DNA from: Paecilomyces variotii
Lineage: Eukaryota
DNA length: 64,000 nt
Reading direction: 5' to 3' (one strand)
Assembly: GCA_004022145.1 (NCBI GenBank)
Contig: RCNU01000007.1
The position numbers and the translations under genes are program-made. This document shows, one piece after another, positions 1 through 64,000 of this stretch (the stretch's first letter is position 1; each line of letters begins with the position of its first letter). A model generated the notes under the pieces. The model was not told the origin of the DNA, did no database searches, and saw only the letters and a list, made by a program, of their open reading frames with translations.

Positions 1-561
1 CGTTGCCACGATGCTCGTTGCCCGCGCCCAGACCGGGATGTCCACCAGTTCCCTAAGTTGCTTCACATCTCTTACCCGTCCGTCGACCAGTATACCCTTC
101 ACTCCGATTTTCCTCATGCGCGCCGCCATGAGCCCGCCCATTGTGGCAGTCCTCGTGCCCCTAGGCTGGCTCATTACGACAATTGTATCGGGGAGGGCCA
201 TGTCGGCGTAGATCGATCCATCGGGGATATTGGAGTCCGGGGTAGTACTAAAGTCCGATGGGATGAGAGTGGGGAAGGAGGGCGACGCTCTTGGGACGAA
301 GAGAACTGTCACTGCTGGAGCGACCACTTTGTTCCCGGTGTTTATGGGCCCTTCGACGGTTAGAAAAGTAGACAACCAACTTAAGTACGGTGTCTCTCAG
401 GACCCATACCAATGTCAGGGAGGAAGCCGGCGCCCGGAACGCCCAAGGTCAGCAGCGCGTCAGAGATCTACGTCGATTATGAGAAAGGTTCCAGGGACTA
501 GGGTCTGTATTCATACCTCGCATGCCGAGTAGTTCAGTAGTCTTTCCAGTTCCTCGTTCAT
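1..561 (-). CDS. RraA-like / 4-hydroxy-4-methyl-2-oxoglutarate aldolase family (DlpA-domain) protein, 3' end outside window
   Basis: Manual splice: ATG at 561, MNEELERLLNYSACE / intron 516-468 / ISDALLTLGVPGAGFLPDI / intron 409-351 / GPINTGNKVVAPAVTVLFVP...TATMGGLMAARMRKIGVKGILVDGRVRDV...PVWAR. The SDAL, GGLMA and VDGRVRD motifs are typical of the RraA/HMG aldolase fold. Confidence 0.85.
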
Positions 562-940
562 TTTTACTCGGCCAGCCAAAGGTCGAAATGGCCAAGGTGT
601 GTCTTTTTCTGGCATCGTGTAAAACGGATTGGCAGAAAATGACTACGTCGTAGACACTTATGCTGGCTCTCCCGCCGGTCAGCTCAGAGGGGTAGGAGGC
701 GAGTTTAGCCGATTAGACTTGAGTCCCTGCTGCTAAATCCAAAGGGGCTTGTCATTCTGAATACCGGCTATTGCAATGGCCCGGTCGACCACCGGAGTGC
801 TTCATATTCGGTTTTGATGATTACGTAGAGTCAATATTGGATACAAATCTGCGAGACGGCAAGCCTTTGTGCCGCGATCTTTCTGGAATTGACACTACTG
901 TACACCATTTTCCCGCCACATCAAGCAGTCATCAGTCGTA

Positions 941-2044
941 CTAAGCATGGTCAAGAGGCGACGGTCCAACATCAACCTCGACCGTAAAGATCCTTATCGG
1001 CTTCTCAATCTGACTCGTTCCATTATGCCACTGCATGGCACGATTGAACTGGGCAGCTGGAAGCCACAGTCGGTTCCGCCCATCAAGCCACATTCCGTCC
1101 ACCCAGAGAAGACGAGAATCATGTACAAAAATCTCCGATTTCCCGTCGGGGGATATTCTCAAGATGTTCTGGCGGTCCGTGTCACTCAGGTAGATGTTGC
1201 CTCTGGCGTCGATGGCCGTGCTGCCGGTTGAAGGCGTATGCGAGAACGGCTGGATCCATTTTTCCAGTTCAATGTCGGGAAACGAGGTGTTGCGCAGTGC
1301 CTGGTTCAAGTACTTGGTAGGGATGCGTGACATGCCTCCTGCTGTGGGCTGAAAGTAGAGATATTGCCCATCCGGGGAAACTTCAAGTTGGTCGACATAG
1401 ATGAAGTTAAATCCGCCCGTAGAGTTACGCATCAGACTGCCCTCCCCTGACGTGGGCATGTATTGTTTGAGCGCCAGCTGGTTTTCTAGGAGTCGTCGCC
1501 CGGTACCTGTGACTAGGTCTATCACTATGATGCTGGCGGCTCCTGCATCGGTAAGGTATGCTATGCGCCTATTAAACCGGAAGTCATCGAGAAGGCTGGA
1601 AGGAGCAATCAAGTCCGCAAATGGATAGATACGGGTCACTTTGTTCGTTGAGATATCTATCGTGACCAGCTTCGCACCGGCAGGATGAAGGGTTCCGTTG
1701 CTGGCGAGACCATTGTCAAGCACCCATAACTGGCCATCAGGACCGATTCGTTGGGCAGCGACATTGACAAATGTATTGGCCGCGTCTCGAGTGCTCTCGA
1801 AAGAATTCCAGGCATTACTTGGATATGGGACGAAGGAGTTGTTCTCGTAGCGCTCAACGAGCAGCGGTCCAGTCGAGCCATCGAAGCGGTTATACAGGAG
1901 GAAAATGCGGCTACTGTCGGGCACAATGCTAAACCCAGTTGTTGGCGAATCGATCTCCAAACTGTCTATGACGCTGGGATTCTGAGCGACTGCTGTTCGG
2001 ATATGCCAGAGGACGAGTGCAAGAATAAAGACAATAGACAGCAT
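941..2044 (-). CDS. Secreted major royal jelly protein / yellow-like beta-propeller protein
   Basis: Intronless ORF. Likely start MLSIVFILALVLWHIRTAVA (signal peptide). Motifs LWVLDNG, AYLTDAG, IIVIDLVTGTGRRLL, IDARGNIYLSD and DSRLLWVDGMW are characteristic of the MRJP family. Confidence 0.85.
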   Translation of the reverse strand: MLSIVFILALVLWHIRTAVAQNPSVIDSLEIDSPTTGFSIVPDSSRIFLLYNRFDGSTGPLLVERYENNSFVPYPSNAWNSFESTRDAANTFVNVAAQRIGPDGQLWVLDNGLASNGTLHPAGAKLVTIDISTNKVTRIYPFADLIAPSSLLDDFRFNRRIAYLTDAGAASIIVIDLVTGTGRRLLENQLALKQYMPTSGEGSLMRNSTGGFNFIYVDQLEVSPDGQYLYFQPTAGGMSRIPTKYLNQALRNTSFPDIELEKWIQPFSHTPSTGSTAIDARGNIYLSDTDRQNILRISPDGKSEIFVHDSRLLWVDGMWLDGRNRLWLPAAQFNRAMQWHNGTSQIEKPIRIFTVEVDVGPSPLDHA

Positions 2045-3308
2045 CTTGGCCTTGGGATATTGAAACCAATAGTATCCGCATTGCTGGGACTCTTTGAGGG
2101 TCTGAGTTGAGCAATATATTCCACATCCATAACGCCTGATACTGCAGAAGTTGTGGTTCAGTTCCAATTTTTACCGGCTCCAGAATGGACGGTGAATAGA
2201 CCGGTACAACCCTCGGTTTTATTTGCTAAAAGTCTCCATGGGTCTCAAATGCGTCTGAATATTTAGGTAATTGGTCGGCTTTTTTACCTAGTTAATATGA
2301 GGGTTGGACACCCCCAGACTGGCCGGTCGCATCCCTCATCTCTAGTCGACGTCGCAATTTATAACACAGAATAATGATACTTATTTGGGGGTCTCCAGGA
2401 CCTGATGGCAGTCGTCTGTGGCCTTCCGCTATGGAATTTCGAGCTCAATCCAGATAGGAATTCAAAGCTCTTCAGTTACCCCCTTATTCTTTGCACAGAA
2501 GATGGTTCCCGAGCTCCGGCCCGCGTATCGAACAGTGTGCTATTAAGAAAGGTAATGCCTGTTCATCGCATCATTATGCAATGCTGGTTACGATATCAGG
2601 ATGTAGCTAAAGAAGAAAGCACAGCGAAATCTCTTATCCGAACACCGATCGACGGTTCTTAGCCGCATTCTAGTTTATATATCTTGAAATATATATTAAT
2701 CTAACGAATATGACAGCGCATTTCTGAAATAATATTCATCCTTCTGGAATACTCTACTCTTTAGCGTATGGGGAGACCCGATCTTTTCTGGCGATTCGAT
2801 ATAGTCAGGTGTGATGATAACTTTGCTGTAGTACAGCATATGCATCTGTAATATAGCCAGAGACCACACTATACCCGTCCAGATATGACTTCATAAATTG
2901 CAACTTCAGTACTTCGCCTAACCATTGCAGTCAATCTACTAACTATGCATTAACGCCACCAAACAGAAATCAAGGCGCCTTGCTCGCCATCATCGCCAAC
3001 GAGGAGATAGAATAACGTTATACGAATCAAGATGGCATAACTCTCAAATAGATATTCACAATAGAATCGGACTGTCTGATCTAATAAACCGATTAGTTAC
3101 ATTATAAGTATAGATTGAATAAGAGTAAGAGATGTTTTTTTTGTTCCATGGGGACATTCCCGACGCGTCAACGATACGCTTGGGAATGATTCATGGACTG
3201 GATAACTTGGGAGTCAGGCTATTGCTATACGGTGTAGAGAATGGCAATAAATTCCCTCGAAGGGATTCGTGAATTTCTTTATTCAGAGATCGTATTTATT
3301 ATCAATCC

Positions 3309-5872
3309 CTAATCAGACGTGTCTTTCCATACCCCTGACTCGAGCCAGTCTACTGATGGTTGACTGGTGAAGAGCTCCCACATGAGATCATCCGTCGATA
3401 GCGAAGTAGCTGCTCCGTGTCCAGTGCCTGGAAAAGGAACAGCGATTGGAACTTGAACACTGGAAAAACAATGGCTGTCAGTGCTGAATGGCCGTATTGG
3501 CGGAACAGGCACTGAGGCCGCATTGTCTTCTGATAGAGATTGCAGCATCGCAAGAGAGGGCGTGTTATCTCGGCGCGAGGAGTCTCCGTTTTGGTCCGTT
3601 CCAATGTTGATCGTTTGATGATTCTCTATTGGCGAAGAGGCCAATTTGCTTCCTCCGGAGGTTATCAAGTTCTTGCATAAGTTGAGAAAAGCGTTGAGCA
3701 GATTGTGGAGTTTCAATAAGGATGGATTGGCGTTCTTGTACCGCGAGAGGAGAAGAGTGGCATCTTTTAAGAGGGCGAAGTCCTCGATGCTGGATATGCT
3801 GACAACATTGCAAAATAAAACGAAAAAGGGGCTGAGCGGGTAAAGGAGGACTGTCCTGCATAGATAGTTAGTTCGGAAGAGGACTAAGAGCTGCGTGAGG
3901 GTAGGATACGGAAGGGATTCGATATAGCATCTCTACTCACCATGTTAGAAACGATGGAAAAGGCTCCATCACTTCAGAATCCTCAGCACTGCGATGCTGA
4001 AGGTATAGCAATATGCTGAGTGCTTTTCGCGCTGAGAACAGACAATCTCCTTGATACAGATAACACCTGCGCCTTCGCAAGCGGTACTGGAACACATTGG
4101 TCTGGATAGCATAATACCCATATTCAAAATCCATCCATGACGTAGCGAGAGCTCCAGGTATCGTCGATCTGACCTTTAGGAATGATAGTTAGTTCAGGTA
4201 CATACGCCAGGAGACCGTTGACTTTGTATACATGATCAATTCTCTCTCGAAGCAACTTGACCTTTTTATCAAGCCTCTCAAATTGCACGTCTATGTTCTC
4301 TTTCCCCTCATTTCCGAAACCCTGCATTAAATCTAGACCATTTTCTTGTGTCTCCGCCACAGTTAATAGAAGTTGAAGCATTATAGTTGGGGGGTCGGAT
4401 ACGTCTCCGCGTATCAATGAGACAGGAGAAGCGTTTAGCCTTGGAAGCGAAGGTGGTCGCACCAAAAGTAGACTGAGTACCTTGTCTAGGTAATAGCACC
4501 AGTAGACACTGAACCGGATTTCCTCATCTGTTTCATGTACTGGTGGGTTTTGAAACGTGGTATGGTAATTTAGAGAAACAATGGCACGGGCAGCCGCTGC
4601 TGTTAACATCCAGCTCTGGGACATATTTCCCACATATTGCATGAATATTGCCTTGAAGTTTATAAGTTTCTCTGACAGAGATAGACAGGGAACTTGCCCG
4701 TGACTGCGATATTGAAGGATGGAACTTACTCCTGATAAGAGTGCTTGAACCAGTGGGAGACTCGGAGGTGATAGAAGGCCGATGCGACTCAAGGAATCCA
4801 GAGCGGTAGCTGCATATTGACTTCTTGACTCTTCTAGTCTCTGGAGGACAGAATTACTGTGAGGAGGATTGGCCCGCATGATAGTGAAAAAGAATGCCTT
4901 TATATAGACACACACACGATACTGGAGGAGAAGTTGCTGGCTTGGATGCCCTTCTATTAGAGTAAGGGTCATTCGCTCGAGAGTTTTCGTCGAGATGTGG
5001 TCTGGCCATTCCATGCATGCACCTATTCCTGTTCGACGGGCAAAAGCTTTGAAATCATGAGATTTGCTGACTATACGGGTCAATTTGGTTTCATACCGGG
5101 AAGCATCATATATAGTAACTCTGCTGGTGCTGCGGTGCAGATCACCGATGGACTAAGATCAGAAGTACCAAGCAATCCGGAAGCATTTGATTCCCCAGAT
5201 AGATGGGGAAGCTGATTAATTAATTGCAGTGCCGACTCAAACACTGCTTGTCGCTCCTGTGGTAGAATGTTGTGATCAAGCTCCTGTTGGATAAATTCTC
5301 GCGCTTCATTTGTCCGATGACTGGGTTCTTCGTCTGCTACTACATGGCTGTGCTGTGGGCGTGTTGAAGTCTTCTCATGGTCGGGGTGCGAACCTCCCTT
5401 GTACAAGTGGCTGCGCGGCGCAGAAGACTCCCTGCGGCTCCGACGTGCAGCTTCAGGAGGTGAAGACGGACTGTCCAACCTATACGCATAAAACAGTCAT
5501 TATAACTATTGAGAAATAAACAAATGGTTTGGAGTCACGCACTGTGAAATGACGTGTGCTGTATTTTCGAGGTTCGTCAACCGTTCAGCTAGCGTAGACA
5601 TGCTACCAACAGTAAGTCCCTTGGGAAGCAAGAAGGCTTCTTAGCACACACTCACCGCGATCTCCGAGATGGAGCGTGACGTTTAGGACGTGTACGACAG
5701 CATTTCACTTGAGCATTCGCGCAGTTTTTGCATGTCTTTTCTCTGTCACATTTCACCTAAAAGCGTGGTCCTTGCAATGAGCATACTTGGGCCATGGTTG
5801 CGATGAGAAATCTCCATTATGGCTGCGCAGATGTTGACCTAATCTAACCTTTCTGATATAGCAGAGATCGCA
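3309..5872 (-). CDS. Zn(II)2Cys6 fungal transcription factor with fungal-specific TF middle domain (multi-exon; first exon uncertain)
   Basis: Spliced cluster CDLCYIRK (exon ~5872-5849) / VKCDREKTCKNCANAQVKC (~5756-5700). Downstream ORF pieces 5478-5080, 5083-4124 (FSVYWCYYLDKVLSLLLVRPPSL), 4134-3937 and 3716-3309. Confidence 0.8.
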
Positions 5873-6598
5873 CTGAAAATGTATTAGTCTCGTGATAGCA
5901 ACATCGCATTAATATCCATAGATCTCAGTAAGATCCACGATCCGCATTGTCAACGGTAGGAGCAGCTATTGGATGATGCATGATAGAATCACTCTGACGT
6001 ACAGCTGGCAAGGTCATGTTCTCATCTGGGGGCCTTGAGCTCATATTCAGGCTCCAGATTTCGTTGGTGAGCAGGGGCGTTTACAATGCTGGTGATCTGA
6101 AAAGTGATTGCGATACTCAGGTACGTCCGTTCGGAAGGTTTCTGTCGGAGGGTCTCGGCGATTCGGGCCCGATAAGCCTCCGAATGAACCGGGAACTCGA
6201 TATCTACCGAGAGAGTGCCTGTAGACTGACTTGCACGCGATAATTATTGGTCAAGCGGAAGTTTAGGTCCGGCGTTGACATGAAAGGGGAATCTTCTGGT
6301 GGAAATATTAATGTCTAATATTATTCACTTCCAGAACTCGTTTTAGCTTTGTTGATTATCTCTCCTTTTTCAACCCCCCGTCTCTCTGTCTCTCATATTT
6401 CTCTCCTCCTCTGAATAGTTTTAGCATTCGAACACTCGCTTGTATATTCTTTCTGTCCGTTGTTGGAACTCCTATCGTTTATATCGTTACATTTGTTTTG
6501 TCCATATTCAACAGTCACCACTGTTCTTCCAACATCTAGTTTCGCCAGTGAGAAAAACAACACTCCTTACATTACACCGAAAATCAGAAAGTAGCAAA

Positions 6599-7965
6599 AT
6601 GCGGCCAATTGTTTTGACTACGGTCATCGCGTTGTTCATTATCAGAGCAGTAGTTAGCACTGCCCTGACTTGTGGGGGCGGTACAAAATGTCCCATGGAC
6701 ACACCTTGCTGTTCTCGTACGTTAAGACACTTGGTGAACAATCAGGCTATGAGTTGAATGACCGGAAGCTGACCAGGGCGATGCACTCTGAAAATCTGTA
6801 GAATATGGAGAATGCGGTACTGGATCTTATTGCCTCGGTGGCTGTGACCCCATCAACTCGAACACTTTAAACTCGTGCGCACCTGAACCGATCTGCAAAA
6901 GCAATTCATTCACGAATTTCGAGAGCTTGAGTGACTTTACGTTGAACACAAAGTACTTGGGTAACGCTTCTGCCTCAGACTGGATGTACAGCGGTCAGCC
7001 TCTCGTCAGCGATGGCAATCTCCTTTTGACTATGGCTAAGGACACTGTTGGCACTGTGTTGTCATACAATCACTACATATGGTACGGCCGAGTGTCTACG
7101 AAAATGAAGACTTCTCGAGACGCTGGTGTGGTAACAGCGTTTATCTTGCTATCAGATGTGAAAGACGAGATCGATGTCGAGTTCATCGGAGTCGATCTCA
7201 GAACCGCTCAGTTGAACTACTTCTATCAAGGAATCACAGGCCGTATGTAAAGAGACTTCGGGTGATTAAGGATTACACTAATATGGCATACCAGAACACT
7301 TGGAAGTAAACGCTACCATCGATTCCGATAGTTTCGAAAACTTCCACACTTACGAGGTGGACTGGACTCCTGACGCGATCACTTGGTACGTCGATGGGGA
7401 ATCGGTGCGCACTCTCCTGAGAGAGGACACTTATAATGCCACATCTGGCGACTACATGTTTCCTCAGACCCCCTCTCGGTTGGAAATGTCTGTGTGGCCC
7501 GGTGGTCTCTCGACGAATGCACCAGGGACCATAGCATGGGCCGGTGGCGAGATTAGCTGGGACACTGCCGATATTAAGGACCCCGGATACTACTACGCCA
7601 CCATCAGCGAGGTCAATATCACATGCTACGATCCCCCCGCCGGGGCCAACTCACAAGGCGATAAGTCATACATTTATATTGATTCAGCTGGAACCAACAA
7701 TACAGTGATGATTACCAATGAAGGTACGGTGCTGAGTTCGTTCGAGGCAACCGGGACAAACATGACTGCTGGAGCGACAGTCAGCAGTTCTGCAACAAGT
7801 GGATCTGATGGGGTTTCTGGCACTAGCAGTGGTTCATCGGTTACTGGCTTCGTCCAGGGCAATGGTTCTAGCCAGTCAGGGGTTACTCGTTTGCTCAAAC
7901 AATGTACCTCGCGGGTTGCAGTCTCCGCAACTCTGATTACAATTTTCGCCCTATCTTCTATCTAA
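6599..7965 (+). CDS. GH16 Crh/Utr2-type cell-wall chitin transglycosylase with N-terminal CBM18 and likely GPI anchor
   Basis: Signal peptide MRPIVLTTVIALFII; chitin-binding CPMDTPCCS/QYGECGTGSYCLGGCDP; catalytic DEIDVEFIG; FHTYEVDWTPD, PQTPSRL and GTIAWAGG; Ser/Gly-rich tail with hydrophobic C-terminus; two introns (~6717-6801, ~7243-7294). Confidence 0.9.
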
Positions 7966-8314
7966 TTATTTTCTACCTAGGCCGAGTAAATATCTGATGA
8001 GGATTTATTGGCAAGCATCTGCTTAATTTATTTTCTATTACATGAGTTTATTTCAGACAGATTGGTGGTAGTCTCGGGAATCGAAATGTCAAGAGTCTTG
8101 TATGTGACCTAAGAGAGCTTGGCAATCTATAACATGTTTGACAACTTTTCTGTTGTTACTATTACTCTATAATCAGAATATAATATACAATATTCAGACC
8201 TTCTATAGTGTTAAGGAGTGGCATGCTCAAGAAGGCTAGCAGCAGTGGCTGTAGCACAAAGTATAATAAGTAATACATCTATAATAGCTAACGGCGAAAA
8301 AGACTGTACTGCTT

Positions 8315-9795
8315 TCACTTTAATATAGCCTCTATAATGCCTACTGGGGTCCCTGGCGCCTTCCAGACTTTAACTAGCTTTAACCCTGAAATATCAAGCA
8401 GACGCTCAAAATTCTTCTCTGTTCGCTCCGTCCCACCGAAAGTCATCATAGCCTGGTCCATCCAAGCGGCAAGCATGCTACTGCCGACTTCCGGGACGAT
8501 AAACTCGGTAATCAATACCCGTGACTTCTGGCGATCCATGGATGCAGCGAGGTTCTGGAGGATACTCTTGCTTTCAGACTCGGGCCAATCGTGGAGAATG
8601 CGGCGGAGGTAGTAGACGAGAGCTCCTAGAAAAGTAAAAGTCAAGTGTTGGTAATTAATCGAGCCTTGTGATGGAGGCGATGATTGAGACGACGACGTAA
8701 GCTTACCTTTGACCGGCTGAGGCTGGAAGAAGTCATGCGTCATGGCCTCAATACCAGTACGAGCAAGTTCGTCCTTTGCTTCCGCGACAACGCCGCTTGA
8801 TCTTGCAAGATAAACTTGCCTTTCACCCCCGAGCAGTTCTCCTTGATCTGCTGAAGAATATGGCCCCGACCACCACCGACATCTACGATGGTAACTCTAT
8901 CATCTTCGGCGTCCTTAGCCAGTTCCAGGGCGAAAGGATAGATGCCCATAGTAACTTGACCGGAGTCCTGCGCGACCATAGCCTCATTGAAGCGAGTGAA
9001 TCTACTGGGAATTCCAGAGAGGAACTCGAACATGATATTTCCCTCGCAGCCATGGGCGTAAGTGTATGGGTTGTGACGCGTAGTAATATGATCCTTCCAG
9101 TTGTTCTGAGCAAGGAATTCATAATTCTTTACCATGGGAACTAGAAATTCATCCGCCCTACTGTGTCGTCAACGATGGATATCCTACAACTTTATCGGGG
9201 GCACGACCTACGTTGATGTGAAGACAGCATTTAGCTGCGGGACCAAATAGGCCTCAGACAAGCTTGTGTGCGAGTATGTCTCCTCTGCCGTCTCGAGGAA
9301 AGGTCCGTAGACTGTCAGAGCACGCATCAGACGGACTAGAAGGGTATTAGCAACATTTTTCTCGCTCCGATATGCTCAACCAGGCTGGTAGGCCCACTAA
9401 GTATTTCCTTGTCGAGACCCGTTTTCGCCGAGATCTCTGCAGCGCTTATACTCTTGCCGCCTGCTGGGATAGCATGGAACACGCCAGCCGCCAGCAGCGT
9501 CCGAACTGCTCCTATTTGTGCCATCTAATTGAATATTAGTACTATAAAGTGTAAGGGGACAATATCTTATTGAAGTGCTAAACTGCTCTCTCTAACTTAC
9601 ACACTCGAAGTTGGCGAAGAGCTCATCAGTCGGTCCTCGGATCCTCTGCAGAAGCCGCATTGTCTTGAGCATCAGCTCATACCTTGACTGTTCGGCATCC
9701 AAGTTAGAAGACGTCTCGACATATTTTTCTGCTGCTGCAGTCACTTGACGCAGTTCATTTAGAAAATTCTCTTGCGAGATCGTGTAGCTTCCCAT
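8315..9795 (-). pseudogene. SAM-dependent O-methyltransferase (Methyltransf_2 family), apparently frameshifted
   Basis: Multi-exon gene from ATG 9795 (MGSYTISQ). Motifs IVDVGGGRGH, FILQDQ, HDFFQPQPVKG and YYLRRILHDWP. The frame breaks at ~8790-8797: after LQDQA the expected VVAEAKDELARTGIEAMTHDFF lies in another frame with no intron available. Confidence 0.75.
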
Positions 9796-10379
9796 TTTGA
9801 TAGTCTGCCGAAAAAAATATGTACCGTACCATATAATGCAGTATTTGGGTTTCACTCCCAGACAGATGAATGCCAAACGACCGAAGAACTAGGATGTACC
9901 TTATATGACCTTGAACCTGACACTATCGCATCGAAGCTAGCTATCAACTGCCGTGACCATAGGCGAGTTATGCAACATGAATATCTCGGGAACGTTATGA
10001 TGCCACGCCTTACCGTACTCGGTATTTGCTGTTCTTGTATGTACGTTGCTATCAAGAAGTCTAAGAAGTCCCGCCCGTCCCCGCCTGGAAGATCTCTCAC
10101 CTTAACTTTCGCGACACATAGCCAACAGGGGGATTCTGCAACTTATTTTCGGCATTGGCGCATCCCTCGTATAACAAGGTTCGCGCCTTAGCATATAAAT
10201 GCGCCAACCTGTCATAGATAGTTCGGCGAACCCTGCTTACGCCAAAGCCAGGTGTAGTAGCTCAAGATGCTACCTCAGCATACGAGGTGCGAGGTGCTAG
10301 AGTGGGGTAATTATTACCATGGGCCCTATCCTGCCATTTCCATCATTTCCCACGTCAGTACTATGGGGTAGTCTCTGTC

Positions 10380-11260
10380 GCAACTTCTGACATTTATTAA
10401 TATATTTAACTTGTAAGAAACTAGAAAAATTAAATATGTTATTGTCTAGATCAGAAGATAATTTATATATCCCCTTTATTCAGTGAAGCAGAATTGCTAA
10501 GAAATACTTCTAAAAAGGCTTACTCGCATAATTGCAATAGTATTAGCCTAGCTGAATAGCAGCTAGATACTTTATACAAACCGCATGCATATTTAACATA
10601 TTTAGTTAAAGTTTATATAGTTTTTGTCTAAGAGATATTTGAAGCATAAGCGCTAATATAGTTATATACATATGACATGTGCAGCGGGGAAGACAAACAC
10701 AGAAGTTTTAGGCTAGACTATCTGTCCATGGGAACAAAGAATTAGCAACATATAATGCGCCCAAAGAACATTATAGGGAACTCTCTGCCTGGAATATAGT
10801 ATTTATAATATATCTTTATATAAATGAGTGTGAGTAGGCTTACACAGTGCAAGTTAAATACATAAAGTATAGATATTCAATAAATCTGGTCGCGCCGCAC
10901 ACCACCCTCCTAGCCGAATGCCTTTAGTGCTAGTCATCTATTGTCTGGCGACAGCACGCCTCCGGCGGCTACTATCTCCTGCCGCAAATAGCAAGTCCTT
11001 TTCTTCCTTACTCAGGTTATCAGCGATCTCCCTGTTTTCTGCTTCTCGGCGAAGAAATTCCAGAAGCGATTTGGTCTTATCTCTGTCCGGTATATCGCCG
11101 ACACGGATGCCGATTGGAATAACCTCCTTCGATGCAGGTCGGTCTGCGTACGATCGTAGAGAACATCAAGACTATCTCGAAATTGTTGGATGCCTGAGTC
11201 CGGCATCTCGATATCGCGGTTTCGAGTGATGTATTCTAATCAACTATGATTGTATTAGCA
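10380..11260 (-). pseudogene. Degenerate, AT/TpA-rich gene or repeat relic (RIP-like)
   Basis: 10400-10880 is much more AT- and TA-rich than its flanks. The minus strand gives protein-like stretches (e.g. KSLLEFLRREAENREIADNLSKEEKDLLFAAGD) broken mostly by TAA/TAG stops. Family not recognised. Confidence 0.4.
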
Positions 11261-11718
11261 GAAGAGTAAAGACCTTGAACTGGATAATTCAGACGTACTG
11301 TTCTCTCTTGCCGTTTTTGAATTGACAGATTATGAGGGCATGTTAGGCCACATTTAAGACCGGTCGGTTCCTCTTAAATCAGGCGGAACGGGGCTAAAAG
11401 GAGGGGATGGGCAACGTGGTGAAACCATACAGTCAGCTTCGGCGTCACTAACTGCGTGCCACTATGACCCAATATTCCTTGGTGCAGTCATATTATATGT
11501 AATAATAGCGTGATATTAATTGCTCCACATATGCCTCCATACCAACAATAGAACCAACACGTCTCTTGGCTGCCTCCCATTGCACTTTAATGTCACCATA
11601 GGAAATAACCCCAGAGAGAAGAGACCGAGCAAGTGACCACTTACAATTTATCTGGTCTGGTTGACACCTGGGTCGAAGCGACACCAATTGGAACTAAATT
11701 ACTTGATCCTTGCTGTGG

Positions 11719-13065
11719 TTAGGCAACTAACTTTTCGTGCGCGTCCCAATGTTCATCTAATTCGCCCTCCTCAGCCTGTTGGATCTTCCCCCGAACAAAC
11801 GCGACGAGATCGTCCTGTTCTTCTTGGGTGAGGAGCTTGATACGATCTTCGATGGAAGTACGAGGTCCATAGCGCCATTGGTCAATAAAGGTCCAGTAGA
11901 TATTATCGAACCCGTAACTGGATGTCGCCGCCAGGCAGAACCAGAAATCGCCGTTCTCAAGTGACCGGGCCATTCTGAGCGAAAGACGCTGGTGCTCTGA
12001 GAGGTCACCTCGTTGAATCATTTCATTTTCTTCGTCTTGAAGGGCTTGAATGAATAGGTGGTGCCGCGGACGGTACTCCTCCCAAAATTCCGTCAGGTCG
12101 TCCCACTCATCCGGATGCTTGAGGAGGAGCCACCAGGGAGAACAAAAGGTCAACTCGGCCGGAGCGGCGTAGCAGTACTCCCAGTCAATGACCCCGCGAA
12201 TGTTCAAGTCTGCGTCAACAATCACATTGGTCGGACGCAGGTCATCGCAATAAAGGGGGAATGGGCCTTCATTGTAGGGCGTCGAGAATTCCTTGGCGAT
12301 CTTGAGAAATAGCTGGCGTGCCACGTATTTGTTTCGACAATCTTCCTCATTCACCACGGCATTATTCCGCTGTGTTCGGAGATGGGTGATATGCATTTCA
12401 GCCAGTGCAGTGAAATAGGATCGCGCGGTCTCGAAAGCCTGCTGCGGTAGCGCCTTCGGGGGATAGTTCCCGCAGGAAACCAGTTCGTTCATATTGAAAG
12501 TGATTGGTCTCTTACTAGCAATCCAGTTCCCCGATCTGTCTTGACGGATCGCGCCAATGCGAGAAAACTGACATCGCGATAATTCAATCAACACCCTGGC
12601 CATCTTGCGGTAGACAAAGACCAAAAACGTGCAGTCGATGTCCGGTTGTAAGTGAATGGGTATCCTGGCGTCAGATGATCTTTTCAGATGATCCGACAAT
12701 CGCGTTCCATCCACAAATGACAGTACCATATACGGCCCTATTTGTGAGGAGCTCCCAACCGTGAGGATTTGGGGAACAGGAATTGATGTGTGTCGAGCGA
12801 GGTAGGACATGACCATGTATTCGTCGTTAGTCTTCTCATAGCGGAAAACGCTCTTGCCAAGGATCGGGAAGCGAATAATGCTCTGTAGTCCTTTCAATCG
12901 ATAACAGCAGTTGAACGAGCCCGAGCATAGATACTCATATTCTACCTTGACGCTAAAGCGATCCGTAAGTTCTTGGACTGTCATCGGGAGGCTCTCCCGT
13001 AACTTGCGAACCCAGCTAGCAGCCGTAAAGCACGCCTTATCGTATTGTATGGCGTCATGATGCAT
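11719..13065 (-). CDS. Aminoglycoside-phosphotransferase (APH) / kinase-like family protein
   Basis: Intronless ORF, likely start MHHDAIQY (13065). Motifs GSFNCCY, IIRFPILGK, TSIPVPQI and the Brenner-type CDDLRPTNVIVD...GVIDWEYCYAAP. Confidence 0.88.
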   Translation of the reverse strand: MHHDAIQYDKACFTAASWVRKLRESLPMTVQELTDRFSVKVEYEYLCSGSFNCCYRLKGLQSIIRFPILGKSVFRYEKTNDEYMVMSYLARHTSIPVPQILTVGSSSQIGPYMVLSFVDGTRLSDHLKRSSDARIPIHLQPDIDCTFLVFVYRKMARVLIELSRCQFSRIGAIRQDRSGNWIASKRPITFNMNELVSCGNYPPKALPQQAFETARSYFTALAEMHITHLRTQRNNAVVNEEDCRNKYVARQLFLKIAKEFSTPYNEGPFPLYCDDLRPTNVIVDADLNIRGVIDWEYCYAAPAELTFCSPWWLLLKHPDEWDDLTEFWEEYRPRHHLFIQALQDEENEMIQRGDLSEHQRLSLRMARSLENGDFWFCLAATSSYGFDNIYWTFIDQWRYGPRTSIEDRIKLLTQEEQDDLVAFVRGKIQQAEEGELDEHWDAHEKLVA

Positions 13066-14459
13066 CGCTCGCTTTTTTGGTGGAACGTATTCTGACTGAC
13101 AATGTTGAGTATCTGGGTGGGAATTCAAGACAAGTCCATAAAGCTTGATTAGGTATTCAAATATTATTGACAGGATAGTCCCAAGCACTAAAAACGAGCT
13201 TAGAATCATGTGACTATTAACAGTCTAACCAGATTCAGACTAACAAGACCACCGTGGGCAGCTTGAATCTCGGTCACAATTGAGAGCTGGTATCTGGAAG
13301 CTGGTTGGGAGAAGAGACTTCATGGATAGGTAGATAATTCCCCCAAGATCTTCTCGCAGATTCTGGATCCTCATAGCTAACGCACTTGCTAGGTTGTGCT
13401 AAGTACTGTTGGTTCTCAAGTGCCCAAGTCCAGAATGCACACACCAGATAAGACCTGTATAGCCACCAATGACCAATAATTCCATCGATATCATTGTATC
13501 TGGTAAGATGGGTGTTTTCGCTACCTTACATGGCATATCCCTCTAACGTTAAAAGTTTAGGCATAGTAATCCTGATTTGAAGGAGGTAATAATTGGTCAG
13601 GCGAATTCTCTGCTCGTACTTATCCGTCGGTAGACCTGCTCCAGTCCATACCTAACATGGACTAAGTCCCTAGATGGTTAAGGTTACGGAACGGGCGGAA
13701 GTTACCTAGTACATCCTATATACTCCACCAACGGGGTTTATTATTTCTTCTCTTTTCTTTTCTTTTGAAGTTGCGGATGATGCCAACACAGCCGTTAAGG
13801 ATACCAAGAGGCTGATTAACCAAAGGAAAGGTAGTTAGTTAGTTACCAATTAAATCACTACAGAGCGACTGTCCTGTATGCTTGCTTTTGATGGGAACGG
13901 CTCCAAACTTCACCCTTTAAGATTCTGTCCGACTCAGGAAGCAGCATCTGCAACGTATGCTTATTTATCTTCGCATCGATGGAACGAATCCAAGACACAG
14001 TTATATAGCAACATGAACCAGGTACTTCTGGAAGTTATAATAATAGCACAAAGTAGGCCCATAGGGAAGTTCTTTCGGGGAGCTAATCACTCGCAGTTCT
14101 TCAAAAGTTCCTGCTACTGAGCTAAGTCAATCTCTATCGCAGATTGTCAACGATAATTTATTCCTATTCCGAATCCAGCATTTATGCAGTGACTTCTGGC
14201 ACAGCCAGATGACTGGGGGCGTCCAATGTAAGATACTAAGGCAAGCAACTACTCCGCTTTTCCGAACTAACACCTCGCTGCCCCACTATAAGTACCGTGC
14301 AACGGCGGAGTAACTATAGAGCCGTATGGTATATCCTGAACCAAGATATAAAGGAGAATCGGATTGCTTTAATGACACTGTAGCTCTTTTCTGTGTTATC
14401 TTCCAAGCTCCTGATATTTTGTGCCCTAGAACACTAGATTCTAGATCTAGAAATACAAC

Positions 14460-15824
14460 ATGGCTTTCTACACCAAGGAAGTTATCGCAGCTCTTGATTC
14501 AATCCACCTAGAGAAGCTTAACGGCAATGAAGTAGAACGCCTACAAGTACGCGCTGCTGCACGTCGATTGCTTTCTCGTTTGGAGACGCCTTACGAGCGC
14601 GCCTGGGGCTTTAGCTTCGAACATCCTGTGGTATTTGCCGCTCTACAGACTTTTATCGATGTGAGCCTTTGGGAATCCTGGACTGCTGTTGGGGGTGGTG
14701 AGAAGTCTATCGACGAATTGGTCGAATTAACCACTCCTAAGGTCGATACAAATCTGCTACGTACGCTTTAATACTTACCTTCTTGTTGTCTATCAAGCTT
14801 ACAACGGGTATATAGGTCGTTTCTTTCGCCTGCTAGCAACCGTCAACATAGTTGAAGAGACGAGAGAAGACAGATTCAAACCTACCTTATTTTCATTAGC
14901 TATCGGAGACGAGAGTCCCAAGGTCCGCGCCGCGCTTCAAGAAGGGTATGGATACTCCGAGCAACTATTCCACGCTGCAAGTGAGCTAACGGTTGGCCAG
15001 AGCATATCAATTTATTGCTGCTGGCCATAACCTGCCAAAGTACCTGGCAAAGATCTCTTATAGGGAACCTACAGACGCGAACGTCAATAATTACTCGGAC
15101 AGTGATCCAGACGGCCTTAGCTTCTTCGGGCGATTACAGAGAAGCCCCGCTTATTATGAGACCTTTACTGAATTCATGCGGGGGTGGACGGCATGGAAGA
15201 CACCATGGACGACGGTATACAACACGGACAAGCTTCTGGAAGGCGCCAACATAAGTGCTTTATCTCCTCTCGTGGTTGATGTCGGTGGCAATACGGGAAT
15301 TGATCTTTCCTATGTCCTTGCCAAGCATCCAGGTCTTCCAGCTGGATCACTCGTCTTGCAAGATCTTCCAGAAGTAATTGCCAATGTCAAGGTCGATGAA
15401 AGGATCAAGACTATGGCACATGACTTCTTTTTACCTCAGCCCGTGCAAGGTAAGGCTGCACTTAAGAATTCATATAGGTAGTTTTGTATATACTCACACC
15501 CAGCCTGTAGGGAGTCGTGCTTACTTCATGCACGCCGTCCTCCATGATTGGCCGGACGACAAAGCGAAACAACTGTTGTCGAATACCAGAGAGGCTATGG
15601 TAAAGGGTTACTCCAAGCTTTTCGTATACGAGATTGTCCTTCCACCAACAGGAGCCAGCATTAGTCAAGCCACTATGGACGTCAATATGATGTCGTTGTT
15701 ATCGGCTTCTGAGAGGACTCAAAGCGCGTGGGAGAGGCTATTGGGCGATGCTGGTCTCAAGATTATTGAGATTTGGCCAGACCCTCAAGAGTGCGAGATG
15801 CTCATCGAGGCTGAGGTCGCGTAG
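14460..15824 (+). CDS. SAM-dependent O-methyltransferase (Methyltransf_2 family), 4 exons
   Basis: Exons ~14460-14760, 14816-14945, 15001-15449 and 15511-15824 splice in frame. Motifs VVDVGGNTG, LVLQDLP, AHDFFLPQPV, YFMHAVLHDWPD and ERT. Confidence 0.88.
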
Positions 15825-16410
15825 GAAGCGACTTGTGGGGGACTAGTTTGAAAATCTGTTAATGATATTCTATCTTCATTTGCCCCCAGTTAGATTGATA
15901 ATGATTCGGTGGTACAGCCGGCTCGTAGGTGGATTACGTCGACCTTGAATATCTAGAAGCTCTCCATACTCTAAGGGTCTGGAAATGGATATAGTGAGAA
16001 AGTACCATGGAAGCTGGTGATGGTGATGATGAAACCAAGGAGCCGCCCGCGATTCTTCGAGGAGGTTGGTGACGTGGTCACGGCATCGGAATACTCCCAC
16101 ATCAGGAAGTCACGATCAGAAATAACGCTATTAGTTCTACGGCTGTTACTCCAGCTTATACAGCAGTAAGATAGTGACTTGTGTTCCCACCAAGGCATAT
16201 TATCGTAGACTGAGAATGCAGAGTAATAACTACGATCTATTCGATCTTGATGGGGGATACTACAGGAGTTCAAGCCACCAATCAGAACGTCACAAAGGTG
16301 CTGCAACCCCGCCTCAAAGAAGCATTATTTCACAACTCAATCAAGAAGCCCACAGCGACTATCCTTTCGCACCACTTTGAAGCATAAGGTATTTTGACAT
16401 CATCAGTAAG

Positions 16411-18794
16411 ATGAGAATATCTATCGCGTGTCTGGTATTGTTGATGGCTAGGCTTTACGGGGTAATGGCAAGAGGTAGGTATCTTCTTGCCACGAACTCT
16501 ATCATCCTTAATACTAACAGCAGTACTGTCAGAAGCTCTCCATACCGCCGCCATTCACTATCATGAGAAGAGCCGTACCTTAACCCCCCCAAACAATTAC
16601 AATGGCTGGGTCAACCCTGAAGACCTCCCTGCTATGCCACAATGCATTGCTCAGCAGAATCAATCCGCCTGGTTGAATGCCATAACGGAGTGCACGGCCA
16701 AACAGTGTACCTCATACTTTGGGTTTATTTGCACCCATCAGCAATGGCTGACTGAGCTCTGCTGTCTCACCATTGCATTTCCCTCTGATGTTCTCGAGAG
16801 TTATCTCCCCTACTGCGGTAGATCAGTACTCGCCAAGGCGCAGTTGTATCTATGGATTTGGAATGTAACCGGCCGAACGTGGCTTGTCGATGTTGGCGAC
16901 GCGAACGGGCTGCAGAATCTCTCCCCAGCCTCCCTAGCTGAAGGCTATGCGGACCTGAGCGTGATCTATAATGCACCATCATGTCTGACTGGCTCGGTTT
17001 CCGCTCAGTCGATGGAACGATTTCAACATGTGGTAGCCTCCTGTATGTTCACTGGCACTACCCAACATACCGGAAATGCCGCTCGTCCTTGGGAATATAG
17101 TGAATTTCTACAGTCAATGATCGCTCTGGATTTCGAAACTGTTGGTTACGATCTCACCCGATATAGCATCAGAGACGGCGACTATATTGATAAAGAGTGC
17201 TTCTGCAACGCCTTTACTGTAGATCTAAAAAGCGAACCCTGCTTAGGGTCAGGGCAAATGGACCTGACAAAGGAGCGGCTATGGATGAATGCCACTTGTG
17301 GGTCGATGTCCCTACCTGGTAACTGGACGGACAAGCTCAAAACCACCGAATTTGCGTACATCCCTATTGAGGACTGGCACTGGCCCATGTGTGTCGCGGA
17401 TATGCCGAAGCAGGTGATCGAGCTTCCTGATCAGTGTGCGACTGATGCTTGTGAGATCGACTTAGATGGTTACTGCAAAGTTAAGCGCGCAGTTGATAGG
17501 GCTTGCTTTTGCCGCGACATCAGCTACGATTCCTGCGGAGGTTTGTGCCAGATATTCGAGACCCGAATAGACTATATCAATTGGCTTCGCGACCTTTGTG
17601 GAAATGTAAAGGATTGGCATGGTCTACCTCATAACTGGCGTCAATTAGCCGCTCCCACGTCTCTCGACATGATTCCATGGCGATGGACTGTCAAACCGTC
17701 TAACTGTTCAAACAGTGCCCATATTACCCGTTTGGGATATATCAGACCAACGGAAACATGCGCCTCAAATGGATGGAAGCTCAGAAGCTTTGCTCTAGTC
17801 AATATAGCTACGTTTCTTGCTGCGTTCCTCAGCCTTCAAAAAGTTATGCGTCGAATCGCACGCGATTTTCCACGACATTCACGCCCGTGGTGTTGGTTGT
17901 TCAAGGGAATCATCATAACCGCTCTTCAACTCCTTGCAAACTGGTTCAATGTGTTTCTCGTCCAGACAACCCCTGGCTATAAGGATGTCCCCTTATTCCA
18001 ATTAATGCTCCTCTGGTGCTCAATACCTCGACCCGCCTGGCTAACAATTTTGCTGGTTGGTGTACAACCCTTTGAAACGATGAATTTCTCTGCCGCTGGG
18101 TCTTCTTTATGTGCAGAAGTGTTACTCCAGTTTGCCTCATCATATTATATGTCTACAACCATCAACTATGGCAGGGAGCATAACCTCTATCTTGGAGGTA
18201 TGGAAGGAGCGGAGAGACAAGGGCTAGCAAAAATTATGTATGATGGAGCACTCATGTGGCTCCTGAGCATTAGCCTGGCACTCGCTCAATTGGTGCGGAC
18301 TACACGTAGGATGAATCGGTTGGTCAGATTTAGTAGCCTCGATCTACTAAAGTGGCAGAGAGGCAAGCAGACAATATGGAGCATTGCGGAAGAGCTGATG
18401 ACCTAACGTTACGCACGGTTCAAGGAGAATTTCGCACCCTATTGGGTAGATCAGTGTATGAGCTCGGAAGAAACACCGCTGACAAAGTGCAAAGGAAGAG
18501 ACGATATGAAGTATGGCACTTTCTCTGTCGAAAGTCAAGATCACTGGCTTTCTCAGAAACTATTTGTGGAATTATATGCGGCTACGGTTATTTACATGTT
18601 TTTCCTTTGGATCGCGCAGTGGCTCTTCTGGGGTGTATTTCTTAAGCTTAGTTCGGAAGAGTAAGTATTTACGCACCCAGTTACTTGATTTATAGTAGCT
18701 AACCGGACTTAGGTTCTGTCCTCCTAGGCTTGGGGTTCTCGCAGTAATATGGATTGCTTTCTCAGTGGCGGGTACTATTGTTGCAGCTATTTGA
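16411..18794 (+). pseudogene. Signal-peptide, Cys-rich (CFEM-like repeats) multi-pass membrane protein with an in-frame premature stop
   Basis: Exon 1 MRISIACLVLLMARLYGVMAR, intron ~16475-16520, then a long Cys-rich ectodomain and several TM segments. TAA at 18404-18406 is followed in the same frame by RYARFKENF...MSSEETPL...WIAQWLFWGVF, an intron 18661-18711 and a last exon FCPPRLGVLAVIWIAFS...AAI-TGA (18794). Confidence 0.65.
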
Positions 18795-19077
18795 CCCAAG
18801 TATGTTATAGGAGCAGGGCAATCTTTCTAGCATCTAGTATGTATCTAGTAATACCATTGCTTTGCCTGCAGACATGTGCGAACTCGGCTTTCATAGACCG
18901 AATCAAACTATCAAAACAATCCTGACCTAGATCCTTCCACGCCTTTTCTGCTGCTCTAGTATATAAATTAGAGAAGTTACACGAACTATCGTCATGGTGC
19001 AGTTCGGTTCTCCTTGGCAAGCCCTGATCTCCTCAGGAAACAAGCCCCATGAAAGCCCGACGAAGGCTTCCCGAACT

Positions 19078-20661
19078 TTACCGTAAGCTAGAGACGTTAG
19101 TCTGGTGTAATGTTCGGTCCCCTATTGTTTCAGTTTCTCCGGCTTCAGGAGTAGCTTCCCGTGATCGGTTCAGTAATCGATCGATCGATTCCTTGACCGG
19201 CTTCCATAGGGCTTTGCGCGCATTTTGGGTGAATTTGCTTTTTATACCGCCATGCTTTGTTGCGCCTGGTGATCCTGAGTCATTCTGAACCTGAAGAGCT
19301 TCTTCTCTGGCCTTGTGGTGCAATGATTCTTCTATGACGGGGCCGTGCGTCTCACCCTCGAATTGAGCGTCCCAAGCAGCAGTGAGATCTTCTAGTCTCT
19401 GGAGTGAAAAATTGCACATTTTTTCCATCCTCTCTTCTGCAACTGGCGATAGTTTCATCCTGCCGTCCTGCAAAGTATATGCCGGCAACTGCACAAACCT
19501 TTCTACAATCTTCACTGTGTCGAGCACTACCTCTCTCTGGGCCCAGAACCACTCTTTGTGTCCCTTTCCGCACTGCTCGCACTTGATGACCTGTAGCTTA
19601 TGATGCCGGAGGATAGCTTGAGCAAGCCTTTTCGCCTTCTGGGCACCGACAAAGGGTCCGTCGGTGGTCTCGTGAATGACCTTTGTGTTAGTCCCATAGC
19701 AGTTCCCAGGCTGATGATGTCTTTTTGCTGCTGTTTCTCTAGTACAGCCGACCTTGAAAAGCCCCTTGATCTCAACGTGCTCGAGGACGTAAACTATGCC
19801 CTCCTTCTGTTCCTCCCCGGTGAGGTACTTGTATATTTCCTTGAGTACCGGCGAAGTGTCTCGCAGTGTTCCCTTACGTTGGAGAGAGGCTAGACCGATT
19901 CCTGTTATTCTAACTTCGGCCTCGTCGTGACATGAGCCATCGCTTGCCGTGGTGTGATGACTTGTGGAAAGCGTTAAATCCTCAACACTTGTCTCAAGTT
20001 CCTCGACCCTTTCGCAGTGGGTGATCTCCGGGGCTTGTTCTCTACTCGGTGCATCCCTTAGAGACCGACTAGATGATGACAAGCTATCGATTATAGATTG
20101 ACACGCCGGAGAGCTGGGGCCTTCCGTTAAAGTGATATCCAAAGTGTCTTCTATGACAATATTGTCTATGCTGTCATTTGGGCTCCTATCCGTACACTGT
20201 TCAGTAGGTTGTTCGATACTCAGCGGCAGGATAGAGGTTGCCGTGCTGCCCGCTTCGGAAAGGGACGCTATGGAACTGAAGTAATCTGTACCCGTAGCAG
20301 TCGAAGAGGTATCTTTGGATAACGAAGATGCGGCCTGCTCCCGCTGCTTCCTCCATTCGTCAAGTCGGGCTAGAGGCTTTTCTTGATGCTTGCCGCAGTG
20401 TGTAATGGTAAGAAACTCCTTAAGTTGGTGATAGAAAATGTCGGTACGAGGGCACTTGTCCATTTCTCTAAATTCAGAGAGCAAGGCGTTCGCCCGTGGT
20501 GCTTTCCCCTTGAGCCCCAGCTGGCACCTTGTTGCAGTCTTGGTGTATGCTCGACATGATGTATAGTCGGATACTTCGGGGTTTGGGAAAACGTCAATTC
20601 CCTCCTGCAGAGCAGCAAGCTCCTTGAAAATTGGATGCTCGCATGGCGTCGGTGTGACCAT
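19078..20661 (-). CDS. T5orf172 / Mug113 (GIY-YIG-like nuclease) domain protein with N-terminal Cys/His motif
   Basis: 527-aa intronless ORF. GIVYVL...LFKVGCT...KR...C...CEQCGKGHKEWF is the T5orf172/MUG113 signature. N-terminal CRAYTKTATRC...HCGKH. Confidence 0.8.
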   Translation of the reverse strand: MVTPTPCEHPIFKELAALQEGIDVFPNPEVSDYTSCRAYTKTATRCQLGLKGKAPRANALLSEFREMDKCPRTDIFYHQLKEFLTITHCGKHQEKPLARLDEWRKQREQAASSLSKDTSSTATGTDYFSSIASLSEAGSTATSILPLSIEQPTEQCTDRSPNDSIDNIVIEDTLDITLTEGPSSPACQSIIDSLSSSSRSLRDAPSREQAPEITHCERVEELETSVEDLTLSTSHHTTASDGSCHDEAEVRITGIGLASLQRKGTLRDTSPVLKEIYKYLTGEEQKEGIVYVLEHVEIKGLFKVGCTRETAAKRHHQPGNCYGTNTKVIHETTDGPFVGAQKAKRLAQAILRHHKLQVIKCEQCGKGHKEWFWAQREVVLDTVKIVERFVQLPAYTLQDGRMKLSPVAEERMEKMCNFSLQRLEDLTAAWDAQFEGETHGPVIEESLHHKAREEALQVQNDSGSPGATKHGGIKSKFTQNARKALWKPVKESIDRLLNRSREATPEAGETETIGDRTLHQTNVSSLR

Positions 20662-22263
20662 GTTGAAGTGAAAACAACCACCATGTGATGGGGAGAAATA
20701 ATGAGAGTTGCTAGTCCTTGATCACGGATAGGCCTGCCAGAGGCGACCTGTTAAATGGACAAGGAAAATGTACGTCGGCCGGCATCATCTACTTACAACC
20801 GAAGGCATCATGCGGTATATGCATTTGATTTCCTGCATATGCAGGAACTGTGGCTTATTTAAATAGGGATGTGACTCCGTCTATCTAGCTGGAATATCAT
20901 CGCCATATGGAGAGGGTATTCCGATGGCTGATCAGTGTTCCGTGATAGCACTATTCCGGAAACGAAAGAACCTCTCATTGGGACTCGGTGTTTGAACTAC
21001 TACTGGTTGGGTTGTCTTATCCTGTACTTAATCCTTGACAACTTCTCTTTGTTTCTTTTGTGTGAACTAATAACTAAAAGTGGGGTATAGATAATCGCGA
21101 CAGGAAGAACCCTACAACACACTCGAGAGAACTATTGGCCGCCGCTAATCACCGCACCCCAGCACCACCTAAACTACTCCGTATTCCTTGCAAAAGTCCA
21201 CTGCGCCCCAACAGTAGTATCTAAACTTGGGACAACCCCAGGTCGGGCACTGCAGGATGCACCAGGTCTTATGCAGACCCGAAGCCCATTATTCAATGAA
21301 AGAGTATTGTACTGTAGTTATCATTCGTTCTAAGGTAGTGGGGCTCCCGAAGTCAGGTCCCGTCGTCCCGATAACTATGGTATGCAGGTGCCAGGACCCC
21401 TACTCAGTAATTGGTATATTTATTATACGGAGTAAGCTGATAAGTGGTTGGAGAGAGAGTATATTTTTGGCGCGCGGGTCCAGAATGGGGGCCGATACGA
21501 AGTTAGACCATTGGGATGAATGAACTACGCCAGGATAAGTAGCGATCTCCGTTCTTAAAAAGACTGTCTTCCTCGACCTTCTTGAACGCGTGGATAATGC
21601 CAGCTGTTTTTTTCGCCAACAACTTCAGATATTTGATCTGTGATCTAGCGTTATAGTCGATTTACTTGGAAACCTGCTCTGTACTCGTCACGGATGGAGA
21701 AAAATCCTGACCAGATTTATTTTTCTCTGGCAAGTGTCCGGAGTTCCTCAAAGGAGAAAAAGCCAATGACGAAAAAGAGTTCTGACATTTCCGTCCCGAA
21801 GCCGAGAACTGGACGCTTCGAAAACTAGTCGATAAATCAAGAGTGACAAATGAGAAAACTGTACAGGTATTCTGGCTTTCGAGCAATGGTCCCAGAAAAT
21901 ACGTAGGCAAAGTTGTAAGTCGATAAGGTCATTGTACGCTTTACCTAAATTAATCGCATCCTACTTAGTTTCCCGACTATACCAAAGAGCAGGCTCGATA
22001 GCAACTTCGGCATCTGAGGGTGTCGAACCATGTTCCACAAATGCTAGACGATGCAGTGCACGAACTTGATAGGTTCTTCCGGGAAGCTCGGGCATATAGC
22101 CACATTGAAACAGACACTAGCTACCTAAAAATGCTACTGCTAAAAGCCAGGTATAAAAGCAGTCATTCGTCTACTAGTATCGTTTATATGTGACAAACTA
22201 TGCTCGCACTAGCCGGTCTCTGGTTTCTATCAGTCGACCCCCATCTGCCTCTGTTCCCGGAAG

Positions 22264-24606
22264 CTAATTCAAGGGAGTTTTCATGAAATCTTGGGCAACA
22301 TCAAGCATCACTTGAGCGCACATTTCCACCGTATCCCAATCCTCCTCATACGCCCACACCGGCAATTTGATCACTTTAGAGTGGAATGCAACGGCTCCAG
22401 GGAAATCGGCAGCTCTCCATTCTGCAACATATGCGTCTGGTGAATACAAATGACCTAAGATCTCCCACGGACGTCGGTACAGGGCCTCATCGTAAAGGGG
22501 TTTAGTTGAACCGGGGATATCGATGTGCTTCATCCCACGCGCCATCACTTCTCGCACATAGATCTCACGGGTCAACCCGGCCGGAGCCTGGGCTTCGTCG
22601 AACCGGAAGATCAGAGCGTACCATGCCGACTTCGCACCCGGTTCGAGCACGGGCGCCTTCAAGAAAGGAATCTGGGCAAGTGCGTCGATGAAGTGGGCTG
22701 CGCATTGCGACTTGCGCTCAAGGATTATTGGAAGTTTCTCCAATTGGTTGTTGGCAATGGAGATCGCAAGCGGGTGCGCCCGGTTCTTCAGACCGGCGCC
22801 CGTAACAGCGAAATCTTGAAGGGGGTGATCTTTGGGGATCTCCGCCTTGCATCGCTTATTGTAATGGCCGTGGATCAGCTGGCGATAATAAACTTCCGGA
22901 TGGGGGGTCAAGGAAACTCCTCCCTCGCCGCCGCTGAGTACTTTGTCGCCCTGAATAGACCAGGCGGCACCATCGCCGAAAGTTCCAATTTTCTTCCCAT
23001 TGATTGATGCACCATGGGCATGCGAACAGTCTATCAATCCGTCAGTTCAGCCATGGCTTATGATAGGAGTAAATGCTTAGTACTTACCTTCAAGCAGAAG
23101 AATACCATTCTTGCGGCAAATGTCAACAATTTCCTCCATAGCACATGGAACACCCCACATGTGGGTAACAATGACGGCCTTAGTCTTCGATGTGATTGCG
23201 CTGGAAATCTTATTTGGGTCCATGTTGCCGGTTTCAGGGTGGGCGTCAACGAACACCGGCTTCACCCCCAAATGCATGAGTGGCGAAACGGTGGCATGAA
23301 AGGTGTAGACAGGAACGATGACCTCGTCCCCAGCGCTGAGCCCAGAAGCATAATAAAGGGCGTGTAGTGCATTTGTGCCCGAGTTGTGCAACAGGGCATA
23401 GTGACCTGGGGTATCATGGAAAGTCCTGAATGCCTCCTCAAAACGGCCGAAAACACCCCCATTATTGTAGATGCTCAGGGTATCGTGGAGCTGTCTGTCA
23501 ACGGCGCGCTCGACATCTGGTGTTACCTTTGGCCATGACCACGCCTTCGCGAGCGGATTCAGTGCCGACTTGGACTCGATTTGATCACTTCCCACCCGAT
23601 AAATCTCGTCAACAAGTTGCATCACAGCAATATCTCTGTCCAGATCCCAGTTGTCGGTATTGTTATTCTCGATGAAGCTGACTAGGCCTCGCTCAAGAAG
23701 AAGGGAAGACGGCTCCTGAACAGTATATTCCTCTTGTGGTGAGAGTCTACCGGTTTCATCACGCAGGGAAAGACGGACGAGGTCTCCATCCAGGGTCAAA
23801 ATGCCTGCCTCTCCAATGACAGAGACTTTCTCTTCATTCCTTGCGCCAGAGCGAGATATAACGATCGTCGCGTTCACAGCATCGCCAAATTTGACCGAAA
23901 TGTGAGCAGTATCATCCACATCATAGTCTCCGTGACGGGTTTTCATCAGCGCGACATGCTGGACTTCAAACTGTCGACCAAAGAGACCAATGAGCTGATC
24001 GAGCATATGGTAGCCCATATCAATCACAACACCGCCTCCGGCAAGTTCCTTGTGTGCTCGCCAACCTTCCGCAAGCTCGGCGACATCAATGGATTCGACG
24101 ACCTGGACAGAACTGATCTTTCCAAGCAGAGGAAGCCATCCTTCCAAGGCGTTGTATCTTCGGGAAAATCGTCGCTGACAGAGCACACTGACTTTAACAC
24201 CATGTGCTGCGGCAAGCTTCTTAAGTTCCAACGCTTCGCTGCTGTTGCAGGCGACTGGCTTTTCCTTCAACACATTTATACCGGCCTGAAACAACTGAGG
24301 CAGCACCTTCGAATATTCATGATGGGGGATCGCCACGTAGGCCACTGACGGCGTGGCATTGTTGCGAAGAAAATCGTCCACTCCGGGGTAGATGGGAAGA
24401 TTGTCGATAGGTGCGGTCTTCACGAAAGGATCCACGGCGCCGGCAATGCGTACCAGACCTGCCTTGGAAAGCTTCAACAATGAGGGAACAGCCTTCTTCT
24501 TTGTTCTTTGACCCAAGCCCACTATCAAGCAAGATTCCCCTTGGGGATTGCCATTGGACTGTCTGCTAAGACGACGCTGTTCACGGAATTGGAGAATTGG
24601 GGACAT
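22264..24606 (-). CDS. Bifunctional Gfo/Idh/MocA NAD(P)-dependent oxidoreductase fused to DegT/DnrJ/EryC1/StrS PLP aminotransferase (~761 aa)
   Basis: N-half: IVGLG, VAIPHHEY, LKEKPVA, QRRF and WRAHKELAGGGVVIDMGYH. C-half: NSGTNAL, GDEVIVPVYTFHAT, PVFVDA, AVIVTHMWG and SIQGDKVLSGGEGG (PLP lysine). One 57-nt GT-AG intron (23087-23031) restores the canonical LLEDCSHAHGA. No stop lies between the domains. Confidence 0.92.
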
Positions 24607-26485
24607 CGTGATGGGAGGAATATGATTCAACACGTACTCTAGAACTAATTTCCTTGCTGGCTTGAAATTGTTCAGGACCTTTGCTGTGTCTAACAAACAT
24701 AGACATACTTATACTTTACCGAGAAGCTTCTGGAGGAACATCTTATTCAGAGGAACAGGCATCATACTTCGTACAAAATATTACAGTGATCATGTAATCA
24801 TCAATCTATCGGAAACAGCCACAGAACGCACGTATAGAACTGTAACTCTGATGTCCCAGAAACCTCGAGGAATTCTCATGTGGGTCTTACAGTGAGCTAT
24901 TATCCTTCCTCTGCAGAGTCTTGTAGCCCAGACCTCCGAGTCATAGGACTGACAACCTGCTTTTCCATCTCTCGCGCACTGCAAGGGCCTAAACTCAAGG
25001 TACTCAATTGTTCACTTAACCATACATGTCTAACCACATGGCCCCTTCGGTGGAGTATGATCTTCCGTAGTCAGTGAATCTATTGGGATATAATGTCGAT
25101 CTGGCTTACATATATTACACCGTATAATTGCGTCAATGACGGATGATGTTATGAAAGCTTCATCAGCCGTGTTTTGAATTTGAATTTCATAGAGGGTTCG
25201 AGCTATATCTCTCCAGCTAATCAGCTAATCGGTCGTCTTGATCCTCAGAACCTGTTGTGGATGTGGCAGAGCTGAGGAATCACTGCTTGCCCGGCCTGGC
25301 TGGCTGAGACGTGCAGCTACATCGCACTACTACAGAGAATAATTAGTTGGCGCTGCCAATTTCATTGGTCGTCCTCCGTCTTCTGTTACGTACGAGCTAC
25401 CTTACTTTATAACTGGGCTGAATATTCTTGACTCTGGCTATCAACTTCTACACATTCCATCTATAATTGTAAAGCGGACGGGTCTATCTAAGTAGTATAC
25501 AATAGCTTACACAGGCCTATTATGCAATCATTCACCCCTCGCCGCGTCCCACATCGCTTTACGGTGAGTGCAAGGTATTACTGTACACTGCTGGCAGGGC
25601 TTTTACCACGGATGGCAAGCAGTACGAGCTTAGGATCAACATTCTCCGCTTGACATCATCCAGTAACTCTTTTGGCAGCAGGATTGCGATTTCCTCGTGT
25701 CACTGTGCCTCCGATAATGTGCGCTGCTGTCCCCTCAGCACAGTCATTCGGGCGAATTCTGCGGCCATGCCAGGTCACCGCATCAGTGTCTCGAGAGACG
25801 CTTTTCAAACTCTTCGACGATTATACCATGAAGCCTGTCGATTGCGAGAGGAGTGCAGCTATCAGATCACTGTGTTAATCTCCGTTGAAGTCGATTAGGC
25901 CCGCCCATCGTCTCGAGACATCATCCAGCAGCTTGTCCACTCACAACTTCGACTTCTTTTCTGGTTCTATTGAAACCTTCTGATAGGAGGGCGCTTGGTG
26001 TTCTCTGATGATAGCCATTGTGTAAGCCACGTTGCTTTTGGACTATCCGAGGATACTGCGCTTACTTGAGGATAGCTGTATCACAACAATCCATCATGTC
26101 AGAAAGAAATAGCCATGCTTCACCTTGAGGCCTGGAGCCAGTAGAGGTAGCTGCGCTTAGAACACATCCTTCATGGGTATAAGGAACGTTACTACCAGAA
26201 TCTTGTTTTGTGCTGGTACTTGTAATAGACTGCATTATATTTGGGGGTCCAGTTGAAATTTTCAGTTATATGGTTAATTGACGTGTCTTCAACTATGAGT
26301 CTGCAGCTTCACACTGAAAGGCGATGTGTGAAGTATTTGCCCATATATAGACATCGGTGCCGCATGTACATGTGTGAGTTTGGTGCAATATTGATGCTCT
26401 TGGTCATGAAGCGTCGTCAATGATTATACCTAGGTACATGATTTCACCATTTATCCCCGTCATTGCAATAGTGCGAAGCAGCCGT

Positions 26486-26989
26486 CTACAGGGACTGCGC
26501 CGCAAACTTGAATGCGTTCTTAACGACCTTTATCATTTCCTCGGTCATGAAAAGTGAATCTATTTGTCCTTCTTGAGCCCACAACCATTCCGTGTGCTCG
26601 TCGGGATTCAGCTTGACAGTAACCCCCGGTTCAACTGTTACCACGTAGTTGAGTTGGATGTTGGATTTCGTTTTGGACTCCCACGTCATCGGCTCGAGTT
26701 CGCCAATGATCTCTGATACGACCTGGGAGGTCTCCTCCAGGACTTCACGCGTGACGGAGTGGGCAACAGTTTCGTCCGTGGTTTCGACGTGTCCGCCAGG
26801 AAGTTCCCAGGCGTTAGGGAAGGCTGTCTCGTGGGGAGCTCGCTTCAACAGAAGGAGAGTAGGGTCCTCCGATTTCGAATTCTGGAAGATCGCAGCGCCA
26901 ATCACCCAACGCTTGGCTGGGTTGAGGTCTTGTGGACGAGAGTGGAGGCGTTGCTCGTCCAAAAACTTGAGGGACCGTTGAACAGCCAT
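26486..26989 (-). CDS. Nudix hydrolase (167 aa, intronless)
   Basis: LLLLKRA...WELPGGHVETTDETVAHSVTREVLEETS is a Nudix box with a one-residue insertion; C-terminal VKLNPDEHTEWLW. Confidence 0.9.
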   Translation of the reverse strand: MAVQRSLKFLDEQRLHSRPQDLNPAKRWVIGAAIFQNSKSEDPTLLLLKRAPHETAFPNAWELPGGHVETTDETVAHSVTREVLEETSQVVSEIIGELEPMTWESKTKSNIQLNYVVTVEPGVTVKLNPDEHTEWLWAQEGQIDSLFMTEEMIKVVKNAFKFAAQSL

Positions 26990-27941
26990 GGCGTCGTCAA
27001 AGGTTCAGTAACGAGGTGCAATGGGCTTGGACGAGGCATTTATCCTAGAGCATGTTCCATATTCTTAAATATTGCATCAATGGGCGGTGGGGAAGCTGTG
27101 CCCCTGTTTAAATAGGTACAGTACAATATGCGCCCTATGGAAGCTATTACTTTTCAAAAAGGGAAACAAGAAAAATACTAATGCTTGTGTCCAAAGCGAC
27201 TTGTGGGCTGAAAATCTTCAGATGGAACAGGGTAAGAATGGTGAGACCAGACTACTTTCCAAACTCACGAGTACACCTGCAAGGAGGTCAGCTGTGATCG
27301 TCAAATGTGTTCATTCCATTGACAGCTCACCTCGCACAACAGGTGATTGTGGAATATTCCGTTATTCCGTGCATCAAAAGCCCACATGATATCAGGTTTT
27401 GCTGTAGAGTACAGTACATTTAGCGTACAATACACTCATACATATACGTATGTGTGTACGTACATACATACATATATCATGACTCGTTCAGCTCACCCAT
27501 CTGCTTTCTATGCAAGATCGACATGATCGACCGAGATCTCCGCGGTAATTTGCTCAGTACTTCGTACCTAGAGCAGTTGCGCCCTTGCGTGGTGGCAGAG
27601 ATCCGTCTGCATTTGTCAAGCATCAGAATCAATATTTTTGAAGTCCCCCAGCTCACGTTCTCTGTTGTCTGGATATGGTCAATCACAGTCTTGTATGAGA
27701 TCATCGAGCAATCTCTGAACTCGATTCCGCTAGGTTTCACCCTTGGCGATACTCCACTACGTGGACAATGGTTAGGAGATTGGAACTACGCACGGCAACC
27801 TCTATGTACTCCGTAAGTAGCGGTCGCTGGATATTTTAGGTAGTGTTAGTTGCATGACCAACATCCAACTTTCTGCGTCTTTCACGGGCTTGTCCTTTCC
27901 TTAGCCCCACGGTTCGCAGCTCTTTTCCTCTTCACCCCACG

Positions 27942-29576
27942 ATGACTCCCTCCGAGACGTCGCCTCTTCTCGCCGAGCAATCACCCCAGACACGGCAGAA
28001 GCACCACCGCCACCACCACGATGTGCCCCCAGATTTCTCGCCGTCCTCCGGGGAGAGTCTCTGCCTGCCGCCTGGAGACGAGGCGGTCGCTTCCGAGGAA
28101 TGCAAATTGCTTCTAACCCGGTCTGCTCCCCTGATTGTCACGTTTCTGCTCGAGTACTCGTTCACGGCGGCGAGCATTTTTGCCGTTGGCCATATTGGAA
28201 AGATCGAATTAGCAGCCACCGCAGTCGCGGGCCTCACGGCAAACATTACTGGCTATGCAATCTACCAAGGCCTCGCGACAAGCCTCGACACGCTGTGTCC
28301 GTCCGCGTACGGCGCAGGCCGGAAGGATCTCGTCGGCCTTTATTGCCAGCGCATGACCTGTTTCCTGTGGTTCATGACGATCCCGATCGCGGCCATATGG
28401 CTCTGCGCAGATCGCCTTTTGAAGCTCTTTATCCAGCCCGAGATCGCCAGGATGGCTGGGTTGTACCTCCGCGTCCTGGTATTGGGCGCGCCGGGCTATG
28501 CGGCATTTGAGTGTGGGAAGAGATTCATGCTGGCGCAAGGTCTCTTCTCGGCAACCGTATGGGTTCTGATTTTGTGCGCACCACTCAATGCAGTTCTCAA
28601 TTATCTCTTCGTCTGGGTATGTCCCCGACCCCTCAAACTTGCTGCTCAGGGTTCCCTCCAAGGTCACTGACTTGAGCCTGAAGACATTCAACTGGGGCTT
28701 TCTCGGAGCCCCAATGGCCGTCGTCATTGCCCAGACTCTGATGCCCGTCATCCTTGCCGTCTACATCACCTGCATCGCAGGATCCGAATGCTGGAATGGC
28801 TTCACGCGGTCTGTTTTCCACGGGTGGTGGCCAATGGTTCGACTTGCTCTTCCAGGGATGGTGATGGTGGAAGCCGAACTGCTCGCATGGGAGCTTCTCA
28901 CGTTGGCATCCAGCTTCATTTCCGTGGAGCATCTTGCCGCACAGTCAACGATCGCAACACTAGGTGCGATCGCTTTCAACTTTCACTTTCCGATCTCTAT
29001 TGCCGCGGCGACTAGGATATCAACGTTGATCGGCGCAGGCCACGCAGATGCAGCCAAAAGGGCAGCGAAGGTATCGATCTTGACTGCTTTTGTCTTCGGA
29101 ATCCTTGTGGCCATTCTCTTAGGAACGCTACGGAACCAGCTTCCTGCGCTTTTCACCGAAAACCCGGATGTCATCCATTTCGTCAGTGCTGTTTTACCGA
29201 TGGTCGGAGTTTCGCAGGTCTTTGACTCGCTGGCAACGTCCTGTAACGGCCTTCTCAGAGGACTGGGAAAGCAGAACGTTGGAAGTGTCACCGCCCTGTT
29301 CTGCTATTACGGGGTAAGTTGATCTTGCGTTATCTCCATGATCCCACTTTGCCCGAATCGGGAGGACATCTGCTAAGTAATCGCTCCGTTCAGGTTGGGA
29401 TTCCGATCTCATTTGCCTTGGCATTTTGGTTTCACTGGGATCTTCTGGGTTTGGCAGTTGGAACGACATTAGCTTTATTGCTAGTCGCCCTCATCGAAGG
29501 GGCCTTTATGGCGACGACTCACTGGGAGCGTATTGTAGAGGAGGCAAGCATGCGCAATGAGCCGACGGTTTCTTAG
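27942..29576 (+). CDS. MATE family efflux transporter, 3 exons
   Basis: Introns 28617-28683 and 29314-29393. Motifs GHIGKIELAA, GLATSLDTLCPSAYGAG, LALPGMVMVEAE, ATRISTLIGAG and GLLRGLGKQ; about 12 hydrophobic segments. Confidence 0.92.
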
Positions 29577-29675
29577 GTAAGGGAAGATTATCGTCAGCCA
29601 TGTACAGTAGTCGGCGAAGATATACTAATACGATGGGTGCGTCCACTTCTAGCATTCAAACTGTACTATAAACTA

Positions 29676-29993
29676 TAGGGGTAGTATTTTGAATTTAAAA
29701 TTCTTATGGACTTCATGATTCTTCGGGTTTAAATTTCGCAAAGAGAAAGTTTTTGAAATTTCGAAGTCTACTAATGAATTACGTTTAACTCACCCGATAA
29801 CCATCTTACCCTAAAAGCTAATAAGCAAAAAGCTACAATTCCTATTGGCTAATTTCCTTGCTCGGTTTCCTTGGTTTATATTTAGCCCGCCCCATATATA
29901 AGTAGTCTATGCGTTTTGAATTTCGAAAGGCAAAGGTAAAGGTGTCGGCATCTCATGAAATTTAAATCCAATCTCCGAATTGCACCACCACTA
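29676..29993. mobile_element. Possible degenerate MITE (~320 bp) with imperfect terminal inverted repeats
   Basis: Left end TAGGGGTAGTATTTTGAA versus reverse complement of right end TAGTGGTGGTGCAATTCGGA; mismatches are mostly transitions. AT-rich non-coding interior with recurring TTTGAA(A)TTT motifs. Confidence 0.25.
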
Positions 29994-30662
29994 GTTAGTC
30001 ACGACTTCGTTGTTATAGCTAGGTAGGAAACTACTTGACTAAGTTAATTATCCATAGTGAAGATCGGCTCCCAGATTATACTCCCCCGATTTCGCACAGG
30101 CAGTTCGCTTAAGAGGCCGCAAATATCCCCTCACTTCCCGGTTTTACATGTCTCGATATCCACCTCATTTACCAAAGAAAATATTTACAGACTATCTTAT
30201 TCCTAAAAAACCATCACTACATTGCCGCTTTACTATTCTTTATAGCAGAGACCTTTGTAGAGCAAGAAGGCGAACTCCCCAAAATCAACTTGCATAGCTA
30301 TCCTGATGGGGCATACACAGATATATATTGTGATGCAGCATCCGGCAGAAAGGGCCTGGCATAAGTACTCTACCAGTGACTTCCTCTCAAAGTTCAGTTA
30401 GACTGGACTAAAATGAGAGCAGTCTTGTCGCGGACTGGGGTTTATGCGTCATCTAATTCTTGTGTGATAACTACATGAAAGATATCAAGAATACTTACAA
30501 GTTAAACAACGCGTAGATCTGCGTCAGTGCGGCATCACATGCCTTTCGGTTTCGGTTGAATGATCTTCCGGACGATTTTAATGTTCCCCTGAAAAGGTAC
30601 TACAGACGCTCATCTGAAGACTAGATATTGTTTGGAAGTACCGCGTCTGGAACATCGCCAAT

Positions 30663-32509
30663 ATGTCCTTTAGCCTGTCAGTCAATTTGGACGACGCCTC
30701 AATTAGACCTCTGAGATCGAGACTCGGATGCAAAACCTGCAAGCAAGTTTCTCTTCTCTTCTTGCAAAAGGAGTGAAATATTAATCATGCCCTAGAATCC
30801 GAAGAGTCAAGTGTGGAGAAGAAAAGCCTAATTGCCTCCGATGCACCAGCACAGGTCGCAAGTGCGAGTACGAAAATCCAATTGCCCGCACGTATTGGTC
30901 TTCGGCTTCCACCTTTTCCATCCTTGACACCCCTCTGTCATTATTATCCAATGCAGTACTGCGAGAGCGTCGCGCTTTTGCCTACTATTTCCAAAACACA
31001 GCAACGTTTGTCGGCGGTGGACTGGATGTGGATTTCTGGCTCACCATCGTCCCGCAGGTCTGCCGGAGTGAACCCGCCGTGTGGGATGCCCTGATCTCCA
31101 TAAGTTCACTGTTCGAGAGTCCCGATCCCTGTCCGGATCTCGTCTCTGTACGCCGGGGACATGCTCGCACTCTAAATCAAAACCAACAAGACGCGTTAGT
31201 CTGGTATTCGCGTTCGGTATCTGCTGTTCGCCGGGGAATCGAGCGCGGTAGTGTGGACTCTTTTGTCGGATTAATCACCTGCATCTTATTTATCTGCATT
31301 GAGGCCCTTTGGGGTGGTATGGAAGAGGCTTTGCACCTCTATAGTCAAGGAGTACATCTCATACTCGCTTTACAGACCCAGAGTGCATATGCGGCTATGA
31401 CAGAAACCAAAACGTCCTTATTAAAGGATACAATTGTCCCGATTTTTATCCGAATTGGAGCCGTCACTCTCAATACCGGCGTTTCAATGAGCCCGCTATT
31501 GCAGGAAACCGAACATGAATCCGCGCCGGAGTTTACCTCCCTCAAGTCCGCACGGGAAGCCATTGTTATCCTAGCCATAGAGATCCCACTTTTCGAACTA
31601 GATTGCGAAGAATACCTAATACAGTCGCATGCCTGCCACATATCCGAAGAACTGATGAGTCGGCAGAAAGTCTTGTCAAGCAGGTTACAGAGCTGGTACA
31701 CTGCTTTCACTAACATTATGGAATCTCTTCGCACGAAGGATGGCTTATCAGCGCTGCAAGCTAGCACTGGTGCCCTTCTCCTCACTTACTATGAAATGTT
31801 ATCCGTTATCATCGGGGTCTGCGTATCGCCATTGCGCATCACCACTGACGCTTATACATCGAATTTTCAAAATATAGCCGAACAATCCCGCATCGCTTTG
31901 ACAGGTTCAGCGCGACGTGATGGTACACAACCACCGTTCACGTTCGAACTCAGTGTTGGCCTGCCACTTTGGTTTACGTGTATCAGGTGTCGTGAACCCA
32001 CAATTCGACGCACAGCACTAGCTTTGCTACGTCGAGCGCATCATATCGAAGGGCTTTATAAGCGCGACTACGCAGCCACCATGAGCGAAAGAATTATCAT
32101 GGTGGAAGAAATGTACGGAATAACGTCAAGTGCAGCCCAAAGCGTGGCCAACATTACTACACGAAAACCAAACGATGCATGCATTGAACACAAACCCCGT
32201 TGTCAAGGCAGTCGGGGCCCACACAGTCCCTTTGACATGGACTTCGAACTCGGCGCAAGTCCATACCTTCCACTTACCGATACTGAACCCAGCACTTCGG
32301 AAGCAGTGCTTATCCCAGCAGAGGCACGCATTAGACCTCTCGGCATTTTTCGGCCACGGGATGGTTATCCTCCTGAGATGACTGAGGATGATATCGCAAG
32401 GTTGAGCCTAAGCCGCGATCAGACGTTTCTACATTTCTCGCGGAACGAGCACGATCAGTATCACAATACGTGGCACACGATCCATGGATACGTTCCTATT
32501 GAGTTCTAA
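30663..32509 (+). CDS. Zn(II)2Cys6 transcription factor
   Basis: ATG 30663 ...RSRLGCKTCK / GC-AG intron 30743-30795 / IRRVKCGEEKPNCLRCTSTGRKCEY, then in frame through ERRAFAYYF...FWLTIVPQVCRSEPAVWDAL...CREPTIRRTALALL to the stop at 32509. Confidence 0.9.
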
Positions 32510-34030
32510 CTATGTTCGAAGTTGCTTTGATTTGAACTGAATGGGGTAGAAGGAGTAAGAGAGGGTACGATTTCAAGGATAGCATTGTCCGTCTGCTCGG
32601 CCTCAAAAAGACGATGATCGAGGTTCGCAGACAAGGTTGAGCTGGCAGAGATCGAGAATTATCAGCGTGGTATCTTGAAACGCATGAGAGAACAAGAGTA
32701 GAAGTCGTCGTTCCTTGCGATCAAAACAATCCCATACTGGTCAGCTGTACCTCCTGGGGGAAGAGGAACCCCCTTTCCTACCCCCGATGGACAGTTTCGA
32801 CCGATAGTCCCAGAAAGTAACATTTGCATCACGTCAGGCTATTTGGAGATTCATCAGCACCGGTGACTTTCTCCGGGCCCGGACGGGTAAACTGCGTCGA
32901 CCCTCCCGCGCAGAATATCGGAGCTTACCCAGAAGAAGCTTGCAAAACAAAGCTCGACTGAAGGTGCACATCAAGATTTAGGGCCGTACTCTACAGCCTT
33001 CCTCAGAAGACCACAGGGATGTGTTGTATCTTCCGTTAGAGACAATCAGGATGCAGGCTAATATCTTTGATAGCGGTAGTGGGTCTGTCACCCTTCACAC
33101 AACTCGCTACCTACATCTAACGAGTAGGCGCAGCAATTGCCATAGCCGGCATCTTCCAATTGTTCTGGTTGGACATAGTCATATACAGAGCACTGCCTTC
33201 ATCCTTTTGAGACTCTTTGTGTTTGTCTGCCCCTTAGGCCGGGGCAGGTTAAGAACCATATCCTAAACCACTGAATTGCATCGAAAGACTCTAGGCAGTG
33301 TGAGATACTATTATCTTGATCCTACTGTTTCTCTATTATAGCGGCATGTGCGCCTGTGGGTAATCCCCAAGTATCGGCAAGTGCGACTTGTAGTGTAGAT
33401 GAGGAACTTGTTTACTAAATTGACTACGGAGTATACAGAAAATAGTGTGATGCCTTGAACCCTGTATTATAGGATTTAAACCGGGTAATCTCGGTAGGGC
33501 TTGTTTCGCGTTATGTGCTGTTTAGGGAAAGTAGATTTCTCACTGGCAGCTGCCTAGCTACCGCAGGCTCCTCTTCTCCCGTTTATGCCGTGAGCCTTGC
33601 ACTCGCCGTAAATGATTAGCAGGTGATCTCTATCATCTTCCTCCTTCATCTTCCGCTTTACATCAGTCTATACTCAACGGCCCAGACGAAAGTTTAGAGC
33701 TTCGAGCTCGATTCCTACGAGAACCAAGCATTCCATTAATCTTCATCCCGAGCTTCCGAGATAAATCAAGTTTTTCTGTCCGCCACGGAATAAAGCTATT
33801 GAAACACCGTGCTAAAATCGTGATTAGATCAATTTCCCCAGGATATCTGTTGTCGAGGGATTGAACATCGACAGCCTTCTCATAATCACAGTTAAATCCC
33901 CCCTTTTCCGAAGTATCTACTGTCGGATACCAAACCTCGAAAACCGTTTTTCTACTGTCGGAATCGTTATAACCACCACTATATCCCCTTCCCAAAGGTA
34001 CACCGCTGAAACCTGTCTTCTCCGCCCAGG

Positions 34031-35284
34031 ATGCCTGCCTTCGTAGATATGCCCCGCCTTCATGTCCCTAAAAAAAGGAAAATGGAAGAAATACCCGCGT
34101 TAGAGAAGGAGAAGGAGAAGTTAGATAAGGACGCCAAGTTAGCGAGGAAGAAGCTAAAGGCCAAAGGGTCTTTTGATGGAGACTCTTGGACTTCTGCTGC
34201 AGATGTCGAGGAAATGTATCTTCGAAAGACTCGGGTGGCTTCTGAAATATCACTGTCGAAGTTCAAAGGACCAGATTCGGCATGGGCAAAGAGTGAAGAA
34301 GCGCGCAGCTTATTTGAGCAAATTCGCGCTCAGGAATATCGTGTTCGATCATTCAGCGCTCATAGCAAAGCTCTCTCTCTCGATGACCCGAAGAGAACCT
34401 TGCGCGGGTCATTTATGAAGTTCTTTACCACGAGTACTCTAGGCCTCGGCATCCAAGAAGGTTCCGGGGCAGGAAAGAGAGACTCGACCATCCAGAGCAG
34501 TTTTCGGTCAAGACTTCTGGAAAAGTACGAATCCCTGGACGAGACTGGAGAGTATGCCTGGTGCTCCATACTTCACAAATTTATCGCAAAGGAAAATACC
34601 ACAGCAGCCCATCTATTCTCATACAAACATGGCCAAGTGTCTATGGACGCAATCTTTGGGAAACAATCCTCCCCTGAACTCTTTTCAGAGAAGAACGGCT
34701 TGATAATCAGCACTGTCATCGAGAAAGTGTTGGATACAGGAGTCTTGGTTATTGTTCCAGATTTGCCAGACAAGCCAACGCAGCAAGTGTTGACGCGCTG
34801 GCTGAATCAGGACATCCGCGATTTCAAGATCCGAATCATTGACAGAGAATGGTCCAAACTAGACCACGGCATTGAGGAGAAGGACAGCGGAATAAAATGG
34901 AGAGATCTAGACAATAGGAAGCTGAAATTTATTGGGAAATTCCGCCCAGCGGCAAGATACTTATACTTCCACTACTGTCTACAGGTCCTACGTCGGGCTT
35001 GGCGTGCAGGACCTGGCCAACATGCTGCATTCACGCTGAAGGACGAGCTGGGAAAGCCCATTTGGGCAACATCTGGGAGATATATCCCAAAAAACATGCT
35101 CCTTGCTTTTGTGGAAGAATTAGGCCACGAACACAGCGACCTGCTTATTGCAGCGTCAAGGCGCCGGGGTCGCCCGAATATCCTTCTAGATGCTGCTGCC
35201 GCACATATTGCCGATAAAAGTGAGAGTGAGAGCGAGAGTGAAAGTGAGGAGGACAATGGGAATGAGAGCGAAAATTATGACTAA
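34031..35284 (+). CDS. HNH-endonuclease-domain protein (fungal HNH_2-like), intronless
   Basis: QSSFRSRLL...AWCSIL...AAHLF...ELFSEKNGLII...IEKVLDTG...IVP...RPAARYLYFHY pattern of fungal HNH-domain proteins; coiled-coil N-terminus and acidic (SE)n tail. Confidence 0.78.
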   Translation: MPAFVDMPRLHVPKKRKMEEIPALEKEKEKLDKDAKLARKKLKAKGSFDGDSWTSAADVEEMYLRKTRVASEISLSKFKGPDSAWAKSEEARSLFEQIRAQEYRVRSFSAHSKALSLDDPKRTLRGSFMKFFTTSTLGLGIQEGSGAGKRDSTIQSSFRSRLLEKYESLDETGEYAWCSILHKFIAKENTTAAHLFSYKHGQVSMDAIFGKQSSPELFSEKNGLIISTVIEKVLDTGVLVIVPDLPDKPTQQVLTRWLNQDIRDFKIRIIDREWSKLDHGIEEKDSGIKWRDLDNRKLKFIGKFRPAARYLYFHYCLQVLRRAWRAGPGQHAAFTLKDELGKPIWATSGRYIPKNMLLAFVEELGHEHSDLLIAASRRRGRPNILLDAAAAHIADKSESESESESEEDNGNESENYD

Positions 35285-35588
35285 AATGCCACAGAGTGTT
35301 AATTAGATTACTTTGTATTACCTACGCCAATAAGCATACACCGATCATTTATCAGAGCTATGAAGCTTCATCACCGATGCTCATAATTTGTATCTCTCTC
35401 CCCCCCTTAATCCTATTTTTGCTTTCTCGCGTTTTGTCTTGGTGACTCCCGGAGGATGATGGAATGCTTAGCTACTAGTCCGAGACTTTATACTAATTTC
35501 GTGCCCTTCCCGTCATCTGCATGACGATGTATTGCTGTTTGAAGTTACAACAAGTTGACAGTCCCCACATGTGGTCGTCATTTGTGCT

Positions 35589-38165
<2,577 letters not shown>

Positions 38166-39856
38166 CTACCCAACTCGGGGGACAGCGCTGTAATCTGTGA
38201 CGAGTGTCCTATTTATGCGACAGAAATTTACAGGACTGTACAGCTCAGAACCGCTCACGTGTGCGGTTTCAACGGCAGAACGGACCGTGCGGGTTATCAA
38301 GCTGGGATCTCGAATTAAACGGCCGTATGTGGCCTCTTTGGCAATTTCTGGCATATGTCCCCTTTTGTATGATCTGGGTCTAATGAAGGTTGGGGCTTGG
38401 CCTGGGGATCGAGTAACTCTCCAAAGTACAGTACGAATGACATACGACTCTTGGTTCTTTCCTATCTTGAGCATTGCTTGATTTCGTACCAGAAGAACGA
38501 TATCAGTCTACTCGCGTTCGCATCACAAGTCTGATGGACGAGGAAGCTCAGCGTGGATGCCATAATGGTTTGTTTTATTATGGGTTGAGAGTTCAATGTG
38601 GGGAAGCCGTACAGAGTACGGAGTAGTCTAGGTACAGTAGAAATGAGAACCTTCGCGGGGACAGGCTTTCCTGATCCGGAATCGGGTTCCTCATACCAGG
38701 ATTGGTTAACTATTACTAGCAGTTCTACTCACTCTCTTTTTGTCTTGTCTCAACATCCAGCACAGTCTCCTGTCGCACCAGTACGGGCAATGGAAGCTCA
38801 TCAAAGATCAAGTTATTGAATTATTAACGCAAGGTCAAAGTTGAACTGGATGCGATGACACACATAGGCTCTTAAAAACCAAAAACCTTGAAAATCTTGA
38901 TTATTCAATGGGTCTCATACGATGCGCAGTCCGCCAAAACAACGCGGCAAACATACTCGAGAAATAAGCTCAGCCACTTTTGTATTCATTTTCTCTCAGG
39001 CTATTACAGAGTATGAGGGGAAATGAAAAGAAATCTATAAAGGGAAAGACTATATTTTCTTTAATGTTAACCTATCATAGTTTCTGACCATGTTTACTGA
39101 ATATATGTCACGAGCACGAAATAACCCTACTTACTCATATGGTTATAGAATGGCACTTTATATCTGCTGATTCTGCCATTGCTTATATTGCTTTCAAGGA
39201 GGCAATGAAGATGAATCTAGGCCTAAAAATGCGTTCGGTTGCACTTTGCACCGCCTCTTATGTTGGGAGAACGATAACTTGAGTATAACGAAGCTATTTA
39301 ATGCAGTCTATCAGAATGGTGCACTAGACCGAATGCCAGGCAACTCAAATTCGTCTGCTAAGTACGCTATATCAGACAATCAGGGAGTGGGATAGCAGTG
39401 GATATCCATAAGGCTATCCGCTTTACTCGATATATCTTATCCCCAAAAGTAAAGCTAACTGGATAATTCGATATTACTACTTTGCGACTGTATGAATGTA
39501 GTATAAAGTGAGGACTGGAGCATAGGACACGCGCAGGATACATGTATTTGATATCCAATCTCGATTGATTTGTGGGACATTGTCGTCGTGCGCCAGCTGG
39601 AAGCGGTGGTCGGTTAGCAAGTTGTCGCTCTCGTCATTCTTGTGTTAGGACGTGTCAGGCTGCATGGGATAATTAAGTATATCAAGTTGCTACGACCCTG
39701 CTATGATCAGCTGCAGAATTATGTCTCTGTCATCTCTCAGGGGTTGAGATAGGCCAAGATAGAGTAACAAGCGCGACTTAGTCCTAGAAGGAAAGCCTGA
39801 TAAGGGGAATGGGAGCTGCGCCTTCAGTCAAATCGCCACTTGTGTGACGCATTTCA

Positions 39857-42223
39857 TTATAGGTTTCCAAGATCCCACCACGCCGATCCTTCAATATCTC
39901 CTACCGCAGGCGCTGAACTATGATATCCTATATCGCTCACATCACCGAATTGTGCGGAATCGGCCCACAACCACGGCGTATTGAACATGAGACTATCGAC
40001 AGGTGCAATTAATCTGTCTGGGGAGGTATTGTTACCGGAACGATCTGAAGTTGAAGAGGTGGTGGTCTTGTACAGTGGTAGAGGCACAGCCTGGCCCCCA
40101 TCAGCTGTGTTGACTGTGACCTCCGGTGATGTTGTAACGATTATCTCAAGGACGGAGTTTTCCTCAGAAGACTCACTGGCGCCTCCTGGGATGAGGGAGG
40201 GGTGCAGTATACTGGAATTCGACGTCGCTTGAGAATATTTGTCAGTGCAGCTGAATTGTAATATATCCCACATCAGTGGTATATTGAGATGAATCTTTGA
40301 TGTCACCCAGTCATCGTGGTTCACGTTGCCTGATCCGGATGCAATTTGCGTTATTCTGTCGACAGTATGGCTCTAGATACCATCAGCTACAATCCATAGA
40401 TATCGCAGGGGACATACCAAAATTTCGCAAGCATGAGAGAAGTGTACGAAGCTTCTCAAAAAGTCTCTCGATTTTGCTAAGTCTGCTCTTGACTTGTATT
40501 TGAGTCTAGAATCAGCCGCACAGCAATAATATAGTTGAACGGTAGCTGCAATCGCAGCAACGTGTGCAAAGAAAGGATCGGAGAGTTGCAACCCCTTTTC
40601 CGAAACCATATCAATCATGCGAACAATCCACGTCGCATGCAGCAGGACCTGCTCTGAAGATCTCCTCCAAAAGCTGTTTGGAATGGCGAGATTAGAATTT
40701 CGCTGCGATGCCATGATATACAGAAATGGATGGTTCAAGACGGTAAGAATCGCATGATACATGAACTGAAATTTCAGCCAGGGAACCCAATAAGCTCGAT
40801 TGACCGCTACTTCCTCTGGTTTGCGCTCGTAGAACCGCACGGAATCATATCTGTGGCAAAGTGGAGTTCTGTTCTCGATCTCGGTGAGGTCGGACAGCAC
40901 CATAGAGTACATCGACTCATGCCGCCAGGGCTCTTTTAGGCGATTGCTGGCACAGTAAGATACGTATGTTCTTACTTTACTCCAGACCCATCCACAATGT
41001 ATTGTCATGCTCCATATCCCTATTTCGGTTCCTGCTGGGCAGTCGACGGTGTCTATGGGCAGAGGTGGAGGGTTTGGCCCAGGCTCATTCACCAGTTGCC
41101 TATCCGTACAGTTGGGGAAATAAGGAGGGCGCCAAGTCTCCGTTGGGACACTGAGTAGACCGCTCTGTTGGCCATACGTCTGCTCTAGTAACTGGAGACT
41201 CCAGAAGACTCTCTTCTTGCGCTCCATATGTGGATCCTTGAGACTGTATGCTCTGTCGTGGTCCAGCATCGCTGATCGGCAAAGTTGAAAAGCAAGGCCG
41301 AGATAGAACCGACCAAGCTGCATCTGTCCATCTGTCGCAATGTCAACATCAAACTTGATTTCTAAAGAAGGCAGCTCACAACATTCATACCTACGAAAGA
41401 AGAATAAGACAGTAAGCATAAGCTTTCAATTGTTGCCAGCTCCACCGTACCGTTTGCAATGCGGAGCATGACCAGGCCCCTCGCATTCTCAGCGTAGTCA
41501 TACTCCTGGTCGCGCTCGTCAGAAAATCGCATTGTAAGCGCCAAAACACTGCAAAGTAGTTCTTCGGAGTGGGACGCTAGATCTCCGAGCTCTTCTAAGT
41601 TGAAGCACCAGATCGGTTGTCTGTGGCAGTGATCGAGATAAAGACTTATTGCCGTAGCAATTAGCATTGATGAATGTTGCGGGCTCCTATAGTCACAGCC
41701 AGAATCAACGAGAGCCGTATCATTGGTACTGTAGCTTGACCCAGTAGTTGCAGAATTAGCAGTGGCCGAGGACTGTATCCCTGGGCGTTCGCTAGCTTCT
41801 TCAGATACTTGTCGTTGACGTGTCGTCCAAGTTGGTCTATGACACTTGTCAAAAGGCTTTGCGAAATCAGAGTCCTAGATGGTAATACATGTTACCGTTT
41901 AATATGAGATTGACCTTCTCTTCGAGCTCCGCAAGTCTATCTTTCTATGAAACCAGTTAGCTTATGGCAAATTGCGAGGCACGAGATCATATACAGATTG
42001 ACTATCTATCGACGAGACTCTTGCCACAGGTGTATAGAAACACTGCTGGTTTAGCCGTACACAGCACGAACAGGCAGGCTTCTCTCCCGGACAACGTGTC
42101 TTCTTTCGCCTGGATTAAGTTAAGCTTGGCACAGTGAAAATGGATGCGGAACTGCTAGAACCTGCAGTTGAGACAAGCATGGTTGGAGCGCAGCCTGCGA
42201 CGTGTGCCTTCCGGTGGCGTCAT
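39857..42223 (-). CDS. Zn(II)2Cys6 transcription factor with fungal-specific TF domain (multi-exon)
   Basis: ATG 42223 MTPPEGTRRRLRSNHACLNCR / intron / RKKTRCPGEKPACSCCVRLNQQC. Downstream exons CHRQPIWCF...ESLCLLSYSSF, ERKKRVFWSL and LNHPFLY, ending in ORF 40324-39857. Confidence 0.87.
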
Positions 42224-43216
42224 TATTGGAGTAGTTTCAAATCGCAGAACAGAACACAATCAGACAAAGAGATAGTTATGCAGCAAGATATAGATACTTG
42301 AGGCGTTTGGTAGGTTAAAAGGCAAGAAGGACGATCCGACAATAGAGCCGAGAGATGGGAAAGCTACAGCTGATGACGAAAACCACGAGTCTCCCGTTTC
42401 TCTGTTGAGATCTGCTAAAGAGGCTGGTTGTATGTATACTAGGTATACAAGAAAGTCCGTGCTTTGACCATTTTCTCCGAAGAGAAGCGTCTGAAATTCT
42501 CGACGCTTTGGCTGACCTCTAGAGTGCGATGGCTAAAGGCGGATTTGTTGTCCATCTTGGGTTAGATACTCGATTTTTTTAACGGAACCAGCGGGATATT
42601 ATGATGCCAATTTCAGATTTGATCCAAATAAGAGGGGGGGTTGTGGAAAATTTGAATGTATCGGTCTTTGCAGCATTAGAACATACCTTACCCCGCAAGA
42701 TACCCGTAACCTCATTCTCTCGATACAGCAAAAGTTCAACGAAAGTCTGAAGATCACTCCACCAGCCACTTATGCATTCGTTACTAGGTAATTGCGTACA
42801 CTGCCAGTCATACGCCCCGTATTCTCTCTCCACTAATTTGCGCCATATCAGTCACTAATGAGAATTAGTTAGCTGGTTAGTTTTATTGACAGTCCATATT
42901 GCGCGGACTGTTGTAGTCCATCCATCAATAGAGCGCTAATAATGTCTGTTGATAATATCCCTGAGAAGTGTTATGGTTTTCCATACCTCTTTTACCGGGG
43001 CCATACTTGCCATAGGCAGTACCTGCAGTGACTCTTTACAATTATTATCCTACAAACTACATCTTTCAGGCTACGAGGGAAGAGGGTAGATACGTCCATC
43101 AATAGCAATAGTAATTCCTCAATACACTATCCTAAAAGAGCCAACGACCGCAGAAACAATGTAGTTAGATCGGTTAATACGTATAACGCGGAAAGTCGGG
43201 CAGATACATATGTCCT

Positions 43217-44539
43217 CTACCAAGCAAGATTCATAGCAGGCTGAGCCGCCAGGTTTGAACGACATTCACTGTTAGCTTGACAAGCCAAGTTTGAACAGAA
43301 CTGGAGATCCTGCTCGGTAACTGAAGCAGTTTTTGGCAAAGCCTGTCGAGCGGGCCATATCTCTTTCTTCGCTTTCTCTTCGCGCTGATGATGCTCAACC
43401 AGAATGTCTCTCACCAACCCCTGGAAGTACAATGGTCCCTTCTCCATCCGCGGATGAATTTCGTCGTTGACTAAGTCACCGGCATTGAAACCCTTTTGCG
43501 TGAGGTCACAGAGACGTTTGTCCTCTGACATAATACGTTTAAATATTGAGTTTATAAGCTCAAAGTCCGCGTCACTGCAGTTCTTATTTCGATAAACCTC
43601 ATACCTCGTGATCGATTTTGTGGGCGAGATGGGCACAAGTCTCTGGATGAAGAAAGAGTGCGGCCTATGTATGGTCAGTAACAGTAAACATCTTATAGAT
43701 ATGTGTACATACGAGACAGTCATAGAGACGTTAGGGAAATAGTAAGTGCTAGCGGTTCTGAGTCCAGTGGCGATCTGCTCTGCTTTGGAGTGGGCCTTGT
43801 GGATAATACCCCCGGTTTTCGTATCAACGGAGGATCCGGCGAGGTCTGTCGAAGATTGAACATCAGGGTGTGCCGTCTGACGATGATAACATTCGTTGTA
43901 GTTATCAGCCAGAATCTTCCAATTGCAGCTTCCTTCTATTTCCCATGAGTGGTCAAACGTGTAATCATCCCATCTGATGTCCTCAAATTGGGACTTGATA
44001 TCGATACGCTTGGAATCATCCTCCCATGAAATGTGTGGCATTTCACCGGAATCCAGATTGACCCAAATAAATCCGTTGTAGTCTATATGGACATGGATAG
44101 GCAGGAGTCCGTTCTGACTCTTGTCAAAGCCTTCCAGGTCTTGGTATCCCGGTGCCTTCGCAAGTTTGCCATTCAGACCGTAAGACCAGCCATGATATTT
44201 GCACGAGAAGATCCTGGATGATCCTTGTTCCTCTGTGACTACCGGAAACGCACGGTGTCGGCAGATATTGTGAAATCCATTAATCTTTCCCTCGCGATCT
44301 CGAACAAGTACATACTGATAGCCAGCAACATCGTAACGTAACCAGTCACCTGCGTTAGGAAGCCTCAGCTTATGGGTCGTGAGGAGCCAATTTCTAGAGA
44401 ATACAGCCCGTCTCTCAAGCTCGAATATCTCTTGAGAAGTATACCATGACGCAGGTAAGGCCCTCAAATCACCTTTGTTCTCGTTCGGTGAGTCAGACGT
44501 CACTTGGCCGCCAAGGTATTTCCAGAGTGATGCAGCCAT
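43217..44539 (-). CDS. Rieske [2Fe-2S] non-heme iron oxygenase, choline monooxygenase / betaine-demethylase-like alpha subunit
   Basis: Likely start MAASLWKYLG. ALPASWYTS; Rieske motif CRHRAF...CKYHGWSY; mononuclear iron motif NWKILADNYNECYHRQTAHP...EDK; in-frame 48-nt intron 43712-43665. Confidence 0.88.
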   Translation of the reverse strand: MAASLWKYLGGQVTSDSPNENKGDLRALPASWYTSQEIFELERRAVFSRNWLLTTHKLRLPNAGDWLRYDVAGYQYVLVRDREGKINGFHNICRHRAFPVVTEEQGSSRIFSCKYHGWSYGLNGKLAKAPGYQDLEGFDKSQNGLLPIHVHIDYNGFIWVNLDSGEMPHISWEDDSKRIDIKSQFEDIRWDDYTFDHSWEIEGSCNWKILADNYNECYHRQTAHPDVQSSTDLAGSSVDTKTGGIIHKAHSKAEQIATGLRTASTYYFPNVSMTVSYVHISIRCLLLLTIHRPHSFFIQRLVPISPTKSITRYEVYRNKNCSDADFELINSIFKRIMSEDKRLCDLTQKGFNAGDLVNDEIHPRMEKGPLYFQGLVRDILVEHHQREEKAKKEIWPARQALPKTASVTEQDLQFCSNLACQANSECRSNLAAQPAMNLAW

Positions 44540-46610
44540 CGTGGTGGAAAATGAGTATAGTCTGAAGAAGATCGATAATATCAGCACTTGGAGGAACTTT
44601 GGGTCGTCGGGATTCTCACCTATCTCTCGAAGATGAGTGCCTTGACATATCATTATAGAAGGTCTCTTATAGATTAGCCATTGCCTGTGACCTCCAAACT
44701 ACCGGGGGTATAGCAAGAAGAGAACAGGAACGGGCTATTGTCCGTGTGGGAGTGTCCTGCGATGTTTTGGGATAATACTGGACTCTTGGGGTTAAACTTG
44801 CCCTTATTGGTCCATGTAGTAATGCAAGCTTGCTAGCCCTCTCTTTTGGAGTGGTCTCGTGGAACCGGAGTGGCGCCAGACACGGCTCACTTCACGGTTC
44901 GCCATCCGATCTCACCAAAATGAACCTGGGGAAGGGTCTGGTGCCAATGTGGGTTGTACCGATTTCGAATTAACAGTTGCTATAAGCAGGTAATAGCTCA
45001 TGGGCCTGATGATTTACCCTATCGAGGCAATCATTCCTTTCGCTCAGTGAGAATGTCCTTATTCTTGTGTACGAAGACTGAACCGCCATCCTAGACCAGG
45101 TCCTTCGGTGCAGATTTGATGCCTAAGCACATGGTGTGCGATGAAGGAGTCGGCATACTTAGCTCCGTGTCCATTAGGAAAGAAAAAGGTCTTCCATGAG
45201 ATAGCCAGTATAGTAAATCAACTATAAGCTTATCAGATACAATAAATAAGACAATAATAGAGATTCACCCCGGAAATAAAGTTAAAACTGCACAGATTGG
45301 TTGAACACGTGCCATACTGACACCTTGCATTTGTATAGGCCGGCTTTTGTAACCGTCTACCGAGCCGTCTTGGCAGGATGTGGCCTGTGACATGGATCAA
45401 CAGGAGATATGATGCATCAAAGGTGTCAGACCTTATTCATCGGAGAGAACATACTTAGCCTTTTCTGGTAGTGAAATCCCTAGATGTGCGGACTTCCTTC
45501 AGAATGTATGTACATACATCCCACGAACATATATATACTCAACCAGCCGCTTATCTATACCTCACAGTTTCATCATATGATTTATACCTCTATATTAGTA
45601 TTAAGATACTACCTAAATCCTTACCATATCATGAGTATCGACGCAGTCCTGAAATAACACATACTGTACAAATTATTTATTATTACACACGATAACAATA
45701 ACTCTTCTTGTAGTTGTTTTGTATATCCACATTCTATTGATCCATCACAAACCTCTAGATGTACACGTCTATGTATTACTAATGATCATTTGCAAGTAGC
45801 TATCGTTTTATGGTCTTGTTAATCCAGCCCTTCCTATTTTATCGGGATGTCTCTCTGATGGCGAACGCAGCACGTCATTCATTGACCTTAAGAGTCGATA
45901 ATTCAGAGACTAAATTGCAGACTTCTGGCTAAGACTTCACGTCAAGAAAGACAGTGTCTCCCCATAATATTTAGCACGTCGATGAAGTTTTACTTACTGG
46001 AAAATTAATAGTCTCTCCTATTTGATGTTTCTGCGAGTTGTATACATAAGGCACTTCGGCTGATTTTTAAAGCGGTCAGGTTTATCTAGCGCAGTGAACT
46101 ACACAAGGTACATGGTGTTTGTCTGAACAATATATTTTAGACACTAAGGTGTAAGGTATATCGCCTAGTAGAAAGGTCTAACTAATACCTAGGCTAATAG
46201 AGTGATCGATGTCAAGCAGGCTCAAATACCACCCACACATTCCAGGGTGGGATTGGCCATTATGATAAGACAAAAGAGAAAGCTATAAACCTGATGCGGC
46301 TCTCCGTTAAAGATCAAGGACAAACAGTCCGCCAAGAATGGAATGGGTATAATGCTGGTAAATGATCATGGTAAAGAAAGGTGAACGTCCAGGAACATGA
46401 TAGAATAGATATCGTGTGTCTTTAAACAGGAGTAAGATGCCGAAGTGTAAATAACGAAAGTGCAAGATGAACATGGGGTTGAGAATAAGTAGATAATCTC
46501 AAAGGTTATGAAGAAATGGGAATACTGAAGGTATCATAGATTATCGCATGAATAGGCGTGCTCATAAATGTTGCACACCTGCACCATAATATGGTCGGCG
46601 CAACGGGAGT

Positions 46611-48717
46611 TCATATTACCATCAATTTAGTTGTCCTTCGTTCGGGGAATCGACGGGCACCACCAGGTGCTCCTAGATAGTCCCTCGGCTCAGGGCGAAG
46701 CCGTGGGCCTCTGGACGAAGGGCCAGGGGGAGGGCCATAAGACTGCGCAAGAGGAGACGATGGCATTGTTGGTCGTCTGCGTCCCGGTAAAGGTGTAGAT
46801 GCTGCGGCTCTCCTAGCATCGCGCTCACAATAAACGTGGCCGTTCCATTCAAAGTATTCTCCTCTGAGGACAATTCGACATGTCCGACACTTCAGGCAAT
46901 CAGGATGGAACTTGGGGCGGTCACTTGAGCCCCTACCCGCTCTTTCGTTAGTTTCTAGATATTGTCCCTCGATCCCAGTATTGCAGGTCGCACACAAAGA
47001 GCCATTCAACTCATGATAGTGCTGAGCGCAATATGGGTGGTCGTCTAGGACGTAAAAGTCGGCTGTTTGGAATGGTGCACGACAGGTATAACAGACAAAA
47101 CATGTCTTGTGATACCGACCGGTAAGTCTTCCATCAGCAGAGGACACAGATTTCCCTGTAATGATCTGGTCACATCCACGACAACGCTTCCTTGGTGCCA
47201 CTGGTCGTCGTGCCAGAGGCTCTGTGGCTGACCTCGTCATCGATGGACGGGGAACTGCAGGAGCATTGTCATGCTTATGGAGATTATTGGACATAAAAGA
47301 CAATCCACCTTGCTCCATAGCAGGATCCGTGGGGGAGTCAGGCATATAGAAGCTTTCGCCAATCTTGGGAGGCGCCAGGACTGAATCCTCACTGAGGACA
47401 GTTGTATCAACATTGTAGGAAGCTTCTTGCTTGTTCTCTTGGAAAGGCTGTAGTTCTTTGAGAACCATGTCCAGCTTGCTGAGATCAGAAGGCTTCCGTC
47501 TCGATGATCTAGAGGATACCGACGGCGCGCTGGAGAAGGAGCTTTGACTTGTAGTTTCCGAAGGCGACGAGCCAGTCGATGAAGTCGCATAGGAACCAAA
47601 AGATCGGTATTCCTTATTTTCTGGGATAGGAAGCACATCTCTCTCGGAGATGGTCGGCCGTCTTAGCTGGGATGCATCAGATGCTCCAGATGGTTTCTGG
47701 GGAAGTTCGTTAAGTGAATCGGAATTGTATCTTCCGTCCTGGGTAACGGGCAAGGTTCTGGTTCGGTGCAGTGCCAGAGATGGGCCCGCGGAACTACTTC
47801 TATACTCATTATCGTAGCTTTGAGGCTCTTCGGTGATCTCCGAATCTGGACCGCCATATCCTGCTCGTTTCTGCTCGTTTCCGGGGACGGATGGAGATTC
47901 ATATGTGAAGCCAGTCGGAAGACCAGAGGGCATTGGAGGCGCTTCATCATCCATAAAGCCGCGCGCTCCCCGTGAAACACTGCTCACGGAAGGACGTCTA
48001 CTGGAATTTGAAGTCGATGGCCGAGAGATTGGATCACCAGGAGTCGATGAAAACGTCTGAGAGCTGCCTCTGGTGCCAACAGAGCCTTCCCCTCTATCAC
48101 TTGAGTTTGTCTCTTGTTTAGACGCAACAGGCGATGCCATCTTCGGCTGCGGTAGAGTTCTAGACTTGGAAGGTAGTGGAAAGGGCGGAAATGCGCAATC
48201 CAGATTGAGGACTTCCGGCGAAGGAGGTCTCGGCAGCGGAGAGGTCACGGTTCGTTCTGGCCTGCGCAAGGGTGATTTATTTCCCGCTGAGAATGGACTG
48301 TATCTTGAACTGCTGCTGGCGGGAGTAAGTGGATCCGGGCGTAAGAAAGGCCGGTCTAGATACAGCATCAGTAGCTCTTCCATTATCAAAGAAATAAGCC
48401 GGACGTACTCGCTACTGAAGGGTCAATTCGGGGTAAACCTGATCTCGAGGCTTTCGGTGAAGCAGTCCCCTGCACAGGTCCAGCATCTGGAGACCGGGGC
48501 GCGTAGGGAATTGGATCCTCAGGATCTGGAGGCGGCGAGACAGGCGAAGCTGCGAGAGACCGTAAGTAAATTGACAGACAATTGCACACCACACAAAGCA
48601 CATAGTCTCACCCTGTGGCACCTGAACACAGACATGCTCCGCCATCGCAGATATCTCAACTTCAGCATTGCAATTAGAGCATTTTATAGTGGGCAAAAGG
48701 CCCGCCATGTCCGCCAT
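46611..48717 (-). CDS. LIM-domain protein (two C-terminal LIM domains, N-terminal Zn-finger-like motif)
   Basis: Start MADMAGLLPTIKCSNCNAEVEISAMAEHVC; Pro/Ser-rich middle; CRGCDQII...YHKTCFVCYTC...PYCAQHYHELNGSLCATC...FHPDCLKCRTC...VYCERD; two introns near the 5' end. Confidence 0.9.
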
Positions 48718-49044
48718 TGCGGTTTCTGTCCAGCGCGACGCTCGCACAAACACGCTATGTTGGACTGCACAACAATTAAGTGATCGAAGGCGACACCACT
48801 TCTCGTGCAGAGGTCCTCCGCTGGTGTACGACTTTCCGTCGACGCGAAAAGGTCGGGCAATCCAGTGCCTAAGCCTTTGCTTTGAAAGAAAACATGAAAA
48901 GAAAGAAATAGGACCTTTCACAGTGAAGAGACGGGGGTAAGAATAATAGAGGGGGGGTCTGCGCGCGCTCGAGACAGTGCGTAAGCTCCAGTCGGAGCAT
49001 TCGATGTAACGGACCTGTTTGGCCCTACGGGAGATGAATCGGTC

Positions 49045-49074
49045 GATAATGGGTCTGATAATGGGTCTGATAAT
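49045..49074. repeat. Short tandem repeat, 2.5 x GATAATGGGTCT
   Basis: Directly visible upstream of the LIM gene. Confidence 0.8.
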
Positions 49075-52000
49075 AGCCTTCCAATCAGGATAGCGACTCA
49101 CGGACCAACTGCGCGAAACGTGCCAACTCTATCCCATCCAGTAAGAGATCTAGATAGACGCTATGAGGTTGTGGTAGAGTACTCACTGGCGGTTCTGATG
49201 GGATGCGTGGGCAAATGTCCCGCCGCAATACTGCTCGCGTGTCGTGAGGTCGATATACTGCAATTCTACCGTAACCTTCCTCGACCGCTATATAGTAATT
49301 GTCACAGCTGGCGGGCCTTGTTCCTTTTCCCATGTTAACCAGACGCGGCAACGACAGGAGTCTCGTGCACCTCCAGGCTCGATCCAGGCTGTAGCCCCTG
49401 AAACTCCTGCGAGGAATCGACGTTGCGGCGCCAACTAGAGTCGAGGGCACGAGCCAAACAGAACGCCGGGGAAGATCAGGGGTAACAACGGCGTCAAAGC
49501 TAACGGGAGTTCACTAGCTATCCCTAGTTAACTCCCCGCGACTCAACCCGTTCCTGGGTCGACAGCTTGGCTGGTTTTCCGATTGAGGGATGAGGGCAAG
49601 TGGCCATCCAGCCATTCACACGGCAAACTCGGTGATCTGCTCAGGAGCGGTCTTGCATCTCCCGTCTGAGTGTGGGCGCTGTCAAGCGTGTTGTGTATTA
49701 TTGCACGGGGCAGCGATCGGAGGGTTGCATCTGCCAGGCATCTTCGCGCCATCAACAACAGTCAGTGACGTGACTGAGGGAAAATAAGAAGAGGAGAAAA
49801 AGGTTTTCAGCATTTGCAAAATAAACAACCACATGAGACCTCAGCCAAAACGGTCAGTTAAGGCGGTAACTGGTCAGAACATGAGCAGCAACTGTTACTT
49901 AGAGAAATGGAGGTGGCGGTCAGCGGCAGAGCCGCGTGTATTTACAGCAGATACTCGGTACTTTAAGTAGATATATCTCCACTTGAGGGTCTGAGCGACA
50001 CGAGACAGTCAAGAAGCACGGATACATAGAATAATATGGACCATGGAGATTTCCGTTTTACAGTACAGAGTACAGAGTACGGAGTACAGACAAGCATCAT
50101 CATCGCAAGAGGCAGCAATTGAATTTCTCCGGTTGTTCGTGATCATCGTTGTCAGGTCCCGTGATGACTCGGTCCGTGGAAACGGTGGAAAGCCCTTTGA
50201 AGATCGATCTGGAGCGTAAAATTAGAAACGTCCATCGTTATTACCGTCGTTATTACTATTCTTGCTCTGGAGATAGACTCATCCCTCTTTCCGGAGTGTT
50301 TAACCAACTAGGTATGTAGTGTTGTCACCCAGTCTTTCGAGTACTTTCCATGTAAAAGCTGTCCAAAGAGGAAGTGTCTCTTTCTAAGTTGCTGCAGATG
50401 TCCAAGCTGCTGCCGGTTGACAGAGCCTCTGAGTTTCTCTAAAGTGCATAATTCTTGGGCAAGTTCACTTCCGCTGTGTCTCCATTCTTCTCTCTATCTC
50501 TTTCTGTATGATTTATTGAACTTCGTCCTTCAGGCATGAATCCGCCCGCCAGATTTATGACCACGTGCGTTGTGATCGTTTATTTTGTTTTTGCCATCTC
50601 CGACGTCGGCGGTTTTCCGTCTCCTGGACTATGGTACCCCAGGCCCACTTCCCCAGCAAACCACGGGCATCATACGAGAGATCGAGGGTAAGAATACGAG
50701 AGATAGTTAGCAATTGCACTGTGTGTAATGTGTATAAAGTGGAAGCACAAAGACTGTAGCAGATCCATCGTTCCATGGAAAAGGCAGGGTCCATTCTGGC
50801 CATCACAGTACTCCTAGTAATTACCGTTCTTGTTCCGTTCTGTCTACGGAGTACTCCGTACCAAGGTTTGTTAGAGTAACTATGTCAGACCGCTACATTA
50901 TTATTAACTATCTCCTGCAAGTCAACTTTCGTGGATCTCTGCCCCCGGCGGAAGAAGCCAGCGATGATAATAATGTCCTCCACAAACAGCAACGAGAGCA
51001 CACAAGTCCACACTCTCAGGCAAGATACTACTGCTGATCGGCGCGCCCTCAGCATTCTGTTGTTCTTCCATGTGGTATCTATCCCAGCGAGACTGCCAGC
51101 AATAGAGTTTCGTTTAGCTCACGTAGAGCTGTAGATCGTGTCTGGAGAAAAGAAATACCGCCGCAGTAGCGCTCTTCCGCAATGGTGATCCGGCATCCTG
51201 CCCTCGTGCACATACTAGTATTTGGCCAGACACGTCGTAAAGTGTAGGCTTTGTCAGGTACATATAGCATACTAATACCTATTATTAGGTACGGTAGGAA
51301 AGCTGGAGTAGAAAGGCATGGACAGGACTGGAGATGTAGCCGCTCTAGCGAGGGGGGATTATTGTTAGCCATCGAGAATCTCACAGGGTGCTCTGGGTCT
51401 TCTCATGAACAACGTATCATACCTATCCAAAGAAGGACACTGGGTCCATTATTCAACCCCGCCGCCGCGGTTGGTCTGTTGTGGATATTGGCGCAAGAGC
51501 ACAGAAGCGACGCTAAGAAAGCCCACTGCAATACGTTGACACCCGCCAGAGGCCAGAAGACAGCGCAGCAGCATCCGGTGATACGAAATCGACTAACGCG
51601 GGCTTAACTCCATAAACTCTAGGCTAGATGTGTTTGGATTTCAGGCGACAGGAATAATAATATTAATGGCCGAGTGGAAGCTCGCGGAAGGCCCAGGGAC
51701 AGGAGAACGGTTGAGCGGTGGTCCCGTCCCGGTAAGTACAAAACGCTCGCTCTCCCCGCGTCCAAGTCCGAGTCCTGCTTCTTCCCTCACCACCATAACA
51801 GTCGGTTGTCTCCCCAGTTTCCCAGTTCCTCGATATCGATTGTTTACCCCCAGTCTCGGTCACTTTATCTCTAAAGTGATCATCTAAAAACCGCCACCAC
51901 GTTTTCCACACTCCTCAACTCGTAAGTAGCCCCACGCCCTTCCACGCGGCACAAGTGTGCTGTCTTGGTGTCGATAACGCGCCTCCTCCTGTCTGGCCAT

Positions 52001-52227
52001 TGAGACCTGTGACCTCTTCGAGCCCACGGGAGGCCTATATCGGCTGCTTCTGCTGTCGTTCTCGAGACATTCATCCGCTGACAATGACCTTTTCCAGGCG
52101 GCACCACCCGTTCAACGGAAGCCGACGCTCAGCCGCTCGCGGAGGGGCATCGGATTTACCTTACACGCCCTAAACGAGAAAGCACGTCTACTACATACAC
52201 TTTCTCGATTGATTCGGACGTTGCACA

Positions 52228-53883
52228 ATGGCTCCCCATGCGAATGATGTGGCCAATGGCTCCGTGAACGGGTCGGGTAGCCCCCAAGTCTCTCCTCTCT
52301 TTACTGTCGATTCTCCCAACGTGGTCTACAGCGATGATGAAATCAACACTAAGTACGCCTACCACACCACTGAGGTGGTTCGTGTCGACAACAAGTTCGT
52401 CGCAAAGCCTAAGACCGACACCTACCACTTCAAGGTCGACAGGAAGGTCGGAAAGGTGGGCATGATGCTCGTTGGTTGGGGTGGAAACAATGGATCCACC
52501 GTGACTGCGGGCATCATCGCCAACCGCCGTGGTCTGGCCTGGGATACTCGCGAGGGTAAGCGTGAGGCCAACTACTACGGCTCGGTCGTTATGGGCTCCA
52601 CGGTCAAGCTTGGAACGGACCCTAAGTCCGGTGAGGAGATCAACATCCCTTTCCACGACCTCCTTCCGATGGTGCACCCCAATGATCTGGTCGTGGGAGG
52701 TTGGGATATCAGCTCGCTGAACCTTGCCGACTCCATGGATCGTGCCAAGGTTCTCGAGCCGACCCTGAAGGATCTCGTGCGCAAAGAGATGGCCGAGATG
52801 AAGCCCTTGCCTAGCATCTACTACCCTGATTTCATCGCAGCCAATCAGGAGGCCCGTGCCGACAACGTTATCAACGGATCCAAGGCATCCTGGGACCATG
52901 TAGAACATCTCCGCAACGATATCCGGTGTGTAAATTCTCCCTGCACAAGCGCGAAGCCTTGCTAACATTAAGTGAACAGTGAGTTCAAGTCTAAGAACGG
53001 ACTGGACAAGGTCATTGTTCTGTGGACCGCAAACACTGAGCGGTACGCGGATATCGTTCCTGGCGTGAATGACACCGCAGACAACTTGATCAATGCCATC
53101 AAGAGCGGCCATGAGGAAGTCTCTCCGTCAACCGTCTTCGCTGTTGCTTCCATCCTGGAGAATGTTCCTTTCATCAATGGCTCTCCCCAGAACACCTTCG
53201 TGCCCGGCGCCATTCAACTTGCGGAGAAGCACAACGCCTTCATCGGAGGCGATGACTTTAAGTCCGGTCAGACGAAGATGAAGTCTGCGCTAGTTGACTT
53301 CCTGATCAACGCTGGTATCAAACTTACCTCTATCGCCAGCTACAATCACCTGGGCAACAATGATGGAATGAACCTTAGCTCTCAGAAGCAGTTCCGTTCG
53401 AAGGAGATTTCCAAGTCCAATGTGGTTGACGATATGGTCGCCGCTAACACTGTTCTTTACAAGAAGGGAGAGCATCCTGACCACACCGTCGTCATCAAGT
53501 ACATGCCTGCTGTCGGCGATAACAAGCGTGCTCTGGATGAATACTACGCCGAGATCTTCTTGGGGGGCCACCAGACTATCAGTATTTTCAACGTCTGCGA
53601 GGATTCTCTCCTGGCCTCTCCCCTGATTATCGACCTAGTCATCATTGCTGAGATGATGACCCGTATCAGCTGGAATGCGGACAGCGAGGATTCCAAGGAT
53701 TACAAGGGATTCCACAGTGTCTTGAGCATTCTCAGCTATATGCTCAAAGCCCCTCTGACTCCTCCCGGGACCCCTGTTGTCAATGCCTTGGCTAAGCAGC
53801 GTAGCGCTCTCACGAACATCTTCCGTGCTTGCGTGGGCCTTCAGCCCGAGTCTGATATGACTCTGGAGCACAAGCTGTTCTGA
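52228..53883 (+). CDS. INO1: myo-inositol-1-phosphate synthase
   Basis: Core motifs [27 protein letters not shown] and [10 protein letters not shown]; one intron 52926-52979; ends EHKLF. Confidence 0.98.
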
Positions 53884-54257
53884 GCTCGTTACATGCTGAT
53901 AGCTAGCGTAGTGACTCGATTCTCATAATCGAGCTGTTCACTTCTTGCGGGCTCTCTCTCGGGCTCTCAAAAAGCAGTGTCCCCCTGCATCTACGACGCC
54001 CGTCGTAGAAGGTGGTCTTCTCTCTAGTACAACTATAGGTACAGGTCCTTAGTCGCTCTTTTGAATTCAAAGGCAGTACCCTATACATATTGCAAATTCC
54101 TGTGCCACAGTAGAACTGAGAATATCCGTAATCCGCCACGTGACCCTGCCTCCGCTCATGGTCCGGATCTCACATCGTAACTAGTCATCCCACATATCTT
54201 CAGTCACATCTGAAGTCTGTATGCTTGCCTCATCTATCAACTCAAAACGACACGACG

Positions 54258-56174
54258 ATGGGCCCTGGAGCCACAATTGAACGCTATTTAACACGGGAGA
54301 GGAAGCTGGGTTGCAGCACTCCAAAAGTGATCAGTGTTGAGGAATGTCCCGGAGATGATGGAGAAGTTACCAACGCTGTTAATGCATGGCAATCACGTCA
54401 CGAGTACAAAGACTCGTTGATTGGAAACCTCGATCCAGGGCCCACGAAGGTGAAGATAACCGTTAGAGTGATCAGTATCTACGATGTGTGCGCTTCTCCC
54501 CAAAATCAGCGTGCTGCTAAGGGCTACTTCAAGATTCTCGCCAAGGACAATACCGGATCCATCCTAGTATGATTGCCATCTTTACTGACCTTAACAGGGC
54601 CTTCATTAATATTGGCCCCAGATCAACCTATGGTATATAAATGCGGAATATAGGATCGGAATCGGCTCGCTTTTGACGATCTGGGCCCCTCATGTGTCCC
54701 CAAAGACAACGAAAGTTCAAGACAATCCTGCAAGGCTCACAACTAGTTTATTTCCCGAGCGCGACTCCACTTGCCATGTGACGGTACACCCAGATACATT
54801 ACTACCGAAAGCTTGCAGGGTACCGGTGGGATACAGAGAAGGCCATTCACCCTCCGGGCTCGTCTCATTAGGAGAGTTACGAGAGTCAGCCAGAAGTGGG
54901 CAAGGACCGAGCGTTCTGGTCCTGGTTAAGGTCGTCGGGAATATCACGAGCGGTACGTCTGTGAATGCCTCGTGATAGATTACGACCTAATGCACTTCCT
55001 GCAAAGTTACAAATTCCAGAGGACAAACGACGGAGAAGGTCGATATAGGAGTCTGTGACGAATCGGGCGAAGCAATCTTAACGCTCTATGGCATGATGAT
55101 GCTGTCTTCCAGGAAGTGGACACCATTCTCCACGGTACTCCTTGTGTCTGGGGCTAGATGGAAACCTACTTCACGGCTTTCTACGACGGCAGCAACCACT
55201 ATAGAAGTAGATCCTGACATACTCGAGGCACAATGGCTTCGCAAGTCACTTCGAAGATTATCGAAGTTCGTCAACCAACAATACACCGAAGATGGTATTG
55301 CTATTGCACCCTCACGCACAGTAAGAGGCTAACGTTCATTTTGAGTCTTCGACATTAAGACGTTTGAATCCGCTGTGGTTAAATTAAGATTTACCTTAGC
55401 CGATCTCGACGAGTCGTGAGTACTTGATCCTCTGGGTTAGCCACTTGTACGCTGACGATCGAGCCCTCTCGCTCTTTTAGCATTCGGGCCCAGCCTCATG
55501 GTGACACTACAAGTTCCATTTACGTATCGTACTCTAACGTGGAACTAGAGACTTATACGGGCTATATGAATCTTATGATAACCGCCGTAAACCTTGTTTC
55601 TCTTTACAAGCGTCGAAGGCTATACAACACGGGATGGTCTGTTGTAGCTCTCCCATGGTTACATATTGTGTCTAATCCAAACGCAGCTGTAATATGCCGC
55701 TATTTTCAAACTTTCCTACCGCAGCCTGCGGTCAGTGTGGGAAATCTCTGAAGCTCTGGTTGAATCTACAAGTAGTAAGCCAGAGTCTCCCTGAATGGAT
55801 TCAACCAGACAGTGCATTTTTAGAAAATCTGACTCTTATCTCTGATCCTCCAGATTGGAGCTTTAACCGACGAAACTGGTAACATCTCTAGTTCATATCC
55901 ATTGTCATATAACATCAATGAAAGATACCAGTCATTTCACAGCATCTCTGGTTCAAAAAATCTCGCTTTTTCACCGATTCTCTGGTCCCGCGAAGCATGG
56001 CGTGCTCTCCTAGGTGTCGAACCCGACAAGCTTCTTGCAGACATGGAGTCCCCAGAAGAGGAAATTAGATTTCTCACACTCATACAATCTCATCTACTCT
56101 TTCTAAGGATGACTATCATCTTTAAATGGTCGGATCGGTATGGAAAGCTTCTTGTCTGCCGCGTTGTGCCTTGA
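54258..56174 (+). CDS. Multi-OB-fold ssDNA-binding protein, MEIOB/RPA1-paralog-like (multi-exon)
   Basis: Spliced exons give KITVRVISIYD...KILAKDNTGSIL/INLW; VLVLVKVVG...IGVCDESGEAILTLYG...WTPFSTVLLVS...TTIEVDPDILEAQWLR; and a C-terminal OB with a Zn ribbon (ACGQCGK...LTDETG). Confidence 0.7.
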
Positions 56175-56881
56175 TAGTAATATGCACATCCGTGGCAATA
56201 AACTATGATACGGATTACAGACGTTCTGTATCTAGAGGCCTATATACAAGTATACTGCAAGCTCACTCGACTCTACAACGCAATATGTGATATGTGATAT
56301 GTATTAGCGCTCCAGAATTATGTGTCGGAATACTAATCCTATATATCAATACATTCATTCCCCTTCAGAGGATCCTGTAACGTAGCTACGGTGCCAACTA
56401 TACTAATGACAGCTCCCTTCGAGAATCTTTTGCCTCCCATGGACATAGCGAATGGGGTCACACGGATACGTCCCACTGACGTCTGCAAGTGCAAGAGAAA
56501 GTCTGCCACCGGTTACCCTTCAGGGGCAAAGGCTATACGCTAAGGAAATAAGGTAAAGTAAGAAGATTTGACCTGGGGTACAACAATGTATATTACAAAG
56601 TTTAACACATGAAGGAACATTGCGGATATGAAGTTACTGTCGAAGACGACAGTGTTTTATGATATGATTGATTCAAAGGCCGAAGCCCAAACTATGTACT
56701 TAAGCCCATGGATTATTATAATACAATATGTCCTTTCGTGAAAGGGTGAAATACCGTCCGCGCTGTGCCGTCAAGGGTATTGTCGAATCGAAGTAAAGAA
56801 AAGAACTCCTGCTGTAAGCCATCCAATAACCATCAATCGCGCCCATCCTCTTCCACGACACCCGATCCGCAACCCCTCAGC

Positions 56882-58057
56882 TTAGTCCTTGGCTGGTTTC
56901 TGCGCTATGATACGATAACTCGTGGTAGCCAGTCGCATGTTATCCATCTTGATGAACGCCAGCCCATCCAAGCAGAAACGGTTAATCAACGTCTTGAAAT
57001 GGTGTGGAATGAGATGCAGTTTTACAAGACCGAGAATGAGCTGACGCATTGCTCGGAAGTAGCCGTCAACAGTATCGATCAGCGGTGCTTGCAGGCCATC
57101 AATACTGGCGTTATCAGACTTGAGCACCTCGAAGCCAGCGTCTCTTAGGGCTTTCTCCAAGCTCTCGGGAGTAGGGGTCCCCACCGCGCCGATTAGCGGC
57201 TTCACACGGCGCATGAGCTCGGCATGTTCGGGATTCTGGGGATCATACGCTGGCAAGCTGACCCAATCAAGCAAGGAGATCTTTGCGCCGGGCTTGACCA
57301 CGCGGAAGACCTCGCGGAAGAGGGCGGGAATGTCCTTGCATAAACTAAGGGCTTGGATCTGGTAGAAGGCGTCGAAACTCTCGTCCTGGAAGGGGAGCGG
57401 CAGGTTGTTGAAATCTTGGACGACGAAGTTATTAGGAATGCCGCGCTCCTCGTTGAAACTCTGTGCCTGGGCGATCTGATTAGGGTCGATATTCAATCCA
57501 GTAACGTGGGCTCCCGAATAGCGTGCCATGTGCGCTGCCACACGGCCACGACCGCAACCTAGATCCAATACCCTGTCGCCGGGTTTCAAGCCGATATCTT
57601 GAGCTATGGACTCCTCATACAGCAATTGGTTCTCGAGCACTGTCGCTTTCCGGCTCATCCAAGGTGGGATATACATCTTTTCGACATCGCCCAGGGCGCA
57701 GAGATGATTGAGGACCCCATAGTACGCCTTGAGGCAGTCCCCGACCTTTTCCTGATAATCATTCCCCAGAACCTCGATCATCTGTTTTTCGTTTGACCAA
57801 TCTAGATTGTAGATGACGTAGGATGCCATGAAGTCATCCACTTGCTTCGGCGTCAGCCCCTGTAGATATCTGAAGGCGGACCAGAATGTTTTCCACCGCT
57901 TGGAGGCCGCCGAGTGCTTTAGGTCCGCCTTGCCATGTCGCGCACGAGGTAAGTCTGTCGCGAACTTCTGCTTTTCATTCGCAACATCGTCTAGCGAACT
58001 ATTACTCTCGGAGCTCCGCCCAAGTTGGCGTGTGGCCGGGAGTGTCTGGGATGCCAT
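56882..58057 (-). CDS. SAM-dependent methyltransferase, divergent sterol-24-C-methyltransferase-like, intronless
   Basis: GLKPGDRVLDLGCGRG, VTGLNIDPNQ, LPFQDESFDAFYQIQA and VFRVVKPGA resemble SMT motifs, but the ERG6 substrate motif YE(Y/W)GWG is absent. Confidence 0.75.
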   Translation of the reverse strand: MASQTLPATRQLGRSSESNSSLDDVANEKQKFATDLPRARHGKADLKHSAASKRWKTFWSAFRYLQGLTPKQVDDFMASYVIYNLDWSNEKQMIEVLGNDYQEKVGDCLKAYYGVLNHLCALGDVEKMYIPPWMSRKATVLENQLLYEESIAQDIGLKPGDRVLDLGCGRGRVAAHMARYSGAHVTGLNIDPNQIAQAQSFNEERGIPNNFVVQDFNNLPLPFQDESFDAFYQIQALSLCKDIPALFREVFRVVKPGAKISLLDWVSLPAYDPQNPEHAELMRRVKPLIGAVGTPTPESLEKALRDAGFEVLKSDNASIDGLQAPLIDTVDGYFRAMRQLILGLVKLHLIPHHFKTLINRFCLDGLAFIKMDNMRLATTSYRIIAQKPAKD

Positions 58058-58502
58058 GCGGGCGAGAGCTGGGGGCGAAGAAGCCAACGGTGCTTGCGTG
58101 TGAGATTGGGAGCTGAACCCATTAGATACAAGCAGCGACTAGAGGAGGGGGCCCGGTGTCCCATTTATAAGCATGATCGGAGATATCTGGATCCTGTCAG
58201 GAATTTCGCGGAGGGCGCCTCTTTGGCTGTGGCCCGCTGACTAACGTCGTTATTATTCACCAGTTCGCCTTCTAGTTTTACTCTAGATCAGCTCGATCGC
58301 GAGCCACTGATTCTGCTTATGGATACGACCTGGACGGGGCTTTTTCCACAGAAGCTACACCCTGGACGGCAGCGGACGGGATAGTCAGGATGGAATCCCA
58401 AGTTGCTACTGGTAGAACACGATTACTCAATGCGGAGACCGGATGACCCGGGCTTGGCAGGGCCGGGCCGATCAGTACAAGTGATTTTCTTTTTTTCTCT
58501 TC

Positions 58503-58528
58503 TTTTTTTTTTTTTTTTTTTTTTTTTT
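58503..58528. repeat. Poly(T) tract (26 nt)
   Basis: Directly visible upstream of the methyltransferase gene. Confidence 0.9.
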
Positions 58529-61500
58529 GCTTAAAGGATTTGCGGAATGTCGCCGCTATAGAGTATCTATAGCTGGTTTAGTGTGAGTCTGTAAGGAAGT
58601 GAAGCAAATCCGGCGCCATGCCCGGGCCGCTGAGGATGCCGATGCGCCGAATTTCGATCGATCCGGATAAAAACTTGGTTTCCCTGGCCTTGTGCAGGGT
58701 TGGGGCTACATTATTATGATTTGTCATTTTCAATAGCGAGAGTAAGTAATTTAACTATCTATCTATTCACAATTGGGGGCGGACGAGGTCTGACATGAGC
58801 CTTTGTCAGGCATGGTTCTTCTTGTTTGCAATCAGTATTATTATATATTATTACTCCGTATTCTCCGTTGTTTGTTCTCTTACTTATGTCTCGTGGTGCT
58901 GATCTGCTGATCTTAATCTTCGACAAGGACCGCTTAAGCTACCTAGATCATGCAGCTATGTATCACGGTGAGGTCTTTGAGACCCTAGTTGGATCGGGTG
59001 CGGGGAAGTTCATTCCACGCACCGAGTGAAATGAAGAAACGGTGAGAGCTGTTCCCATCAAAATACAACGTAAAATGGGTCTGGAATGCACCATTGTGGA
59101 TGCAACTATGAATATGGGCTCACTTATCCTTGTACAGTCGATAATCTAGCCAGTCATCGTGCTCGGCTATTGACCTCAAAGCGTGTCGTTGAGATTATAT
59201 ATGATGTCAAAAGAGTCAGCTGAGAACGGACAGCTTAGTCCCTCTCTTTCCAACTAGGTGCATATAAAGCGATACCATACCGCATAGTCGACTGTCAAAG
59301 CTCCTGCATCCATCTTATGATCTTATATCCGGGTGAGGTCATGGCATTGACTCTCCGGAAGTCACTTGAGACTCTCAACGGTTATATATTTACGCTGCGC
59401 TACCCCGGAACTAGGTAGTTATGCGTTCCTTTTGATCCCAACAAAGTGTGACAAGACAGCTTTTATAGGGGCGCGATCTGGTCGACCTACACTCTTCGAT
59501 CTAGTCTAATGTATATCTACGCTGGTGCTATTATCAACAGTTCAGTTTGTCTTCTGTCGAGACGTACTATTGGGTCGACGTGTGAGTTGAGAACTATATG
59601 AAGTTTTGAGTTTTGAGATGTCTCAGGAAGCTCACATTTCTGGCCATCTTTATCGTTTTTAAGGTTATTGTTAGAGGCATGCCGTATGTTGTCTACAGTA
59701 CAAGCCTGGATTATTGCGCTTCGATCACAATCACTCTATCTACAACTATTGGGATGTAGAGTATAACACAACATACCATAGCATACCCATAGTGTTCAAT
59801 AATAATGAGTCGTCGACAACGAAGCCACGACGGACCGAGTTTCCGAACCTGGCGGATCTTAGCGACCGAGAGAGGCGAGACTGCGAGAGGCGTTTTTTTG
59901 CTGCTTTGCCGATCGCCGAATCCGTCATCTGGAAAATGTTCCGAGCTGCCGGGGCAACGGTCCGCTAAGTAATCGCGACTTAACTTGCGATCGGATTTTG
60001 CCTCTATGACTCGAGTAACAGTCGGATCGTTTGCCCCCGGTTGAAGTCAAGGGGAATCATGCGATGTTACGATGCAATTTTGTTGACTTCTGAGTCGGCT
60101 TTCAAGTCAGGGTATTCGGGAAATCTCGATAGCCACGGGGTGGAACACGGTACGGGGCAAGTAGATTGAGATTGAAAAGAGGCCCCTTAATCCTATAAAC
60201 GGCCGTTAACATACCGCGTGAAACTCTATCTATTGGCCGAGCTAGGGTGCGCTTCGATGAAGAAGGGAAGTATATCCGCGCTTACCAGCTGCAGGATAAA
60301 TACGTGTGGCATTATTATTTTCAGAGCTCCATGCCGATACTGTAGAACTAATCCAGTCGAAAAAGGAAAGAGAAGACCCTCTGGGATATTATTGCTTCGA
60401 GACCACAGTCCCATGAAATATGGTCGAGATGTTCTGCTTTCAAGGACACTAATTTTTGTCAGCGTTCTTCGGTATTTAGGCTATTAACCTGCGTGGAGTA
60501 CGGAGTAACGTATAATTTCAAGACGAACCATTGTGGACCATAAAGACCCATCGTCCGCTGAAGTTGCTGTTCGGGCCTCGGCTTTCTCTCCGGTAAATCT
60601 GTTCCTATGCTTTGCTCGAATATATATCGTCCATGTCATAATAATGTCCCAGGTACCGTACAGTACTAGTCGACAAATGAATGAGATTAAAGAGAACCGG
60701 GGGCCCTTTCCTCACTCCTTTGAAGTTTGCAGCCACTTCTCAGTAGACGAAGTGAGAAAATGAATACCGAAGAGGCTTTCCCCACTGTTAGTTATCTTAT
60801 GCTGTAACACAAATATACCTTCTTAGTACCAGAAGTTCCTCTATGTTTTCTGTGTGACCTGAAGTTCTTCTCTCCAACGCTTATTATACTACTGAGTCTA
60901 TCCTAGCTCGAGTATCGTCTCGATAATAACCTCCTGCTGCTCAATTATATAATTCTATATTCATCTTGTTTTATGTCGTACAAATGAGATGTTAACCGTT
61001 TGAAGGGTTCACCTAATGATATCCCCTTCCTCATATCCCATTTTCCGGTAGCGTTGATGCTCTCTCCATAGCATTGTACCTATTTAACATCTGGTATGAT
61101 CAGCAACCTTATATATATACCGCTTACACGTTTATAATTTTCAGATTCTCAAGGACACGGAATGTCCCCTCAACGCATAAGTTCCTCTCAGAAACCAACT
61201 GAGGATCTCTGCTGTGTTACATCCAGTTATCGACTCATGATTATTTCTCGTACTTTTCGCCGAAAAAGTGTGGTGGAAGAAATGAAGCTCGCGGATTCAT
61301 GGCTTTGTCCTTATCTCGTTTACTCCACCGTACTCTCGACTATATATGAGATTACACAAATGGCTGCTCATATTCGTTCTTTGTTCTGCGTGCGTTGGTG
61401 GCGATGTGTCACAGAAACAAAGAAGCCATTGAGCAGCACTTTGCAGAGATGAACCTATCGACACTAACTGTTTACTACAACTGCTTCCTCGATGATTGAG

Positions 61501-61711
61501 TATCCACAAGGGAAAACTAATCCACTCGATAGCTCAAAACTTTCTTTGTCTTTGTCGATTATGTCTCCATAGGTTCAAATGCCGCCTCTTCCTGTATAAA
61601 GCTCCAGAAGTTTCTTATTTTTACTATTTGCATTTGGACGTATAAACAATCTAATAGCAAAAGAGACTCTTCTTATCATCATCGTCAAACAAATCAGTCG
61701 CTGTTATAAAA

Positions 61712-62442
61712 ATGACCATGATATCCTTCCTGTTCATCCTTTCGGCCTGGTTATCTGCCTTCTCCATGGTATCAGCTACCGTATGCACTTCCTCTCACCT
61801 AAAATCCAGATGGATGCAAGGCTTAGTTACTGACAGTTATGGATATAGCCAACCGCGGGTGGTGCTTCCAACACTACTGGGTCATCAGTTAGTAGTCAAG
61901 CTACCAACGACGACGGTACAGATGACCGCGGTGGCCTCCTTCACTTAGGAGTTGACGGTGTTCTGCGCAACTTCGATGATGACTGGAATGTCGTCTCTTA
62001 CAAGCAGCTCAGTCCGGACGAGATTACCCGCATGCTCCGGAGCCTCTCCTACGATGACGAGACAAACAAAGAGCTGGTGGAGACCTTTAGGGGTGTGGAC
62101 GGCCGCACCGTTACGGACGAGAATGCGCTCTTGCATCCTGACGAAGACGCTATGCCAGTATGGGCTCCGAATTCGAAGCACGGCGACCAGCGAGAAGTGG
62201 ACAATTCACAGTCTACATCCACGAACACTAAGGCGTTAAGTAGCAGAGGAGAGGGAAGACATAAACATAAACCTCCTCCTCTACCGTTCCCCGGCTCGCC
62301 CAAGCTCCCCAACCCGCTGAACTGCATGACATACAGGTGTAGGAGGCCGGATGATTGTCTGCTGTACAATCACATGTACCATGCCGAATGTTACTCTTGC
62401 ATCATACCGGCTCATCAGAACCAGGGACGTTGCAGTAGCTAG
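61712..62442 (+). CDS. Small secreted protein with acidic pro-like domain and 6-Cys C-terminal peptide
   Basis: Signal peptide MTMISFLFILSAWLSAFSMVSAT; intron 61781-61848 splices in frame to PTAGG...HLGVDGVLRNFDDDWNVVSYKQLSPDEI...GVDGRTVTD...CMTYRCRRPDDCLLYNHMYHAECYSCIIPAHQNQGRCSS-stop. Confidence 0.75.
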
Positions 62443-63419
62443 TACTAGGACGACCTATTCTAAGATCTCTCTTTCAATAACACAAGGGGCTGTCTCGATG
62501 ATGTTCTACCTCTATCTAGCACTTCATTTGCTTGCACTTCTATTTCGGTATCGTTTGTCGCCTGATTTTCGGAATCTCCTCCATCTGCTCCTGTGTGAAG
62601 TACATCCTGGAAAAGAAGTAACTGTCAGAGATATATCAGACCCAAATGAAGTGCCAAGCGACGATATGATATTCGTTTTCTGCTAATAGATTGTGGCCCC
62701 GATTGCAAGCTTGACTCGACAAGATTAAAACACTTACTTTCTCCGAGGATAATGCGATTATGTAGCTAATATCGTACTAGAAAAAGGAGCGAATATGATC
62801 GTGTGCACGTAAGCATGAACCGAACAGAAACCAGCACCGTCCTTTGGGTGTTTTTTAATATTCCATATTCATTTCAACGATATTTTTTAATGTCTTTTTA
62901 ACAATAATCACGCATATGAAACATAAGAAGAGGCAATCAGTGACCATGTTCCCTGACCTTATCTTGCAGTCCTGTCCTATTACAGGAAATTGCCAACCCA
63001 TTTTCGACATCTGGAATGTTACATCGATGCATAAAGATTGAAGAATAGGGGCCCCCAGTTGCGTCTGTTTGTTCGATACGGCAAATCTGAATGCCTTTAT
63101 ACTAGGAATTGGAGTACACCTAGCCGATACCTGCAGGTATAGAGTTTCATGCACTGGCTCCCCTAATGTCTAGTTGAGAGATCTATTCTCCAATACAATT
63201 TCTAGTTAGCGGTGAAAGGTTTCGAGATATTTTTTCTACTTGACTTTTTCTACTTGATTCAATAAGCCACTTCTGACGGACAACACACTCTCAATCAGTG
63301 CAAACCTTAGTGGAAGCGAGGGGACGAAAATGAATGTTTAGCAGAGGATCGTCAATGCTGCCTTGGACCACCAGTGACAGGGCTATCTAGCCTCTAGTTT
63401 GATAGCTTGAGTCTTGATC

Positions 63420-64000
63420 AGATATGTGAAGTTTACTCCTATGTAGTTGTTTACCTAGTTACCCTAAAGTAGTAAATAGAGGGATTTCGCAGCGTAATTT
63501 TGGAGCAGTAGGATCCCTTATATGGGAAGGTTCGTGCCTTGGCATGAAAATACGCCAACCCCTTATGGATAGTTCGCCGTTCTCCACTTCCTCTAGCGTC
63601 TGGTTTTACGCCGTATCTTGAAGCATCCGAACGGCAGTCGTTGGAGCATTGCATCTAAAGAGGGATACTTTATTTGGTATAGACTGCTAGCCTAAGGCCA
63701 ACATTAAGTCAGTTTATAATGTTAGATCGCCGCACCTCTAATATTCAGCGATATTCAAGGAATTTGGTATAATAACCCCCCTTTTAAGCTTATTTTACCT
63801 TCCTAAAGTATTCTAAATAATAAATATTAGTATATCCTTTTAAAAAATCATTATAATTATCCCTTTTTATAGGAATATTTAAGGTAATTAGCCTTTAGCG
63901 ATAAAATCCTACTTAACGTTAGTGACAGCTCAGTTATTGATGATTAATCTATTATTAATCAGTAATTGTTTTTCAAAAGCTTCAAAAATTGCTTACTAGT
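63420..64000. other. AT/TpA-rich degenerate sequence, probable RIP-affected relic extending beyond the window
   Basis: AT content rises sharply toward the window end. One minus-strand frame (63780-63420) is broken by five stops, all TAA/TAG. Confidence 0.4.

Follow-up and report, generated by a model that had tools for sequence, protein, structure and literature searches.

Bacteria make 3'-amino-nucleoside antibiotics, such as puromycin, with a module of three enzymes. In puromycin biosynthesis these are Pur10, Pur4 and Pur7, of the Gfo/Idh/MocA, DegT and Nudix families, respectively, encoded together with an exporter gene beside them, and homologous sets belong to A201A (AtaP10/4/7), cystocin (CstG/F/H) and 3'-amino-3'-deoxyguanosine (AdgB/C/D). 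Pairs of Gfo/Idh/MocA and DegT enzymes are also the standard route to 3-amino sugars. In WbpB/WbpE, the Psychrobacter pair of structure 7l7x, NtdC/NtdA and RifL/RifK, the same two families oxidise a secondary alcohol and then transaminate it, and these pairs are not known to have a Nudix partner. The available text of PMC9239236 describes the expression of adgB-E homologues in E. coli, testing their role in 3'-amino-3'-deoxyguanosine formation. As for fungi, 3'-amino-3'-deoxyadenosine and aminoacyl derivatives are described as detected in Cordyceps by LC-MS in the accessible part of PMC5479552, and a November 2025 review, in the portion available, counts 3'-amino-3'-deoxyadenosine as one of the purine nucleoside antibiotics for which no gene cluster has been identified (PMC12648386).

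The Paecilomyces variotii locus described here has members of the same three families, with the Gfo/Idh/MocA and DegT enzymes fused into one protein, and is a testable candidate for a fungal route to 3'-amino-nucleosides.

Gene content of the locus

The window (the whole stretch of 64,000 nucleotides that was analysed) contains the following features:

22264..24606, minus strand: Gfo/Idh/MocA (NAD dehydrogenase)-DegT (PLP aminotransferase) fusion gene, 761 aa (open reading frames, sequence, Pfam, database protein, cDNA contig)
26486..26989, minus strand: Nudix hydrolase gene, 167 aa, single exon (Pfam PF00293, E 3.5e-13)
26990..27941, no strand: predicted divergent promoter region common to the Nudix and MATE genes (from gene coordinates)
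27942..29576, plus strand: MATE transporter gene, 496 aa, two introns (Pfam PF01554, MatE, twice)
30663..32509, plus strand: Zn2Cys6 transcription factor gene, 597 aa (Pfam Zn_clus)

The first-pass annotation had claimed four intact neighbouring genes, with MATE divergent from Nudix; all four are present, and their coordinates agree with divergent transcription across the 0.95 kb of 26990-27941. The fusion gene consists of exon 1 (24606-23088) and exon 2 (23030-22264, including the stop), and its 57-nt GT..AG intron (23087-23031) is precisely skipped in one contig of run X6, from a cDNA metatranscriptome. The joined frame encodes 761 aa with no internal stops, and a database protein of the same length, 'hypothetical protein DTO164E3_9162 [Paecilomyces variotii]', is 100% identical over 99% of exon 1. 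Residues 26-288 correspond to the GFO_IDH_MocA N and C domains, and DegT_DnrJ_EryC1 starts at residue 380 (Pfam; E 2e-38 for exon 1 and 1.1e-18 for exon 2). The protein retains the EKP motif, the D..H pair, the EDCSHAHGA motif and the PLP lysine (WSIQGDK), all invariant across 14 fused homologues.

The Nudix and fusion genes are 1.9 kb apart. The product of the Nudix gene is 98% identical to P. variotii DTO164E3_9160 and carries the Nudix box REVLEETS in alignment with Pur7-like and operon Nudix proteins. The Nudix mRNA probably ends near 26253-26259, since loose contig ends of run X6 carry T-runs at 26253 and 26259. The MATE gene has three exons (27942-28616, 28684-29313 and 29394-29576) whose joined frame has a single stop, at the end; both introns are spliced out of an X9 contig, as is the second in X6. 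The Zn2Cys6 gene has exon 1 at 30663-30742, a GC..AG intron at 30743-30795 and exon 2 at 30796-32509; the joined frame is open, the six-cysteine motif CX2CX6C...CX2C is complete only with exon 1 joined, and the exon joint was seen in X9 at a depth of 3.9. The locus is thus transcribed and spliced, with spliced RNA contigs backing the models of the fusion, MATE and Zn2Cys6 genes; these contigs serve as evidence for transcription and splicing, not for ranking expression levels.

Relationship to the puromycin-type module

A cluster of Streptomyces genome G071, recognised from gene content and order, was used as a stand-in for the named Pur proteins, and the terms Pur10-, Pur4- and Pur7-like refer to its genes. 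The order is M28 peptidase, Nudix, Gfo, a 758-aa protein without a Pfam family and DegT, followed by methyltransferase, inositol-monophosphatase, GNAT (DNA 73% identical to pac) and O-methyltransferase, which we take to be puromycin-type by the published pur gene order.

By phmmer, the DegT half matches the Pur4-like protein at 202.9 bits (36% identity), the Gfo half the Pur10-like protein at 82.8 bits (26%), and the P. variotii Nudix the Pur7-like protein at 44.5 bits (28%), a small margin over the best solved Nudix (30.2 bits). Genome-wide in G071, the fusion query gave six matches, with the cluster DegT best for the DegT half (201 bits; next, 87.9) and the cluster Gfo best for the Gfo half (81.8 bits; next, 40.8); the cluster Nudix was the best of nine matches to the Nudix query (44.7 bits; next, 26.2). 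In another Streptomyces genome, without such genes in this search, the highest scores were 44 and 42.8 bits. From these comparisons, the P. variotii enzymes, as a set, are homologous to the Pur10/Pur4/Pur7-like module.

The fungal locus also differs from the puromycin cluster: its Gfo and DegT enzymes form one protein from a gene with one intron, identities are only 26-36%, and the exporter is of the MATE type, not MFS as in pur-type clusters. The Pur3-type phosphatase, Pur6-type ligase, methyltransferase and acetyltransferase are absent alongside the fungal genes in the window.

Closest relatives in a prokaryotic Gfo-DegT-Nudix operon family

The resemblance to Pur10/Pur4/Pur7 proposed earlier holds for the set and its best matches in G071, but the closest relatives of the fungal enzymes are encoded in a widespread prokaryotic Gfo-DegT-Nudix operon in metagenome contigs, whose DegT proteins are 47-54% identical to the fungal DegT half over the full length (370-432 BLAST bits), against 36% for the Pur4-like protein. 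Matches to the operon Gfo and Nudix proteins reach 100-130 and 35-55 bits, respectively, and the named database relatives are from Patescibacteria/Parcubacteria/Kaiserbacteria. This brings to light a large family built on these three enzymes, for no member of which a function was found in a full-text literature search.

The three functions are tightly linked in these operons. A Nudix gene lies at most 1.5 kb from Gfo-DegT in 68 of 80 metagenome loci and directly downstream on the same strand in 61, with stop and start mostly overlapping; six loci have no Nudix although their flanks are adequate. As in the fungus, Gfo-DegT fusions occur, together with Gfo-DegT-Nudix (n=1), Nudix-Gfo (n=2) and DegT-Nudix (n=1) proteins. 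Thymidylate-kinase-family domains are fused to DegT, fused to Nudix or encoded adjacently, and Gfo also occurs fused to an APH kinase domain. Unlike the fungal locus, the operons mostly consist of separate overlapping genes with no transporter or regulator beside them, amid housekeeping genes (IF3, SmpB, GreA, tRNA synthetases, SecA) on low-GC contigs. Because this setting is unlike that of the usual antibiotic cluster, the operon chemistry could differ from that of puromycin. One locus, L067, bridges the two groups: its operon-type Gfo and DegT (56% and 61% identical to their counterparts in locus L037) are accompanied by a Pur3-like phosphatase, an ATP-grasp ligase, a Pur6-like protein and a Nudix that shares 50% identity with the Pur7-like one.

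In both the Gfo and DegT trees, generic Streptomyces enzymes are outermost, followed by the Pur-like clade and then by the operon and fungal fusion sequences together (SH-aLRT 89 and 96, respectively). Fungi probably acquired the module from bacteria, as the fungal DegT clade is nested among prokaryotic operon sequences.

Comparison with sugar, cyclitol and inositol enzymes

Among solved DegT proteins, the best phmmer match to the DegT half is 7l7x (137.7 bits), with BtrR at 136.7, AHBA synthase at 104, WbpE at 81.7 and NtdA at 65.4. The best solved Gfo reaches 48.3 bits against the Gfo half, with WbpB at 33.2 and inositol dehydrogenases at 30-32; no chain named NtdC was among the 46 solved chains matching at E 0.01. 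In the reverse direction, too, the best solved match scores below the fungal one, with 153.5 bits for Pur4-like and 62.6 bits (scyllo-inositol dehydrogenase) for Pur10-like. For the Nudix the margin is small here as well, Pur7-like matching NudI at 41.3 bits. By score, the fungal enzymes are closer to the Pur-like set than to any solved Gfo or DegT structure, NtdA, RifK, WbpE/WbpB and the inositol dehydrogenases included.

Since Gfo-DegT pairs commonly make 3-amino sugars, the module could instead aminate a sugar nucleotide or a sugar phosphate at C-3, as in UDP-GlcNAc to UDP-GlcNAc3N (GnnA/GnnB, WbpB/WbpE) or kanosamine (NtdC/NtdA, RifL/RifK), with the Nudix releasing an amino sugar 1-phosphate or trimming the pool. 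This is unlikely. The best solved DegT relative, 7l7x, does belong to a UDP-sugar pathway that makes a diacetamido sugar, according to the available part of PMC8040287, and the best partial NCBIfam matches are sugar aminotransferases, with PseC at 158 bits, and a UDP-GlcNAc 3-dehydrogenase of archaea (40 bits), all far below the cut-off. However, the labelled sugar enzymes score below the Pur-like set, and a closely coupled, often fused Nudix would destroy an activated sugar. The kinases linked or fused to the module belong to the thymidylate-kinase and APH families. Sugar-pathway neighbours are also lacking: no glycosyltransferase, nucleotidyltransferase or sugar-dehydratase gene adjoins the fungal genes in the window, and 12 prokaryotic loci, with 105 neighbouring ORFs in all, have no NDP-sugar or polysaccharide gene save an MraY-type gene 4 kb away. 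Membership of the kanosamine pathway (NtdC/NtdA/NtdB) was rejected on the NtdA score (65.4 against 202.9 bits for Pur4-like), and that of the UDP-GlcNAc(A) pairs (WbpB/WbpE and GnnA/GnnB type) on the scores of WbpE, WbpB and 7l7x, all below Pur-like, and the lack of a glycan setting.

It is quite improbable that the substrate is another ribose-bearing compound or a polyol (NAD, ADP-ribose, NDP, NMP, or inositol giving inosamine), with a product that is neither aminonucleoside nor amino sugar. The position of the operons in small genomes of low GC, amid genes for translation and housekeeping, would suit such a role, as would the top NCBIfam Gfo match (inositol 2-dehydrogenase, 45 bits), the scyllo-inositol dehydrogenase match of the Pur10-like protein and the score of 2-deoxy-scyllo-inosose aminotransferases against the DegT half (136.7 bits). 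Nevertheless, all these scores are below those of the Pur-like set, L067 has operon-type Gfo and DegT beside Pur7-, Pur3- and Pur6-like genes, and no inositol-pathway gene adjoins the cluster. An ORF for myo-inositol-1-phosphate synthase is found at 52972-53883, more than 20 kb from the cluster.

Proposed pathway

The locus may be a fungal, gene-fused copy of the bacterial three-enzyme aminonucleotide module, acting from nucleoside triphosphate to 3'-amino-nucleotide with its own export and regulation, a reading to which we give about an even chance. The Gfo/Idh/MocA half would use NAD+ to oxidise a nucleoside triphosphate at its 3'-hydroxyl, the best guess for the substrate being a purine NTP, with ATP and GTP not distinguishable. 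The DegT half would transaminate the 3'-keto group with PLP to give the 3'-amino-3'-deoxy-NTP, and the Nudix would remove pyrophosphate to yield the 3'-amino-3'-deoxy-NMP, thereby disarming a chain-terminating nucleotide. The nucleoside would be freed by an unlinked phosphatase and exported by the MATE pump, with the Zn2Cys6 factor switching on the genes. We infer the substrate, chemical steps, phosphatase, export and regulation; a purine nucleoside of the 3'-amino-3'-deoxy type is our best guess for the product. In the literature, no aminonucleoside was found reported for P. variotii.

The lack of a Pur3 or Pur6 gene noted at first pass is borne out by tblastn in the window: a Pur3-like phosphatase has no match at E 0.01, and the Pur6-like protein, a 602-aa protein of L067 and an ATP-grasp ligase, used as queries, gave none. 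No Inositol_P domain is present among the 24 window ORFs scanned. A 646-aa ORF at 16466-18406 proved unrelated.

A wider reading is offered more tentatively: this may be the missing fungal locus of the 3'-amino-3'-deoxyadenosine type, acquired from bacteria and fused, and in Patescibacteria-like and other prokaryotes Gfo-DegT-Nudix may be a very widespread pathway that modifies nucleotides. If so, 3'-aminonucleotides would be common microbial metabolites and not a Streptomyces curiosity. Routine cluster mining would probably miss the locus, because it lacks a PKS, NRPS or terpene core.

Conservation in other fungi

The fusion and Nudix genes are found together in other fungi. In Pyrenula, they have adjacent locus tags (Q9227_006971 and _006972), while those of P. 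variotii are _9162 and _9160, and for three fungal fusion/Nudix protein pairs the longest contigs are equal in size within each pair. In the eukaryote-like loci L108/L109 and L039, a Nudix with 39-41% identity lies about 1 kb from the fusion. Conservation of all four genes, as the earlier reading would have it, is seen in part: several fungi have the fusion and Nudix together, but no MATE or Zn2Cys6 homologue was found by tblastn in L039, L108 and L109, where the sequence next to the fusion extends for 5 to 10 kb.

Genes of the MATE and Zn2Cys6 types abound in fungal genomes. Both this and the empty searches would fit a chance neighbourhood, in which only the fusion and Nudix form a unit and the other two genes serve unrelated functions, which we hold to be somewhat unlikely. 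Against it, MATE and Nudix have the predicted divergent promoter region in common, and run X6 has contigs over the fusion, Nudix and MATE genes with empty intergenic bins, which is no more than a weak hint. An exporter is also carried by the bacterial pur and adg clusters, as given in the available text of PMC9239236, and in L039 a different transporter, of the MFS type, adjoins the fusion.

Gene content of the locus

Four neighbouring genes with intact frames were found in the window, as claimed by the first-pass annotation, coding for a Gfo/Idh/MocA-DegT fusion, a Nudix hydrolase, a MATE exporter and a Zn2Cys6 factor.

Genes of the candidate locus
Exon 1 24606-23088, intron 23087-23031, exon 2 23030-22264, minus strand: fusion gene, 761 aa spliced
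26989-26486, minus strand: Nudix gene, 167 aa
27942-29576, plus strand: MATE gene, two introns, 496 aa, divergent from the Nudix gene
30663-32509, plus strand: Zn2Cys6 gene, 597 aa

The window comes from Paecilomyces variotii. Exon 1 of the fusion is 100% identical to DTO164E3_9162 [Paecilomyces variotii], a 761-aa "hypothetical protein", and the Nudix protein shares 98% identity with P. variotii DTO164E3_9160. In Pfam, the fusion has a Gfo/Idh/MocA dehydrogenase domain (residues 26-288) followed by a DegT aminotransferase, and it carries the EKP motif, the D..H pair, EDCSHAHGA and the PLP lysine, all invariant in 14 fused homologues. The six-cysteine motif of the Zn2Cys6 factor is complete only with a short first exon and a GC..AG intron; this sole intron (30743-30795) is backed by one low-depth contig (RNA run X9, depth 3.9). 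Neither the fusion nor the Nudix had an NCBIfam match above cut-off. In PADLOC, only the generic candidate Nudix model PDC-S07 was matched (43 bits for the window Nudix, 74 bits for an operon Nudix); the Gfo proteins matched nothing there, and the DegT proteins had no noteworthy match.

The upstream neighbours include a 547-aa ORF with a T5orf172 domain (19078-20721, minus), an APH-family phosphotransferase ORF (11719-13224, minus) and two O-methyltransferase-like ORFs (8315-8896, minus; 14990-15824, plus), one of which appears fragmentary. The APH-family ORF has only generic similarity to operon-linked APH kinases, as have the O-methyltransferase ORFs to a DmpM-like protein, and these are not counted as cluster members.

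Transcription and splicing

Part of the window was present in 19 of the 24 public runs listed, and four runs were compared with it. In X6, a cDNA metatranscriptome of a food fermentation sample, a contig skips exactly 23031-23087, which is the 57-nt GT..AG intron of the fusion gene. X9 contigs lack the MATE introns and the Zn2Cys6 intron, and one of the MATE introns is also spliced out in X6. A poly(A) site for the Nudix gene is suggested by loose T-runs at 26253 and 26259. In runs X2 and X3 every or nearly every bin is covered, including intergenic DNA, and the fusion intron is retained; these runs may contain DNA and were therefore excluded as evidence of transcription. The RNA contigs show transcription and splicing, and are of a kind from which expression cannot be ranked. 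Another low-depth contig of X9 (depth 5.9) skips 23041-23097, an interval that has GT..AG boundaries when read on the plus strand, antisense to the fusion, and that is shifted by 10 nt from the sense intron; splicing of an antisense transcript or an assembly artefact may explain it.

Conservation in fungi

Fused homologues were found in Aspergillus pseudotamarii (78%), Penicillium rubens, Phellopilus, Gymnopilus, Conoideocrella, Periconia, Leucogyrophana and many lichen fungi, that of P. rubens as a truncated model. In this annotated 472-aa protein (P0007), the N-terminus of Gfo and a stretch within DegT are missing, which may reflect faulty gene prediction or decay of the copy. Orthologues of the Nudix occur in Aspergillus caelatus (81%), A. 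tamarii, several Penicillium species, Trichoderma, Pyrenula and others.

Co-location of the fusion and the Nudix was seen in several fungi: the Pyrenula tags Q9227_006971 and Q9227_006972 are adjacent, the P. rubens pair is on one 9.86-Mb contig, and three further pairs agree in the length of the longest contig (19560, 8882 and 5725 bases). Among metagenome loci, the Nudix lies 0.9 kb from the fusion in L108/L109 (one organism, 99.5% identical; Nudix identity 41%) and 1.1 kb in L039 (39%). Homologues of MATE and Zn2Cys6 were not found in the flanks of L039 and L108/L109. This result is in favour of MATE and Zn2Cys6 lying outside the fusion-Nudix unit, a separate question from that of the substrate and a reading that we judge less likely than not, against which a different transporter (MFS) adjoins the fusion in L039. 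Roles of the MATE pump in exporting the product and of the Zn2Cys6 factor in regulating the genes are both predicted and plausible.

A prokaryotic operon family

The closest relatives of the fungal enzymes are prokaryotic. The DegT half shares 47-54% identity over its full length with standalone bacterial proteins of ~420 aa. When an alignment of 14 fungal fusions was used to scan metagenomes, 558 stretches matched; 283 of them proved to be relatives, of which the top 80 were retained. Most of these best 80 of 283 are prokaryotic operons of Gfo (~340 aa), DegT (~420 aa) and Nudix (~148 aa) genes. A Nudix gene lies within 1.5 kb in 68 of the 80 loci and directly downstream on the same strand in 61, with stop and start mostly overlapping; L043:9971-12686 is an example of such an operon among the metagenome loci L037-L114. 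No Nudix is present in six loci whose flanks reach 600 bp or more (L044, L048, L078, L080, L082, L103), and six further loci are too short to judge. The family is set in low-GC contigs, among housekeeping genes.

Several fusions were encountered, including a Gfo-DegT-Nudix triple fusion (P0170), Nudix-Gfo fusions (P0193, P0200), a DegT-Nudix fusion (L100:1177-2883) and an APH kinase domain fused to Gfo (P0249). A thymidylate-kinase-family domain is fused to DegT (P0111) or to a second Nudix (L088:3078-4220), or lies adjacent (L101). By their predicted domains, these fusions tie Gfo, DegT and Nudix together, and also with nucleotide-kinase-type domains.

Word-based searches with the Gfo half returned few standalone relatives (27 proteins), and an exhaustive search of cluster representatives returned 7317 at E 0.001, 680 at 1e-10 and 36 at 1e-30; cluster look-ups gave no informative names. 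The Gfo-DegT-Nudix operon is widespread and apparently undescribed: full-text literature outside subscription journals yielded nothing relevant on such a system, nor, with compound names handled poorly, on a fungal aminonucleoside cluster. Full-text search copes badly with primes in compound names, so claims of "not in print" are weak. In a 2025 review, 3'-amino-3'-deoxyadenosine is among the compounds without an identified cluster (PMC12648386), and Cordyceps metabolomics tables include it with a homocitrullyl derivative (PMC5479552).

A puromycin-type comparator

In 401 Streptomyces genomes, pac homologues occur at 67-76% identity, and one of them led to L017 (G071:C8:31500-51499, cluster at 1133-11519), a complete puromycin-type cluster. 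Its order is M28 peptidase, Nudix, Gfo, a 758-aa protein without Pfam family, DegT, methyltransferase, inositol-monophosphatase, a GNAT 73% DNA-identical to pac, and O-methyltransferase. Of five regions around pac homologues, only L017 has all three genes; L020 has DegT, and L018, L019 and L021 have none of Gfo, DegT and Nudix. The L020 protein (G317, 7.3-kb contig) is Pur4-like and 76% identical to that of L017. The gene set of L017 agrees with that of the puromycin cluster. Its enzymes also agree with those described in the cystocin paper, and with both likenesses L017 serves as stand-in for the named Pur proteins. The Gfo, DegT and Nudix genes are common to L017 and the window, whereas Gfo and DegT are fused only in the window; L017 has an inositol-monophosphatase, whereas the window contains no Pur3-, Pur6- or ATP-grasp-like gene, which bears out the earlier statement on Pur3 and Pur6.

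In the search for the S. alboniger pur cluster, exact pac primer matches were confined to L001, L002 and L003 (one 769-bp contig from the assembly of Streptomyces griseicoloratus, the other two from a Schlesneria MAG), where they most likely stem from cloning vector left in the assemblies; an identical copy of pac was nowhere in the 401 Streptomyces genomes except the 769-bp contig. The published adgB primer (Photorhabdus adg cluster) had no match in the genome contigs searched, and no protein with an AdgB-like start turned up among the metagenome ORFs or in a set of 338 proteins.

Similarity, phylogeny and proposed substrate

Throughout the G071 genome, the best match of each window enzyme is its L017 counterpart: for the Nudix, best of 9 (44.7 vs 26.2 bits); among six fusion matches, 201 vs 87.9 bits for the DegT half and 81.8 vs 40.8 bits for the Gfo half. 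In G001, where the same search found no such genes, the top scores are 44 and 42.8 bits.

Phmmer scores (bits) of the window enzymes
DegT half: Pur4-like 202.9; best solved structure 137.7 (7l7x); BtrR 136.7; AHBA synthase 104; WbpE 82; NtdA 65
Gfo half: Pur10-like 82.8; best solved structure 48.3; WbpB 33; inositol dehydrogenases 30-32
Nudix: Pur7-like 44.5; best solved structure 30.2

Reverse searches agree in two of three cases (best solved match 153.5 bits for Pur4-like, 62.6 for Pur10-like); the best solved match of the Pur7-like protein, 41.3 bits, is only marginally below its 44.5 to the window Nudix. The resemblance to Pur10/Pur4/Pur7 noted by the first-pass annotation holds against solved structures, but the operon family is closer.

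Here it is proposed, at about an even chance and from sequence comparison, that the three enzymes are a fused fungal copy of a conserved nucleotide 3'-amination module. The module would oxidise the 3'-hydroxyl of a nucleotide, then transaminate the oxidised position and trim the aminated triphosphate to the monophosphate; export of the product would fall to the MATE pump, and regulation of the genes to the Zn2Cys6 factor. A sugar nucleotide or sugar phosphate as substrate is unlikely, as WbpE, NtdA and AHBA synthase score below the Pur4-like protein and WbpB below the Pur10-like one, and the 105 neighbour ORFs of 12 long prokaryotic loci are mostly housekeeping (IF3, SmpB, GreA, tRNA synthetases, RNase Y, SecA), with no sugar-nucleotide or polysaccharide genes bar one MraY-type 4 kb away. 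In four of these 12 loci (L043, L071, L087, L110), the operon is followed downstream by a GreA-like gene in opposite orientation. Another ribose-bearing compound or a cyclitol is slightly less probable still.

The Gfo tree (82 rows) comprised operon sequences thinned from 48 to 28 by a 75% redundancy filter, 98 standalone representatives sampled one in three, 16 fused proteins, the Gfo half from the window, a single Pur10-like protein and, as outgroups, three generic Streptomyces enzymes; the DegT tree (50 rows) included 24 of 70 operon sequences (70% filter) and L067. From outside to inside, both trees place generic enzymes, the Pur-like clade, and the operon and fungal sequences (SH-aLRT 89 Gfo, 96 DegT). 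The core fungal fusions form one clade in both (SH-aLRT 97; 13 rows Gfo, 10 rows DegT), nested among operon sequences in the DegT tree; outside it are the fused P0170, P0189, P0222 and P0232 and the divergent named P0053 (also P0047 in the DegT tree). Being quick searches with long outgroup branches, L017 stand-ins as comparators and no function-labelled sugar enzymes, the trees point to kinship with the Pur-like clade rather than to exclusion of all other families.

The metagenome contig L067 (3964-13575) holds a candidate peptidyl-aminonucleoside cluster. The Gfo and DegT of this contig are of the operon type, sharing 56% and 61% identity with their counterparts in the operon locus L037, and only 34% and 36% with the Pur-like proteins. 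One of two Nudix proteins is 50% identical to the Pur7-like protein, and the cluster also has a Pur3-like phosphatase (28% identity), a Pur6-like protein (28% over 161 aa), an ATP-grasp ligase, an AAA_28 kinase-like protein and an FAD monooxygenase. By this predicted gene content, L067 connects the operon family with aminonucleoside clusters.

Follow-up and report, generated by a model that had tools for sequence, protein, structure and literature searches.

A Paecilomyces variotii gene that fuses a dehydrogenase to an aminotransferase may, together with a linked Nudix hydrolase gene, form a fungal module of the Pur10–Pur4(–Pur7) type, in which C3' of a ribonucleotide would be oxidised and aminated to yield a 3'-amino-3'-deoxynucleoside. 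We place the probability of this reading at roughly two in three (about 0.68). The module would be the fungal counterpart of the 3'-amino-3'-deoxyribose builders for puromycin (Pur10, Pur4, Pur7) and aminodeoxyguanosine (AdgB, AdgC, AdgD), and the linkage of the Nudix gene is what points to this pathway. The features of the window, that is, the whole 64,000-nucleotide stretch of DNA analysed, are collected in Table 1.

Table 1. Features of the fusion gene and its neighbours, in window positions.
Feature	Position	Strand	Evidence
Fusion gene, 761 aa, Gfo/Idh/MocA dehydrogenase + DegT/DnrJ/EryC1 aminotransferase (Pur10-Pur4 / AdgB-AdgC-like)	22264..24606	-	ORF, Pfam, RNA contigs
Dehydrogenase domain, residues about 24-340; G30-x-G32, K116-P117 of EKP motif, D196, H200	23587..24537	-	Pfam, alignment, model
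Interdomain linker, residues about 341-355, low model confidence at 343-349	23542..23586	-	Alignment, model
Aminotransferase domain, residues about 356-761, intron-split; D507, catalytic K536 in WSIQGDK, GHYNKR 561-566	22264..23541	-	Pfam, alignment
57-nt GT-AG intron, phase 1, branch motif CTGAC at 23045-23041	23031..23087	-	Sequence and spliced RNA contigs
Nudix hydrolase, 167 aa, putative Pur7/AdgD-like role	26486..26989	-	Profile search, linkage, contigs of X1, X2, X3
MATE transporter and candidate exporter, 495 aa, with introns at 28617-28683 and 29314-29393	27942..29576	+	Pfam, RNA splices
Zn(2)Cys(6) transcription-factor ORF; possible regulator	30785..32509	+	Weak Pfam match, E 1.4e-4

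The fusion gene begins with an ATG at 24606 and consists of exon 1 (24606-23088) and exon 2 (23030-22264, stop included). The original prediction described a single ORF joining both domains through a short linker, and this description holds: the linker sequence that it quoted was found, and one contig of run X1 (22576-24698) spans both domains and the splice, so that two separate genes can be ruled out. The intron that it proposed was re-derived from the sequence, with the form GTAAGT...CTGAC...TAG; it interrupts the Asp codon of the EDCSHAHG motif and contains in-frame stops, and splicing is therefore required for the fusion protein. Transcript evidence was drawn from four runs and consists of contigs, not single molecules; X3 is RNA on record, and X1 and X6 are RNA by automatic guess only. 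In X1 and X3, position 23030 is joined directly to 23088, leaving out the 57 nt of the intron; a gap of the same 57-nt length occurs in X6, set 10 nt further on. Contigs of run X2 are unspliced and cover intergenic DNA, indicating that X2 probably holds DNA. The gene's words are almost missing from five runs labelled P. variotii, which is no proof of absence. The spliced 761-aa product is identical to P0124 and differs at 2 residues from P0003 of P. variotii, and the gene occurs once in the 30.1-Mb genome G000. Bacterial contamination, which the original prediction had already dismissed in favour of an integrated fungal gene, is ruled out by the spliced RNA contigs and by flanking genes that are fungal and intron-bearing (Pfam; RNA contigs). 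No composition or RIP anomaly was observed at the locus.

Pfam matches to GFO_IDH_MocA (residues 26-141), GFO_IDH_MocA_C/C3 (161-288) and DegT_DnrJ_EryC1 (over both exons) all exceed their gathering scores. As judged by alignment of 32 fused proteins, both domains keep their catalytic motifs intact: K116, P117 and H200 of the dehydrogenase are invariant and G30, G32 and D196 nearly so, and the PLP Asp D507 and catalytic Lys K536 of the aminotransferase are invariant in all 32 rows. The linker varies in length among homologues. A single-chain model (pLDDT 89.7, pTM 0.60) is confident within the domains and of low confidence in the linker, and does not place the domain interface firmly.

The Nudix gene, absent from the original prediction, lies 1.9 kb from the fusion and is single copy. 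Locus tags of the fusion and the Nudix gene are adjacent in Pyrenula and two apart in P. variotii, and four more pairs occur on contigs of equal size; in one P. rubens annotation the two tags are 65 apart. Nudix proteins 36-41% identical to that of the window stand beside the fusion at loci L087, L129, L135 and L145, and the Nudix tree recovers the same main fungal groups. No MATE match was found beside the fusion in nine metagenome fungal loci, most of them short. The window ORFs scanned contained no Pur3/AdgE-like inositol monophosphatase, short exons of which might escape such a scan, and no GNAT match to a PAC-type N-acetyltransferase; the scanned ORFs of the window and of the 20 kb upstream of it showed no Starship captain domain.

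The fungal fusion was found in Eurotiales, lichen fungi, Geoglossum, Hypocreales, Pleosporales and three basidiomycetes. The named matches included no Cordyceps or Helminthosporium homologue, and no known producer is among the cluster-carrying fungi found. Outside the fungi the nearest relatives are prokaryotic, and in the aminotransferase tree the fungal rows form one clade inside the prokaryotic rows, which supports a prokaryotic origin of the fungal gene by horizontal acquisition, as originally proposed. Ascomycete monophyly was rejected (AU p 0.0001; 12 ascomycete, 3 basidiomycete and 4 other rows), which excludes an inheritance that simply follows the species tree. In line with the proposed intron gain, the intron is lineage-specific: in another fungal clade the gene is interrupted at a different position. 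The proposed order, acquisition followed by fusion, is not established. Among the best 80 of at least 578 prokaryotic loci, three, which come from two genomes, likewise encode both enzymes in one ORF, and trees constrained to unite all fused proteins outscore free quick trees (AU p 0.54 and 0.91); a single origin for all fusions is therefore compatible with the trees, in the sense that it is not rejected, and fusion as a fungal invention is not supported. Two of the three fungal lineages mix ascomycetes and basidiomycetes, making ancient paralogy with loss as possible as fungus-to-fungus transfer. The module would have come from prokaryotes, probably early and possibly fused already, and later patchy spread in fungi may reflect paralogy and loss, fungus-to-fungus transfer, or both. 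Three supplements of a fungal HGT survey gave no match to six accession or family terms.

To describe the prokaryotic relatives, we used the best 80 of at least 578 confirmed GTDB loci, and the locus counts in this paragraph refer to that set. In 60 of the 78 loci with enough flank, the dehydrogenase immediately precedes the aminotransferase or forms a fusion with it, and in 15 further loci of the 78 a MoaA/viperin-like radical SAM protein takes its place; the top profile for the latter is the GTP 3',8-cyclase MoaA (E 2e-43 and 2e-40; below cut-off), followed by viperin. MoaA works at C3' of GTP. A Nudix gene directly follows the aminotransferase in 51 of 76 loci and is not directly adjacent in the other 25, against 3 Nudix matches in 420 kb of distant flank. 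The other recurrent neighbours, where identified, act mostly on nucleotides: thymidylate-kinase-like genes occur near the aminotransferase in 20/80 loci and a CYTH-like protein in 15/80, NDK, CMP kinase and IMPase are each represented by one neighbour gene, and a Pur3/AdgE-like phosphatase is found at 1/80. Longer fusions join dehydrogenase, aminotransferase and Nudix (P0366), or dehydrogenase, aminotransferase, a P-loop-kinase-like domain and Nudix (P0365). Among the GTDB loci listed, archaea and Patescibacteria of reduced genome frequently carry the module, which also occurs in Clostridia and actinomycetes; the closest prokaryotic operons (44-48% identity) are uncharacterised. Family members also lie near a formyltransferase (L167, L178), near a tRNA-ligase-like gene (L168) or, as a pair at the more distant L166, among glycosyltransferases, so that more than one product is served by the subfamily. 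Viral and phage collections yielded only distant DegT genes (26-33% identity), no Enterobacteriaceae centre emerged in samples of 151, 121, 204 and 401 further genomes, and no pur-like cluster was present at the two loci inspected from genome samples that covered 401 actinomycetes and, separately, three actinomycete genera. A Streptomyces viridifaciens plasmid match considered as the cystocin cluster was rejected as such, being an aminotransferase–Nudix operon.

The placement of the fungal protein within the subfamily runs through Photorhabdus. Along its length, the aminotransferase of the window shows 40% identity to Photorhabdus P0283 (E 2e-102), compared with 31.5% to ArnB. It has WSxQGxK...GH(Y/F)NKR in common with P0181, L163 and L164; the pattern G(H/Q)(Y/F)(N/E)xR occurs in 97 of 109 tree rows and is missing from ArnB and WecE. 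P0181 is 74-77% identical to proteins of plasmid operons with the order dehydrogenase–aminotransferase–Nudix–inositol monophosphatase. This order matches that of adgB-E, which are homologues of pur10, pur4, pur7 and pur3 and make ADG in E. coli (PMC9239236), and we infer that P0181/P0283 is AdgC. The fungal and the ADG-like proteins are moderately similar, with 40% identity for the aminotransferase, 24-27% for the dehydrogenase and an E of about 1e-11 for the Nudix hydrolase, and ADG-like rows fall in the family tree but not as sister to the fungal clade. The tie to characterised Pur4, Pur10 and AdgB-D would be by proxy, through the Photorhabdus cluster, the operon order and a similar N-terminus.

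Like adgA-E of Photorhabdus luminescens (3'-amino-3'-deoxyguanosine; PMC9239236), the fungal locus combines a Gfo/Idh/MocA dehydrogenase, a DegT aminotransferase and a Nudix hydrolase with a transporter nearby; it differs in that the first two are fused and intron-bearing, that the window lacks a Pur3/AdgE phosphatase and that a MATE protein replaces the MFS transporter. Relative to the puromycin/cystocin/A201A core (Pur10, Pur4, Pur7, Pur3; PMC11641026, PMC5884247), no PAC acetyltransferase or phosphatase was recognised in the window. The cordycepin cluster cns1-4 offers a further comparison in fungi; its Cns1 is an oxidoreductase. It is likewise a small fungal cluster with a transporter, for a 3'-modified adenosine, and the accessible part of its description mentions no aminotransferase or Nudix hydrolase (PMC12648386).

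Under the preferred reading, the NAD-dependent domain would oxidise a ribonucleoside triphosphate (ATP or GTP being the likeliest) at its 3'-OH to give the 3'-keto nucleotide, the PLP domain would transaminate C3', and the Nudix hydrolase would remove pyrophosphate before or after amination, a step that may also shield host polymerases from chain-terminating triphosphates. Two of three pathway papers place the Nudix step between the two activities fused here. The weakest part of the scheme has a housekeeping phosphatase releasing the nucleoside and the adjacent MATE protein exporting an antimetabolite prodrug against competitors. The 3-keto intermediate put forward in the original prediction is likely, but on nucleotide ribose rather than on an NDP-hexose; that the fusion channels it, as also proposed there, is a hypothesis.

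It is quite improbable that the fusion is instead an amino-sugar enzyme akin to WlbA/WlbC (WbpB/WbpE), GnnA/GnnB or the kanosamine pair NtdC/NtdA, and that it oxidises and transaminates an NDP-hexose or glucose-6-phosphate at C3 while the Nudix hydrolase frees a sugar phosphate. Such pairs, as well as RifL/RifK, have the two folds and the 3-keto oxidation–transamination logic of the fusion, NDP-sugars can be cleaved by Nudix enzymes, the solved-structure matches are all sugar or cyclitol aminotransferases, and the L166 pair lies among glycosyltransferases. Yet the top-ranked structures are only 22-26% identical, WbpE chains about 23%, and the NCBIfam sugar-aminotransferase models (PseC, WecE, ArnB, DesI, RfbH, LegC) all score far below cut-off (best 158.9 against 423.5). 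A polysaccharide context is also missing: the 103 neighbour proteins at 14 of the 80 loci include no epimerase, flippase or O-antigen gene, and their sole glycosyltransferase is the MurG of a cell-division cluster. NMP kinases, CYTH proteins and a MoaA-like substitute suit nucleotides, not hexoses. Even less probable is a reverse or housekeeping role, in which the enzyme detoxifies or salvages 3'-amino or 3'-keto nucleosides or damaged environmental nucleotides. Either reaction could in principle run backwards, enzymes that sanitise or salvage nucleotides typically include Nudix, CYTH and kinase proteins, Patescibacteria rely on salvage, and several fungal copies end in PTS1-like tripeptides, which are frequent in catabolic enzymes; however, the operons nearest a characterised system (adgB-E) are biosynthetic, and the patchy distribution with apparently truncated Penicillium copies suits conflict or secondary-metabolism genes.

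A role inside the cell deserves separate weighing. Viperin, prokaryotic viperins and MoaA likewise make chain-terminating ribonucleotide analogues from NTPs and have associated kinases, and the product here might be an intracellular 3'-amino-3'-deoxy-NTP that terminates chains of viruses or retro-elements, with the Nudix hydrolase as off-switch and no export. Consistent with this, nucleotide kinases outnumber phosphatases (20/80 against 1/80 prokaryotic loci, best 80 of at least 578), some kinases match the viperin-associated VakA profile, the substitute radical SAM protein is viperin-related, a pVip-like gene lies three genes downstream at L016 (PADLOC E 5e-44), the listed loci often belong to archaea or to Patescibacteria with reduced genomes, and ADG-TP stops RNA synthesis (PMC9239236). 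We nevertheless consider it unlikely for the fungus: no kinase was found at the fungal locus, which adjoins a MATE pump; a radical SAM domain is lacking from the fungal protein; and the putative product is 3'-amino, not 3',4'-didehydro. PADLOC 2.0 profiles matched among neighbours (pVip, VakA, PDC-S07, PDC-M51B), and none matched P0003 or the two L012 dehydrogenase and aminotransferase enzymes. A broader proposal, doubtful but worth stating, is that the module of dehydrogenase (or MoaA-like radical SAM), aminotransferase and Nudix, with or without kinase or CYTH, is an undescribed viperin-like defence making 3'-amino-3'-deoxy-NTPs, that the puromycin and ADG clusters are its antibiotic offshoots, and that an early fused transfer gave fungi both defence and a route to 3'-amino-3'-deoxyadenosine.

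3'-Amino-3'-deoxyadenosine is a long-known antitumour nucleoside first isolated from fungi. A metabolome table for Cordyceps includes it as an annotated compound (PMC5479552), and a 2025 review lists it among nucleosides without an identified cluster (PMC12648386). In the literature searched, which covered few subscription journals, we found no account of the fusion, of a pur/adg-type cluster in fungi or of a defence role for the module, and no description of fungal genes for chain-stopping, antibiotic-like compounds of the kind proposed here. The two-gene locus, transcribed in a culturable mould, provides a concrete and readily testable candidate for the 3'-amino-3'-deoxyadenosine genes, and, if the reading is true, one polypeptide carrying the Pur10 and Pur4 steps would be a useful biocatalyst for 3'-amino nucleosides. 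Its prokaryotic relatives represent a far wider module, as yet uncharacterised, whose dehydrogenase can be replaced by a radical SAM protein of the MoaA/viperin-like kind and which raises the testable question of nucleotide-analogue immunity in reduced-genome bacteria and archaea.

The dehydrogenase-aminotransferase fusion gene is real and expressed, and its Pfam domain order is Gfo/Idh/MocA dehydrogenase followed by DegT aminotransferase. The original prediction placed a 57-nt GT-AG intron within EDCSHAHG, where it interrupts the Asp codon: assembled contigs from sequencing runs X1 and X3 skip this intron exactly, X6 carries a 57-nt skip shifted 10 nt further on, and X2, probably DNA, is without splicing there. 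The predicted single transcript was borne out by one X1 contig (22576-24698) spanning both domains. The gene is present in one copy in the genome. Its spliced product equals the database record P0124 exactly and differs from P0003 at two residues, both records being annotated Paecilomyces variotii; nine of the 15 members of its 90% cluster are named P. variotii variants. Residues K116, P117, H200, D507 and K536, which we take to be catalytic or PLP-binding, are invariant in 32 full-length fused homologues. The AlphaFold model comprises two well-folded domains joined by a low-confidence linker (pLDDT 89.7, pTM 0.60), and its best-ranked PDB matches share 22-26% identity.

Positions of the fusion gene, its neighbours and associated transcripts in the window
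Feature	Position	Strand	Details
Fusion gene	ATG 24606 to stop 22264	minus	761-aa spliced product, one intron
Fusion intron, 57 nt	23087-23031	minus	GTAAGT donor, CTGAC branch motif, TAG acceptor, phase 1, in-frame stops
Nudix gene, 167 aa	26989-26486	minus	single copy
MATE gene	27942-29576		spliced in X1, X3 and X6
Two O-methyltransferase (Methyltransf_2) genes and an APH-family kinase gene	8318-9168, 11719-13224, 14990-15824		6-14 kb from fusion gene
T5orf172-domain ORF, HNH_2 ORF, 646-aa ORF without Pfam match	19078-20721, 34010-35284, 16466-18406		flank the cluster
Dimethylglycine-dehydrogenase-like (DAO + GCV_T) and Rieske ring-hydroxylating genes	35589-44698		
X1 contigs without long ORF	21801-22544, 25621-26877	plus	GT-AG joints 21915-21968, 25622-25678, 26022-26075

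The plus-strand X1 contigs reach into the 3' ends of both the fusion gene and the Nudix gene and are possibly antisense transcripts or merged convergent UTRs. Elsewhere in the window, the T5orf172, HNH_2 and 646-aa ORFs are as in accessory fungal regions, with no Starship captain domain among the ORFs scanned; the genes at 35589-44698 possibly serve choline/betaine catabolism. Methyltransferases also occur in the puromycin pathway, which includes the O-methyltransferase DmpM.

A dehydrogenase, an aminotransferase and a Nudix enzyme constitute Pur10, Pur4 and Pur7 (puromycin) and AdgB, AdgC and AdgD (aminodeoxyguanosine; PMC9239236; PMC11641026; PMC5884247), and adgB-E is described as sufficient for 3'-amino-3'-deoxyguanosine production in E. 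coli (PMC9239236). Likeness of the window genes to these enzymes was judged with Photorhabdus-type proteins and adgB-E-ordered operons as stand-ins. A search with a Proteus relative retrieved Xenorhabdus and Photorhabdus members, P. luminescens pieces being present in the Photorhabdus cluster. The Photorhabdus-type aminotransferase P0181 is 74-77% identical to its counterparts in operons carried on plasmids by two insect symbionts; these operons run dehydrogenase-aminotransferase-Nudix-inositol monophosphatase, the order expected of adgB-E, and their dehydrogenase N-termini (MKVAVIGCG, MKISIIGCG) are close to MKLVIIGC, hand-read from the adgB primer in PMC9239236. Over its full length, the aminotransferase of the window shares 40% identity with Photorhabdus P0283; identity is 44-48% with uncharacterised operon proteins and 31.5% with the NDP-sugar aminotransferase ArnB. 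The GH(Y/F)NKR-type motif common to the window protein and its relatives is absent in ArnB and WecE. Links of the other parts to ADG-like proteins are weaker (dehydrogenase 24-27% identity; Nudix E about 1e-11). From these similarities, the fusion most likely has the function of Pur10-Pur4 or AdgB-AdgC, and the linked Nudix enzyme would play the part of Pur7; compared with the pur and adg clusters, the window locus is not a complete one.

The two symbiont operons were intact and belong to stink-bug gut symbionts (L164:2396-5843, Ca. Pantoea carbekii plasmid; L163:3935-7382, Plautia stali symbiont plasmid). Besides repA, the operon is the sole annotated cargo of the 6.3-kb Ca. Pantoea carbekii plasmid, which suggests a defensive nucleoside in this symbiosis.

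A scan of GTDB genomes limited to 600 stretches gave at least 578 confirmed ones, of which the best 80 loci were analysed and display a stereotyped operon; since these were picked as best matches and include near-relatives, the following counts are not independent events. Of 78 loci with sufficient upstream sequence, 60 had a Gfo/Idh/MocA gene immediately upstream of the aminotransferase or joined to it as a fusion; in 15 others that position was occupied by a radical SAM gene or domain. Immediately downstream, 51 of 76 loci had a Nudix gene, against three Nudix matches in 420 kb of distant flank. Within 4 kb, the best 80 GTDB loci held 63 Nudix, 20 thymidylate-kinase-like, one IMPase and one NDK gene, and 80 metagenome loci held 69 Nudix genes and 25 kinases. 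CYTH-like proteins occurred in 15 of 80 GTDB loci. Longer fusions join dehydrogenase, aminotransferase and Nudix (P0366, 952 aa) or insert a kinase-like domain before the Nudix (P0365, 1132 aa; the uridine-kinase-like domain is assigned from an Atlas score of 0.90), and AT-Nudix, kinase-AT and radical SAM-AT fusions also exist.

The radical SAM replacing the NAD dehydrogenase (L016:7029-9176, L054:7038-9179, L007:6844-7899 and 12 more GTDB loci) is MoaA/viperin-like: two that were scored matched GTP 3',8-cyclase MoaA best and viperin next, all under the cut-off. It is fused to the aminotransferase in Clostridia, and Nudix and NMP kinase genes adjoin such loci; L016 also holds a pVip-like gene (10989-11783). 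These loci are a candidate undescribed nucleotide-analogue defence system. More distant family members lie in clusters with aldo-keto reductase, B12/radical SAM and formyltransferase (L167:4309-10888, L178:5816-15114) or with oxidoreductase, MazG-like, class I tRNA ligase and GNAT (L168:1079-9826). These are probably other nucleoside clusters, so the subfamily would feed several uncharacterised products.

Of 166 aminotransferase rows, 109 remained once redundant and short sequences had been removed, and in their tree (LG+G4, quick search) 20 named fungal and nine other fused rows formed one clade (SH-aLRT 99) within prokaryotic rows, adjoining mostly Patescibacteria operons (SH-aLRT 91), although taxon labels of metagenome-assembled rows (e.g., L012, G002) may be wrong. 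This agrees with the horizontal origin originally proposed. Trees of the dehydrogenase (66 of 93 rows) and of the concatenated domains (55 rows) were poorly resolved at the base and placed Periconia and Leucogyrophana apart from the remaining fungi, so a single entry into fungi is indicated by the aminotransferase alone. Ascomycete monophyly, as vertical descent would have it, was rejected (p 0.0001): Paecilomyces and Aspergillus grouped with Phellopilus and Gymnopilus, and Periconia with Leucogyrophana, which would fit either ancient paralogy followed by many losses or transfer from one fungus to another. The proposal that fusion followed acquisition fared less well. Single-ORF fusions exist in prokaryotes (L009 and L010 from one alphaproteobacterial genome, and L015), and trees constrained to keep all fused proteins together had higher likelihoods than the unconstrained quick ones (AU p 0.54 and 0.91). 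Fusion after transfer thereby loses support, one origin is not thereby proven, and the quick searches were evidently not optimal.

Among the best 120 of 1157 matches, fused homologues occurred in Aspergillus, Penicillium, several lichen fungi, Geoglossum, Conoideocrella, Pyrenula and Periconia, and in the basidiomycetes Phellopilus, Gymnopilus and Leucogyrophana. Eight close homologues stop or diverge at LLEG, where P0008 has an insert, a pattern that an intron shared with the window gene would produce. In five metagenome loci of fungal appearance (L084, L087, L129, L135, L145), a phase 0 intron lies elsewhere, EDCSH being uninterrupted in those checked; since site and phase differ, the predicted intron gain occurred separately in at least two lineages.

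Some copies appear damaged. L084:175-2700 and L087:5208-7600 are fusion pseudogenes: these two fungal sequences are almost identical and both have an early stop within the EDCSH codons. In all checked annotated copies of the Penicillium rubens/chrysogenum cluster (P0009, P0153-P0161) the first 160-200 residues, which make up the NAD-binding half, are missing, and so is the C-terminus in most; either decay or mis-annotation would account for this. PTS1-like (peroxisomal) ARL or AKL termini occur in P0049, P0050, P0363, P0037, P0039 and P0360, including Periconia and Leucogyrophana, and the window protein has none.

A fusion partner was identified for seven of 47 homologues of the window Nudix gene; the other 40 (e.g., Trichoderma, Cladorrhinum, Lasiosphaeris) are without an assignable one. 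Locus tags of the pair are consecutive in Pyrenula and two apart in P. variotii, and four pairs on equal-sized contigs (19,560; 315,827; 8,882; 5,725) are presumably linked; in P. rubens the two have only the chromosome in common (tags 65 apart in one annotation). Nudix relatives adjoin the fusion in L087, L129, L135 (near-identical to L129) and L145, L083 and L084 being too short to show this. The main fungal groups recur in the Nudix tree.

We favour, at a probability of about 0.68, a biosynthetic module with an exported product. The window's MATE gene was not found in other fungal fusion loci examined, and no phosphatase or kinase partner was recognised adjoining the fusion among the window ORFs scanned. 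The same chemistry could instead yield an intracellular terminator, an unlikely outcome. An amino-hexose enzyme is less probable still: Pfam matches among 103 neighbours at 14 of the GTDB loci included no polysaccharide genes except MurG. Detoxification or salvage appears the least plausible reading.

Earlier fungal isolations include 3'-amino-3'-deoxyadenosine, and chryscandin is also known. A 2025 review places 3'-amino-3'-deoxyadenosine among nucleosides without an identified cluster (PMC12648386), and a metabolome table annotates it in Cordyceps nidus (PMC5479552). The literature searched, mostly outside subscription journals, contained nothing on the fusion, on the cluster around it in fungi or on the broader operon, and the supplements of a fungal HGT survey (PMC11708051) held none of the accessions or families sought.

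In the biosynthetic module we favour, the 3'-OH of ATP or GTP would be oxidised in an NAD-dependent step and aminated with PLP, the Nudix enzyme would remove pyrophosphate, and a housekeeping enzyme would dephosphorylate the product before export. The Nudix step is placed between oxidation and amination in PMC9239236 and PMC11641026, and after both in PMC5884247. If it does intervene, the fused domains do not pass the intermediate on by direct channelling, and the benefit of fusion would lie in fixed stoichiometry and in the expression of both activities from one gene in a eukaryotic host.
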